A DNA stretch of 64,000 nt from Octopus sinensis (Eukaryota), in contig NC_043000.1 in the NCBI RefSeq assembly GCF_006345805.1, positions 34,348,001 through 34,412,000 on the forward strand. Direction: 5' to 3'. Made by a program: the position numbers and the translations under genes. The notes under the pieces are model-generated. The model did not search any database and was not told the origin of the DNA. It worked only from the letters and a program-made list of their open reading frames with translations. This document shows, in pieces, positions 1-64,000 of this stretch (the first letter of the stretch is position 1; each line of letters opens with the position of its first letter).

Positions 1-149
1 GCCCTTATTTATAGTTTAACCTTTAAAGGTGTTTTTTAATATGCTGGCCATTGATAAAACTTTTTTTCGAAAAAATTTTATCCTACATTAAATATAGATT
101 TAATAATGTTCACTTCCGGACTCTCTCACTCTGTGAGAGTTTCAGTTCA

Positions 150-645
150 AATCGCACGTGTCTTGAATGGGCTGGATTGCAAAGGAGTAATTCACTTTGA
201 ATTGTTACCATCTAATGCAACAATCAATGCTCAAGTCTACTGTCAGCAATTGGAGCGTTTGAACCAAGCTTTGAAAAAAAACAGAGCCGCTTTAGTGAAT
301 CGAAAAGGACTGATGTTTCATCAGGACAATACGTAACCCCACACTGTAAAGATCACATCACAGAAGATCGAAGAGCTTGGTTGGGAAAAAATTCCTCATC
401 CACCTTATTTTCCCGACCTTACTTCTTCAGACTACCATTTGTTTCGTAGTTTCCAGAATCATTTGGTGGACATAACTTTCGCAAGCCAGGAGGAGGTCGA
501 AACTTACATTTCAGAGTTCTTCGCTTTGAAACCAAAAGGGTTTAACGCTGATGGTATTAAAAAGCTTGTAAATAGATGGAAGGAAGTCATAGATAATCAG
601 GGAAAGTACATTGATGATGAAATTTCAATTAAATATAACATTTGA
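150..645 (+). mobile_element. mariner (DD34D) transposase C-terminal remnant
   Basis: Translation gives GVIHFELL...FHQDN and HPPYFPDLTSSDYHLFRS (HPPYSPDLAPSDY motif) with a stop; same family as 43141-45705. Confidence 0.9.
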
Positions 646-689
646 TCACTTGTTTTCTTTATTCAAAATTCACAACACATAAATACACT

Positions 690-900
690 GCAACACAATT
701 TCTTTTCCTTAACAGGCCTTGCCCTATTTAACATTGTCCCAAAAGAAATCAAAGAGGAAAAAGATCCCATCATCTTTAAACGGAATCTGGACAAATTTCT
801 TTAAGGAATACCAGATAAGTCACCTATATCTGGTTGCAATTCACTCAACAAGAACTTCCAACTTGAATGGGCAATGATACCACAAAACTTGACTTAAAAA
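690..900 (+). mobile_element. CR1-like LINE 3' remnant
   Basis: Degenerate LFNIVPKEIKEEKDPIIFKRNLDKFL, typical of a CR1 ORF2 C-terminus. Confidence 0.55.
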
Positions 901-962
901 GGATTTAGCATCAGGTGGTATTATTAAGTTAGACATGGCCTGGACCAGTCTTTGGTCGAAAC

Positions 963-993
<31 letters not shown>

Positions 994-1914
994 TGTATGT
1001 ATGTATGTATGTATGTATGATGTATGTATGTATGTATGTATGCATAGGATGTGTGTATGTGTATGTGCGGAGGTACGTATGTATATATGTACATGTTTAT
1101 ACGCGTGCGAGTGTGTATCTGTATGTATGAGTGCGAGTGCATCTATGAATGCGCATCAACTGAAATACTCAGGAAGTTTCACTGTTAACAATGCAGCGCA
1201 ATTTAAACCCACAACGTTTTGTAACAAGGTGTGAGGGGCGTGTGCATCAGAAGGACAATAGAAAAAGAAATATAAAGGACAGTGACTGTCTAGTGGCGGT
1301 AGTAGTAATAGTAGTAGTAACGTATAAGGTCAACGAGTGTGAATAAAGTTCACGGTGAGGTGAAAGAGAAACGAAAGCTTGTATTGTTGTTGTTATTCTT
1401 TCTTGAGCCGCCGCCGTCTCCACCGCTGCAGCTGTTGTTGTTTTTCTTGTAATTCTTAAGTATCAATGTTTAGTTATTGCTGCTTCCAGAAGCGTTTTTG
1501 TTTTTCGCTTTTATCCCCTCACCAAATTCCGACCAATCAGATTTTCCAAAAATTCGTTCCCCACCCCATTTCATGCACATCTGTTTCTATAAAGTTATCT
1601 GTTTTTGCCTCCTTTTCTCCTCGTTTGCTTTAACTGCTCGTTCCCCCACCACCCCGTTATCACCCCAACCCATATGAAAATTATTGCATTTTTGTTTTTA
1701 TCTATTTATTTCTTGCCACCCGCTTGTAACCGGTGAGCAGAAGGACTTGTCTGCTGTTCATTTGTGCAACCCATCTCAGTGGCGAGTACCTCTTCCCATT
1801 CTTTCACGTGACGAGACAGTTCTAGTGAATCGCAATTACAGAATGTTAAGCTGTGATGATGGTCAACAGATGAGTAATCAAAGTAATGGAGTGATTTAAG
1901 CTACAACTCTATAT

Positions 1915-2650
1915 GTGTGGCGACATAAGAGGAACTTAGTCTGGCTGGTTTACAGGAAAGCATTCGATTCTATTCCCCAGTCGTGGATGCTAGAAGCCCT
2001 TCAACTTTCTAAAGTTCCAGATACTTTAATCAAGGCCAGAGGCAACCTGACTTCGTCCTGGGCCACCATTCTGAATACAGGAAGTGCTCCTATTGTCACT
2101 GATAAGATACAAGGGGACAATCTCTCTGTTGAAGGGTCAGGGAGCAAGAAAAGAAGTGCGCCCTTCTAAATAATGTTATTGCGCCATTTTCTCCTGGAAT
2201 TGTTTTCCCTTCTGACCTTGCGCCTTCCCTTCGAAAAACTCCTGAGACTTTGCCTGTGTGATGTTCGTTATACATTTAGTGATTCCCTCTCCTTTCTAGT
2301 TAAGAAATCAGATTGATATAGGATTGCCTGTCAAGAAGATAGAAACACCAATCCAACACGTTGCTTCTATATCCAAAGAATATGGATGGTCTGCAAAGAA
2401 TATGGATGGTCTGCAAAGAATACGGATGGTCTGCAAAGAATATGGATGGTCTGCAATGAATATGGATGGTCTGCAAAGAATACGGATGGTCTGCAAAGAA
2501 TATGGATGGTCTGCAAAGAATATGGATGGCATGAAGAAAAGTTTATTCTCGTCTACAAAATTCTCAAAGAATATAGGGATGGTGTTCGGTCAGTCTAAAT
2601 TCTCCTCAATGGCTGTAAAACGTGAGAAATACAAACCGTCCGAAATTCAA
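1915..2650 (+). mobile_element. degenerate non-LTR RT fragment, R4/Dong-like
   Basis: NLVWLVYRKAFDSIPQSW and IQGDNLS resemble RT motifs of the AWIDYKKAYDSVPHSW / QGDxLS type. Confidence 0.5.
2374..2529. repeat. 20-bp minisatellite (CAAAGAATATGGATGGTCTG) x ~7.8
   Basis: Directly visible tandem units with no spacers. Confidence 0.95.
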
Positions 2651-2886
2651 AAGATCATCACGCATTGTGCCACTGTCACATTTTGTGTCACACACTGTGT
2701 CACGCTGATTCTTCCTCAGATTTACTTTATGTGAGCGCATTTCTATGGAATACTCAACCGCTCACAGCTGAAACAAATGAAGTCTCATTGTCGAAACCGA
2801 TGTAAATTCATCCATTTTTCTACCTGCATATGTACGTGTACATATACAGTCGTATGTATGTATGTATTTTCTCTCAGAAAATACTC

Positions 2887-3283
2887 ATTTCTATTCTAGA
2901 CACAAGGCCCGAAATTTTGGGGGAGGGAGCCAGTCAATTAGATCGACCCCAGTACACAACTGGTACTTAATTTATCGACCTCGAAAGTACGAATGGCGAA
3001 GTCAACCTCAGCGGAATTTGAACTAAGAACATATAGACAGACGAAATACCTATTTCTTTACTACCCACAAGGGGCTAAACACAGAGGGGACAAAGAAGGA
3101 CAGACAAACGGATTAAGTCGATTACATCGACCCCAGTGCGTAACTGGTACTTATTTAATCGACCCCGAAAGGATGAAAGGCAAAGTCGACCTTGGCGGAA
3201 TTTGAACTCAGAACGTAGCGGCAGACGAAATACTGCTAAGCATTTCGCCCGGCGTGCTAACGATTCTGTCAGCTCGCCGCCTT
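2887..3283 (-). mobile_element. dimeric tRNA-derived SINE (family A full monomer plus partial second monomer with a different tail)
   Basis: Head GGCGGCGAGCTG..., B-box GAGTTCAAATTCC, duplicated GCCTTTCATCCTTTCGGGGTCGAT core; 13-bp TSD TCAGAAAATACTC at 2874-2886 and 3284-3296. Confidence 0.85.
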
Positions 3284-3837
3284 TCAGAAAATACTCTCTT
3301 GATAGTGAACTCGAAGGAGAACAACATTTATATGCAATTTTGTACATTGTTGAAAATATCAAATACAACTAATTTTGGGATGTAAGGTCTGTTTCAATAA
3401 CGGATTACCTAGATTAGTTCGTTGGATTTTAGATACAAGACGAAACTTGAAGAATTTTACCTCGTTTTATTCTGTTCAAGGTTAGAGAAACAGAGGCTGG
3501 TTCTCTTTTATCTTTTCTGAATTTCTTCGATACTTACTGATCATTTTTATTATAACGTGTCTAATGTCAAAGAGAATTTTTATTGCTGTCTTTGAGCTGT
3601 CTCTGCCTAAAGTATCTTCATCTTTATTTATATCAATTTATCTCTCAGTTCCTCTCACTCCTTGTGCTTCTCTTATCTCTCCGTTCTTCTCTCTCTCAAT
3701 TTACATCGATCTCTCTCCTCCTCTCACTGTCTGCGCTTCTCGTTTCTCTACGTTTACCCCTTTCTGTCTCTTCATCTCCATTTACATCGATCTCATCCTC
3801 CCCCCTTTTCTCCGTGTTTCTTCTGACTACCTCTACT

Positions 3838-3879
<42 letters not shown>

Positions 3880-4169
3880 TCGCTCTCTCTACTTCTTCCT
3901 GTCCTCTCTTCCTCCCAATCTCAGCAACATAGACGTCAGCAAAGCCACCGACACCAGAGACAGCATTGCCTTTAAAACCCAAAGAAACCGGAAGCTTCAG
4001 AAAATGAAAACAATGAAGGATCACCACCAATCAGCCTGATCACGGAATTCCGAAGAACTTTGGTTTTCACCGAACTATTGTTCAAATAGAAAGAAAAAGA
4101 ACGAATTTATTCGTCCATATGTCCTTGTTAAGCACTTACTGGATGATAGTATACTCAAAAAGGAGGATA

Positions 4170-5890
4170 AAAATCGAAATAAAGGTAACTGATGTAATAT
4201 TGACCTTTGATACAATGAGCTTAAACTCCGCCACTGGCCCTGATGGATTTCCAGCTATTTTCCCTCTCCAACCCCACAAAATGTAAAGGGACCCTAGCAA
4301 GACCATTGCAGTTCCTTATCCAAAGCATCCTTGAAAGTGGAAAACTGCGCAGAAAGCTAAAGGAAGTTTACTTCCCGAACTGTAACAGCTGGGTTTGCTT
4401 CAACAACGGCTGCCAATGCATCAGGATCGAACCCATTTGGGAGCTCTTTTCTTGATTCATCCTGCAGGCTGTAGCCCCAGTTTCTGAACCGTGAAAACCA
4501 TCATCTGCATGTTTTTTCAGTCACTAAGCCATCACCATAAGAGTTGTAACGAAAGTTCTATCAACTTTTTAAAAGTAAATATTTGGTTAGATTTAAAAGT
4601 GTTTAACCTTTTAATTCTATTTAAAATGCGATGAAATCATTGATATATCATGTTCTTTAATTTTTTTTCAGATTTTTTCAATTTTGTCACACTTAAAGTT
4701 GCTGTATTGGCCTCCATGTTCACTCTACGCATAGAATATATCCGTATCATTATTCTTTATGAATTTCAAAACGGGAATAGTGCAAGCGGAGCAGCAAAAT
4801 CCTTTCAAAACTCTTATGGTGATGGCTTAGTGACTGAAAAAACATGCAGATGATGGTTTTCACGGTTCAGAAACTGGGGCTACAGCCTACAGGATGAATC
4901 AAGAAAAGAGCTCCCAAATGGGTTCGATCCTGATGCATTGGCAGCCGTTGTTGAAGCAAACCCAACTGTTACAGTTCGGGAACTAAACACGGGCTTCAAC
5001 GTGAACCGTATCACAATTCTCCGTGAAGTGAAAAAGCTTGGTAAGGTGTCAAACGGTTGGAAACGGGGCCCACATGGTTTCTCTGCTGACGATCGCAAAC
5101 AACGTGTTGACTGCTGTGCATCATAGCGATCTCGTGCGTTGCAAATGCCTTTTTTTAACAGAGTCGCTACTGGAGATGAAAAATGGAGGATACTTTACCA
5201 TAATGTTAAACGAAAATGCCAGTGACTCAATCGTGGTGAAGAGCCAGCCCAGCAGCCCAGGAGTGGTCTGCATCCGAGAAAAGTTCTTCTGAATGTATGG
5301 TGGGATATGCGTGGAATAATTCATCACGATCTGCCAGACGATAATAAAACAATGACAGCCAACAGCTAACAGGTTTGAATGCAGCTTTGCAGCATAAAAG
5401 TCCATCATTAGCAAACAGAGATGGAGTTAGCCTCCATCATGATTAACATTAAATCTCACGTTGCACAAAAGACCAAAAGATATCCTAGAAAAATATGCCT
5501 GGGAAATTATGCATCACCCACCATATTCACCAGACCTCGCACTTACAGATTACCATTTCTTTACAAGTTTAGAAAATCCTTTGAATGGATTAATACTTGG
5601 TTCAAGAGCAGAAGTTGAAAATGAGTGTAATTTACTTTTTCACTTGTAAACTTAAGGAATTTTATGAAGTTGGCATTAGAAAGCTCATTGAAAGATGGAC
5701 AGAGGTCATAGAAAAGAATGGTGACTCTATGGACAATTAAATAAATTACATACTGTTTTTCTTTTATTCTTTTACTGAGCCTTAAAAAAATGGACAGAAC
5801 TTTCGTTACAACCTGATATGCCCTCTCTATAAAGGAGGAAGCAGAGCAGATGTTAAGAACTATAGGCCTGTCTCTCTAACTTCCCGTGTC
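4170..5890 (+). mobile_element. CR1-like RT fragment split by a mariner insertion
   Basis: SATGPDGFPAI...LARPLQFLIQSILESGK before 4365 resumes as ICPLYKGGSRADVKNYRPVSLTS after 5816. Confidence 0.75.
4543..5816 (+). mobile_element. near full-length degenerate mariner
   Basis: TIRs GTTGTAACGAAAGTTCT / AGAACTTTCGTTACAACCTGA followed by TA; motifs TGDEKW and HPPYSPDLALTDYH with stops and frameshifts. Confidence 0.9.
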
Positions 5891-6309
5891 AGTCACCATA
5901 CGAATTAGCCCTTTCTCCGCCGCAGATTGAACAAATGAACAACCTTAATCGATTTTCGAAAGGGTACCTGTAAACGTATGTACCTACATATATACGTCTG
6001 CATGTGTGCGAGTGTGTGTGTGTACATATATCTGTATATCTATGTATGTGTGTGTTAAATGTATATTTATGTATTTATATTTTTACGTGTATATATTTAT
6101 ACTGTATTTTTAGTTCATACTTTTTACTGTCTCAGTTTTCGATTTTTTCACTTTTCATTCTTCTCATTTTCATTCCTTTTCATTCTTTCTAATTATCTTT
6201 CTAATTATCTTCCTTTTTCGCCTGCAATTTTGTCTCCCTTTATCATCAAATCATCAACTTTTGACCCCGCCCTAGCACCATCACCACCACTCAGCCAAAA
6301 GCTATATTG

Positions 6310-6708
6310 TTTTCTAATCTAGGCACAAGGCCCGGAATTTTTAGGGAGGTAACCAGTCGATTAGATCGACCCCAGTACGCAACTGGTACTTAATTTATCG
6401 ACCCCGGAAGTATGAATGGCAAAGTCGACCTCGGCGGAATTTGAACTCAGAATGTAACGGCAGACGAAATACCTATTTCTTTACGACCTACAAGGGGCTA
6501 AACACAGAGTGGACAAACAAGGACAGACAAACGGATTAAGTCGATTACATCGACCCCAGTGCGTAACTGGTACTTATTTAATCGACCCCGAGAGGATGAA
6601 AGGCAAAGTTGACCTTGGCGGAATTTGAACTCAGAACGTTGCGGCAGACGAAATACCGCTAAGCATTTCGCCCGGCGTGGTAACGTCTCTGCCAGCTCGC
6701 CGCCTTTA
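6310..6708 (-). mobile_element. dimeric tRNA-derived SINE, second copy
   Basis: Same architecture and junction as 2887-3283; 15-bp TSD CCAAAAGCTATATTG at 6295-6309 and 6709-6723. Confidence 0.85.
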
Positions 6709-7624
6709 CCAAAAGCTATATTGGATGCATCGTTCATTACGCCATATTTACAGACATGTGAACGTTAAGCCGTCCCTTCACCTCTTCCTCTACCTTATCA
6801 TTTTTATTCTTATTTCCCGCTTGATTCTTTATCCTTTCTCTTTCCCTCTTTACCTCTTTCTTTTTTTTCTTGCCTTTCCTTTCATTTTTCTTTTATTATA
6901 ATTTTTATTTCTTTACTTATATTTAATCTCAACTACAGCGTTTAACCTTCAATTTCAAATTTTTTTTCTTTTGACTTGCTTCTATTAAATTCTTTTTATT
7001 CCTTAGCAATTTTCATTTCTTCACATAATCTATTTCATTCTGTATATTTTTTCACTCGCTTTTGCACAAAGTTGTTTCTAATCAACCATTGCTTATATTT
7101 CTACTACGGTGAGATCCCACTTGCAGCTAATTTTACACCGCTATTTTTTAAAATTAGTTATCCAATCAGATTTAAATGCTTATGCGTTGAAATGATATCC
7201 AAAAATGATTATATATACTCACAATTTATAAAATTCCATTGCTCTGTACCATCACAATTGTCTCATGAACGGTCACGTGAAACTCTGAGCAACAATTTGT
7301 AAAGTCCTTTTCGGCTTCGATAAAATAGTATTTTACTGTGGCTTTGATTTTCCAGTATTATTCTTCTCACCTTGTTTTGCATCTATGTGCAAATGCTGAT
7401 GCAGAGCAGCGACGACTGAATCGCTGCGCCGGGAATCAAAGTCCTCAATGTAAGTGTCCCATGACTGTGTCTTTTAATCAGTTTACTGCTCTGTTTCCAA
7501 CGATGTTCACGTCCACTTCTGCTGTTACACATGTGGCTTTTCTCTCTCTGTCTCTCTCCTCTCTCCTTCTCTCTCTCTCGCTTCCTTTATATATATATAT
7601 ATATATATAATATATCGGATGCAG

Positions 7625-7709
<85 letters not shown>

Positions 7710-7808
7710 GTTATATATATATATATAATACTAATACATTTGTTTGTTTGTACTCCACCTGCCTTCGTCTTTTGTTTATTTTCGTAAACTTTCCTTTATA
7801 TATATATA

Positions 7809-7849
<41 letters not shown>

Positions 7850-7880
7850 GTGTTTACATGGAAAAATGTATGTATGTATG

Positions 7881-7925
<45 letters not shown>

Positions 7926-8212
7926 GTAATAATATAGGGTGAAATTAATTAATTTGGATAATCATTAATTTCACCAAGTAGATTTCGGCATGTAAAAGCC
8001 TCATTCGAGGAAAGTTTAAGTAATACTAAGTAATTAAGGGTTTAGCAACGATTTGCCTCACCACACACCGAATTTAGAAATAGCAGTCAAAGAGTTATGG
8101 TTATTCTTTCTACTAAAAGGGAGATCTCAGTAAAACCACAGCACTTGAAAGGCAAACACAGACAGGCAAGAGAGAAAGAAATGACGGCAATCTATCATAC
8201 AATTTTAAGTCA

Positions 8213-8303
8213 CCTACGGACGTACGTTTCGAAATTAAGTTTTAGGAAAGCATAAGAATTAGATAATTATGTCTTACCCAACTTCTTTTCTCATCAGCGT
8301 AGG
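8213..8303 (-). ncRNA. type I hammerhead ribozyme motif
   Basis: Minus strand: CCTACG-CTGATGA-G...C-GAAA-C-GTAC-G-TC-CGTAGG; stem I CCTACG/CGTAGG, intact core, palindromic minimal stem III, GUC cleavage triplet. Confidence 0.75.
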
Positions 8304-8563
8304 ACACTACAATTATGAATAATTGTATATTAAATTTCGAGGTACTAGAAGGCATCATCTCAACTCGGTATCAGAGCGAGCTAAAGCCGTTACCAGTATC
8401 ACCAAATTCAAAGTGTGAATGAAAGTTTGTGTCACCAACCCCCTCCCACCAGCGTGTAGCCAAGACAAGATGTTGTGGTCATTTACTGGGATGAAATATG
8501 GTTATCAGTAATAATATAGGGTGAAATTAATTAATTGGAATAATCATTAATTTCACCAATTTA

Positions 8564-8634
<71 letters not shown>

Positions 8635-8699
8635 TATACATATATATGCATATATGCATATATCCAAACATGCACGCACAAACGCATAAACACACACAT

Positions 8700-8975
8700 A
8701 TAGGTATGTATGCATTTATGTATGTATGTATGTATGTATGTATGTATGTATGTATGTATGTATGTATGTGCGTGTGTATGTATGAATGTATGTATGTATG
8801 TATATATGTATGTATGTATGTATGTATATATGTATGTATGTATGTATGTGTGTGTGTGTGCATGTATGTATGTATGTATGTATGTATGTATGTATGTATG
8901 TATGTATGTATGTATGTATGTGTGTGCGTGTATGTATGTATGTATGTATGTGTGTGTGTGTGTTTGTGTGTGTAA
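8700..8975. repeat. (TATG)n/(TG)n microsatellite, representative of many TA, TATG, CA, GA, CAT and TAT tracts in the window
   Basis: Directly visible. Confidence 0.95.
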
Positions 8976-10008
8976 AAGTTTCCCTCGGCAAAATGAAAGG
9001 AATTAATCCCATAAATATTTATTACTTTTTATTATTTTTTAAATTTTGTTTCGAAATTTTAAAATTTTTGCTACTTTTTGTCCATTAAAATAAAAAGTGT
9101 GTAAACAGTAAACGCACGCGCACACACACGCTGGTTTTACCAAAAAAGCGATGTTGTATCAGTTTATCCCATCGCTGGATTAAGCAGCAGATTAAAATAA
9201 AAGCTGGAGGTCGCTAAGGTCGACGCAAAACCCATGAAGGTGCCGTCCAGTTTTACCAAAATCTAATGACTGCATGAATAATAAAAGACTATACAGAAAT
9301 GTGTGCGTGTTTGTGTTCACATATATCTATATATATATGCATGTATATATGTATGTCTGTATATATGTATGTGTGTGTCTGTGTATGGATGTGGTATATG
9401 TAAGTATATGTATATATGTATATATGTATGTACGAATGTACGCATGCACCACCTTTTCTGCCAGATGGCTTTTTGATGCATCTAGAGGTGGACCAAAATT
9501 TATATGTAGGAATATTTATATACACCACTCTCTCTCTCTCTCTCTTTCTCTCTTTACCCTCTCCTCACTCCCTTTATATCTACCCGCGTGGTATGTGTGT
9601 ATCTGCAGTTGAATGCATGTCTGTATGTGTGTGTCTTTATGAGTATTGTATTGTATTATAATGCTGTTTACATTTGAAAATACTTCCCATAAAGCTAATC
9701 CAAAAGACATGTAGGATTTTCCTATATTGGAAATAGAATTATGAATCGATAATAGTCCATTAGAAAGAGATTATGTTGCAAGTATATTTTCGGAGCGAAA
9801 ACTTGAGCCACAATACGCAAACGTTTATCTAAAGTTTAAGGTAAATTATAAGAAAATATTAGATGTTATATTCTGGCTATTTAAATAAATAGCATGATGC
9901 CTACTGACAAACGTTTTGTCTAGATTACAAGAGAGAAGAGAGATACACGCCAACATACTCTTGCAGTTTAACATCTATACATAAATATATGTGTATATAC
10001 ATATATGC

Positions 10009-10054
<46 letters not shown>

Positions 10055-10108
10055 TATATATATATTATATATGTATGTATGTATGTACGTGTATATATAT
10101 ATGTATTC

Positions 10109-10163
<55 letters not shown>

Positions 10164-10165
10164 CA

Positions 10166-10202
<37 letters not shown>

Positions 10203-11348
10203 GAATACATATATATATATACATGTACATACATACATATATATATAATATATATATATACATACGTATGTTATATATATATATATACACATACGTATGT
10301 ATGTTTGTATATTTATATGAATATATGTGTGTGTATATATATGTATTATATATGTGCATATATATGCATATATATGCATATACATACACATATATGCATA
10401 CATATAAATATATGTATGTGTTTGTGTGAGAGTGTGTGTGTGTGTGTGTGGTGTGTGTGTGTGTGTGTAAGTTTGCATCTTAAATACACACACACACACA
10501 CACATATGTACATGGAACGTTATACTTGTTACACTTGCAAAATTTTCAAACGACTCTTGCACAATTTGTGTGAACTGCAGTAAAACTGTATAATATTGTC
10601 GCTTAGTCAGAGGTGAATAATGGAAGGAGAAAAAGGAGAAAGCGAAAAAGAGGATATGAAGGAAGGGAAAGAAAAACGAAACACCCCTAACCGTTTCAGC
10701 TATTCATGTAGCAAGAGTAGGCAAGGTTTAATGATTTTGTTGTCCTGATTCTCCTGTCTAGAGCGAGAAAGAGCGAGAGAGAGAAAGTTGGCAATGTTCA
10801 GAAGCAGACGATAATAACGCCAGTCTTTGAGTTTGAAAATCTTAATGTTGTTTGTGTGAAGCTGTTGGACGTTTGTAATTGGGCAGAAAACGTAGGGAAA
10901 CAGGGTTCTGAAAAGTAATATTTGAACATGTTTCGAGTATAGCAACGATGGTAAGAGTAGATCGGGATGGTGCATAAGGAAAAATTGTTAATGTGAATCT
11001 CACAAACAGACTCCATGGTTTTTTTTTTTGGTTTTTTTTTGTGATATTTAACTCTTAATGAACGGTCTTCGTTCCATCATTAATTTTACGGTTTGAAGTG
11101 GACAAAAGCATTGTTTCCGCTGAAAACGAGGATGGTTTATCGTTGGTGGTATTTTATCCTTTTGATTTATGTCTTTTACATGTTTCAGTCATTAGACTTC
11201 GGCCATGCTGGGGCACCACCTTAAAGAGTTTTTAGTCGAACGAATCGATCCAGGTATCCTGGTACTTATTCTATCAGTACTTTTGCTGAACCGATATGTT
11301 ACAGGGATGTAAACTAATCAACATCGGCTTTCAAGCGGTAGTTGGGGA

Positions 11349-11387
<39 letters not shown>

Positions 11388-11392
11388 GTGTT

Positions 11393-11424
<32 letters not shown>

Positions 11425-11439
11425 ATATACATGTGTGTG

Positions 11440-11839
11440 TAGGAGTGGCTGTGAGGCTTACCAACCACATGGTTCCGGGTTCAGTCCCACTGCCTTGGCA
11501 CCTTGGGCAGGTGTCTTCTACTATAGCCTCGGGCCGACCAGAGCCTTATGAGTGTATTTGGTAGACGGAAACTGAAAGAAGCCCGTCTTATATATATGTA
11601 TATATATATGTGTGTGTGTGTGTGTGTTGTGTGTGTGTGTTTGTGTGTCCGTCTTTGCCCCCCTCCCAACATCACTTGACAACCGATGCTGGTGTGTTTA
11701 TGTCCCCGTAACTTAGCGGTTCGGCAAAAGAGACCGATAGAATAAGTACTAGGCTTACAAAGACTAGGCTTGCTCGACTAAAGGCGGTGCTCCAGCATGG
11801 CCACAGTCAAATGACTGAAACAAGTAAAAGAGTAAAAGA

Positions 11840-11840
<1 letters not shown>
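11440..11840 (+). mobile_element. CORE-like tRNA SINE (family B) with internal microsatellite and constant 3' module
   Basis: GGTTCAGTCCC B-box, CACCTTGGGCAGGTGTC CORE-like motif, TA/TG tract, then module ending CAAATGACTGAAACAAGTAAAAGA; repeated at 24367 and 52205. Confidence 0.8.
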
Positions 11841-11897
<57 letters not shown>

Positions 11898-11929
11898 GAT
11901 GATGATGATGATTTTTCTCATATATCTTG

Positions 11930-12520
11930 TAGAAACCGATGTTACAAAATGCAAAACTATAAAACTGGAAACTCCTAATGGTGTAAAAGATGATATTTTG
12001 TCTGGAAAATTCAAAAGAACTTTTAATAATAATTGGAGTAATTGTTGTGTTGCTGGAAGACCACTTAAGCCATTGAAAACTAAATTAACAATTAAAGATG
12101 GCATTTTGTGTAATGTAGTATAACTAATTTTACCAAACTGTTTAATATGTTAGCATTAAAAGCCGTCTGTGAGGATGTATAATGTGGAATTGGTTTCAAT
12201 TAGAAGAACGATGACCGACTACTTTGAAGGTGTGGAGCGACGTTTAAGAAAACATTCAACGTGTTTTAGAATAAAACTGGAATTGTCCCTCGCATGGTAT
12301 GGCTATTACCTGAGAAAATTAAAGCATGGCTACCAGTGAATAGGAAATATAATTATGCCAAAAAGTTAGGACTGTTTTTAATTGTTGATGCAGAACTTTA
12401 GATGATCAAAAGTTACAGAAATTAAGAATAAAGAAGAAGAAATAGTTTGAAAAGTGTCTACAGAAATATTAGATAAGGATTATTTGCCAACATAACATGG
12501 AAGTCCTGGTTTAGGACGAA
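11930..12520 (+). mobile_element. possible highly degenerate Ty3/Gypsy pol remnant
   Basis: Fragments LTIKDGILC and GLFLIVDA resemble the RNaseH-integrase linker and integrase core; many stops. Confidence 0.35.
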
Positions 12521-12788
12521 TATTGCTGTAATTTAGCCCCAGGAGACATCGTTTCCAGTTGGCTATACGACACGATCTGTGTTCTTATATTTTCGAATAC
12601 ACGCACACGTCTATATACGCGCATACCCGCACACACGCGCACATCCACAAGCGCGCACAAAAGATTCCATATACACGTCTATATACGCACAGGGAAAAAT
12701 GCAGGGTGGAAGGTAGAATACAGAAAAATTACGTGTAAAAAATATATAAGCAATAAACCTATAAACCAAGAATCAATCAAAATTATTG

Positions 12789-13386
12789 CGAGGTGATATC
12801 AAAATTCTCCTGGACCAGTTCTGTAGCGCACCAGCAGATGGCAGCACACGGTTGCGTGCGCAGTGAGAGCTAGCAGTGACCTTTATGGGGCAATGTAGCG
12901 AGTCACGTCGCTGTGTTTACTTCGCAAATTGGGAAACTTGTGTTTTTGTGATCACATGTATGCTGTAGTCTGCGATTTTGTGATGGACAGGAAGCTGGCA
13001 CAAAGAGCCAAAGTGAAATTTTGCGTTAAATTTGAAAAGTCTGCTACTGAGACATTGAGCATTCTTCAGCAAGTTTACGTCGCCGAGGCAGTGGGTCGTA
13101 CCCGTGAGTTTCTTTCGACTTCCATCTCTTCCTGAAGACGAAAATGAAGCTCAAAGGTCGCGGTTTTAACACCGTTGTCGAGATCGAGATTGAATTGCAG
13201 AAAGTCCTCGACTCGCTTACAGAAAAAAGACTTCCAGCCCGGATTCCAAAAGTGGCAGGAACACTGGGACCGGTGTATTGCTGTGCAAGGTGACTATTTC
13301 AAAAGGAGATGATGTTAAAGCTTAAGTAAATAAGTTATTTTTTTTATTAAACATAACTAATCCGGGAACCTTTTGATACCACCTCG
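12789..13386 (+). mobile_element. internally deleted mariner
   Basis: TIRs CGAGGTGATATCAAAA / TTTTGATACCACCTCG followed by TA; N-terminal QRAKVKFCVKFEKSATET and C-terminal KWQEHWDRCIAVQGDYF. Confidence 0.85.
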
Positions 13387-15687
13387 TATACGCAGTTCTT
13401 TCTGTTGTTGCTGTCTGTTTTTTCTTTTGCGTTTTCTAGGGTTTTGTATTCAGAGTTCTTCGTATTTTCTTCCAATGCTATCTTCTGATGTATTCGATGC
13501 CATTGTCAACGTAGTTATTTCTTGTATTCTAGAGAATAGACATGGAATTATTTCCAGCCGTTCTCTCTACTTCATCCATCTTTATTTTCCTTCTTTCTCC
13601 ATTCTTTAACCGAGACAACGAACTTACCCATCTCATGTCTGAGATATTCACATTTGGTGAAATTTGCTGTTTTGTTCTATGTAACAAAGATTGTTATTTA
13701 ATCTTTTGGGAATCGAACCATAGAATCACTTTATCATTTTTCTATTTATTGAGTCATAGAGTTTAGTTTTTATCTCTTTTCTGAATAATTTGACCTTTCA
13801 CTTTTCACGTCTCCTTTAATCTATCATTGTGTACAGTTACAGAATTAAGTTGTTATTTTTAACATTTTCGTGATAAAAAAATTCAAACTATTTTTAACGG
13901 TGTCACCCCTACCCTCACCCTTGGCTTGAATACCCTGCAATGGCAGCCATCGACTATGACATCACCAATTGTATAAAACCGCTTTTATTTCGAGTCTTTC
14001 AAAGTCGGTGTATAATATGCATTTGATCATTGTATGTTGTTAGTCCATTCCTTTGTCATTGTTTATCATCGTTGATATCTCTGTAATAACTACAGCCTAA
14101 GTAAACATTCTTGTAACTATGTCTGATACGATATACAACTATTATGTTGTAATGTGTGATATCGTTGGGATAACATATACTTTATATCTCAGACGAAGTG
14201 AACATTTTTTCCAGTACTTTTCCATTATATCAAGATGTTGTATCTCTTCTTTATTACTCCTACCTATTCATGCGGTGCCACCGTTTCCAGACCCTATCTA
14301 TATTTTCTGCTTCATCCCCAATGGAATTACTGAATCTGTCTCAATAAAAAAAAGGAACTTTGATACACCTTTGATATTATACTTCGGAGCAAATATCGCT
14401 GTCACAATAGGAAATAGGCTTCCAGTAGGAATCTCCGAAGACGTTGTTTTATGATACTTAAAAATCTCACATCTATATATACATGATTTACATTTTGTAA
14501 TTCCCAACTTTTATCCAATTCCCATTCAGTTCAATGTTCTACTCAAGCGGCTCCAATGCCAAAGAGAAGTAACAAATATTCCTTTTTGTACAAATAATAG
14601 TTGAATTATCCGAGGAAAGTTGGTTTCGATTTAAAACAAAAGGTGGTGCAACAAAAATAGTTACTTCTCTTTTCTCTAAGACATGAATTAACTGATTTAA
14701 CAAAATCCTCTGAAAATGTGACATCGCAGATTTTATTTGGTGAACTACTCCAGTTGCTGTGACATCACTCAAACAGCAGTGCAGTACTAATACACCCCAT
14801 CACAGTAATACTACTATAACACTGTCACTACTTAGTCTTTGTAATTGGTTTGCCAGATTCTTGATCTGAATTCGTGTGTTGAAACATATTTTATTGTGTT
14901 TTGGGAGAGTCATTACGCCAATAATAACACGTGCACAAGTTCAATATCGCTTCTTCATTGTTACTCAAGCAGACCTTGAAGCGAAAAGGGAAGTCAATTA
15001 GTCACTGAACGGCGATGAAAGAACTTTAACAAACAACCGACTAAATGTTTAACCAACACATTGAACAAACGATCGATTAGTTCATTGGTCAGATAGTTAA
15101 CCAACCGGCTAACAATAAAAAAAGTGGTATTGACTCAGTGCATGTGTATGAAAACTTTTATTTTTACTTGCCTTTGGTCAGTAAGTGTTATTTCCTATTT
15201 GCTTCTGTCTAGAAATCAAAAGAAATGGCTACTCTTCCCTTCAAACTTTGATTTTGTGACCTGAACATCAATGTTTTGAAACTGGTCTTTTTTCCATTAC
15301 ATTTCAGAGTTGAGTTGCTCAAGCAGAAATATCGTTATAACAAATATTCTGCTCAATACCAGAGATTTGTTACCTGTTTGACCTTATTCAGTTGAACATG
15401 TCCTTTAGTGGCTGACGATATATGCATCTCTGATCATGAGTAGAAATTGTGGTGGAGTATCATAGCCATGTATTGAGAGGGATTCTTCGGAGGTTTCAAT
15501 AAATGTTAAAAAAGCAAAATTTGAAGGAAATATTAACCATTTTTCATACTTTCTAGGGGTCAACAAATAGGAAATAACATTTGCTACCAAGGACAAAAGT
15601 TGTCTTACGCGGTATGACTGGGGCAATGCCCCGCCCCCAATACATAACTAAACTACCACTTCCATTAGAGTAGTATTAATGTAACCT

Positions 15688-15921
15688 TAAGGCGGCGAGC
15701 TGGCAGAATCGTTTGCACGCCGGGCGAAATGCTTAGCAGTATTTCGTCTGTCGCTACGTTCTGAGTTCAAATTCCGCCGAGATCGACTTTGCCTTTCATC
15801 CTTTCGGGGTCGATAAATTAAGTACCAGTTACGCAATGGGGTTGATATAATCGACTTAATCCGTTTGTCTGTCCTTGTTTGTCCTCCATGTGTTTAGCCC
15901 CTTGTGAGTAGTAAATAAATA
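15688..15921 (+). mobile_element. tRNA-derived SINE family A monomer with Tx1-like tail
   Basis: Full head and core; tail GCCCCTTGTGAGTAGTAAATAAAT; 14-bp TSD AGTATTAATGTAAC at 15672-15685 and 15922-15935. Confidence 0.9.
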
Positions 15922-16682
15922 AGTATTAATGTAACTTACCAATTGCTATGGTAGGAAATAAGAAATACACACACACATACACACGCTTACGCATAGTGTA
16001 CACACCCACAATAGCTTCATACACGCACATGTTCGTATACACACGTGTGCTCCCATGCACACACATATATACGCACACATTAGCATCATACACATACGTG
16101 CTTGTGCACACACACAAACGCGTGCAATTACACCCACATATAATGACCCATACATTAGCTTCTCTCACACAAACACATACACATACCCGGAGACTGTTGC
16201 CTTGCTACCTGCCCCTCAAACCAACTTCATCCTCTTCCGGTCACTTCCACCTGCTTTGACCAGCCTCCGGACAACATCCCTGCTCACTGCTACCGGGACA
16301 GAGATGACTATCTCGAGTGCAAGCCTCGTAAACCGGAATGGTTGATCCAGTGCATCTCCCTCGCCATCCTCCGGGACTCCTCCCTTTCCATTTTGTCCTT
16401 CAGGACCATGAGGCCGACTGACGAGTTTATCTTTCTTAAATTGAATGTCTATTAGTTCAATATTCACAAAGTATTCAATACTTTCCTCTACTGAGGCAAA
16501 CAACATCTCGAAAGTTGGAAAGCTGCATCCTGACCGATAACTCTTTCATTCACACACACTTTTTCTTTCCTGTTTCTTTCTTTTCTTCTCTCTCACTCTC
16601 TCTCTTCATTTATCAAGACGGAAGACTCGAACCGTTGAGATACACAAAAACACATACATACACACATATATATATACATATA

Positions 16683-16848
16683 TACGATGGGCTTCTTTCA
16701 GTTTCCATCTACCAAATCCACTCACAAAGCTTTGGTCGGCTCGAGGCTAAAGTAGAAGACACTTGCCCAAGGTGCCACGCAGTGGGACTGAACCCGGAAC
16801 CATGTGGTTGGTAAGCAAGCTACTTACCACACAGACACTCCTGCGCCT
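16683..16848 (-). mobile_element. family B CORE-like SINE, 5' module
   Basis: Reverse complement of the 11440-11590 and 24367-24530 sequence. Confidence 0.8.
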
Positions 16849-16907
16849 ATATATATATATGTATATATATATATATGTACGATGGGCTTCTTTCAGTTAT
16901 ATATATG

Positions 16908-16939
<32 letters not shown>

Positions 16940-16940
<1 letters not shown>

Positions 16941-17308
16941 CTCTCTATATAAACGGCAGTTTGTCTGTGCGTGCTTCTGTGTGTCTGTTTGCTTGTACCC
17001 TCACCCTGACCACGGCTTTCAACCGATTCTGATGAAACTTGACACACACATAGCCGAATGTCATAATTCAGAACTAACGCAGCGAAAATTTTGAAAAGTT
17101 CCCCCAGTTCTGAAAAAAATCGATAAATTCGACATGGGGTCGAGAATCAGAAACACAAACCGCAAACTGTCTAGGGGACGCAACTCCACCTTTTTTAACT
17201 AAAACAAAAAATTACCATCATTTTTTCCTATTTTTTTGCTATAACTCTCTAAAAATGCTTTATAGTTATTTCCCTTACAAACTGAGCAACGCCGGGCGAT
17301 ACTGCTAG
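16940..17308 (+). mobile_element. non-autonomous Helitron
   Basis: 5' TC, 3' CTAG preceded by GC-rich GAGCAACGCCGGGCG, inserted between A and T in (TA)n, no TSD. Confidence 0.75.
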
Positions 17309-17340
<32 letters not shown>

Positions 17341-17383
17341 ATATATATATATATATATAATAATATATATATATATATATATG

Positions 17384-17432
<49 letters not shown>

Positions 17433-17433
<1 letters not shown>

Positions 17434-17800
17434 TAGCAGTATCGCCCGGCGTTGCTCAGGTTGTAAGGGAAATAACTATAAAGCATTTTTAGAGAGTTAT
17501 AGCCAAAAAATGGAAAAAAAATGATGGTAAATTTTTTTTGAGAGTAAAAAAAGGTGGAGTTGCGTCCCCTAGACGGTTCGTGTTTCTGATTCTCGACCCC
17601 ATGTCGAATTTATCGATTTTTTTCAGAACTGGGGGAACTTTTCAAAATTTTCGCTGCGTTAGTTTTGAATTATGACATTGGGCTATGTGTGTGTCAAGTT
17701 TCATCAGAATCGGTTGAAAGCCGTGGTCAGGGTGAGGGTACAAGCAAACAGACACACAGAAACACGCACAGACAAACTGCCGTTTATATAGAGAGAGAGA
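17433..17800 (-). mobile_element. non-autonomous Helitron, same family, inverted
   Basis: Reverse complement of 16940-17308 with scattered substitutions and small indels. Confidence 0.75.
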
Positions 17801-18083
17801 TATATATACTCTATATGTAAGGTATATATGTATACACGGAAAGTGGATATGTCTAAGTATTTCATTTATTTTCATTTTGTGTTCCTAGGTGTTGAAGCAA
17901 GAATCCTTTTTGGATTAATCCAGAAATCGGAACCGATTCGGGGAAAGCTATATTTTTATGAATTTCTGCTAGCTTGCTTTTTTTTTTGTTTTGTCACGTG
18001 GTGTAATAATACAAGCGAAAATATTTTATGTGGTCAGAGGATTTAGCGTCTATTTTTCAGAATAGTCTTTTTGCCCTTATTTA

Positions 18084-18164
<81 letters not shown>

Positions 18165-18255
18165 TGTAAACAAACCCAGAGACTTGATAAGTTACGAGAA
18201 AAAGCGGCGAAGAAATTTTTTTTATGTGTATATATTAATATATATATATATAATA

Positions 18256-18332
<77 letters not shown>

Positions 18333-19399
18333 GTTGGAATTACAAAAAGAAAAGAAACGAAAGACGAAGACGGGTCTGTAAACAACGAACAGATGTATTA
18401 GTTTAACCTTCGGGAAGTGAGAAAGTCTTTTACGTTTCGAGCCTACGCTCTTCAACAGAAAGACAGAAAGGAACGCAGAAATAAGTAGAGAGAGAAAATA
18501 AAAATGGTTTAGTATATATATATATATATTATTATATAGATATTAAGCTTAATCCAACGGGGAAAACAGAAAAAAAAAAAACAACACGTGGAACAATACA
18601 GTATTATTATTATTAGGCGCTCAGGAAAATGGAAGAAGGAGGGTATGACGTATATATATATATATATAATTATTATTATCAACGGAGGTACATCACCATG
18701 GCCGTAGCTCTGAGCTGAAACTACAGAAAAAATATTATTAGATAATAAATCGCATGGTTTATACGGATGCTCCTGAAAGAGTTGTTAAGTGTCCCACCCG
18801 TGAGGGATCGAAGCTGGATGGATCGAAACAATTGTAGTGATCAATAAAATTCTAGTATCTTCCATCTTCCGGCTCTCGCATTAACATTCTGTCTACCAAT
18901 AGGTCCAATGGACCTCTTTTCAGTTTTTCCTATTGTCTATATTATTTGATTGTGCTGACTCTTATGTTTTCTTGACTCCCTTTTAGTTGTCAAATGGGAA
19001 ATTTTGCGTATGTTTATAAAAGCTAGAAAATGTCACTTTTGGACCCGCGAATTAAATTCAGACAATACTCTTGTCATTCTAAACAGAATAAAAGCAGTAC
19101 CAAATATCATTTTCATAAATATTTATCAGATATAAAATAAATAAAATTGTATTTAATTTATTTGCTGAATTTTAGATAAAATAAGAAAAATTATGAAAAT
19201 ATACCTGTAAATTTGTGTGTTATTGCATCACCTTCAATCTGCAAGGTTATAGGGTGATGCAATATTTCTATGTGATTATGCAATTCTTATAATATATTAC
19301 ATCTTTCAGGAGAGTATAAATATGTGAGAGCGCAATATCTGCCTTTAGTCTGCTATCAAGTTTCATATAGTTCATTTGTACTTTCCAATATGCCTTGAC

Positions 19400-21075
19400 A
19401 TGAAAACTTGAGTGAAGACCAAATATTGAAAAGGTTATTGGAATTAGATAAAGAACGGGAAGAAGATAGTTGTGGCTCCTTCTATAGCTCTGAAGATGAT
19501 GGATGAAAGTGGTTGTGTGGTGGACAGTTTAGGTTCTGTGTCATCAGATGATGAAGATACTCACAAATAATTATCTGCAAGCCACCCAATTATGAATGAG
19601 CAATATGTTTCTAGAGACAGGCAAGAAGTTTGGCATTCTAATCCCCTTACTCAACAGCATTAAGAACTTCATCTTGTAATACTGTGCGCCAAGAATGTAG
19701 ACCATTCCGTTTTGCTAAGAGGTCTTGCAGTACCACTGACACATGTTTTACTAACTTTATGTACCAGAATCTTCTTGAAGTAATTCGTAAATGGACAAAT
19801 GCTGAAGGTCAGGTTGTTTACAAAGATAAATGGAAAGAAATTGATCACTCTGAACTAAAGAAATTTATTGGACTGATTATAAATCTAAACATGAAAATGT
19901 CACACAGTTATGGAGTCAAGAAGATGGCCGCCCAATATTCAACAAAATTATGAACCGGAGAAGATTTCAACAGATTTTACAAGTATTGCGCTTTGATGAT
20001 GCTAGTGAAAGAAGAAAAAAGAGAAGTGATGACAAATTGGAGCCCATAAGAGAAGTATTTGAAATGTGGAATCAGAATTTGCAAGATGGATAGGTTCCAT
20101 GTTTATGCATGACAGTTGATGAACAATTGCTTCATTCAGAGGGCGCTGCCCATCCTAGGTATATATTCCTTCAAAACCAGGCAAATATCGAATTAAAATT
20201 TGGGCGATATGCAGCAGTGAAACATCTTATGTCTGAAAAATGCAAATCTACACTGGAAAAGACCGAGGAAAAGGGAGAGAGACAAATCAAGGTTAAAGAG
20301 TTTTTAAAGACCCAGTAAAAGAACTTGAAAATACTGGTCGCAATGTAACCTGTGATAATTTTTTTTTTACAAGTCTAGGGTTGGCTCGAAAGCTGCTTAG
20401 CAAGAAAACTGTTTTAGTTGGAACAATTAGAAAGAACAGAGTTGAACTTCCAAGTGCTTTCATAAATGGAAAAGGAAGTGAAATCAACAGCAGAATATTT
20501 GGATTTCAAAAGGATTCTATCATCCTATCTTATTATGCCAAGAAAAATTATGTTGTCACACTTATGAGTACAATGCACTCTCAACCTTCAATTGTTTTAA
20601 AAAGTGTTGAAAAGAAACTTGTTACAACAAAACAAAAGGAAGAGTAGATACCCTAGATAAGATGGTAAGGACATACACATGCAAAAGAATGACTCGAAGA
20701 TGGCCAATGGTTATATTCTACACGATTGATATAAGTGCAATGAATGCCTTCGTTGTTGCTAAACAGCTTCACTTGCAAAGTTTCAAGGATAAAAAAAGAG
20801 AGAGCCTAATTCGGTTTTTAAAGGAACTTGCTGGAGTTAATGCTAAACAAGAACATGACAAACAATCTTCTAGTTCCGCTAATGTTTCTCAACCATACAA
20901 GAAAAGAAGACGATTTTCAACCTCATTTGAGATTCCTCAACCAAAGTAAAAAGGAAGATAATCTTTGTGTGGCCCAGAACAAGACAGGAAAGCTCGTACA
21001 ACATATAAGAATTATAATATTCATGTTTGCCAAGAATATTCCAATGTTGTCTGCGTTCACTGCCACGAAGAGCTT
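19400..21075 (+). mobile_element. piggyBac (PGBD4-like) transposase pseudogene
   Basis: LRFDD, MTVDEQL, YIPSKPGKY, RNVTCDNFF, LVGTIRKNR, GVD-like RVDTLDKMV and TRRWPM motifs across frameshifts; termini not resolved. Confidence 0.9.
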
Positions 21076-21122
21076 GTAATTCTGTATTTTTGTATTTTTG
21101 TAGACCAAGGGTAACCATATAT

Positions 21123-21242
<120 letters not shown>

Positions 21243-21979
21243 CGTGCGTGCGTGTAGAATATACTCAGTGTAAAACTGGGACACCATGTTCAAATTGCGG
21301 ACTCGGTTCACAATTATGTAGCGTACATGTGTATATATATATATATAATATATATATATATATATTATAATATATATATGTATGTATGTATGTATGTAGG
21401 TATGATGGAGGTATGTATGTGTGAGTGAGTATGTAGAGGTCTATAGATTACGTCTACAGGGAGACCAATTAAAGAGGAGCAAACATATATTCTATTCTTT
21501 ATGAAACACACGTACACACACACACATATACACACACTCACACACGCACACACACACACACGTACGCACACACAGACAGATTTAGTGAGACACATGGATA
21601 CTACCTGGGAGTGAAGCATTAGGAAGTGAACTGGGTACATTACACCCAGTTGGCCCCGAAAGACCACCCACTTACTCCATTACATATCCACCCTTTCATA
21701 TAAACAAACTCTTTGGCCATCTTCTCCCCTCCCCACCACCTTCACTCTCCCACCTCTTCCTTTCTCCAACTCTTTTAATCACATCACTTCTCTCTCTCTC
21801 TCTCTCTCTCCCTGCCTCTCCCTCCTCTCTCCCCCTCTCTCTCTCCACTTCGTTTATACAGAAACTAATACCATTTCTTCTCTCGCTTCCTCACCCTGTC
21901 TCACCGTGTCTCACTTTCTTATAGTTTTCAAATACACACACACACACAAAGACACAAAGACACACACACACACACACAC

Positions 21980-22059
<80 letters not shown>

Positions 22060-22366
22060 CACAGCTACAACACACATATACATATAGCCACTCATTACAC
22101 CATACACACCTCAATACAATAACATATGCACACACACACACCCACAATCTCTCCCTCCAGCCGGGCAACTCCCATCCCAGTACACCTCTACCCGCAACTC
22201 TCACTAAACACCATTCTTCACCTCCACCAAACCCCCTCCCCCATCATCAAGTTTGTTTCCCTTTCTTTCATTCCCCACCCACAATACCATTTCTCCTTGT
22301 CACGTCGCTATTGTTACTCTTTCCCTGTTTATACGCTTGTGTGTGTGTGTGTGTGTGTGTGGTGTG

Positions 22367-22399
<33 letters not shown>

Positions 22400-22483
22400 G
22401 TATATATATGGTCTCTGTATTTTGTATGCTCTATGTAAATATATTTGTATACAAGTGTACCTATGTCTGTGTGCGTGTGTGTG

Positions 22484-22549
<66 letters not shown>

Positions 22550-22711
22550 TGTTGTTCGACTAAAACCTCGTCAATGCCGTGCCCCAGCATGACCGCAGTC
22601 CCGCAGTCTAATGACTGAAACAAGTAAAATAAAATATAAAGATATATATATTGTGTGTGAGTATGTATGACTGTGTATGTGTCAGTATGTATGTATCTGT
22701 CAAGAGTAATC

Positions 22712-22745
<34 letters not shown>

Positions 22746-22952
22746 CAGGCAGACAAACAGACAAATATAGACAGACAGAGGGGGATCTCCTCTCTCTCTC
22801 TCTCTCTCTTTCTCTCTCCCTGCCACTGAGCAGCCATGTTTACTCTATACTTCACTGGTTGTTTATGATCAGCGATGATGGAGAACGATGACGGCAACAG
22901 CAACAACAACCACATGTAAACAATTTTAAATATCATCATCATCATCATCATG

Positions 22953-23000
<48 letters not shown>

Positions 23001-23405
23001 GTCATCATCATCATCATCATTGTCGCGGTCCTTGTAGTCGTCGTCCTCGACGTAGTCATAATCAGGATTTTAATAATAAAAAAAAATAATCCTAATAACT
23101 ACAGCAACAACAACAATAACAAGATCAAAAACAATAACAACAATAAAATAATTTTTTTTTTTTACTTTATTGTTTGTAGTTGTTGTTATGCATGTTTTTT
23201 TTTCGGGTTCAAGCGAAGTAAGGGACAGAAGGGGGGGTCAACTATGTGTGCGTGTGTGTGCGTGTGTGTGTGTGTGTGTGGTGTGTGTGTGTGTGTGGTG
23301 TGTGTGTGCGTATTTGTGTTTGTGGTGAGGGAAGTCGACTTCACACGAGCAATGAGACTTGTTGAAAATGTTGCAAAGAGAAACAGCTGTGGGAGCAGTG
23401 AGAGA

Positions 23406-23443
<38 letters not shown>

Positions 23444-24366
23444 TAGAGAGAGAGAGAGAGGGGGGGAGAGAGAGACAGACAGACAGGCAGCGTGAGTGTG
23501 GGAGTGATAGAGTAAGGAAGACAGAGAGAAGGGAAGAAAAAGGAAAAGAGATTTAAACGGGCAACGAGAGTGGGAGGAGAAAAACAGCGCTAAATTTTTG
23601 TCAGGGTCGGGTCAAGCCGGCGCAACCTTCCCCACTCAGTTATCTCTTAGATTTCACATAAACACATTTATAACTAAACACACATGCACACCTACATATT
23701 TACATATACCTACCTATATGTAAGTGTGTGTGTGTGTGTTCAAACACGTGCACACATACAATATGGCGCCGTCCACATGAGACGTGCAGGTGTAGAGCGC
23801 TGTTTAAAATGCCTTTTTGAAGGTTTTCTTCTCTAATGATGCCGCCTCCTCCAGTCTCAATCAGTAACTGGTTTATTTCTTCTGTCATAAATAAGAGACT
23901 CCGCTTTTACCTTCAAACGATACGTTATTCAAACCGGGTTACAAAATATATCTGAGACCACGTGGAATCTCACTGGTACGTTCATAGCTGATCTTGATAA
24001 CGACACCAAACACAGACCGTGCTATAACACCCGTAAGTTATTTCAGACGATATTATTCGATTCCCTTCACGTGGTCTTAATATTTAAATCAGGATCTAAT
24101 ATGGTGCCATGAAAATGCCCCTGACGACCTTTCTGGGGGCTGTATGAAACAGCTAAAAATATTCTGAGAGAAAGCTCACCGTAACTTAAACTATTTCGCA
24201 GTAAAACAGCTTCGGCGTGAAGGATCATTGCAAAACAAAAAGAAAAAAAAAAGAAGTGGAAATGGCTATCGTAGATAGTAATTGCTATTCCGGCTCTTGT
24301 AATACATATCGATCTTCTCAGATCATTGAGAACCTGCGAAAATAAGAAAGATCAAAAATAAAACAA

Positions 24367-24775
24367 AGGCACAGGAGTGGCTATGTGGTAAGTAGCTTGC
24401 TAACCAACCACATGGTTCTGGGTTCAGTCCCACTGCGTGGCATCTTGGGCAAGTGTCTTCTGCTATAGCCTCGGGCCGACCAAAGCCTTGTGAGTGGATT
24501 TGGTAGACGGAAACTGAAAGAAGCCTGTCGTATATATGTATATATATGTGTATGTATGTGTGTGTATATGTTTGTGTGTCTGTGTTTGTTCCTCTAGCAT
24601 TGCTTGACAACCGATGCTGGTGTGTTTACGTCCCCGTCACTTAGCGGTTCGGCAAAAGAGACCGATAGAATAAGTACTAGGCTTACAAAGAATAAGTCCC
24701 GGGGTCGATTTGCTCGACTAAAGGCGGTGCTCCAGCATGGCCGCAGTCAAATGACTGAAACAAGTAAAAGATAAA
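24367..24775 (+). mobile_element. family B CORE-like SINE, complete composite
   Basis: Same tripartite structure as 11440-11840. Confidence 0.85.
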
Positions 24776-25411
24776 GAAAGATAAAAAAAGATGTCACTAT
24801 TCCTCTGACATTTCATTCTCGAGGTTAACCATCCAATGTGCCAACGTTGGTTGTTGATGCTTCATTGAAGTTTAGTTTTCCATCGAAGCTGCTTCTTCTG
24901 TTCAGTAATTACCACGAATACTGCAAGTCTTTCTTTGGAGTTCTTTAATACAACCTTTTTTCTCTCAATTCAACCTTTCTGCCAAAACAAACAGGTCAGT
25001 AACAACATATTCTCGCCTTCAACTTAAAATATTCTGAGATGTATAAAAAATCCATTTTAATTTTTGCTGTCAAAAGATTGTATATATATACCAAAGACTG
25101 TATATATATTCATGTAATGTGACAATTTGCGACAACCAATAATTAACGCAACAAATTTCCAATAATATATTTGTTTTATCCTTTTCTCTCTGCCAATTTT
25201 TCCAAATATTCTCATCACACTATTGAATTCTCTGTTACCAAACACTATATTTATACATGTAATGTGACAATTTTGTATAAAAAAACATTTTTGAATTCAT
25301 AATATCCAATGTGACAATTATGTAAAAAACTTTTTGGAATGCATAATATTCAATGTGACAATTATGTAAAAAAATTTTTTGAACCCATATTATTCAATGA
25401 TACTTTTAATG

Positions 25412-25456
25412 TTACTTTTGACAATCTTTTACCAAAGAGTGAAACCGGTTAAGTAA
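25412..25456 (+). ncRNA. Penelope-type minimal hammerhead with U3-A8 core variant
   Basis: TTACTT-TTGACAA-T CTTTT acca AAGAG T-GAAA-CCGG-TT-AAGTAA; stem I TTACTT/AAGTAA; homologous to 61259-61305. Confidence 0.45.
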
Positions 25457-25623
25457 ATAAACATCGTTTAAATTGCATTTTCAAACCTTTTTTCTTATAT
25501 AATCCCACTCGTGCGATTCCCCACAACTCAACTTTTATATATATATATATATATATATGTACGTATGTATATACATATATATATATTATATATATAATAT
25601 ATATATATGTATATATATGTACG

Positions 25624-25677
<54 letters not shown>

Positions 25678-25708
25678 ATATATATATGTATATATATATA
25701 TATACGTA

Positions 25709-25739
<31 letters not shown>

Positions 25740-25794
25740 TATATATATATATAATATATATATATGTATATATATGTGTATATATATATATAAT

Positions 25795-25842
<48 letters not shown>

Positions 25843-25846
25843 ATAT

Positions 25847-26875
25847 ACTAGCAGAGATACCCGGCGTTGCCCGGTTACATTCAATTGAAGAATTAGACTT
25901 TTCTGTTATATTTTCTGAATGAACTGGAATATCTATGTTTCGAATTTCATCAAAATTGCAGATGAGGGTTATTTCCCTCTTTACACACCCTAAAAAATTG
26001 TAATCATGCCACATGGAAACCAAAAGACGAATGATCACAATAAGCAGTCAGTTACCCTACCCTAGTGGTTACCACTCCCAATGTAGGATTCCTCACCATC
26101 CAGGTGACAGGCACAGCCGTAAGATGCATTACAAATCTATAGCAATTGGAAGGGTGTGACCCAACTGAAATCAACATTAACAACTGTGTGACGTGAGGGC
26201 TAAAGAGAAATTAAAGTGTCACCTCTGGAGTTTGCAAATAACCACTATACTGATACGTAACTGGACAGAATGAATTTAAAATCTATAAATGTCTTTGAAT
26301 AACCAGTCACTCATCTGGGAAGGCCTTGTAATTAATGTTACCATCTGGGGACTATGTGTGACCAAGTGAAAATAAAAAGACTGAAAGGATGTCTGCAATC
26401 AAATAACTTTACTCAACACTTTGCAACTGAATCAGTGGAGACAAAGATGCCTCTCATTTACTTAACAATTTATGCACCACATTGCAGAAATCACAATGTA
26501 AGTGTATGTCAAAGCAAACTGCTACACTGTTGTACCATTGAATTAGAAATAATGCCCAACTTTTATGCTCGGGTAACCCTACAGCTTCCAAGAGCACAAC
26601 TGTATTCGTTTTTGCTTAGATAAAATGACAAAATTGTGGGTGTTAAGTCCCCATGGAGGGGTCTTTCTAACTTTGTAAGAAGATGAAATTTTATAAATAT
26701 TACTTCATTTGTGTCTAATATCTTTGGTTAAAATTTCATCAACAGCAAAAATATTTGAATTGTCATGGGGGTTATGGCCCTTATGCTTAGAATATAATTT
26801 CCAAATTTCATAAAGATCTATTCAGTACTTTTGACCTAGTTTTGGATCATAAAAGAAATGACTAAAATTAGGGTG

Positions 26876-26914
<39 letters not shown>

Positions 26915-26920
26915 GATATA
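25847..26920 (-). mobile_element. probable non-autonomous Helitron (~1 kb)
   Basis: Minus-strand 3' end CCGGGCAACGCCGGG...CTGCTAG, like 16940-17308; 5' end approximate within a TA tract. Confidence 0.55.
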
Positions 26921-27205
26921 GATACACACACACACTAAGATAAATTGATAGATACAACTGAGTGGGCAAACAAAAATATGAGACACAGCCTAGTGCTTTT
27001 TTATGTTGATAAGACTATTACTTATTCTATTAGTTTGTTCTTGTGAAACCAGTAAGTTTTGTGGATGTAAATAAATGAACAGCAGTTGTGAAGCAGTGAT
27101 GAGGGCGAACCACAGACACAATGACACACACATACACTTACATATGTACATATATATATATACGATTGATTTGTTTCAGTTCCTGTCTACGAAATCCATA
27201 TATAT

Positions 27206-29932
27206 TGTTATTGGCATCCTTTTTGTCTCGGGAGACAATGGAGTTGCGCATAAAATAATCTAGTCCGGCTTTTACAGCTCATGTCCTAATACATCTCCTG
27301 CTGTGGATGTGTAGTTCTATCCTGGACAAACACTCCCTCTGGCAGGTGCCGCAATGTTGCGAAGACTTTGTCTGGCTGGTTGTAATGTCATATTTTCTTG
27401 TTGACGTCTTTTCTTGTCTTTCCATTTCTCCTCTCTCTCAATGTCACTCCTTTGTGTTCCCTCTTTTACGGTACGTCACCAATCTCCACGGTTGATGGCA
27501 ACTGCTTCCCAGTTGGTAATATTGATGTTGCAGGCATTCATGTCCCTTTTGCAAACATCATTGTATCGTAAGAACGGTCTTCCCACAGACCTAGTGCCCC
27601 TAGCAAGCTCTCCGTTGAGTATGTCCTTGGGGATTCTGCCATCTTCCATAGGGCTAACATGTCCAAGCTATCTCATACGTCTTTGTGTGAGGAGTGTAAA
27701 CATGCTTGGTATTCCTGCTTGCTTGAGGACATCTTTGTTGGGGACATGATTCTGCCATTTGATGCGAAGGATTTTCCGGAGGCAGCGCAGGTGAAAGATA
27801 TTTAGGTGACGTATGACGTCGTATGGCGTGTGTATAGCGTCCAAGTCTCACTTCCATACAGTAGGGTGCTAAGTACACATGCCTGGTAAATCTTCATTTT
27901 TGTGGTCTTGGTCAGCTTATTGTTGTCCCATGCCCGTTTGGAGAGTTGGGCCATCACAGCAGCTGCCTTGCCAATGCGTATATTGAGCTCAGTATCAAGG
28001 GATAGGTTGTAGGTGACGGTAGAGCCAAGATAGGTAAACTTCTCCACCACCTGTAGTCTGTAGTCTCCAATATGTATGTTTGGGATGGTCGATGTAGCCT
28101 GACCCATGATGTTGGTCTTCTTGAGGCTGATAACTAAGCCAAAGTTGCCACATGCTTGCTCAAAACAGTTGATGAGCCTTTGTAGGGCTTCTTCTGTGTG
28201 TGATACCAGAGCGGCATCATCAGAAAATAAGCATCTCCTTGATCAGGACGCTTCTGATTTTGGTCTTGGCACGCAGACGCGAGAGATTGAACAGTTTCCC
28301 ATCACTTCTACTGTGCAGAAACACTCCATCATCTGATGTCACAAAGGCATGTGACACCAGCAGCGAGAAGATTCCAAATAATGTAGGAGCAAGGACACAA
28401 CCTTGCTTTACCCCATTTTTTATTTGGAAGGCGGCTGATGTTGAACCATTGTGCTGTATGGTGCCTTGCATATCATCATGGAAAGATGTGATGGCCCTCA
28501 GCAACTTTGGTGGACATCCGATTTTTTGGAGCAGGATGAAGAGGCCTTTTCTACTTACCAAGTCAAAGGCCTTTGTCAGATCAATAAAGGCCATATATAA
28601 TGGCATTTTCTGCTCTCTGGACTTCTCCTGAAGTTGGCGTATGGAGAATATCATGTCAATAGTTGATCTGCTTCTTCTAAAGCCACACTGCGATTCTGGA
28701 TAAATTCGAGAAGTAAGCAGTTGCAGCCTGGACAGGATAATGCGAGCAGAGGCCTCTCCAATAGTGCTTAGAAGAGATATTCCACGGTAATTGTTACAAT
28801 CACCACGGTCACCTTTGTTTTTGTAAAGCGTAATGATGTTAGCATCCCGCATATCCTGAGGGACTGTACCCTCTTCTCAGCACTGACACAGAAGCTCATG
28901 AATGTGCCGAAGTAGGATGGTGTTTTTGCCGGTTTTGATGATCTCTAAGGGGATGCCGTCTTTTCCCGGAGCCTTGTTACTTGCTAGGGAGTCAATAGCC
29001 TTGGTGAGCCCTGCTATGGATGGCAGACTGTCAAGTTCACACATGACTGGCAAGATCTTGACACCCTTGATTACAGCCTCAGCTACCGTGGTCTCTCGTG
29101 AGTAGAGATCCTCGTAGTACTCCACCCATCTATACATTTGCTTGCTTTGGTCCTTGATGAGATCCCCAGTAGTTGATTTTAGAGGGGCTGACTTGGTTGC
29201 GGATGGACCAAGGGGCTTCTTCAAACCGGCATACATCCCACGGGTATCGCCACTGCCAGCAACTGACTGGATACTCTGACAGATTTCCTGCCAATACCTA
29301 TTTGAACAGCGTCTGACAGTCAGTTGGGTTTTATTTCTTGCCTTTCTAAGTTCTTCGAGTGACTTTATAGAAGAATCACTCTTGTATTACATCAGAGCTG
29401 CACGCTTTGTTTCGATAACTGTTTCCAGCTCTGAGAGCCCAGCAATGAACAAAATCTGGGTTTTGCCTTTCTCTCATGCCGAAAGTATCTATTGATGTGG
29501 TATACAAAGCTTCCCTCATATAATTCCACCTACTTTCAGCTGTGGTGGTTGGGCAGCTACTGAGAGCAACTTTGATAGAAACAGCAAAACATTGTCGCAG
29601 TGTAGGTTCGGGGGATTCTGGCAGTGTTAATGCGTGGTCGGCCCATTTTCTTGGAGTGATGGACTTTTTTTAGGCAGAATCCTCACCCTGCTTCTTATTA
29701 GTGAATGATCTGTGTCACAATCCGCGCTGTGGTAACTACGAGTCAGTTGAACAGAATTCAGAAAGGGTCTTCGTGTAATGATGAGATCCAGCTGATGCCA
29801 GAGGTGAGATCTTGGATGTCTCCAAGATGCCTTGTGGGATGTCTTGTTGGCAAAGAATGTGTTAGTTATGCACAAGTATGTGCAAAATTCAAGTAGTCTC
29901 TGGCCATTGTCATTCATGTTGCCAATACCAAA
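27206..29932 (-). mobile_element. 5'-truncated RTE-clade LINE (APE end plus RT), degenerate
   Basis: NDNGQRLLEFC, SWRHPRS, SADCDTDHSL, KAPGKDGIP, NYRGISLLS, FIDLTKAFDLV, GVKQGCVLAPTLF, FTYLGS, LLYGSETW. Confidence 0.93.
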
Positions 29933-30002
29933 ACACATACACTTACATATATACATACATATATATATACGATCGATTTGTTTCAGTTCCTGTCTACGAA
30001 AT

Positions 30003-30083
<81 letters not shown>

Positions 30084-30866
30084 ATATACATATATGCATA
30101 CACACACATACATACATATATATTGGGAATTTACAAAAGAAACGAACAAAAGACGAAGACGGGTGTGTAAACAGCAAACAGGTTTATTAGTTTAACGCTC
30201 CGGACTTAGGAAAATTTATATAGGGAGTACTAATGATTTTAAAATTAGATATAGGGGACACAAGAATTCATTTATTCACCCCTATATAAAAAATTACAGA
30301 CATTTTAGTATGTTGTAAGCATACATATTTAGCGTCTTATAATTTTCTTAAACTTTAAAATATAATTTTTTAGAATATAAAAGCTTTTTGAAAATACGGT
30401 CCAATTAGATCCAATGAACACTTATGCACAAACCTGTAATCTTAAATAATTTTTTTTATAGTAGTATCAGTACAGAATGAAACCTTCCCATTGGCTATTA
30501 TTTGCATGATTAACTAAAGTTAACCTTTCAATGAATTTCATTTCTTATTTAAACGCGGTCATCCTCTTGAAAATCTGCTGAACCTCATATCGATACTCAA
30601 AAACTGAACTTTCACCAACTGAATACTCGTCATGTAGTGCATTGAACAGTCGTGTTTTTTTGCGTTTATTGTAAGTTGATATATTTTTGCTGTCGTATTA
30701 TTATCTCTGTTATTCTCTACTGTTTGTCTACCTGTTTTGTATATTGCTGTCTAACTGCCGAAGTCAGCCTTCGCGCGAGGACTTCGCGTTGGTGTTCCCC
30801 CCTCCGTGGGGGAAAAATATCAATTATCTTGAAGTTACCAAGGGCTTGTGAAGCCAACTGTTCAAG

Positions 30867-32190
30867 ATGGAGTCCCCCTTCTCTGATTCTCCCGTGACGA
30901 GTGAAGAGGAGTATCCGGCGATGTCGCCAAGGAAAAAAGAGGCGGTGTCGCCAAAGAAAAAAGAGGCGACGTCACCAAAGAAAAAGGAAAACCCAGCACC
31001 AGCACCAGCTCCAGCGAAAAAATTCTCTGAAGTGGCCGGTAAAAAGATTAAAAAAATAAATATGGAAGATTTGGAAAAATATGCGGACTGTGTAAAAAAA
31101 GAGGGCACGGAAGTGACAGTGGTCACAAACGTCCAAAAACACGACGAAATAGAAAAAAAAAGAATAATTTATAAGACATTTAACACGACGACAAAAATGA
31201 TCGAAAAAATTGAAGAAAAAAAAATAGAGAACTGTCTTAAACCATTAATGGACAAAATAACTTACACTAACAGAGGAAAGAGATACGGCACAGTGGAGGT
31301 GCGTTTCACTACAGAGGAGATAGCGAGAAAACTATCTATGGAACCGATTAAAGCGGAGAACATTGTTCTCCTCCCCTTGTATAAAGGGAAAAGAACATCG
31401 ATAATTACGATGAACAACATTCCCCCAGAGGCAGGTGCCGAATGTCTGGTGGCAGCAGTGATGGTAGGCCTGGAGGAAAAAATAAACATCCTCCAGGCCA
31501 CAGTGGAGGAAGAGGAATTTTGGAAAGGACAGAAAATAGTAATAGCCATTCAGGCGGAAGTTCAAACACTGGAGGAAATTCCAGAAACTTTAAAAATAAG
31601 TGAGGAAGAGAGAATAACAGTTTTCGTGGAGGGCAGAAAGCCGAGGTGCTTCGGCTGCGGCAAGAAGGGTCATGTAAGGGCGGAATGCCAACCCCAACCC
31701 AAACCGCAGGAAGCACCTCAGCCAGGTGAAAAAGAAGATAAAGTGTCACCAGAAGCAGTGAAAAAGGCAGCAGAACCAGCGGCGGAGGAAAATAAGAGCG
31801 AGGAAAAGAAAAATGAGGAGGGGTGGGCAAAAATCACCAGAAAAAAAAAAAAGAAAAACGGAAACCACCCCTCCCAGAGTGAACTTAAAAAAGAAAAGAG
31901 AGTCGATGAACTCGTATATGGCCGTTAAGGCATCAAATAACAGACTTGGAAACGTATTGGCAGCTATGGCCAAAGTGGAGAGAATAGGGAAAAAGAACGA
32001 CTATGTAGTTTACAGGATAGGCCGGAAGGATTACGGACGGATAAAATCCGAATTCTTCCATGACGTAGGCCCACTTAGAATGGATGTGACATCTCCACAT
32101 ATATTCGAGGGCCTACGTCAGACTCCCCCACGAGGCCCTGAAAAAGAGTTAAACAAAGAAGAGAAAGAGAAAACCGAACCACTGATATAA
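30867..32190 (+). pseudogene. Tx1 ORF1 (RRM-like region plus CCHC zinc knuckle), frameshift in A-run near 31850
   Basis: RCFGCGKKGHVRAECQP knuckle; ORFs 30867-31928 and 31813-32190 together align with the intact ORF1 of copy 2. Confidence 0.88.
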
Positions 32191-32199
32191 GGGTAAGTA

Positions 32200-35100
32200 A
32201 TGGATTACATTTATGTTGGTTGTTTGAATGTGCGCGGCCTGGGAGCAGGCTGGAAGCAAGGTCGCTTCCTGCATGATATCAGGTCGCGTAATTTAGATGT
32301 TATTGTTGCTACAGAAACCTGGTTAGAGGGGCCAAGAGGTCTTCTCCCGCTGTTTGACGGCTACGAGAGTTTTTTCTCTCCTGGCAGTCCTACAGGCGGG
32401 AAAGGGGTGTTGGTCCTATTAAAAAGAAACCGGGTTTCTGAGAAAAAGTTAATTTTTGCAGATCCAGAAGGTAGGCTGGTCGTCATGGATTTGCCGTTCA
32501 GTAATGGTAAAGTTATCAGACTGGTTGCAATTTACGCACCCAACAGTAAAAAAGGGCAAAGTGATTATTTTCGTGATCTAGAAAAATTTCTTGGTACTTC
32601 GCATTCATTAGTGGTGCTAGGAGACTTTAACACAATTTGCAAAGCGGATGTAGATTGTGTTGGCTCGTGTCCAGATAGGAGAGGTAACAGTGGCTTCATG
32701 GAACTGCTAAGCCGCTTTGAGCTAGCAGATCCGTATAGGCTGGAATTTCCGAACGCTCCATTGTGGACATGGTCAAACAGCGACGGATCTTCCAGGTCAT
32801 ATATAGATAGAATTCTAATTAGAAAAGTAGACAGTAAAATAGCTAAGTGTCTACAGTTTTACCCGATCAGCTACAGTGATCATAAAATGGTCACTTGTAA
32901 GCTTGACATAGATAAGGTTAGAAATAGAGGATCCGGTTACTGGAAACTTAATACGTCCCTTTTGGCGATTAAGGAGTACAAAGACCGGATTAGGAACATA
33001 ATTCAGAGGGCACTATCCGGTACCATCATTAATAACAAATGGTGGTACGCCCTCAAACGAGCCATCAAGTTTGAGTCTATTAGATATAGCATAGGAGTAG
33101 TGGCTAGAGAGGCTAGAGGGGATAATACTCTAGTTAAGGAATTAGAGGAAGCCATGAAAACTGGCTCTGCGGCTCAGGTGGCGTCCAAGAGACTGGTGTT
33201 AAACCAGCACCTCGAGGCCAAACACATGGGCTGCATTGTCAGGGCTAGAATCCGTCATATGGGATGTGAAGGAATCAACGCCGTGAGATGGGCCCGAGTG
33301 GTGGAAGCTCAGCATGGTAACGGTTCCACGATTCGATCTTTGACGAACCAACAAGGTGAGTTGATAAACGAACCCGAGGAGATGTGTGAGGCCTTTCAGG
33401 AGCACTTCGCTCAGCTTTTCGGTGAGTGCGGCGGACTGGATAGGAGGAGGGCCTTTACGGACCTACTCGACGGGCTGCCGCGCTTATCGGGGCGAGATGC
33501 GGAGGGCTGTGAAGGGCCAATCACGCCTGATGAGGTGGTTGAGGCAATGGCGGACTGCGGCGCGGGCAAGGCGCCGGGTTTGGATGGTCTACCCTATGAG
33601 TTATATAAGAGTATGCCAGACTTGTTCGGGCACCTACTGGCGGAGGTCTATGCGAACTGGCAGCAGAACGGGCTCATACCCAGATCTGTGCGCCGGGGAG
33701 TAGTGACTCTCGTCAGAAAGGACCCGAGCAAGGGGGAGTGCATTGATAATTTCAGGCCCATCACTCTGCTAAACACAGAGTTGAAGATTTTGGCCAAAGT
33801 GTTATCGAAAAGATTGGCGCGTGTCGCGGATGGTCTGATCGGAGAGGCACAGACATGTGCCCTTCCGGGCAGATCCATTCAGGATAATCTCCATCTAATG
33901 CGGTACACTATAGAGGGGTTTAATATGATTCTGGCAAGGGTGGGGTACTGGTCCATTTAGACCAATCTAAAGCTTTGATAGGGTCGACCATCGTTACCTG
34001 GTATCTGCCCTGGCACAGTTCGGGCTGAGCCTTGGCTTCCTCAGGTGGATTATCCAAATGTATGATAACATCGACTCGGTAGTTCGGGTGAACGGCTTCT
34101 TGTCGAAGCCGTTCAAAATCAAACGCTCGGTTCGTCAAGGGTGTCCGCTCTCCCCGCTTTTGTACGTGATGGCTCTAGAGCCATTACTGCGAAAACTGAG
34201 CGGCATCCCGAGACAGCCGGGTAATGGAAAATCAGTGTCAGCGTACGCGGATGACATCACCATCATCGTAACCGAAATGGACCACCTATGTAAAGTAGGC
34301 AAGGCCATAGAGGTTTACGAGACGGTGACAGGAGCAAAAGTTAATCGCGAAAAGTCAGTCGGCTTGCAACTCGGCACCTGGAGAGGCAAGTCGATGCCTC
34401 CTGACAGCGTCGTGGGACGTTGGACGGAGGGTCCGATTAAACTGCTAGGGGTCTGGTTCGGTCCAGACCTCCAAATAGAGAAGAATTGGGGCGAGGTAAC
34501 GAGCAAGGTGGCTGCAGTAGCCAAGACCTGGTCTTGGCGGTGGCTATCCTTGAAAGGGAGGGCGGAGGTGGCCAATGTGTTTATCGCATCGGTTATCACC
34601 TACCGCCTTTCCGTCGTTCCTTGCCCCGATTCGTGGTTGACCAAGTTGGAAAGACAGCTCTTCTACTTCTTGTGGAAGGGTAGGAAACCACTTGTGAAAC
34701 GCTCTACTTGCTGTCAACAACCGTTAAAGGGTGGGCTAGGGATGCCTTGGCTGATGATGCGCAGACATGCGCTGAGGTTAAGACATCTGTGGCTCTACCT
34801 GGATGGTGAACGGGTGTGGTCTCCGTTAGCAAAACTGATGTTTCCCAAGTTCACTAGTTTCGGTGGATGGGAAACCTGGCTGAATCGTAGATCGAAACTC
34901 GGTACTTGGTACACGGAGTGTCGCAAGGCTCTCCTGCTATTCCGTCGCTCGGGCAACGCCTGCGGTGGGGGTTCCACCACATTCTTCTATAGAGGGTTGG
35001 TAGAGGCTGAATGTGAAGATACCTTGGGGGAAACCCTAGGTCTCGACGATAATCAGCTGGCCAGTCTGTTCCGACGTACGTTCAAGCCGAGGACACTGGA

Positions 35101-35596
35101 CAACTTCCAGAAGTCTCTGGCATGGCAATGCTACAGAGGAGCTCTACCTGTTCGGGATAAACTCGCAAGGCACGGTGGCCGAGACAGTCCGATATGTCCA
35201 AGATTCGGGCGGGATAGGGAAACCGTCCCGCACGCTATTGTTCATTGTCCGGACGTGTCTGAGGTGTGGGTTTATGCCGAACAGCTGTTGTCAGGTACAC
35301 GAAGAGTACAGCTGTCGACTGAGTCGATTACAAAAATTGACCCACCGGATTTCCTCGTGAATGAAGGTAAGTTTCGTTTTCTCGTTGTAGTAGCAATTGC
35401 GAAAGAGGTGATATGGAAGACGAGAGTGAAAGGTTTACAGTCAGGCAAGTTCATCTCTGGCCCTGGTTTGATGAATTATTTCATCTTCCACCTGAAAAGG
35501 AAGATAGGGCTGGAGAGAATATGCCTGACTAGGAGAGTGTATGAAGAACGATGGAAAGATGTGGCACGGAAGTTGCGAGTGAAAGATACAACATAA
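32200..35596 (+). pseudogene. Tx1 ORF2 (APE, RT, C-terminal zinc finger) with two 1-bp deletions near 33924 and 33973
   Basis: Colinear with copy 2 ORF2; CPRC changed to CPRF in the zinc finger. Confidence 0.92.
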
Positions 35597-36062
35597 ATGT
35601 AATACCAAGCGCAACCAAAAGTATCAGTGGGGAGGCGGGGCTCGTGGGGTCCGAGCTAAACCCGCACCCACTCCATCTGTAATGTCTTCCGGTCTATTCC
35701 ATCATTCGATTTGTGTATATTCTTGTAATTTCATGTTATTTTTAAATCCGATTTTTTGTAAAAACCATCCGTATGTCTGACCCCACATCAGATTGTATTG
35801 TCCCCTCTATGTTCGCCCCTTGTGGGTAGTAATAAAATCAACTGAATACTCGTCATAGTGTATAGTGAGTTATTATATTTTTGCCTTGTGTATATTTTCT
35901 CTGTTGTGATCTACTGTGTGTCTAGCTGTCTTTCTGTATTGTTGTACAACTATTGAAGTCGGCCTTCGTGCGAGGGCTTCGTGTTGGTGTTCCCCCCTCC
36001 GTGGGGGAAAAACTATCATTATCTTGGTTGTGCCAAGGACTTGTTAAAGCCAGTTATCGGAG

Positions 36063-37379
36063 ATGGAATCCCCCATCTCATATTCACCTGTGACTAGTGA
36101 TGCAGGATCACCGGCGGTGTCGCCAAAGAAAAAAGAGGCGGGGTCGCCAAAGAAAAAAGATATTCCAGCACCAGCGAAAACATTTTCGGAAGTAGCTGGT
36201 AAAAAAATTAAAAAAATTAATGTCGAAAACCTAAAGAAACATGCGGACTGTGTGTCAAAAGAGGGCACGGAAGTAACCGTGGCTTCAAACGCCCAAAAAC
36301 AGGAAGAAATTACAAATAGAAGAATAATTTATAAGACCTTCAATACAACAAGCAGATCAATACAAAAAATAGAGGAGAAAAAAATCGAAAATTGCTTAAA
36401 GCCGATAATGGATAAAATCACATACATCAATCGAGGGAAGAAATACGGCACAGTGGAGGTGAGATTCACAACAGAGGAGGTAGCTAAGAAGCTATCCATG
36501 GAACCAATAAAAGCGGAGGATATTGTTCTCCTACCCCTGTATAAAGGCAAAAGAACATCAAAGATCACAATGAATAATATTCCGCCAGAAGCGGATGCCG
36601 AAGTTCTGGTGGCAGCAGTTATGGTAGGCCTGGAGGAAAAAATAAACATCCTCCAGGCCACTGTAGAGGAGGAAGAATTCTGGAAAGGGCAACGGATAAT
36701 AATAGCCATCCAGGCAGAAATACAAACCCTGGAGGAGATTCCAGAGACTCTAAAAATAAGCGAAGAAGATAGAGTCACAGTCTTCGTAGAGGGCAGAAAG
36801 CCGAGGTGCTTCGGCTGCGGTAAGAAAGGGCATGTAAGGGCAGAATGCCAACCCAAACCGCAAGAAGCAGCTAAGCCAAGTGGAAAAGCAGAAGAGGTGT
36901 CATCAGAAACAGCGCTGGTCGGCCCAGGAGGGACGGTTGAAGGTGTGGAGGTGACAGAGGCAGCGGAACCAGCGGCGGAGGCAAAAAAGAGCGAGGAAAC
37001 GAAAAAGGAGGAGGGGTGGTCAAAAATCACTAGAAAAAAAAGAAAAACTGAAACCACCCCTCCCAAAGTAAATCAAAAGAAGAAAAGAGAGTCGTTGAAC
37101 TCATTTATGGCCGTTAAGGCCACGAACAATAGACTCGGTAATGTGTTGGCAGCGATGGCCAAAGTAGAAAAAATAGGGAGGAAAAATGACTATGTATTGT
37201 ACAGAATAGGCCGGAAGGATTACGGACGGATAAAGTCCGAATTTTTTCATGACGTAGGCCCGCTCAGAATGGATATAACATCTCCATATATATTCGAGGT
37301 CCTGCGTCAGACTCCCCCACGAGGCACAGAAAAAGAGACAAACAAAGAAGAAAAAGAAAAAACCGAACCACTGATATAA
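36063..37379 (+). CDS. Tx1 ORF1 protein, 438 aa nucleic-acid-binding protein with CCHC knuckle
   Basis: Open ORF; YGTVEVRF RRM-like strand; CxxCxxxGHxxxxC. Confidence 0.9.
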   Translation: MESPISYSPVTSDAGSPAVSPKKKEAGSPKKKDIPAPAKTFSEVAGKKIKKINVENLKKHADCVSKEGTEVTVASNAQKQEEITNRRIIYKTFNTTSRSIQKIEEKKIENCLKPIMDKITYINRGKKYGTVEVRFTTEEVAKKLSMEPIKAEDIVLLPLYKGKRTSKITMNNIPPEADAEVLVAAVMVGLEEKINILQATVEEEEFWKGQRIIIAIQAEIQTLEEIPETLKISEEDRVTVFVEGRKPRCFGCGKKGHVRAECQPKPQEAAKPSGKAEEVSSETALVGPGGTVEGVEVTEAAEPAAEAKKSEETKKEEGWSKITRKKRKTETTPPKVNQKKKRESLNSFMAVKATNNRLGNVLAAMAKVEKIGRKNDYVLYRIGRKDYGRIKSEFFHDVGPLRMDITSPYIFEVLRQTPPRGTEKETNKEEKEKTEPLI

Positions 37380-37388
37380 GGGTAAGTA

Positions 37389-40300
37389 ATGGATTACATT
37401 TATGTTGGTTGTTTGAATGTGCGAGGCCTGGGAGCAGGCTGGAAGCAAGGTCGCTTCCTGCATGATATCAGGTCGCGTAATTTAGATGTTATTGTTGCTA
37501 CAGAAACCTGGTTAGAGGGGCCAAGAGGTCTACTCCCGCTGTTTGACGGCTACGAGAGTTTTTTCTCTCCTGGCAGTCCTACAGGCGGGAGAGGGGTGTT
37601 GGTCCTATTAAAAAGAAACCGGGTTTCTGAGAAAAAGTTAATTTTTGCAGATCCAGAAGGTAGGCTGGTCGTCATGGATTTGACGTTCAGTAATGGTAAA
37701 GTTATCAGACTGGTTGCAATTTACGCACCCAACAGTAAAAAATGGCAAAGTGATTATTTTCGTGATCTAGAAAAATTTCTTGGTACTTCGCATTCATTAG
37801 TGGTGCTAGGAGACTTTAACACAATTTGCAAAGCGGATGTAGATTGTGTTGGCTCGTGTCCAGATAGGAGAGGTAACAGTGGCTTCATGGAACTGCTAAG
37901 CCGCTTTGAGCTAGCAGATCCGTATAGGCTGGAATTTCCGAACGCTCCATTGTGGACATGGTCAAACAGCGACGGATCTTCCAGGTCATATATAGATAGA
38001 ATTCTAATTAGAAAAGTAGACAGTAAAATAGCTAAGTGTCCACAGTTTTATCCGATCAGCTACAGTGATCATAAAATGGTCACTTGTAAGCTTGACATAG
38101 ATAAGTTTAGAAATAGAGGATCCGGTTACTGGAAACTTAATACGTCCCTTTTGGCGATTAAGGAGTACAAAGACCGGATTAGGAACATAATTCAGAGGGC
38201 ACTATCCGGTACCATCATTAACAACAAATGGTGGTACGCCCTCAAACGAGCCATCAAGTTTGAGTCTATTAGATATAGCATAGGAGTAGTGGCTAGAGAG
38301 GCTAGAGGGGATAATACTCTAGTTAAGGAATTAGAGGAAGCCATGAAAACTGGCTCTGCGGCTCAGGTGGCGTCCAAGAGACTGGTGTTAAACCAGCACC
38401 TCGAGGCCAAACACATGGGCTGCATTGTCAGGGCTAGAATCCGTCATATGGGATGTGAAGGAATCAACGCCGTGAGATGGGCCCGAGTGGTGGAAGCTCA
38501 GCATGGTAACGGTGCCACGATTCGATCTTTGACGAACCAAGAAGGTGAGTTGATAAACGAACCCGAGGAGATGTGTGAGGCCTTTCAGGAGCACTTCGCT
38601 CAGCTTTTCGGTGAGTGCGGCGGACTGGATAGGAGGAGGGCCTTTACGGACCTACTCGACGGGCTGCCGCGCTTATCGGGGCGAGATGCGGAGGGCTGTG
38701 AAGGGCCAATCACGCCTGAGGAGGTGGTTGAGGCAATGGCAGACTGCGGCGCGGGCAAGGCGCCGGGTTTGGATGGTCTACCCTATGAGTTATATAAGAG
38801 TATGCCAGACTTGTTCGGGCACCTACTGGCGGAGGTCTATGCGAACTGGCAGCAGAACGGGCTTATACCCAGATCTGTGCGCCGGGGAGTGGTGACCCTC
38901 GTCAGAAAGGACCCGAGCAAGGGGGAGTGTATTGATAATTTCAGGCCCATCACTCTGCTAAACACAGAGTTGACGATTTTGGCCAAAGTGTTATCGAAAA
39001 GATTGGCGCGTGTCGCGGATGGTCTGATCGGGGAGGCACAGACATGTGCCGTTCCGGGCAGATCCATTCAGGATAATCTCCATCTAATGCGGTACACTAT
39101 AGAGGGGTTTAATAATGATTCTGGCAAGGGTGGGGTACTGGTCCATTTAGACCAATCTAAAGCCTTTGATAGGGCCGACCATTGTTACCTGGTATCTGCC
39201 CTGGCACAGTTCGGGCTGAGTCTTGGCTTCCTCAGGTGGATTATCCAAATGTATGATAACATCGACTCGGTAGTTCGGGTGAACGGCTTCTTGTCGAAGC
39301 CGTTCAAAATCAAACGCTCGGTTCGTCAAGGGTGTCCGCTCTCCCCGCTTTTGTACGTGATGGCTCTTGAGCCATTACTGCGAAAACTTAGCGGCATCCC
39401 GAGACAGCCAGGTAATGGAAAATCAGTGTCAGCGTACGCGGATGACATCACCATCATCGTAACCGAAATGGACCACCTATGTAAAGTAGGCAAGGCCATA
39501 GAGGCTTACGAGACGGTGACAGGAGCAAAAGTTAATCGCGAAAAGTCAGTCGGCTTGCAACTCGGCACCTGGAGAGGCAAGTCGATGCCTCCTGACAGCG
39601 TCGTGGGACGTTGGACGGAGGGTCCGATTAAACTGCTAGGGGTCTGGTTCGGTCCAGACCTCCAAATAGAGAAGAATTGGGGCGAGGTAACGAGCAAGGT
39701 GGCTGCAGTAGCCAAGACCTGGTCTTGGCGGTGGCTATCCTTGAAAGGGAGGGCGGAGGTGGCCAATGTGTTTATCGCATCGGTTATCACCTACCGCCTT
39801 TCCGTCGTTCCTTGCCCTGATTCGTGGTTGACCAAGTTGGAAAGACAGCTCTTCTACTTCTTGTGGAAGGGTAGGAAACCACTTGTGAAACGCTCTACTT
39901 GCTGTCAACAACCGTTAAAGGGTGGGCTAGGGATGCCTTGGCTGATGATGCGCAGACATGCGCTGAGGTTAAGACATCTGTGGCTCTACCTGGATGGTGA
40001 ACGGGTGTGGTCTCCGTTAGCAAAACTGATGTTTCCCAAGTTCACTAGTTTCGGTGGATGGGAAACCTGGCTGAATCGTAGATCGAAACTCGGTACTTGG
40101 TACACGGAGTGTCGCAAGGCTCTCCTGCTATTCCGTCGCTCGGGCAACGCCTGCGGTGGGGGTTCCACCACATTCTTCTATAGAGGGTTGGTAGAGGCTG
40201 AATGTGAAGATACCTTGGGGGAAACCCTAGGTCTCGACGATAATCAGCTGGCCAGTCTGTTCCGACGTACGTTCAAGCCGAGGACACTGGACAACTTCCA

Positions 40301-40787
40301 GAAGTCTCTGGCATGGCAATGCTACAGAGGAGCTCTACCTGTTCGGGATAAACTCGCAAGGCACGGTGGCCAAGACAGTCCGATATGTCCAAGATGCGGG
40401 CGGGATAGGGAAACCGTCCCGCACGCTATTGTTCATTGTCCGGACGTGTCTGAGGTGTGGGTTTATGCCGAACAGCTGTTGTCAGGTACACGAAGAGTAC
40501 AGCTGTCGACTGAGTCGATTACAAAAATTGACCCACCGGATTTCCTCGTGAATGAAGGTAAGTTTCGTTTTCTCGTTGTAGTAGCAATTGCGAAAGAGGT
40601 GATATGGAAGACGAGAGTGAAAGGTTTACAGTCAGGCAAGTTCATCTCTGGCCCTGGTTTGATGAATTATTTCATCTTCCACCTGAAAAGGAAGATAGGG
40701 CTGGAGAGAATATGCCTGACTAGGAGAGTGTATGAAGAACGATGGAAAGATGTGGCACGGAAGTTGCGAGTGAAAGATACAACATAA
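37389..40787 (+). CDS. Tx1 ORF2 protein, 1132 aa: AP endonuclease, reverse transcriptase, zf-RVT
   Basis: LNVRGL, ETW, IYAPN, GDFN, SYIDR, SDH (APE); WKLNTSLL; KAPGLDG, FRPITLLN, DQSKAFDR, RQGCPLSP, YADD (RT); KGGLGMP; CPRC-x8-H-x4-C. Confidence 0.97.
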   Translation: MDYIYVGCLNVRGLGAGWKQGRFLHDIRSRNLDVIVATETWLEGPRGLLPLFDGYESFFSPGSPTGGRGVLVLLKRNRVSEKKLIFADPEGRLVVMDLTFSNGKVIRLVAIYAPNSKKWQSDYFRDLEKFLGTSHSLVVLGDFNTICKADVDCVGSCPDRRGNSGFMELLSRFELADPYRLEFPNAPLWTWSNSDGSSRSYIDRILIRKVDSKIAKCPQFYPISYSDHKMVTCKLDIDKFRNRGSGYWKLNTSLLAIKEYKDRIRNIIQRALSGTIINNKWWYALKRAIKFESIRYSIGVVAREARGDNTLVKELEEAMKTGSAAQVASKRLVLNQHLEAKHMGCIVRARIRHMGCEGINAVRWARVVEAQHGNGATIRSLTNQEGELINEPEEMCEAFQEHFAQLFGECGGLDRRRAFTDLLDGLPRLSGRDAEGCEGPITPEEVVEAMADCGAGKAPGLDGLPYELYKSMPDLFGHLLAEVYANWQQNGLIPRSVRRGVVTLVRKDPSKGECIDNFRPITLLNTELTILAKVLSKRLARVADGLIGEAQTCAVPGRSIQDNLHLMRYTIEGFNNDSGKGGVLVHLDQSKAFDRADHCYLVSALAQFGLSLGFLRWIIQMYDNIDSVVRVNGFLSKPFKIKRSVRQGCPLSPLLYVMALEPLLRKLSGIPRQPGNGKSVSAYADDITIIVTEMDHLCKVGKAIEAYETVTGAKVNREKSVGLQLGTWRGKSMPPDSVVGRWTEGPIKLLGVWFGPDLQIEKNWGEVTSKVAAVAKTWSWRWLSLKGRAEVANVFIASVITYRLSVVPCPDSWLTKLERQLFYFLWKGRKPLVKRSTCCQQPLKGGLGMPWLMMRRHALRLRHLWLYLDGERVWSPLAKLMFPKFTSFGGWETWLNRRSKLGTWYTECRKALLLFRRSGNACGGGSTTFFYRGLVEAECEDTLGETLGLDDNQLASLFRRTFKPRTLDNFQKSLAWQCYRGALPVRDKLARHGGQDSPICPRCGRDRETVPHAIVHCPDVSEVWVYAEQLLSGTRRVQLSTESITKIDPPDFLVNEGKFRFLVVVAIAKEVIWKTRVKGLQSGKFISGPGLMNYFIFHLKRKIGLERICLTRRVYEERWKDVARKLRVKDTT

Positions 40788-41043
40788 ATGTAATACCAAG
40801 CGCAACCAAAAGTATCAGTGGGGAGGCGGGGCTCGTGGGGTCCGAGCTAAACCCGCACCCACTCCACCTGTAATGTCTTCCGGTCTATTCCATCATTCGA
40901 TTTTGTGTATATTCTTGTAATTTCATGTTATTTTTAAATCCGATTTTTTGTAAAAACCATCCGTATGTCTGACCCCACATCAGATTGTATTGTCCCCTCT
41001 ATGTTCGCCCCTTGTGGGTAGTAATAAAATCAACTGAATACTC

Positions 41044-41092
41044 ACCATGTAGTACCTTACTGATTTTTGCTGGATTTTACCTCGAGAAAGGA
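41044..41092 (-). other. putative short exon ending ATG|GTGAGT, containing a TCT-initiator match
   Basis: Minus strand TCCTTTCT (YYC+1TTTYY) at 41092-41085; ATG at 41048-41046; donor GT at 41045-41044. No partner exon found. Confidence 0.35.
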
Positions 41093-41093
41093 A

Positions 41094-41440
41094 GTACTTG
41101 TATCGCAGAGTGGTCCCGGTTTGCGCACACACGCAGACGCGCGTCCGCGCTAACCAGACGTAGGCAGTCGATCGTACGAGCTGATTGGCGCATGCACGAT
41201 ATATACTTGTATCGATATATACGTGTATACGATATATACTTGTATATATACGATATATACTTGTATCGCACAAGTATATATCATATATATACAAGTATAT
41301 ATCGTATACACGTATATATCGATACAAGTATATATCGTGCATGCGCCAGTCAGCTCGTACGATCGACTGCCTACGTCTGGCTAGCACGGACGCGCGTCTG
41401 CGCGTGTGCGCAAACCGGGACCACTCTGCGATACAAGTAC
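41094..41440. mobile_element. 347-bp palindromic foldback MITE, Mutator-like
   Basis: ~170-bp arms GTACTTGTATCGCAGAG...CTCTGCGATACAAGTAC; 11-bp TSD CGAGAAAGGAA at 41083-41093 and 41441-41451. Confidence 0.88.
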
Positions 41441-41598
41441 CGAGAAAGGAAACCTGAGGAAGGAGGGCTAAATTTCGAATACTTCGTACAACCACTTTTC
41501 TGAAACGGCTGCAGGTTAGGAAAAAAATTTTAATCGCCTCTTTCAATTTAGGTTTTTATTTTTCATGTTTATATTCGTATTTCATTGTTATGTTTATA

Positions 41599-42159
41599 TT
41601 GGGTTGTCCGGAAAGTTCGTTCCGATTTTTAAAGGAAAGTAAAGGTCACTAAATACTTGCCATCACATTTTTAATCAACCAAATCTGAACCATTTCGCTG
41701 CACAATACGTCTCCAGCTTTCCTTTACCTTGAAAATACCCTCTTCCCAGAATTGGGGTGGTTTCAAGGCAAAGAATTCGTCAAGGTATCGTTTTACGTCA
41801 TCTAAGAAATTGAAATTTTTACCATTAAGACTTTTCTGCAGAGACCTGAATAAGTGGAAATCCGAAGGAGCAATATCTGGGGAATAGGTGGGGGTAACAC
41901 ATCCCAGCCGAGCTGCAGCAATTTTTGTCTGGTTCCCAAAGCATCAAGTGCCGAAAATGAACTTTCTCATCTTTTATTTTAAAGGGTTACAGAATTAATA
42001 CAGGTTATAGGAACATAAACCTTCTTCCACGAAAACATAGCTTAAACTGTGCTCTAAATGGAGGTGTAGTCAAATCCTATTTTATGGACTCAAACATGTT
42101 CTAAAATAAGTCAAAAGATAAGCTACTATAAATCGGCACGAACTTTCCGGACAACTCAA
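41599..42159 (-). mobile_element. internally deleted mariner
   Basis: TIRs TTGGGTTGTCCGGAAAGTTCG / CGAACTTTCCGGACAACTCAA with TA on both sides; LLQLGWDVL and PDIAPSDFHLFRSLQ on minus strand. Confidence 0.9.
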
Positions 42160-42406
42160 TATTTCTATATTTTTATCATGAAACTCTTAACATAAATATG
42201 TGTATATTCGTATGGAATAATACCTCATGTGCTACATCTGAATTTTCTTGTCTGGATGTTTTAAGACAAATATCCAAAATTTTTATCGTATACCACATTT
42301 AATTAATACTTAGCTCATATACGGAGACAAAAATGTTGTACTATATACTGCAGGTTATCTCCATTAAAATTCTCGTATTATATACATTATATATACATAA
42401 TATGCA

Positions 42407-43132
42407 CACTGGCGAAAATAAATTTAAGATCGATTATAAAAGTTCTATTTCTTTCAAAATATTCTGTTACTAGCCCTTTGCCGATCTTTATATTGACCAG
42501 TATCCGAGTATAACTTCCACGCTTGCACGCAAGCCGGTTTACTGCACTTTAGTTGCTTGCTGATGTCCGAAAAGGAAACTTATTGCTGTAATATACGATT
42601 TTTGCTCTCGTGACTGGACTAAGGCTACTTTGTTTTCCCATTATTAATAAATTGTATAATAACATTAAATTACAACTTTATATGATGCATTTAGGCTCGT
42701 TGTGTGACCACCCATTTTGGCCAAAAAAATTGCATACTTATTACATGGTCTTAAACTAATTTTGCCGGTAAATTTGAAACGTTTATATTACGCTCTGAGT
42801 TCAAATTCCGCCGAGGTCGACTTTGCCTTTCATCCTTTCGGGTCGATAAATTAAGTACCAGTGACGCACTGGGGTCGATGTAATCGACTTAATCCGTTTG
42901 TCTGTCCTTGTTTGTCCCCTCTATGTTTAGCCCCTTGTGGGCAGTAAAGAAATATATATTAATTTAGCATTAGAATTCTTCAAGTTGTATAAAAATTGTT
43001 TGCATCATTCGAAAGAGAAATAAATTTTGCATAAGGTGTAAAAGATATGAATAATTTGTATGGTGTTAGTAACAAAATATTTTGTAAGAAGTAGAACTTT
43101 TATCGTCGGTCTTAAATATATTTTCGCTGGTG
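42407..43132 (-). mobile_element. internally deleted Tc1-like element
   Basis: TIRs CACTGGCGAAAATAAATTTAAGA / TCTTAAATATATTTTCGCTGGTG; inner repeat near 42750; N-terminal HTH remnant MGKQSSLSPVTRAKIV...ISKQLKCSK...YSDTGQYKDRQR. Confidence 0.65.
42787..42953 (+). mobile_element. 5'-truncated family A SINE
   Basis: Core plus tail TTGTCCCCTCTATGTTTAGCCCCTTGTGGGCAGTAAAGAAAT. Confidence 0.88.
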
Positions 43133-43140
43133 TATATATC

Positions 43141-45705
43141 TCAGGTCATCCCATAAGTTCTGTCCGAATTTTGAATAAAGAATCCAAGTGATCAAATGTT
43201 ATATTTAATTGAAAGTTAATCATCAATGTACTTTCCCTGATTATCTATGACTTCCTTACATCTATTTACAAGCTTTTTAATTCCATCAATGTAAAACTCT
43301 TTTGGTTTCAAAGCGAAGAACTCTGAAATGTCAGGTTCGACCTCCTCCTGGCTTGCGAAAGTTGTGTCCCCCTAAAGGAGTAAGGTCGGGAGAATAAGTT
43401 GGATGAAGAAATTTTTCCAAACCGACCTCTTCGATCTTCTGTGATGTGATCTTTGCAGTGTGGGGTTGCGCATTGTCCTGATGAAACACCACTCATTTTC
43501 GACTCACTAAAGCGGCTCTTTTTTCCTTCAAAGCTTGGTTCAAACGCTCTAATTGTTGACAGTAGACTTGAGCATTGATTGTTGCATTAGGTGGTAACAA
43601 TATAAAGTGAATTACGCCTTTGCAATCGCACCAGATAGAGTAGAACCTTTTTCCCCATGAAGTTCCCTTCTTGGTTGTGGTTGAACATTTTCCCTTTTAC
43701 CAAGCCACTTTTTACGACGTTTAACATTTCGATAGAAAATCCATTTTTCGTCACAAGTCTATCGAAAAAGGGTGAAATGAGTTTGCGAGAATGGAGAGAA
43801 GAGCAGATGTCAACTCAGGATTTGCGGTTGCTTTCGGACAATACATGAGGCACCTATTTTCCAAGTTTAGGAATATTTCCAAGTTGTTGAAGATGACGAT
43901 GAACTGTTGTATGGTTTGAAGTAAGCTTTATTGCCAATTCTTCAACTGATAATGGCGGATTTTCTTCAAGTAATGCCTCAAGGAGCTTATCATCAAACTC
44001 AACTGGACATCCTATTCGATCTTCATCTTCAATTTTGCAAACGATCTCCTGCAAGTTCCTTCATTCAAGCACTTTCCCTTAAACTGAGTGTATGTTTCGA
44101 ATCACTTCGGTTGCAGAGTTACCCTTATTGTACTCATAAAGAATTATATGTGCCTTAAATGCTCCTTGGATACTTCCATGTTGAAAGGGTTTTAATCAAA
44201 GCAATTTTAGGGTGTCCACGAAGTCTGGGTAGATGAATAAAATCATAACAATTATAAGAAATAATAATTTTCCTTTTTTTACTTTTGTTTAAATTAAATA
44301 AAAAAATACGTTACTTTTTAAAAATTATTTGTTATTTTTTCTACAGATGATCGAAGAAGAAAGAAGAAAGAATCCCAGATCGAATGACGGATCTGTCTAA
44401 AGAAGAAAGAATCCCAGATCGAATGACGGATCTGTCTAAAGAAGAAAGAATCGAGTTAGTATTATTAAGTGGACGAGAGGAATGGTCTTATTGCAAAATT
44501 GCGGAAGAATTTAATCTTCGACACCCTTATAGGCAACCTTTTTTTTTACTGCCGTCGGGAAATTGATCACGAAATTTAAAGAAACAGGCAGTGTTTTGGA
44601 TAAACCCCGTTCCGGGCGATCAAAGACTTCAGATGAAACGAAAGAGGCTGTCGAGGCTAAAGTTTCTGCTAGCCCAAAGAAATCACTTCGGACATCCACG
44701 GTGTTAGGTGTTCCAAAACTAACCATCCACAAAATGCTGGTTGAGGAAAAGTTTCATCGATACAACCTACAGATACTGCATCACTTAAATGAAGACGACC
44801 CTGATAGACGAATGTAGACGTGCGAATGGTTTTCAGATAAATTGGATGAAAATATCAATTTTACGAAAAACTTTGTGTTGTTCAGTGACAAAGCTACGTT
44901 TTATGTAACTGGTGAGGTCAACAGACAGAATCTTCTGTACTGGTCTCGAGGTAATCCACATTGGATGGATCCATCCAAACAGCAAGGCAGTAAAAAGGTG
45001 ATGGTGTGGTGTGGTTTGTGGAAAGTTCATGTTCTAGGATCCTTCTTCATTGAACGTGTAACGGATGAGACTTATGTAAACATATTTAGAGACAAATTAA
45101 TATCTCAAATTGAGCGCCTAGGCGAGGGCCTTCCGAATTGGTTTCAGCAGGATGGGGCCCCTACCCATTTTGCCACAACTGTTAGAGATTGGCTTAATGA
45201 CACTTTTCCTCACTAGTTTGGAAGAAGGGCTCATATGTTAAGGTCCCCTCGTTCACCAGACCTTTCTCCCCTTGATTTCTTTTTCTGGGGTATGTTGAAA
45301 GAAAAATTACAATAAAGATTACAGATTTAAGGCACATGAGAGAACGCATTACCAGTCAGTGTGTTGAAATTGATGGCAATGTAGACTTATTTAATCAAGT
45401 TCACCTGAATTTTGCAAGGCGCATCAAGTTATGCATTAAAAATGATGGAAATCACTTTGAAAATATTATTTATTAACATTATAATTAAATAAAATTGTTT
45501 TGTTTTAAAAGTATGTGTTAATCCCCATGTACGCAGACTTTGTGGACACCCTCTATTATTTTGTAAAACAGTATTGAATTAGTTTAAACGTACACAAATG
45601 CATAAACATAATTTTTAATTGAATTAGACATTTGAAATTACTATTAAATTTCATTCAAATCTAAAAAAAAAGGTAAAATTGAACAGAACTGATTGGATGA
45701 CTTGA
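43141..45705 (-). mobile_element. degenerate mariner interrupted by a rosa-like element
   Basis: TIRs TCAGGTCATCCCATAAGTTCTGTCC / GAACAGAACTGATTGGATGACTTGA; transposase remnants (TVHRHLQQLG, VTKNGF/CDEKW region, FHQDNA). Confidence 0.85.
44208..45553 (+). mobile_element. rosa/DD41D-like Tc1-mariner element
   Basis: TIRs AGGGTGTCCACGAAGTCTG / CAGACTTTGTGGACACCCT followed by TA; KFKETGSVLDKPRSGR, FSDKATF, FQQDGAPTH...PRSPDLSPLDFFFWG (40 residues between the last two Asp in this decayed copy). Confidence 0.85.
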
Positions 45706-46616
45706 TATATAATCTATGATATTCTAGTAGGTTTCAAGTTTATAACACCTTGATATCTCATGTTATCTCATTTTATATGCCTAAGATGTTTATTTTCTAT
45801 TCTGGTTTTTATATATTTCTATACATTATATTTGTATCTATAATTTATTTTAAGCCGAATATGGTGACATGTGCGATGATTTTGCGACTATCTTATATTT
45901 TACAGAGAAATTGGAAGCCCCCAATGTAAGCCACCACTTTAAGCATAATACAATATTTATAGTTCTCTATTTCTAACTCAAATTCTGTCCTCAATAATTA
46001 TTGATCTCTATTTCTAAATGTAATTCTTTTTCTTCTCGTTCAGTTTATAACTATAACACGCATTCTTGTCTGTCTCTTGACAAAGCTTTTTTTCTCCAGC
46101 GTTCACCGCTTCACCTCGTTAGGGTTAAACAGTCCTTACCGAATGTTTTCACTATCCTGTTTTTGTTAGCAGCTTTGATGTTCTACGTATCTCAAATTTT
46201 AATTTGCTTTGAGGGAGCAATTGCTTTGAAAAAGACGCATCTTGTTGCACTGCTCGCAATGCGGAGTAGGTAAATCTGCCAGCAATTGAGGAAGGGTTGT
46301 TTTTTTATGCAGCCATTGCGCTATAGTTCTCTATATATAATGGAAATTCTTTCTTTGTCCCGACCCGACCCGACCCGCTGTGTACAGTCGCCCAGAGCGA
46401 GCTCTGGCTGGTCCGAGGTTATAGCAGAAGACACATGCCAAGTTACCACACAGTGGAACTGAACTGAGGACCAAGTGTTTTGGAACCAAGTTTGCTACCC
46501 TGCACCTGTGTGTGTGGGTGGTTGGGTGTATCGGTATGTGTGTATGGGTGTATATAAGTATGCATGTGTATATATATGTGTACATATTACATGTACTTCT
46601 ATATATACATCTAGAC

Positions 46617-46835
46617 CAGTGGTTTTCAACCAGGGTTCCGCGGAACCTTAGGGTTCCGCCAGTACAGTGCAGGGGTTCCGCAAGAAGTTGCAAAACTGCT
46701 AAAATCGGCAGTAATTTTTAGGTCGCCTGTGCAGATATGTGTGCATAAGACTATTGAATTATTGCACAGGGGTTCCTCGAGCCAGTGAAATGTTTCCTTG
46801 GGGTTCCTCTCCTGCAAAAAGTTTGAAAAGCAGTG
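46617..46835. mobile_element. hAT (Charlie-like) MITE
   Basis: TIR CAGTGGTTTTCAAC / TTTGAAAAGCAGTG; 8-bp TSD ATCTAGAC at 46609-46616 and 46836-46843. Confidence 0.88.
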
Positions 46836-47347
46836 ATCTAGACATACATGTTTACATATACATGTATATCTATAGAAATACATCTATACATATACATCAG
46901 TATATATACATGTATTTATATATATATGTATATATATATATTTTGTATTTATATGTATATATATATATTGTATATATATATGTATATATGTATATATATA
47001 TATTTTATATATATAGTATATATATGTATATATATATTTTATATATATATGTATATATGTATATATATATATTTTATATATATATGTATATATAGTATAT
47101 ATATATTTTATATATATATGTATATATATGTATAATATATATTTTATATATATATATGTATATATATGTATATATATTTTTATATATATATGTATATATA
47201 TATGTATATATATATTTTATATATATATGCATATATATTTTATATATATATTTTATATATATATGTATATATAGTATATATATATATTTTATATATTATA
47301 TGTATATATATGTATATATATATATTTTATATATATATATACATGTG

Positions 47348-47393
<46 letters not shown>

Positions 47394-47406
47394 ATTATAT
47401 ATATTA

Positions 47407-47797
47407 CTAGTCGCCATGATAGATCGTTAGCCACTACGCACATTTTTTTTCTACCATAGCGGATCTTCTTCTAGCAAAATGGATGACCACTGTTAATGGT
47501 TCATCCGTGTTATATAATACTTTCACTTTAATAGTTTCAGTATTAAAGTGAAAGTGTCTGCATTACAATAGCGAGATGTTTTTGTTTCACTTTTAACACG
47601 TAATACTGAAATAGTGGAGAAGATATGATATTGCTGTGGGGCCGCCCTAGGCAAAAAGTAAAAATTTTTTTTGCCGATGACACTCCCCCGACCTTAAAGC
47701 ATGTGTAAAATTTGAATGAAATTGGTTGTGTAGTTCTCAAGTTTTAGGGAAACACACAGACAGACAGGCACACATTCTCAGTTGTATATATATAGAT
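47407..47797 (-). mobile_element. probable non-autonomous Helitron remnant
   Basis: Minus-strand 5' TCTATATATA...GTCTGTCTGTGTG...CAACCAATTTCATTCAAATTT resembles the 16940 family; CTAG at 47407. Confidence 0.45.
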
Positions 47798-48329
47798 ATA
47801 TATATACAACATATATGTATGCATATATATATTATGACAGAAAGGAGAAGAATTTAATGCAGTAATATAATATATATAGCAATATATAATATGGAAGAAG
47901 GACACTGCGGAATAAACTAAAAGAAGAGCATGAAGTGCGTGGTGGTGGTAGTGATGGTGGTGGGTGGACTCTGAAAGGGGGAGATTTCTGGAGGAGTGGG
48001 CGTGGTAGGAACATTCTAGGTGGACGTATATAAAAGGTAGATGAAGAAAGAAAGGCTGAAAAGTCTTTTGAAGCTTGGCAGATGTGTTCAGAGACGACTC
48101 AGAACGGAAAGAGACAGCGCCTCACCGTCTTCTGTCCGTCTACCCAACTCCTCCCTCCATCTGAACGCCTCATCTCTTACTCATCCTTTCTATCACTTTC
48201 AATCGCTCTCTCCCACACCCATCTCTCTCTCTCTCTCCCTCTTCGAACCACTGAAGCACATATACACACTCTAAGAGTCTCCCTACACATTTAGATACTT
48301 AAATATACATTAATGTACTTATGTCGTCG

Positions 48330-48700
48330 TCGTGGCACTCCGTCGGTTAAGACGACGAGGCTCCCAGTTGATCCGATCAACGGAACAGCCTGCTCGTGAA
48401 ACTAACGTGTAAATGACTGAGCACTCTACAGATACGTATACCCTTAACGTAGTTCTTGGGGAGATTCAACATGACACAGAGTATGACAAGGCTGATCGCT
48501 TTGAAAATGCAGGTACAACAGAAACAGGAGGAAAGAGTGAGAGAAAGTTGTGGTGAAATAGTACAGCAGGGTTCGTCACCACCCCTTGCCGGAGCCTCGT
48601 GGAGCTTTGGGTGTTTTCACTCAATAAACACTCACAGCGCCCGGTCTGGGAATCGAAACCGCGAATCCGCTGCTTTAACCCCTGGACCATTGCGCCCCCA
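48330..48700. repeat. SINE-like interspersed repeat (family D)
   Basis: GATCCGATCAACGGAACAGC...GCTCGTGAAA...CTGAGCACTC block recurs at 51945-52200. Confidence 0.6.
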
Positions 48701-48899
48701 CACTGTACTTATATACGTGTGTCTGAATGTCAGTGTGTGTGTGTACATACAATTGCATACATATATATGTATTTATATATATTCTTTTCTTCGCTTCAGC
48801 CATGCGGATGCGGTCATGCTGGAGCACGACCGTGATTTTGCACTTTTACACATCCTCTTTAGCGGATTTCTTCAGAGTGGTAGGATTTTTTATCACCAC

Positions 48900-49130
48900 G
48901 CCTATGTGTACTTTCTTGTTGGTTGTTGACCCATTTGGTGTATGAAAGAGTTTTGCAATGCTTCCCTCATCTGTATCTGATGCTGAGCCATTGGTTCTTC
49001 CTGCACCATGCCTTGGACAATGTCTCGCTCCTGGTTGAGGACATCCACATCCATATTGTCTAGGTTTCTTAATTTTTGGAGAGTGGAGGGTGGAGAGTGG
49101 GGGGGCATTGAAGAGCTGTAGGCCTCATGT
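48900..49130 (-). mobile_element. CR1-like LINE 3' remnant
   Basis: KLRNLDNMDVDVL...VQEEP...NSFIHQ, C-terminal CR1-like pattern. Confidence 0.45.
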
Positions 49131-49289
49131 AGGAAGCAAGTTTACCATTAAACTAAAGGATTGCTCAATACCTTTTAGCAGAGTACATATTACTGAACTT
49201 TTACAAGAAAACTGTTGACAGTGACTTCGAAGACAATCAAACTGAAACTTTGCGTCTCTACTAAGCGTTTCTTTTTAAAAGTTTACATG

Positions 49290-49320
<31 letters not shown>

Positions 49321-49323
<3 letters not shown>

Positions 49324-49633
49324 TTTAAATAAGCAGAAAATGAAGAAAACTTTTAATCAACAAACCAACAAATTGACCAACATCGGTTGATTATTTTTTA
49401 AATACAAAACATAACATAACATTTCTTACGGCTGTTTCCGCTACCAATGTTAGTCGGTGCTTACGAAAGAAATTCCGAAAATAATATTTGTCGTCTTCAT
49501 AGCACATTCGATCAAGTACATGTACGGCCGTAAGAAATGTTATGTCATGTTTTGTATTAAAAAATAATCAACCGATATCGGTCAATTTGTTTGTTGATCA
49601 AAAGTTTTTTCTATTTTCTGATTATTTAAATTT
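49321..49633. repeat. foldback element with ~110-bp inverted arms
   Basis: 49321-49435 is the approximate reverse complement of 49525-49633. Confidence 0.8.
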
Positions 49634-49780
49634 GATTCCTGATAAACTTTTGTTTATTCGGTTCTTACGTGTACCATATGTGCATAGTGTACTTGCATAT
49701 TCATGCACAGGTAAATGATACCGATAGTAAGATACACTTATCCCTTAAGCGGTCATTTCAACCGCTAACTCTGCTTAGCT

Positions 49781-49834
<54 letters not shown>

Positions 49835-49910
49835 TGCATGCATACATGCATACATACATACATACATACATGCATGCATGTATACATACATACATACATA
49901 CATACATACA

Positions 49911-49958
<48 letters not shown>

Positions 49959-50736
49959 TTATATATAATAAGGAGTAAATATTCAGAAGTGAATTTTGTG
50001 TTATTATTATCTGAGGTGATGTAAATAGTTGATAATAACAACAATAATATAGGTCGTTGCAGGCCTAAAATAGCATTAGATAACTAAAGAATTAAAATTT
50101 ATATCGATTATAAGGGGGCACAAGGCGCCTACCTGCTAGAAAGAAGAGTTAAAAACGTCAGTCGGGCGAACAGATTAAAGAATTCTTAGCAGATCTATAT
50201 GTAGGTATGTTAAAGATTTAAAAACCCGTTTTCAGGCAGTTTCTCATTGTCGCAAGAAGGTATACGTAAACACATGGAAGATTCGATCAGCGTGTATAGA
50301 GAACAGCGTAAGAGTGGAGAATATAAATACGGAGAGAAATTAGGAATATAAAAAAGAAAATAGAAAAGAATAAAAGGAAGAAAAACAAGGAAGTGGGAGG
50401 GTTAGGGAATGGAAAAAAAGGTTTTGCTTTTCATGTTCTCGTTTCTCATTTTGTTGACGTTTTTTCTGATGTCCTGAACCCATATATGCATGTATATATA
50501 CATATATATGTAGGTAAGTACATATATATATGCATATATTTATATATTACTTATATTATATGATCGAACACCACGCATCCATTTTCAAGTATATATATAT
50601 ATACATACACACACATATAAATACATACTTGAATACATAAGTATATAATATATATACGCATATATTGTATATATATTTATGTTTGTGTGTGTGTGCATGG
50701 ATATATGTATATGTACACACACACACACACACACAC

Positions 50737-50792
<56 letters not shown>

Positions 50793-51519
50793 CACTGGAA
50801 GGCATAACACGTAAGCAAGGTTTTAGGCTCAGTAGAAAGTTACAGCTCCTATACCCGGCACAAATAGACGAACGACATCGAACATCCGTCATAGATTAGC
50901 GTGAGGAATTCGAGCCACTTTATAGCAATAATAAGCACAGAAAATGTAACTGTATTTTAAGCTGTATATAATATACGTTTCATTGAATTGTGTATCGTTA
51001 TTACGCAAGGCAATTGGCCAAATTGCGTAATACAATCGACTCATCTCCGCAGCATTCTTGGCGAATAATACAAAGGTTAGAGGGTATTTACCCTAAAATA
51101 TTTCACTTATGCAAATTAGCTTTATACTTTTGATTTGGCAGAACAAAAGACGACAAGGTGTGAAGTGGTAGGATGGTGTTAAGAAAATATAGATAAACGA
51201 TCGATGTGAGGAAGACGGAGGTGATGCTTCCCCCCCCCCCTTATGTATGCAACCAGACACACAGACACCACATTTACACGCCCATTCACTCATGTGACCA
51301 AGTGCGCCAATATATATCTAGTGGAGAGGAGAGAAGGAAACGATATAAGCCGAAAGCCTGGTAGGATCAACAAAAACGGCAACCACAACAATAGTACAAA
51401 TGATAAGATGGTAGCCTCTAGTAATTCCAGAAAGATGTTTCTGGAATTTTTCCTTGAATAACCTGAACAATGATTTGTTTATAGTGATCAAACGTTTGCG
51501 TTATACATAAGCTCACTTT

Positions 51520-51750
51520 AAATCGGCGAGCTAGCAGAAACGTTAGCACGCCGGGCGAAATGCGTAGCCGTATTTCGTCTGCCGTTACGTTCTGAGTTCA
51601 AATTCCGCCAAGGTCGACATTGCCTTTCGTCCTTTCGGGGTCGATAAATTAAGTACCAGTTACGCACTGGGTCGATCTAATCGACTTAATCCGTTTGTCT
51701 GTCCTTGTTTGTCCCCTCCATGTTTAGCCCCTTGTGGGTAATAAGACAAA
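51520..51750 (+). mobile_element. family A SINE monomer
   Basis: Full head, core and tail; imperfect TSD GTTATA(C/G)ATAAGCTC. Confidence 0.88.
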
Positions 51751-52204
51751 CAGTTATAGATAAGCTCGCTCCCTCCATCAGCTGTATGGTGTACTGTAGG
51801 TCAGGTATCGAGTGATCTCAGAACAACGTGCGATAAAATATTTTGCTCAATGATATAACGCATTACCCGGTCAAGGAATTGAAACCACAATCTCGCGATT
51901 GTGAGTGGAATACTCTAACCACGAGTCTATGCGCCTTCGACATTCGTTGTGACACTCAGTCGGTTACGACGACAAAGTTTCCAGTCGATCCGATCAACGG
52001 AACAGCTTGCTCGTGAAATTAAACGTGCAAGTGGCTGAGCACTCCACAGACACGTGTACTCCTAACGTAGTTCTGAGGGCCCTTTGAAATACAGGTACAT
52101 CTCATTTTTGCCAGCTGAGTGAACTGAAACAACGTGAAATAAAGTGTCTTGCTTAAGGACACAACGCGTCGCCGGGAATTGAACTCACGACCTTACAGTC
52201 GTGA

Positions 52205-52357
52205 GTGGGTGTGTGGTAAGTAGCTTGCTTACCAACCATATGGTTCCGGATTCAGTCCCACTGCGTGACACATTGGGCAAGTGTCTTCTACTATAGCCTC
52301 GGTTCGACCAAAGATTTGTGAGTGGATTTCGTAGACAGAAACTGAAAGAAGCCCGTC

Positions 52358-52404
<47 letters not shown>

Positions 52405-52795
52405 CAGCCGAAATTGCGAGGATGATCCCGTTCTTGACTGAAGATAAAAGGCTTCGAATGACCCGTCCTTGTTTTTTGGTATCGTCTATCTGGATGTTTT
52501 GTTGTCCCTTTTTGTATCACCTAGTTGCCTGGTTGTTTTGCGTTCTTCTCCCATTTTGTATTTTATTTTGTATGTATGTATGTATATGTTTGTGTGTCTG
52601 TGTTTGTCCCCCCATCATTGTTTGACAACCATGCTGGTGTGTTTACGTCCCCGTCACATAGTCGTTCGGCAAGCGAGACCGATAGAATAAGTACTAGGTT
52701 TACAAAGAAAAGTCCTGGGATCGATTTGTTCGACTAAAGGCAGTGCTCCAGCATGGCCGCAGTCAAATGACTGAAACAAAAGAAAAAAAAGAGAA
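52205..52795 (+). mobile_element. family B SINE composite with extra insert, nested in another SINE head
   Basis: 5' module 52205-52360, TA tract, 3' module 52600-52790. Confidence 0.75.
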
Positions 52796-54216
52796 TAACC
52801 ACTAAGCCACGCGCCTTCACAGTGCCTACAATACACTCAGTGTCTCTATATAAGGAAGTGAGCCGAAACATTGGGTCGATCGCTACGACAGGTTAATTGT
52901 ATCAGTTTCTGATTTCTTTGCGTTTAGGCAAACGTTTGCCCGGGGTATTAAGTTCATAATCATTTTTATAATCCAAAGACAAAACCAGCATGTTGGTCAT
53001 TGCGCACCCTCAACATATTTTGCAGAAAAAAAACAGCGATGACAAAGTTGGAAATCGATGAGAGAATAATTTAGTGAATAGAATAATTAGTCGGAAAATA
53101 GGGGCTTACATGAGCGACAATTATTTTATTGAACTATCGAGATTTAAGCCCTAAATGTTGAGGTTGAGAACTAAATGCTGTTTGGACATTTTAAGGCTAA
53201 TATTCTGTTGTAACATCGACAGAAACTCGTCGAGAAATAGTTTGCTTTTCTTTCTTCAGATACAAAACTTTGAAACGGGGAAAGGATTGTGACCTAAATT
53301 AAAATAATTTCCACTGCGACATAATTACTGTTTGCTATGAGTTTATTAGTTGTTCTACGCGGCCAGACAGAGATTGGCCAACAATGAATATGTAACTAGT
53401 AAAAACACCGAATAACTACAATGAACAAGCTGAATATTTAATATCTATTGGTAAATACGAATCTAGTAAAGTACAAATACTTTTAAACAATATGTGGAAA
53501 TGAAATTGTTTTCCCAAACATTTGTACACAAAATACATCAGTTTTCTGTAATAAAACAATAAAATTTAAAATCTCTTCCGAAATAATAAAAGTCAAGTCT
53601 ATAAACGTGTGAGTTTAACTTTAATTATCCCTTCAAGTGTTCGCCTTCAGGAATGTCATAGTTTTATTGTACTTGCGTGTATCTCGCCGACCAACTACTC
53701 ACCTAAAGCGCGCGAGTATTGCATTCACTTTACGAAATTAGGCAGAAAAATATTTTCGGACAACAAATATTTTATAGGAAATATCCTGAAAAATGAAAGA
53801 TGTACAATGTCATCAACTCTCTCCCTATTTTCGCGCTCTCCCTATATCTCACTTTCTTTCTCTTTCTCTCCCACTTTCTCTCTACTCCTCTCTCCAGGCT
53901 TTCTGTTGATACAAAGGCTACTACCAAGCATATGTTATTCAAACATGAATCATCCAGACAAGAATGCGAAAGAACTAAGAAACACAAAGGCAAATACTGA
54001 CCGAGGACAATAAATATTCTGTTGAGGACAAACATCAGCAGAAAATGTGACAAAAGAAGAGAAAAATACTTTATTAAATTCATATATTCGAATACAATCA
54101 TGCGCATACGTGCATACGTGAATATGTGTGTACACACGTATGCGTATGTATAGGTATATTCGCACACACACACACACACATACGAGTGTGTGTGTATGTA
54201 TAAATATAAGCATATA

Positions 54217-54296
<80 letters not shown>

Positions 54297-54309
54297 CATA
54301 CATATATAC

Positions 54310-54452
54310 TTTTCTACTCTAGGCACAAGGCCCGAAATTTTTGTGGAGGGGCCAGTCGATTAAATCGATCCCCGTGCGCAACTGGTACTTATTTATCGAC
54401 CCCGAAAGGATAAACGGCGGAATCTGAACTCAGAACACAAAGACAGACAAAA
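54310..54452 (-). mobile_element. partial SINE (second-monomer type of family A)
   Basis: CTAGGCACAAGGCCCGAAATTTT tail plus core, as at 2887 and 6310. Confidence 0.75.
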
Positions 54453-54531
54453 TTACATATATACTTTGATACTTTGATAGGTTTCGGCCATTATTGGCCC
54501 AGGCCATGTCTAACTTAATAGCACCACCTGG

Positions 54532-54607
<76 letters not shown>

Positions 54608-54613
54608 ATATAT

Positions 54614-54724
<111 letters not shown>

Positions 54725-54791
54725 ATATATATATATGTATATATATATATGTATATATATATATGTATATATATATATGTATATATATATG

Positions 54792-54825
<34 letters not shown>

Positions 54826-56199
54826 CAGACATACATAAATATACACACGCACGCATGCACACACACACACACATACATTCTCATGCACTGTCTAGTAACG
54901 CACCTGGTTACATCACCAATGATGTTACCTGGGACTACAGGATGTTTTAATTCGTTCAGTAATCCAAAAGCTTCTCACAGACGATCCAGTCAGGCTTAAT
55001 CAGGCCCCAACTTTTGCTCATACCCTATCCTGCCGTGACTCACACCACTTAACCACACCCACCTTCAAACTACCATTGCTGCCTTGACAGCATTCTGCCT
55101 ACTGATTCTGTGATACCCAGAATGTTTAAGGCTTTGAAGAGGGACTGACTTGCAGGCCCATCAGGGTCCCTCCTCATTGGGACCACATCAATTCGCCTCT
55201 CGTTGTTTCATCATAATTTTACCAGCTCAGCATATTCTACGCTCCTGCTTTCGTTGGTTTTCTCAATTTCCAGGAAATGGGAAGTTTTAATAAAATCGCC
55301 TGCTTGGATATTTCCGAAATCAGGACCAGATTTGACCTTAATAGTATTAAAGTGACGCTTTCTTGAAATTTTGCCGATTCTCAGTTCCCTTCTCAGTACC
55401 CAGTCTAATTTCATTCTTAGCTGGTCAAAGGAGGTAGTCTTGGCATTCATGCCAGCTTTTGGAAAAGAATGATCTTCATTGGCTGTAGGTCCTTACATTG
55501 GATGTAATTCCTCTGTAAATGGTGTTCACTATAATCTTCAAGATCTTGTCATTTCCTGTTGGTTTAGTTTTCCTCAACCAACGCTTGCACCACATTCTAA
55601 GTCAGCAACCCCTGACTTTCATTGCGTCTAGTCATTGCGTGAGCTTTTGTTACTACTCAAGCAAACCCTCTCACGGGGAACTACGCCACCAAAGACTCTG
55701 TGTCTTAACCACGGCACCAGCAACCTTTACTAATTTCCACTTCCGTCCCGTCTGATCTCGTTACAAGCCTTCCTCCATAAGAGATGTTGTTACGGTTAGA
55801 TGAATCTTAAATGCCCCAAGGACGTCTGCTGAACATCACCTGTACGACTCTCTGTATTGTATCACAACAGACTCTGTCATACACAGACCATGACATTCTG
55901 GTTGTTAGTTTAGAATTATGTAGATTAGTTTTTAATTCGTCTATATGATTGATATGATTGGATATCGATTATGAGCGGGCGGGGAGAGGGCTATTTTCTA
56001 GTATTGTTTCCTTGTTCATAAGGGAGAATATACACTATTTTTTTAATTAAGTTCACTACAGTACTTCTTTATGATATTCTGTGTTATCTTTGAATATTTG
56101 CTCCTTTGACTATTTGTTCCTCACTCTAGTTAGTATATTCCACAACAATATCTGCGGGGAAAAAAACAAAAACAATGATAATTATAAATCTAAGGTTGA

Positions 56200-57350
56200 C
56201 AAGCAGTGGTGTACCCTTCTGAAAGTTTGGATATTGATGCCAACAACAAAGATATAAGTAAATTAGAATACTGCAATAATTGGAATAATTCTCTACAACA
56301 AATAACTACTGATAAAACTAGGAAAAGAAAAGAAAAGAAAACTTGGTGTAACTCTCCTCAGGTAAGAAACGTAAAAAGAAATACACCTGAGATTTTCTTT
56401 GATGCGTTAATGAAAAACTTTCCACCCAACCATAAATACTATAACATATTTAATAGATTTACGGTGAAATTCTTTGAACAACACTTATCCTAGTTGACAC
56501 TATGACATCTCTGACATTATCAACTGCACCGATTACAATCCGGATGTTAGGTGAAACAGACGCTTATCGACATAATAACAGAAACATAAACGTTAATAAA
56601 AATTACACTTCTCAATCCATGACAAATATTTTTAGGAGTAAAAATTGGAATGATAACGTGCCTAAAATAAAAGGTATAAAAAAAGACTAGTTTGAGAGAA
56701 GGTAACACTAGCTATTCAAAAAGTAAAGGGACGGATAGTGAACCCATATAGTAGAATACAAAAAACTTTTCCATATCGAAGGATTTCCTACTTCCAGTAG
56801 AGAAAATGACAATAAAAAGGGCTAGAGAAACAATACTACAAGTACTAAGATTAAAAGTAAACATTGTGATATTAAAACAAAAAATGAGAAGAAATTAACT
56901 GAAAATCGGAGGGGGAAATACAAGTTTTTTTCGGCCGTCTAGGACTATGAGTAACTCCCCTACTTACAAATGGAGAGGAGTCTGCCTAATACACAATGTA
57001 TTTTGTAAATATCTACGTCACTATCCAAATTGGTAATCGGAAATATAGCGGTTCCATATCGAACCACTTTAATGCCGCTATAATATGCACAAACATACTT
57101 TTGCTAACAAAGAACTTAAGAAATTCAACACCACTAACAAAATATATATCTGGATTTTAAGGAGTAGTGCTACAGATTTTGTTGTTCATTCAAGTACCCA
57201 CAGTCACAGCATATACAGGTAACAAAAAATAGTGTAACCTTTACACAATCGAAGCTCTTAAAATGCTTCTAGCTGATAATGAATTATTAAATCGAAGGCA
57301 CGAAAGTATAATGCTATGAAGACATAAGGTTTCCAGAACTTTCAAATTCT
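56200..57350 (+). mobile_element. Penelope-like element remnant (RT thumb to GIY-YIG)
   Basis: RKRK..TWCNSPQVRNVKRN...FPPNHKYYNIFNRFTVK matches the WFNPPYS..VKTN...HKIFNRNTVKVSYS motif; RYNMHKHTF...RNST downstream. Confidence 0.75.
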
Positions 57351-57807
57351 ATAAACCATCTACTTGTGATAAATAAGAGTAAAACGCAATTAACAAAACC
57401 CTGCAATAACATCCCGTTCCCAAAATAGAAACTTATAGCCAATTATTTACACCCTAAACATCCGTCTAAACAACGACTCAAGCTGTTCAACTGAAATTAA
57501 TGTTATTCTTGTTATGATTATTCGTGTAATTGTTGTTAGAGTTACGTTACTTCTGGTTGTTTTTTTTTCTTTCCCTATGAATATATATGGTACATAAACA
57601 GCTCATGGATACACGTTTGTATGAGCGTCGGTATAAAGACACATATATGTCACTGGAGGCGTGTTTGTGTTTACATTTATCGGTAAATATCTATATATAA
57701 TGCGGGATTGCATAGCGATGTATATATGTGTATGCATAGATATATTTATAGGTCTATGTATACAGGCATATATGTGTGTGTATATAGAAATACATACATA
57801 TACATGC

Positions 57808-57838
<31 letters not shown>

Positions 57839-57914
57839 TGTATGTATGTATGTATGTATGTATGTATGTATGTATGTATGTATGTATGTATGTATGTATG
57901 TATGTATATATATA

Positions 57915-57945
<31 letters not shown>

Positions 57946-58018
57946 GTATGTATATATATATATATATGTATATATGTATATGAATATATATATATACAAA
58001 TATATATATATGTATATG

Positions 58019-58071
<53 letters not shown>

Positions 58072-59038
58072 ATACATATATATATACATATACATATGTA
58101 TATATATATACATATGTGTGTATATATATATATATATATGAATTAAAGTATATATTTACGAGTATTTGGGAAATGTGTATGTATTTATATTTTATATATA
58201 GCTGTATAAGTATGTGTGTGTGTGTGCTTATGTGAATGCATATGTGCATGTGTGCGCGCGCAGGGGCGGTCTGTGTGTGTGTAGGTAGAGGTACATATGT
58301 GTGCATACACTCTCATATATATACGTGTATGGCTATGTGAATATATTTGTATATATTAATTAATGTATAGATGAATATATAACACATAAATTCAGACACA
58401 CACACACACACACACAAGCACACACACATGCACACACACACATACACACACACCCAAACCATTTTAACTGCAAAACTTAAAAAGGTATATACTAAAACTA
58501 TACAAAAGACTCAAAGCAACATGTGGTTCCTTGTTCCCACATCTTTACATAAATTATAAATGCCAAACTCATCTTAAGAATTCGTATACCAATATAATTC
58601 CATTTGAAGAATGATACAAAAACATTCATTCTGTGAAAAAAAAAAAACATCGTTAGGTTTTTATTTTTCGTACAAATAAAAGATGGCTTAAAATTATTCT
58701 CCACTTGTTTTAATTACACAAATATATAGAAAAGAAAATTTGGACGCATTTTCAACTTTTTTCTTAATATTTCCCTATCTATAAGCGTGTGCGTGTGTAA
58801 GCATATATGCATGTGTGTGCATGCGTTTGTATATGTGTGTGTGTGTGTACATTAAATAAGGTGATGCGTATGTAAACAAACAGGAAAAAAAATGATAATA
58901 GAAAAATAACAATAAAAATAAAACTATAAAATAAAGAAATATTAAAAGATTTTTAAGATATTTAAACTCTCTTCCTTTCTCTCTCACCCTCACATGTACA
59001 TCTCTCTCTCTCTCTATCTATGTATCTATCTATCTATG

Positions 59039-59072
<34 letters not shown>

Positions 59073-59289
59073 CCTATCTACCTATCTATCTATCTATATA
59101 TATATATATTTATACATATATATATATAACCGGATGCACAAAATAAATAAACAATAAAGTATGACGAAATAATAAGGGATACAAAGAAGGGTCCCAAAAA
59201 GTAGAAAATAAAAAAGGGCCAAAGTAACCCAAAGGTTAAGGAAAGGTCAGACGGAGTAAAGGGAATGGACGACTATAGTAGGGAAATCA

Positions 59290-60720
59290 ATAACAATATC
59301 TTAAGAATGTATTACATAACCGATGGCGACAATTCATTAACAGTTCGCTATGTTTATTAAGGCAATCCTTACATTGGATAATAGTAACTATGTCAGCAAT
59401 GCTGAGTGCATACTTGTTACTATATCCGCTACACGGTCTAGCGTGTTTAACAATGGACCGTTTGATATTGATACTGAATTCCATTTTAAATCGTGAATTA
59501 GCCTAGATAAATACATACAATTAGTTCTAGCCCTCCGACCGAAAGCGAGATAAGTGGTTATGTAATCTTGCTTTGAAATTGGTATTGCACGTACCGATAT
59601 AGACAAACATAGATTGATTTGTGGAAACCGTGCACTTGTACTGAATATTCTTGGAGAGACATTTATTATCTAATGGACAGGAGGATGGGTGTTTGAAGCT
59701 ACAGTTTCGTCGCGAACGCTATAGGGATATTAAACAGGCTATCTCTCTTGGACGCTATAAGGGTATTAAAGGGGTTACCTGTCCTAATATCATGAGGTGC
59801 AGCAAAAGTAGGAGTGAGCGAGCTATCCGGGTGATTAGAGTGATAGTTGTCATTGACAGTGGCGTTTGTTTCCATCATCCACTATATTGGTTATCGGCGT
59901 CAACGCACTCGAAGGTCGGTTATATGGAGTGAGCAGTGTACCTGATCCAGCGTTGTTGGGGTTCATGCCTATTCTAGCGTTAGGACTAGAGAAATTCGTC
60001 GGGTTACTGTGCGTGGGTCGGGGTTGGTTAGTATCCTACTAATATTTCTACTGCTTCGCACATCTGAATTTAGTAATTTCGTATTATTTAGACGATGTAG
60101 AATGTCGGCTATGTTGCATGTAGTCGAATAGGACAACTTGATAGATTGAGGGTTAAATATTTTTTATAAATATACTAGACCCAGGGAAGAGATTTTCTAA
60201 CAAAGCAAAAAATTGCTTGGATAGTCTACTCTGGAGATTAAAGGCAAAGATGGGGGTGAAACCAGATTACATCGCCAACTCTAGTCCACATACCGCGTTT
60301 TAAGGGGCAAGCACCGTATGGGTTATAATAAGAAGGCAAAAATTTGAGAGAAATATCGGTGGGCGCTGGCAGATTTCAGATACGGCATCCTATTCTTAGT
60401 TGAGTGTCAGTTAGGCTTAACACAATAATCAGGCGTAAGGGCATAGAAGAAGTTTTTAGTACGGGATTGGGGTGGAATGGGGGATATATTCAGCATCCGG
60501 TGTGGAGGTAGAGTTATTCAGTTTCGAGTACGGAAGGACGAGTGACACTCCAGATAGGAAGATATTTAATTTTGCAACTATAGCCATCTCTGCATAATAA
60601 TCAGCGTATTGGTCAGAGATTTCCTTAAATGGCATTTATGTCATCGATTTCGATAGAACAATATAGAAAATCAATCACGTGGGCTTTAATCTCAGAACGT
60701 AACAACTGGTAGCAATTTAG
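59290..60720 (-). mobile_element. Penelope-like element remnant
   Basis: RSIVKHARP...LNKHSELLMNCRH C-terminal motif; WFHPH and INLIKLSYSTT motif remnants. Confidence 0.7.
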
Positions 60721-60939
60721 CCCATTGCACTGTGGTTATTCTTTAAGGTCTATGTGTGTATGTGTATATATATATATATATATTATATATATATATATAT
60801 AATAATATATATATATATATTATATATAATATCTATAGATATAAAAATTTACATCTAATATAGGATAAAATTTTTCGAAAAAAAATCTATCAATGGCCAG
60901 CATATTAAAAATACCTTTAAGGTAAAATTTATAACAACT

Positions 60940-61087
60940 TATAAACAAGGGCAAAAGAAAAAATTATAATGCCAAATATGCCGAAAATAGACAAATCGTC
61001 AATAACCATATAGATTATATGGTTATTGACGATTTGTCTATTTTCGCCATATTTGGCATTAGAATTAATTTCTTTTGCCTTGTTTAT
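60940..61087. repeat. near-perfect ~72-bp-arm hairpin with 3-nt loop
   Basis: ...ACAAATCGTCAATAACCATATA gat TATATGGTTATTGACGATTTGT... Confidence 0.9.
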
Positions 61088-61112
61088 ATGTTATTGTATA
61101 TATGTATATATA

Positions 61113-61165
<53 letters not shown>

Positions 61166-61258
61166 TATATATAACAAAGTGAAGGTATTGTAAGGTACCG
61201 CACGAGTGGAATTATATATGAAAGAAGGTTTGAAAATGCAATTTTAAAAGATGTTTAT

Positions 61259-61305
61259 TTACTTGACCGGTTTCGCTTTTTTTAGAAAAAGATTGTCAAA
61301 AGTAA
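61259..61305 (-). ncRNA. Penelope-type minimal hammerhead with U3-A8 core variant
   Basis: Minus strand TTACTT-TTGACAA-T CTTTTT ctaa AAAAAG C-GAAA-CCGG-TC-AAGTAA; GUC triplet. Confidence 0.55.
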
Positions 61306-61881
61306 CATGTAAAAGCTGTGTTATGTTAGGTACTGGTTGTCACAAAATATTACAATACATATATACATTCTTTGATAATAATAAGAACATGTTAAAAGCA
61401 GTTTACAAGGAAAAATCTTGGGAAAATATAAAAAAGTACATTAAAATATTGGGCATAAAAAGTTGCAATACTTATATACATTCTTTGATAATAATAATAA
61501 TAATAATAATAATAAGATGTTAAAAACAGTTTACAGAAAAAGTTTTTTGAGAAATTATTAACAAGTTCTTAAAACCTATTAGGATTTAATTAAAAATCAT
61601 GTTTGTTTGGAAGTATCTATATATATACACAGAAGATTATAAGTTCAAAAAGGTCATATTTTGGTAGTATATATATATATACACAGAAAGAGATATACTT
61701 AATTTACAAAGAATTTGGGATGAACTGACCTGTTTCACAATTTTACTGTAAAAGACTATTTTCTACTTTCAAGGGACAGTTTGGGAGGTGTGTTTGGGTG
61801 GGGGGGGGGAGAGCAATGTGGGATTGAAAAGAAGTTTTGCTTCTCTTTCACGGAATATGACCTTTTTGAACTTATAATTCA

Positions 61882-62447
61882 GTAGTTTGCATAGGAGGCT
61901 GAGGGAACAACTTCAGGATTGCCTTAATGGAGGAATAATACCAGATTGGATGACTAGAGGGAGGACAATACTCATCATGAAAGATAAGAACAAGAGTAAT
62001 ACGGCTAGCAATTATAGACCAATGACTTGCTTACCAATAATGTCGAAGCTGTTAACAGGAATGCTTCCAGAAAGCATTAACGAGCACCTTGACAACCAGA
62101 ATTTACAACAAGAAGAACAGAAAGGTTACAGGAAGAAGGCTAGAGGAAAGCATAATCTATTATACATAGACAAAGCAGTTCTAAATGAAGTAAAAGCTAG
62201 TAGGAAAAATCTAACAATAGCACGGGTAGATTATAGGAATCCCTATGACATGATCCCACACTCATGGATAAGTGAATGTCTGACTATATTCATTACAGCA
62301 AACAACATAAGAGAATTAATTAGCTTTAGCATGAAGGAATGGAAAGTAGATCTATACTCAGGTGACACACACTCTTAGAGAGAGTTAATATCAAAAGAGG
62401 AATTTTCCTGGGGGACTCGTTGTCCTCTTTACTATTTGTTCTATGTA
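61882..62447 (+). mobile_element. R4/Dong-clade RT fragment
   Basis: IPDWMTRGRTILIMK, NYRPMTCLP, EEQKG, VDYRNPYDMIPHSWI, RGIFLGDSLS. Confidence 0.85.
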
Positions 62448-62619
62448 GGGCGGTATTTCATCTGTCGTTACGTTCTGAGTTCAAATTCCGCTGAGGTCGA
62501 CTTTGCCTTTCATCGTGTTGGGGTCGATTAAATAAGTACCATTTACACACTGGGGTCGGTGTAATCGACTTAATCATTTTGTCTGTCCTCTATATTTAGC
62601 CCCCAGTTGGCAATAAAGA

Positions 62620-62622
<3 letters not shown>
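62448..62622 (+). mobile_element. truncated family A SINE
   Basis: B-box, core and degenerate tail. Confidence 0.75.
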
Positions 62623-62700
<78 letters not shown>

Positions 62701-62713
62701 TATTATTATTATT

Positions 62714-63262
62714 GAGTGAGAGAGCAGTTCATGCCATCAAAGTGACACTGGGGTAAAATATACGAAGCCCAATATACCCATCATGACTACCCGTCTGATA
62801 AAGGTACACCAGGCACATGCATCACAACCATATGTGCGCGACATGGTGATCTCATATCAAGATAAACAGCACATGACCTTGCAGGTGGGGCCCAGTTAGA
62901 ATTTTCTTCAGGTTGAGTAGCCCATCCCGCTCAAACGGTCCCTGAATAAGGGTTGTTTAAGGATGTTGAAAGAACCACCCATGTTTCCAGAGGTGAACTA
63001 TTCAAACCCCAAGAATCCCTCTCAACATGGCTATGATGCTCCACCACTACTTCTGCTCGTGATCAGAGATGCACATATCGTCAGCTACTAAGGGACATGC
63101 TCAACTGGTTAAGGTCAAACAACTGACAAGCAAATCTGTGGTATTGAGCAGAATATTTGCTGTAGCCCATCTTTTATACCAAGACAAAACAATGTACATG
63201 AACACTTCCAATCAGTTAAGATCAGAAGCCATGAGAGCCACTGCCTGGTACTGCATCAGGGC
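62714..63262 (-). mobile_element. ~550-bp non-coding retroposon-like repeat in (TAA)n
   Basis: Both ends abut TAT/TAA tracts; homologous to 63431-63900 (inverted) and to 15342-15500. Confidence 0.65.
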
Positions 63263-63270
63263 TATTATTA

Positions 63271-63311
<41 letters not shown>

Positions 63312-63342
63312 TATTATTATTATTACTATCATCATCATTATA

Positions 63343-63421
<79 letters not shown>

Positions 63422-63430
63422 ACAACAACA

Positions 63431-63900
63431 ATGTACATGATTTGTCTTGGTATAAAAGATAGGCTACAGCAAATATTCTGCTCAGTACCACAGATTTGTT
63501 TGTCAGTTGTTTGACATTAACCAATTGAGCATGTACCTTTGTAACTGACGATATGGGCGTCTCTGATCATGAGCAGAAGTAGTGAGGGAGCATCATAGCC
63601 ATGTGTTGAGAGGAATTCTTTGGGGGTTGGATAATTCCTTTTTGGAAAAATGGGTGTTTCGCTCAATATCCTTAAACATCCCTTATTCAGGGACCTTTTG
63701 AGCGGGATGAGCTACTCGACCTGAAAAAATTCTAACTGGGTCCACCTGTAATAGCATGCGCTGGTTTACCTTGATATGAGATCCCCATATCGCGCACAAG
63801 TGTCTGTGATGCATGTGCCTGATGTACTCTTATCAAGCGGGTAGTCATGATGGGTATATTAGGCCAGTGTCACTTTGATGGCAGAACTGCTCTCTCACTC
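63431..63900 (+). mobile_element. second, diverged and truncated copy of the same repeat, inverted
   Basis: Reverse complement of 62714-63200, ending CTGCTCTCTCACTC. Confidence 0.65.
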
Positions 63901-64000
63901 AATTATAAAAATGGCAATAATCCTTTTTACTATAGGCACAAGGCATAGAATTTTGATGATGATGATGATGATGACGACGATAAAAGATTAGCTAGAAATA

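Follow-up and report, generated by a model that had tools for sequence, protein, structure and literature searches.

Two Tx1-like retrotransposons are stacked head to tail at positions 30616-41043 of the window, which is the whole 64,000-nt stretch of Octopus sinensis DNA analysed here. They belong to a Tx1-like family that is real, prefers particular sites and has inserted repeatedly and independently; it has a Helitron-type element as its target and works like Tx1L or Tx1-Mar. It appears reasonably probable that the pair represents two insertions of one lineage at a preferred Helitron nucleotide, likely made by sequential TPRT in which a loose endonuclease is assisted by pairing with read-through RNA.

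Exact matching finds CAACTGAATACTC three times in the 64,000 nt, at 30616, 35839 and 41031, and nowhere on the minus strand. These identical stretches bound both copies, giving the TSD-copy1-TSD-copy2-TSD layout that an earlier note, made from the sequence alone, had described. All three lie on the plus strand: the first (30616..30628, here termed site A) consists of a C and a 12-bp TSD, the middle one (35839..35851) forms a junction of the type also present in stacks on C5, C3 and C9, and the third (41031..41043) runs on into the surrounding element. Copy 1 (30629..35839, plus strand, delimited by ORF and pairwise comparison) is 5210 bp long and copy 2 (35852..41031, plus strand) 5179 bp, in agreement with the ~5.2 kb given earlier, and both stop at the identical base with no poly(A). 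From its 5' end, copy 1 comprises a head that allele comparison shows to be target-derived (30629-30640), a c1-type 5'UTR and ORF1 (ATG at 30867, frameshifted near 31850), an ORF2 of lineage A (ATG at 32200, to 35596, with two 1-bp gaps) and a 3'UTR. Copy 2 has a c2-type 5'UTR, an ORF1 with a single CCHC knuckle and a ZCCHC3-like resemblance (36063-37379), an ORF2 encoding an APE endonuclease, RT and a C-terminal CCHC (37389-40787), and a 3'UTR that ends in a tail shared by the clan. A palindromic MITE-like insertion with 171-nt arms of 97% identity follows at 41094..41440 and is missing from the other copies of the container compared.

In 200-nt bins the two copies are 77-88% identical over the 5'UTR and ORF1 and 97.5-100% identical (~99% overall) over ORF2 and the 3'UTR, the switch falling at the ORF1/ORF2 border, so that the clear difference between their 5' halves, which had been taken to argue against a simple tandem duplication, holds. 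The ORF1 proteins are 71% identical and, because third codon positions dominate the differences (34, 27 and 105 at first, second and third positions of 304 codons), these look like true divergence and not sequencing error. The copies are therefore related, as had been said, but on sequence comparison they are one ORF2 lineage with swapped 5'/ORF1 modules and not separate families; the c1-type 5' module is found at nine other loci with 91-98% identity. Both are full-length, but copy 1 is not intact: a longer A-run near 31841-31853 shifts the frame of ORF1, and ORF2 has single-base gaps near 33925 and 33973, where contigs from all four short-read runs show both bases to be present in family copies. 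These frameshifts may be mutations or assembly indels. Copy 2 does have both ORFs open (438 and 1132 aa) and carries the ELTIL and DRAD variants reported for it; it may nevertheless be impaired, as its changes W119 and A596 are private at positions on which the other copies compared agree.

Pfam recognizes Exo_endo_phos, RVT_1 and zf-RVT only in the ORF2 of copy 2, with no RNase H; a CCHC lies at aa 1000, and the closest solved structures to the endonuclease are L1 endonucleases. The copy 2 ORF1 gives a weak zf-CCHC match (E 0.07), and its look-alikes in the Atlas, most frequent in Mollusca, include ZCCHC3-like clusters (0.88-0.90) that serve as a lead only. We take the ZCCHC3-type ORF1, with a CCHC knuckle and RNA-binding domains, to be linked to Tx1. 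In an RT tree of modest support and poor rooting, built with no named Tx1 sequence, the query is placed beside a fish protein with ZCCHC3-type ORF1 domains (support 0.76) and outside a 0.99 clade of two named vertebrate L1-like matches. Both this tree and the ORF2 architecture agree with a place within the L1 group on its Tx1 side; none of the 107 matches or 10 clusters is an informative named homologue.

The container of the pair, Helitron A (25848..47796, minus strand), was delimited by comparison with four other loci, its ends being placed by means of the 50-kb blocks that surround four empty sites. It measures ~11.5 kb without the Tx1 pair, begins with TC at 47796 close to a (CTGT)n-like run, ends in a GC hairpin and CTAG (25848-25874), is inserted between A and T, and is composite, with RTE-like (RT-coding), mariner-like, SINE and MITE pieces. 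On these terminal features it is a non-autonomous Helitron-type element, since they match those listed for such elements, namely a 5'-TC, a 3' hairpin with CTAG, A/T insertion, (CTGT)n near the 5' end and captured DNA (excerpts of PMC4344730). The main blocks are common to the four other loci at about 88-97%, with the 3' end visible at three of the four and the 5' end likewise at three. A copy number of about 190-200 is suggested by 199 exact genomic matches to the 3'-end 27-mer and by about 190 candidate copies of the segment that precedes site A. On either side, the sequence next to the pair runs colinear with that of many empty Helitron A copies, and the uninterrupted site A 34-mer occurs exactly 29 times in the genome. 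Just 5' of the insertion hot spot (30487..30554, plus strand) lie CCAAT-like, octamer-like and TATA-like motifs; they are kept in most empty-site copies having the native upstream flank and form a possible candidate promoter. A second target, site B, is represented by 925 exact 27-mers in the genome and lies in an element of 1.1-1.6 kb that has its 5' end in common with Helitron A and a similar 3' hairpin with CTAG. Judged by its sequence, site B looks to be inside a clan ORF1 fragment that had been captured.

The earlier note could assign the target to none of the families it knew; the target is indeed undescribed for such elements, but it can be assigned, to a non-autonomous Helitron-type element. 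That it differs from the U2, 5S and tRNA targets of Keno, Mutsu and Dewa is borne out by the lack of any small-RNA gene match: Rfam gives no match at gathering score in the window and none that is credible at 30300-36200, and no tRNA gene was found, which rules out an RNA gene or miRNA. A coding exon (minus-strand ATG followed by GT) was also rejected, as it is not followed by an open frame and the site is part of a mobile composite. The 13-mer itself occurs 243 times in the genome, against 26 for a reversed control, and was discarded as a sufficient target: of the first 30 matches only four belong to Helitron A, and the remaining 26 have no adjoining element end.

Site use was counted in the best 40 of 1353 3'UTR candidates, a score-biased sample in which 38 have a complete 3' end, and 15 relatives of the 5'/ORF1 module of copy 1 formed an additional sample. 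Twelve of the 38 ends, including the two in the window, fall on the single nucleotide of site A, two at A-7, two at about A-33 and ten at site B. Altogether 26/38 lie in the two Helitron hot spots, a share above the 20% of flanks in one repeat type that defines a target-specific Tx1 family (available text of PMC4494074). Unrelated flanks around other copies had been named as the observation that would count against a sequence-specific element; for these 26 ends they are Helitron sequence. With about 190 targets assumed, the chance expectation at site A is ~1e-6. Specificity is not strict, since 12/38 ends, from 11 loci, are outside both hot spots, and the family shows strong site preference. 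Across seven site-A loci, identity is 98.7% for the elements and 93.6% for the Helitron flanks, and at site B loci the figures are 97.9% and 94.6%; the insertions therefore came after the spread of the Helitron. A single insertion hitch-hiking with the Helitron is ruled out by the site-A values and by 5' truncations that differ, and this repeated use of site A confirms the earlier suggestion of independent insertions at one nucleotide. Further stacks occur at C5, C3 (two loci), C9, C8, C2 and several site B loci, in 2 to 5 or more units that include full and truncated elements, a sister family (75% identical) and ORF1-only units, and seven of the 29 'empty' sites have other clan tails about 30-60 bp upstream. 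The window pair is therefore an ordinary state of this Tx1-like family.

The junctions bear on the way in which the copies were made. At four loci where target and element have unlike first bases (L097, L113, L127 and L217) the 3' junction shows the base of the element. Because the last base is element-templated there, the first C of CAACTGAATACTC is probably the last base of the element and the target duplication 12 bp; the 13-mer is present three times as noted, but the duplicated site is probably one base shorter, and the bottom-strand nick predicted as CAGTTG^GTGAA is probably one base off and would fall at CAGTT^GGTGAA. Other target duplications are about 10 to 25 bp. Both window copies do begin with GTCAT, as reported, but these letters belong to target-derived heads and not to the element body. 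The locus itself reads ACCAT, as do 29/32 alleles compared, and the first 12 nt of copy 1 are identical to a rarer allele (2/32). On this allele comparison the heads are donor-target sequence carried by the RNA, from which co-transcription from upstream would follow. At the 5' end of one off-target copy (L091) lie about 40 nt that come from upstream target, and RNA-templated flank beyond the first base is limited to a single, ambiguous case (L099).

The 3'UTR lineages map to sites A, A-33 and B. The c1 module, at site A in the window, ends at site B in 6 of its 15 relatives, in the site-A hot spot in 2, off-target in 1 and on the head of another element in 1, with 5 having no end in the stretch examined; the target therefore follows the 3' part. 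The endonucleases of the three lineages are 94-99% identical. That of lineage A differs from A-33/B at 8-15 residues, among them I202L, which aligns with L1 I204, and those of L112 (A-33) and L121 (site B) differ at 2/236. The loop matching the L1 bB6-bB5 loop, which has been implicated in target choice (partial text of PMC1950540), is identical in 10/10 copies compared. Among 12 off-target ends, assigned to lineage by 3'UTR identity and with only two contributed by lineage B, nine best match the site of their own lineage, two are ties and one (L116) runs counter (p=0.0007, label permutation). All five A-33 off-target flanks begin with ACT and site B with ACA or ACC; after the nick, every site resembles A[A/C]N[T/G]. 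The earlier attribution of the target to the APE is right in that a preferred site exists, but the endonuclease alone is no obvious explanation, because it is nearly identical in lineages that use different sites. It is likely, judging from these flanks, that a relaxed endonuclease together with pairing of the read-through RNA picks the site, although the protein could encode some of the lineage signal, given the 8-15 residue differences including I202L.

Under a classical Tx1L-type scheme the endonuclease, or another part of ORF2, would by itself read the site, a few substitutions would shift the target, and re-nicking of the duplicated target would build the stacks. The substitutions that set lineage A apart and the look common to all sites after the nick are compatible with such a protein-only explanation, as is the behaviour of the Tx1L endonuclease, which is strict in vitro and nicks almost solely its own site (PMC1950540, as far as its available text goes), where the near-identical octopus endonucleases use different sites. 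The ACT as opposed to ACA/ACC flanks of A-33 and B arise in spite of as few as two endonuclease differences and the same loop, one copy (L090) has L202 yet is at site A, and the heads are donor-derived, all of which makes this scheme possible but rather doubtful.

Insertion guided by both the endonuclease and the RNA, the reading that we prefer, would proceed as follows. Transcription would start upstream, in the Helitron or in an upstream stacked copy, and the transcript would run a few bases past the end of the element into its own duplicated target. ORF2p would bind the ~45-nt tail and nick the bottom strand at roughly C^A[A/C]N[T/G]; the nicked end would pair with the read-through flank, by which a lineage would re-select the site of its parent, and the 5' join would be made through the target-like head on the cDNA. 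As every insertion would duplicate the site, arrays would grow, and template switching within them would yield swapped ORF1 modules and the ORF1-only 1.7-kb elements. The chimeric copies L094, L121 and L127 could reflect template switching after the nick, a possibility that, like the small, score-biased sample, counts against this reading.

The window pair might instead have been inserted in one event, from read-through of a two-copy stack, or have arisen by recombination between stacks, as stacks are common, the model has heads and flanks transcribed together, and ORF2 is 99% identical between the two copies. That identity is, however, the usual value between loci (98.7%), and no second locus with c1 followed by c2 was seen among the loci examined; such an origin, which we hold to be improbable, would affect the formation of the window stack only and leave the site preference unchanged. 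Misassembly of the pair is unlikely, and fusion of two alleles or loci at the shared target is the least credible origin of all: the available contigs are short-read only and too short to span the pair, in one X1 contig the upstream flank runs without a gap into a c2-type head (30616 to 35841) and copy 1 has indels typical of long-read assemblies, but the flank-to-c2 junction is also found at other loci (L092, L093), the flanks on either side are colinear with empty Helitron copies, stacks of mixed composition exist at many loci, and an X1 contig matches the 5' module of copy 1 at 100% over 169 nt.

The tail of the family extends to other repeats. The ORF1-only elements of 1.7 kb, stacked in the same arrays, consist of ORF1 and the shared tail (last ~42 nt). 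A 5'-truncated tRNA/CORE-type SINE in the window (42788..42954, plus strand) has last ~42 nt that align with the retrotransposon 3' tail with few differences, and such SINEs number nine in the window and 52 in the 553 kb examined. A hairpin is part of the minimum-energy fold in 9/13 tails but not in the four ORF2-type tails, and its stem variants preserve pairing in L087 and L133; a 5' ribozyme was dismissed, having no Rfam support. The sequence of its tail makes the Tx1-like clan a candidate partner clade for this abundant SINE. Its flanks favour a motif unlike those of lineages A and B, for which reason the partner may be another clan member, and the SINE end is nearer to the sister family. 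We presume that the SINE of the window is perhaps the same as OR1/OR2, with which it shares a tRNA-like head, a CORE-like body and high abundance. tRNA/CORE-type SINEs are abundant in octopuses (PMC8967140), and OR1 and OR2 are octopus CORE-SINEs for which the available parts of PMC4758252 and PMC4824008 name no partner LINE. We found no report of a Tx1-tailed octopus SINE, including in the accessible text of these two papers and of PMC5786205 and PMC3747384.

Among known systems, Tx1L of Xenopus laevis is likewise a two-ORF APE/RT element that always enters a non-autonomous DNA transposon, the piggyBac Tx1D, at a fixed site (PMC4494074), although the octopus target is of Helitron type and comprises several sites in two containers, with about a third of the ends off-target. 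The crocodilian Tx1-Mar, Tx1-9_AMi and SINEU resemble the octopus family in a preference, for Mariner/Harbinger, that is not strict, in target-derived 5' extensions and in tandem insertions enclosing a TSD, as described for SINEU-3; SINEU has a poly(A) end and no LINE was found with the 3' end of SINEU-1, whereas the octopus SINE and LINE share the ~42-nt tail (PMC4494074, available text). The targets given there for Tx1 elements include piggyBac, Mariner, Harbinger, LTR elements, microsatellites, U2, U5 and 5S, and the word 'Helitron' occurs zero times in its main text. We found no report of a Helitron as a Tx1-type target, though Repbase, supplements and subscription papers might hold one, and none of octopus Tx1 targeting, though curated octopus libraries could already contain the family. 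Thirteen recently active L1-Tx1 families are described for an octopus, with targets not given in the accessible part of the report (PMC13282606). The insect Hel-2/Lep1 Helitrons have the same 5'-TC, 3' hairpin with CTAG, A/T insertion, (CTGT)n and captured DNA (PMC4344730, in excerpt); Helitron A, likened to them by description only, is much longer (~11.5 kb) and serves as a LINE landing pad. HAL1 and HeT-A are also ORF1-only non-autonomous LINE derivatives, from the L1 and Jockey clades (PMC5786205 and PMC5753468, in part), whereas the octopus ORF1-only elements are Tx1-like and lie in Helitrons, so that such derivatives are now shown in a Tx1-like clan.

R1Bm and SART1, APE-type elements of the silkworm, belong to another clade and target 28S rDNA and the telomere. 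In both, target-like sequence at the 3' end of the RNA helps accurate priming (available text of PMC7265360), but there the flank refines one fixed site, where the octopus flank would vary by lineage and be inherited. An extension of the reading that we prefer, tentative and on balance not the one to be expected, is that the insertion site is inherited through the RNA: a near-invariant ORF2 would land wherever the read-through 3' flank pairs, a lineage would propagate the site of its parent and could switch without any change in protein, Helitrons would provide landing pads that can be renewed, and the ORF1-only elements and the abundant CORE-type SINE would be driven by this machinery too. 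Target change in site-specific retrotransposons is an old question and is commonly credited to evolution of the endonuclease. The octopus family adds the Helitron to the list of Tx1-type targets and, with three young lineages whose 94-99% identical endonucleases use different sites, makes the question of RNA versus protein directly testable. If the RNA flank does steer insertion, the element would be a natural gene inserter that RNA guides and can re-target, and a lead for programmable insertion tools.

The composite Helitron-type element that contains the stacked Tx1-like pair carries reverse transcriptase-coding fragments, which we take to be RTE-like, and mariner/Tc1-like fragments at positions 28176-29900, 41596-42162 and 43140-45216 of the window, with inverted ends of 36 nt at 41596 and 42162. 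None of the other Helitron copies in the comparison has the MITE-like insertion of 347 bp at 41094-41440, a near-perfect palindrome. The insertion hot spot at 30616 is preceded at 30487-30554 by CCAAT-like, octamer-like and TATA-like motifs, arranged in a way known from histone H2B promoters. Near 41515 there is a donor-like CAG/GT.

Many of the first 30 genomic matches to the 13-mer target (L031-L060) are accounted for by a different dispersed repeat (e.g. L037, L048, L049 and L058), and in none of these does an element end adjoin the match. The second preferred insertion site lies in a short Helitron-type element present in at least 925 copies, which carries what looks like a decayed ORF1 fragment of the LINE clan (L149, L165), and this ORF1-like fragment is itself the landing site for the clan.

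The 3′ tail of the LINE is also carried by an abundant tRNA/CORE-type SINE (42788-42954, with further copies in the window at about 3051-3285, 6474-6706, 15690-15921 and 51585-51744). Several SINE copies sit within the head of another at a recurring position, and a tandem array is present at L120. ORF1-only, HAL1-like elements of 1.7-1.9 kb (L100, near 35.928 Mb of octopus contig C3; L095-L096, L103-L104 and L105-L106) bear the clan tail and share stacks with full elements; some are inserted in the 5′ region of one another. At two loci on contig C9 of the same genome (G000; L016 and L019, near 71.07 and 70.96 Mb) the final 20 nt of the tail are missing from an identical base, beyond which both run on into the same other sequence. 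Stem variants in the tails of other repeats (L133:5653-5702 and L087:1562-1612) preserve pairing, which suggests that tail-sharing elements form a wider clan.

What the first reader, a model, noticed from the sequence alone, without database searches (positions are those of the whole stretch)
40988..41030. The Tx1 3' tail is shared with the abundant family A SINE: a LINE-SINE partnership visible in one window
Seen: LINE end TTGTCCCCTCTATGTTC-GCCCCTTGTGGGTAGTAATAAAAT versus SINE end at 42912-42953 TTGTCCCCTCTATGTTTAGCCCCTTGTGGGCAGTAAAGAAAT. Similar tails occur at 3051-3095, 6474-6515, 15880-15921 and 51710-51750, and include a GCCC-CTTGT-GGG(C/T) stem-loop. SINE TSDs are ~14-15 bp, similar to the 13-bp LINE TSD. 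Known: stringent LINEs recognise a 3' stem-loop shared with partner SINEs, whereas mammalian L1 uses poly-A. Inference: this Tx1 lineage mobilises the SINE. SINE TSDs here do not match CAACTGAATACTC, so a less specific relative or relaxed trans-targeting is implied.
Basis: partly seen in the sequence, partly recalled or inferred. Interest (0 to 1): 0.7.

Follow-up and report, generated by a model that had tools for sequence, protein, structure and literature searches.

The report
Tx1 LINE tails power two SINEs
Two abundant short repeats in this animal genome end in sequence shared with L1/Tx1-type retrotransposons, including a small RNA hairpin kept in distant relatives, so these retrotransposons likely copy the short repeats by recognising that hairpin, a partnership common in other LINE groups but not found in my literature searches for animal L1-group elements.

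Summary
Confirmed and extended. Two tandem L1/Tx1-type LINEs (one with intact ORF2) share their last 72 nt (40959-41030) with the last 62 nt of SINE A: 55 of 61 aligned bases, a 10-nt indel, 0/1000 shuffles for 5 of 6 copies. The match starts 2 nt after the point where SINE A parts from a sister SINE B. B's tail keeps the CUUGU loop with two compensatory stem changes. In another genome, 42 of 42 complete Tx1 relatives (38-43% ORF2 identity) end in this hairpin upstream of AATAAA, and a model built only from them ranks the three B tails top in the window. So the tail is likely a LINE-lineage signal, not local SINE capture. Caveats: the hairpin is thermodynamically weak; it is intact in 3 of 6 A copies; that model misses the A and LINE tails; SINE targets share TAT[AT], which the LINE's own site shows only on the opposite strand, so a sister subfamily is the likelier mobiliser. 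Mobilisation is untested, and no true Tx1L reference was available. A known mechanism, but no animal L1-group tail pair turned up in nine searches.

The parts
40959..41030 (+). LINE2 3' segment shared with the SINE A tail (72 nt; 10-nt insertion relative to the SINE)
   Evidence: 55 of 61 aligned bases identical to the SINE A majority tail
41007..41019 (+). Terminal hairpin, 4-bp stem GCCC/GGGU with CUUGU loop
   Evidence: covariation with SINE B and foreign Tx1 ends; folding energy alone not significant
41023..41028 (+). AATAAA at the very end of the LINE, no poly(A) tract after it
   Evidence: sequence; same terminal hexamer in relatives
35852..41030 (+). LINE2, full-length L1/Tx1-type element; ORF1 36063-37379 (one CCHC knuckle), ORF2 37389-40787 intact (1132 aa; APE endonuclease, RT, zf-RVT), 3' UTR 40788-41030
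30629..35838 (+). LINE1, tandem upstream copy; ORF2 broken by 1-bp deletions near 33924 and 33972 (mutation or assembly error); ORF2 and 3' UTR about 99% identical to LINE2, 5' UTR and ORF1 77-88%
35767..35838 (+). LINE1 copy of the shared tail (hairpin 35815-35827)
30616..30628 (+). 13-bp direct repeat (TSD), left copy
35839..35851 (+). 13-bp direct repeat between the two LINEs
41031..41043 (+). 13-bp direct repeat, right copy
42789..42953 (+). SINE A4, 5'-truncated; tail 42892-42953, hairpin 42930-42942; doubtful 7-bp TSD
3052..3283 (-). SINE A1, first unit of an A+B dimer; hairpin 3063-3075; dimer TSD 13 bp (3284-3296 and 2874-2886)
2887..3051 (-). SINE B1, second unit of the dimer; B-type tail with hairpin 2898-2910
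   Evidence: E 6e-4
6475..6707 (-). SINE A2, first unit of an A+B dimer; dimer TSD 15 bp (6709-6723 and 6295-6309)
6310..6474 (-). SINE B2; hairpin 6321-6333
   Evidence: E 0.01
15688..15921 (+). SINE A3, full length; TSD 14 bp (15672-15685 and 15922-15935)
51518..51752 (+). SINE A5, full length; TSD 15 bp with one mismatch (51500-51514 and 51753-51767)
62450..62622 (+). SINE A6, 5'-truncated and decayed (88% to majority), followed by (AAT)n, no TSD
54313..54453 (-). SINE B3, 5'-truncated monomer; hairpin 54321-54333; TSD about 14 bp (54454-54467 and 54299-54312)
   Evidence: E 6e-4

Best explanation
SINE families A and B carry 3' tails homologous to the 3' ends of one L1/Tx1-type LINE lineage, and the ORF2 proteins of that lineage likely copy them by recognising a terminal stem-loop with a CUNGU loop. 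Shown: the tail homology, its start at the A/B swap point, the covarying hairpin, and the same hairpin at the 3' ends of distant relatives. Inferred: the SINE body gained tails twice by template switch or recombination, B from a subfamily with the GGC/GCC stem seen in the foreign relatives and A from an ancestor of the window LINE with the CCC/GGG stem; ORF2 binds the loop and primes reverse transcription just downstream at an endonuclease nick, leaving 13-15-bp TSDs and no poly(A). The direct mobiliser of these copies was probably an older or sister subfamily rather than the young copy at 35852-41030.
For: Tail identity 55 of 61, 0/1000 shuffles for A1-A5. Nothing upstream matches the SINE body (best local score 15), and the match starts 2 nt after A and B diverge. 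Two of four stem pairs change on both sides between A/LINE and B/relatives; 95.6% of 68 cells pair, covariation 0.607, 0/500 shuffles, all slid controls lower (window-only alignment 1/500). 42 of 42 complete relatives carry the hairpin 17-21 nt before AATAAA; 0 of 3 more distant elements do. The carriers and the window LINE fall in one RT clade (100/99), the non-carriers outside. A covariance model built from 9 foreign ends ranks the 3 B tails first in 64 kb (E 6e-4, 6e-4, 0.01; next 0.28). The RTE 3' end and the R4/Dong-like fragment do not match tail A (14-18 against 63-68). Loop-specific, stem-general recognition is established for L2 LINEs (PMC4176376).
Against: Folding energy gives no support (z -0.5 to -0.7; the predicted minimum-energy fold of the whole tail is not this hairpin). 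The compensatory change is one lineage event over two pairs. The foreign model does not find the A or LINE tails at E up to 10, and B against the window LINE is weak (B1 74/1000 and 8/300; B2 and B3 at chance), so the A-to-B link rests on loop, stem swap and position. The two window LINEs are 99% identical at the 3' end and the 42 relatives come from one record, so only two genomes are sampled. SINE targets show TAT[AT] 2-3 nt into the TSD in 5 of 6 sites (the sixth at 4, start ambiguous; background 3-7%), but the LINE site has it only on the opposite strand. A4 fits and A3 partly fits the RTE 'T-run plus TA' signature (PMC13295347). No assay.
Confidence: 0.75

Rival explanations
1. Fossil tail: the SINEs took their tails from this lineage long ago, but their expansion was driven by another LINE (RTE/BovB-type, Dong/R4-type) that ignores the hairpin.
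For: SINE target motif is absent from the LINE's own site in sense orientation; 1-2 of 6 sites fit the RTE signature; A6 ends in (AAT)n beside an R4/Dong-like RT fragment; 3 of 6 A copies have broken stems.
Against: Both tails keep the loop with paired stems; 4 of 6 sites do not fit the RTE signature; the tails lack the RTE end; broken pairs are what 4-12% decay after insertion would give.
Confidence: 0.12
2. The hairpin and AATAAA are a 3'-processing or stability signal of the LINE mRNA, not the RT recognition site; the SINE kept it by hitch-hiking and is mobilised through its A-rich end.
For: The hairpin sits directly before AATAAA in the window LINE and 17-21 nt before it in relatives; it is weak.
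Against: The SINE tails keep the hairpin but mostly not the AATAAA; neither LINE nor SINE insertions end in poly(A).
Confidence: 0.08
3. Local capture in the other direction: this LINE picked up the 3' end of a SINE A copy.
For: Both window LINEs share one recent 3' end, so they are one observation; the A-type stem is not found in the foreign relatives; the SINE is abundant.
Against: No SINE body upstream; the junction lies within 2 nt of the A/B swap point; relatives without any SINE A body end in the homologous hairpin and AATAAA.
Confidence: 0.05

Closest known systems
Stringent LINE-SINE pairs of the L2, CR1 and RTE clades (UnaL2/UnaSINE, ZfL2; Bov-B/Sauria; bivalve pairs with CR1, CR1-Zenon, L2, Nimb)
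   Same: Shared 3' segment of similar length (35-61 bp at 72-95% in bivalves, PMC11481361), terminal stem-loop with compensatory changes, tail swapping on one SINE body (PMC4824008).
   Different: The partner here is an L1-group element with a CCHC ORF1 and zf-RVT; no terminal simple repeat; ends at AATAAA; binding not tested.
L1-clade pairs: maize LINE1-1_ZM with ZmSINE2/3, Chlamydomonas L1-1_CR with SINEX-3_CR (PMC3472496, PMC3747384)
   Same: L1-group LINE with a conserved 3' hairpin (variable stem, fixed loop) shared with SINEs; these are the only three L1 tails among 58 pairs in that survey.
   Different: Plant and algal, ending in poly(A) or (T)n; here an animal lineage, loop CUNGU, no poly(A), two sister tails.
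Crocodilian SINEU mobilised by Tx1-Mar (PMC4494074)
   Same: An animal SINE attributed to Tx1 machinery; tandem insertions sandwiching one TSD.
   Different: That link rests on a shared target and shared U1/U2 heads; no LINE sharing the SINEU-1 3' terminus was found, and SINEU ends in poly(A). Here the link is the tail, and the target is not shared.
Octopus tRNA-derived SINEs OK, OR1, OR2 (cited in PMC4758252, PMC4824008)
   Same: From recall, not tested: families A, B and C+D look like octopus SINEs; ORF1 look-alikes are mostly molluscan.
   Different: The published consensus sequences could not be read, so the names are not assigned; no octopus pair is in the 58-pair table.

Membership tests
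L1 group of non-LTR retrotransposons (L1/Tx1) | ORF2 with N-terminal APE endonuclease, RT and C-terminal CCHC finger | tested here: met
   Pfam PF03372, PF00078, PF13966; L1 endonuclease structures are the best PDB matches; catalytic motifs present
L1 group of non-LTR retrotransposons (L1/Tx1) | RT groups with L1-group elements rather than RTE | tested here: met
   Tree of 49 RT rows: inside the 46-row group (98/99) holding plant, fungal and algal L1-type and TX1-named rows; window RTE outside, on a long branch
Tx1 clade | RT clusters with Xenopus Tx1L and curated Tx1 families, apart from vertebrate L1 | tested here: inconclusive
   No curated Tx1L or vertebrate L1 sequence was available; TX1 names on hits are automatic
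Tx1 clade | ORF1 with CCHC zinc knuckle (feature recalled) | tested here: met
   CX2CX4HX4C in ORF1; atlas look-alikes zf-CCHC and ZCCHC3-type RNA-binding domains, 0.89-0.92; Pfam itself gave 0 hits
Tx1 clade | Target preference for a multicopy RNA gene, transposon or microsatellite (many, not all, families) | tested here: inconclusive
   Two copies share one 13-mer, but no RNA family fits the flanks and relatives' junction sequences differ among arrays
tRNA-derived SINE | Under 700 bp, non-coding, interspersed, TSD-flanked, 5'-truncated copies | tested here: met
   About 235 bp; 6 A and 3 B units; TSDs 13-15 bp
tRNA-derived SINE | [quoted passage not shown] | tested here: inconclusive
   A-box-like motif in 3 of 4 full heads, B-box pattern not matched by the script though a similar motif is visible; no tRNA hit in ARAGORN or Rfam
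Stringent LINE-SINE pair | SINE 3' end homologous to the LINE 3' UTR end | tested here: met
Stringent LINE-SINE pair | Conserved terminal stem-loop with compensatory changes | tested here: met
   (two pairs, one lineage event); energy not significant
Stringent LINE-SINE pair | Same insertion signature for SINE and LINE | tested here: inconclusive
   SINE TAT[AT] in 5 of 6 sites; the single LINE site lacks it in sense orientation; TSD lengths alike
Stringent LINE-SINE pair | Concurrent activity across the genome | not testable with these tools
   In the window the SINE A copies are 88-99% to majority and the LINE pair 99% alike; no eukaryote genome collection
Stringent LINE-SINE pair | ORF2 binds the stem-loop and needs it for retrotransposition | not testable with these tools
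   needs an assay

The most novel reading that the evidence does not exclude
An old invertebrate branch of the L1/Tx1 group is a stringent retrotransposon that reads a CUNGU-loop hairpin, starts reverse transcription at the AATAAA without poly(A), and has twice donated its tail to the SINE body that floods octopus-type genomes. This would be the first animal L1-group tail pair and direct support for stringent recognition being ancestral in the L1 group, with an intact ORF2 in hand to test it.
Probability: 0.45. Interest if true: 0.75.

Novelty: new variant of a known kind. Interest (0 to 1): 0.6.

Why it matters
Tail sharing is textbook for L2, CR1 and RTE LINEs, but L1-group elements are the stated exception: 3 of 58 pairs, none animal (PMC3472496, PMC3747384). 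An animal example with a hairpin conserved across 39% ORF2 identity would bear on whether poly(A)-type 'relaxed' recognition in mammals is derived. It also names a candidate engine for the SINE expansion of octopus genomes (SINEs 11.6% of O. vulgaris, 421 recently active L1-Tx1 insertions; PMC13282606), if the window is indeed octopus, which is my inference. The natural stem swap between tails A and B gives ready-made cognate and non-cognate substrates.

Tried and rejected
Chance match: rejected. RTE or R4/Dong-type partner by tail sequence: rejected within the window; the R4/Dong-like fragment has no 3' end, so that clade is not excluded. Folding energy as support for the hairpin: none. An upstream hairpin in the LINE's 10-nt insertion, with a possible pseudoknot: z -0.27, dropped. 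A small-RNA gene as the LINE target: no Rfam hit at gathering level in the window, only weak or palindrome-driven hits at the flanks. A host exon for the donor-like motif at the target: 18 open frames gave only RT hits; short exons were not scanned. tRNA identity of the SINE head: no hit. Naming the SINEs from SINEBase: supplement unreadable; one Matetovici supplement file not searchable. Names for the closest ORF2 homologues: none held. Families D and E tails against the Tx1 and RTE ends: chance level. The covariance model on L046, L047, L051: no terminal hit.

Full report
Setting. The window is AT-rich animal DNA (37.7% GC) full of microsatellites and interspersed repeats. I infer an octopus genome from recall of its SINE families and from mostly molluscan look-alikes of ORF1; this was not tested. 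Two full-length LINEs lie head to tail at 30629-35838 and 35852-41030, with the same 13-mer left, between and right of them. ORF2 of the second is intact (1132 aa) with APE endonuclease, RT and zf-RVT domains and their catalytic motifs. The first has two 1-bp deletions in ORF2. ORF2 and the 3' UTR are about 99% alike, but the 5' UTR and ORF1 only 77-88%, with dS about 1.0 and dN about 0.09 over 265 codons: two long-separated ORF1 lineages on one ORF2.

The observation. The match is real (E 3-6e-9) and longer than reported: LINE 40959-41030 aligns to the last 62 nt of SINE A with a 10-nt indel. Five of six A copies score 52-68 against shuffle maxima of 29-35 (0/1000); the decayed A6 scores 25 (22/1000). 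Against the A majority tail the LINE has 55 of 61 aligned bases identical; the UTR upstream does not match the SINE body (score 15). The perfect hairpin is in both LINEs and in 3 of 6 A copies.

A second tail. The same SINE body also occurs with another tail (family B: two units in A+B dimers, one monomer). A and B part at one point, and the LINE match begins 2 nt after it, so the whole A-specific module is the LINE-like part. Tail B keeps the CUUGU loop and closing pair but has GGGC/GCCU for GCCC/GGGY: two pairs changed on both sides (92.5% of 40 cells paired, 1/500 shuffles). This is one lineage event, and folding energy adds nothing (z -0.5 to -0.7). Straight alignment of B to the window LINE is weak or at chance.

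Relatives. A scan of genome contigs with an ORF2 alignment returned 51 loci. 48 lie on contigs of one record (CAXXMW01) as tandem arrays; I take them to be eukaryotic DNA binned into a bacterial assembly. I left out L049 (partial ORF2) and five copies cut before their 3' end (L004, L017, L027, L033, L039). All 42 of the remaining 42 (38-43% ORF2 identity) end in a pyrimidine tract, a GGC/GCC stem with a CUNGU loop, a short second hairpin and AATAAA 17-21 nt on, with no poly(A). The three more distant elements (L046 34%, L047 27%, L051 25%) lack it. In an RT tree of 49 rows the window LINE and the three carriers included share a clade (100/99); L046 and L047 fall outside and L051 is a long branch. 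The tree holds no curated Tx1L or vertebrate L1, so 'Tx1' is likely rather than shown. These loci contain no SINE A body. B tails align to their ends (0/200 shuffles for L001 and L022 with all three B tails; weaker for other subfamilies, chance level for L038). A covariance model built only from 9 foreign ends ranks the three B tails first in the window (E 6e-4, 6e-4, 0.01; next 0.28) but does not find the A or LINE tails. Across 17 ends, 95.6% of 68 cells pair and covariation is 0.607 (0/500). So tail B is tied to foreign Tx1-type ends, tail A to the window LINE, and the two are bridged by loop, stem swap and position. Only two genomes are sampled.

Rival LINEs. The window holds a decayed RTE-type element (about 27200-29900, minus strand; clade assigned from recalled motifs) and an R4/Dong-like RT fragment (61878-62449; likewise). 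Tail A scores 14-18 against them and 63-68 against the Tx1-type end.

Targets. SINE TSDs are 13-15 bp in five sites, 7 bp and doubtful in one, absent in one. TAT[AT] lies 2-3 nt into the TSD in 5 of 6 sites and at 4 in the sixth, whose start is ambiguous; the A-into-B junctions fit too. Background is 3-7% per site; the motif was picked after the fact. The LINE's 13-mer has the motif only on the opposite strand, which is mild evidence that another subfamily made these insertions. One site fits and one partly fits the RTE T-run/TA signature (PMC13295347). Among the relatives the bases after AATAAA differ from array to array (18 distinct 8-mers in 65 ends, about nine types), so the lineage has no single fixed target but builds same-site tandems. 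One untested idea is that RNA reading through AATAAA carries the donor TSD and anneals to the same site; the SINE motif could likewise reflect annealing of its 3' end rather than endonuclease choice.

Mechanism. Shown: homology, boundary, covarying hairpin, conservation in relatives. From established knowledge: stringent LINE ORF2 binds a 3' stem-loop, with the loop read specifically and the stem generally (PMC4176376). Inferred: this lineage does the same, SINEs A and B exploit it, and the tails were gained in two swaps. Confidence 0.75; about 0.9 for LINE origin of the tails alone.

Literature. Nine searches found no report of an animal Tx1 or L1 tail shared with a SINE, nor a partner for octopus SINEs. 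Seen: PMC3472496 part 1 of 3; PMC3747384 passages and Table 1; PMC4494074 parts 1, 3, 4 of 5 and passages; PMC4176376 abstract and Discussion; PMC13282606 part 1 of 3 and a supplement search; passages only of PMC4758252, PMC4824008, PMC3531059, PMC13295347, PMC5786205, PMC8967140, PMC11481361. Not seen: SINEBase supplements, one Matetovici supplement file, bioRxiv supplements, the 1994 octopus SINE paper, Repbase and Dfam, any of which may already record this pair.

Verdict. The finding holds and is stronger than first written. It is a known mechanism in an LINE group where it is the exception. New variant of a known kind; interest 0.6.

Noticed in passing
L047:2104-9205: A more distant L1/Tx1-type element (27% ORF2 identity) sits in a U1 snRNA gene: a full U1 before ORF1 and U1 from about position 35 onward after its 3' end. 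U1 is not among the Tx1 targets listed in the parts of PMC4494074 I read, though U1-derived heads are.
   Followed up: partly
window 41083-41451: Palindromic MITE-like element (41094-41440, 37-bp perfect terminal inverted repeat) flanked by an 11-bp direct repeat, 50 bp from the LINE end; TSD length suggests a Mutator-type element (recalled).
   Followed up: partly
window 41031-41093, minus strand: Reads as a pyrimidine tract, about 40 nt, ATG and a GTGAGT donor-like motif overlapping the LINE TSD; the LINE pair may sit at the start of a first intron. No host exon found.
   Followed up: partly
window 30629-32190 against 35852-37380: The two LINEs have diverged 5' UTR and ORF1 (dS about 1.0, dN about 0.09) on a 99% identical ORF2 and 3' UTR: a 5'-module swap or gene conversion. 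The 5' end of LINE1 also resembles the DNA right of LINE2 (21 of 23 nt with the TSD).
   Followed up: partly
window 2874-3296 and 6295-6723, minus strand: Two A+B SINE dimers, each inside one TSD, with the same junction: tail A followed by B from its internal GTATT site. Likely a dimeric subfamily born by insertion of A into B.
   Followed up: partly
L001-L045, L048-L050: Relatives form subfamily-specific head-to-tail arrays with a period near 6.8 kb, each with its own junction sequence; eukaryotic retrotransposon arrays inside a bacterial genome record point to contamination of that assembly.
   Followed up: partly
window 11440-11840, 24368-24785, 52203-52795, 16686-16847, 11172-11346: A third SINE family (head, microsatellite spacer, second module) ending in a different hairpin (CAGTC stem, AAAT loop); no match to the Tx1 or RTE ends here, partner unknown.
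   Followed up: partly
window 27200-29900 minus; 61878-62449 plus: Decayed RTE-type LINE with its 3' end, and an R4/Dong-like RT fragment cut off by SINE A6 and (AAT)n runs.
   Followed up: partly
window 175-671 and 43166-43627; 62714-63199 and 63431-63900; 15341-15501; 48327-48456 and 51944-52074: Further repeat families: mariner-like transposase remnants (by eye, from recall) and two unassigned non-coding families, one flanked by (ATT)n.
   Followed up: no
window 40969-40985 and 41013-41018: The LINE-only 10-nt insertion completes a small hairpin whose loop could pair with the 3' arm of the terminal stem (possible pseudoknot); energy not significant.
   Followed up: partly
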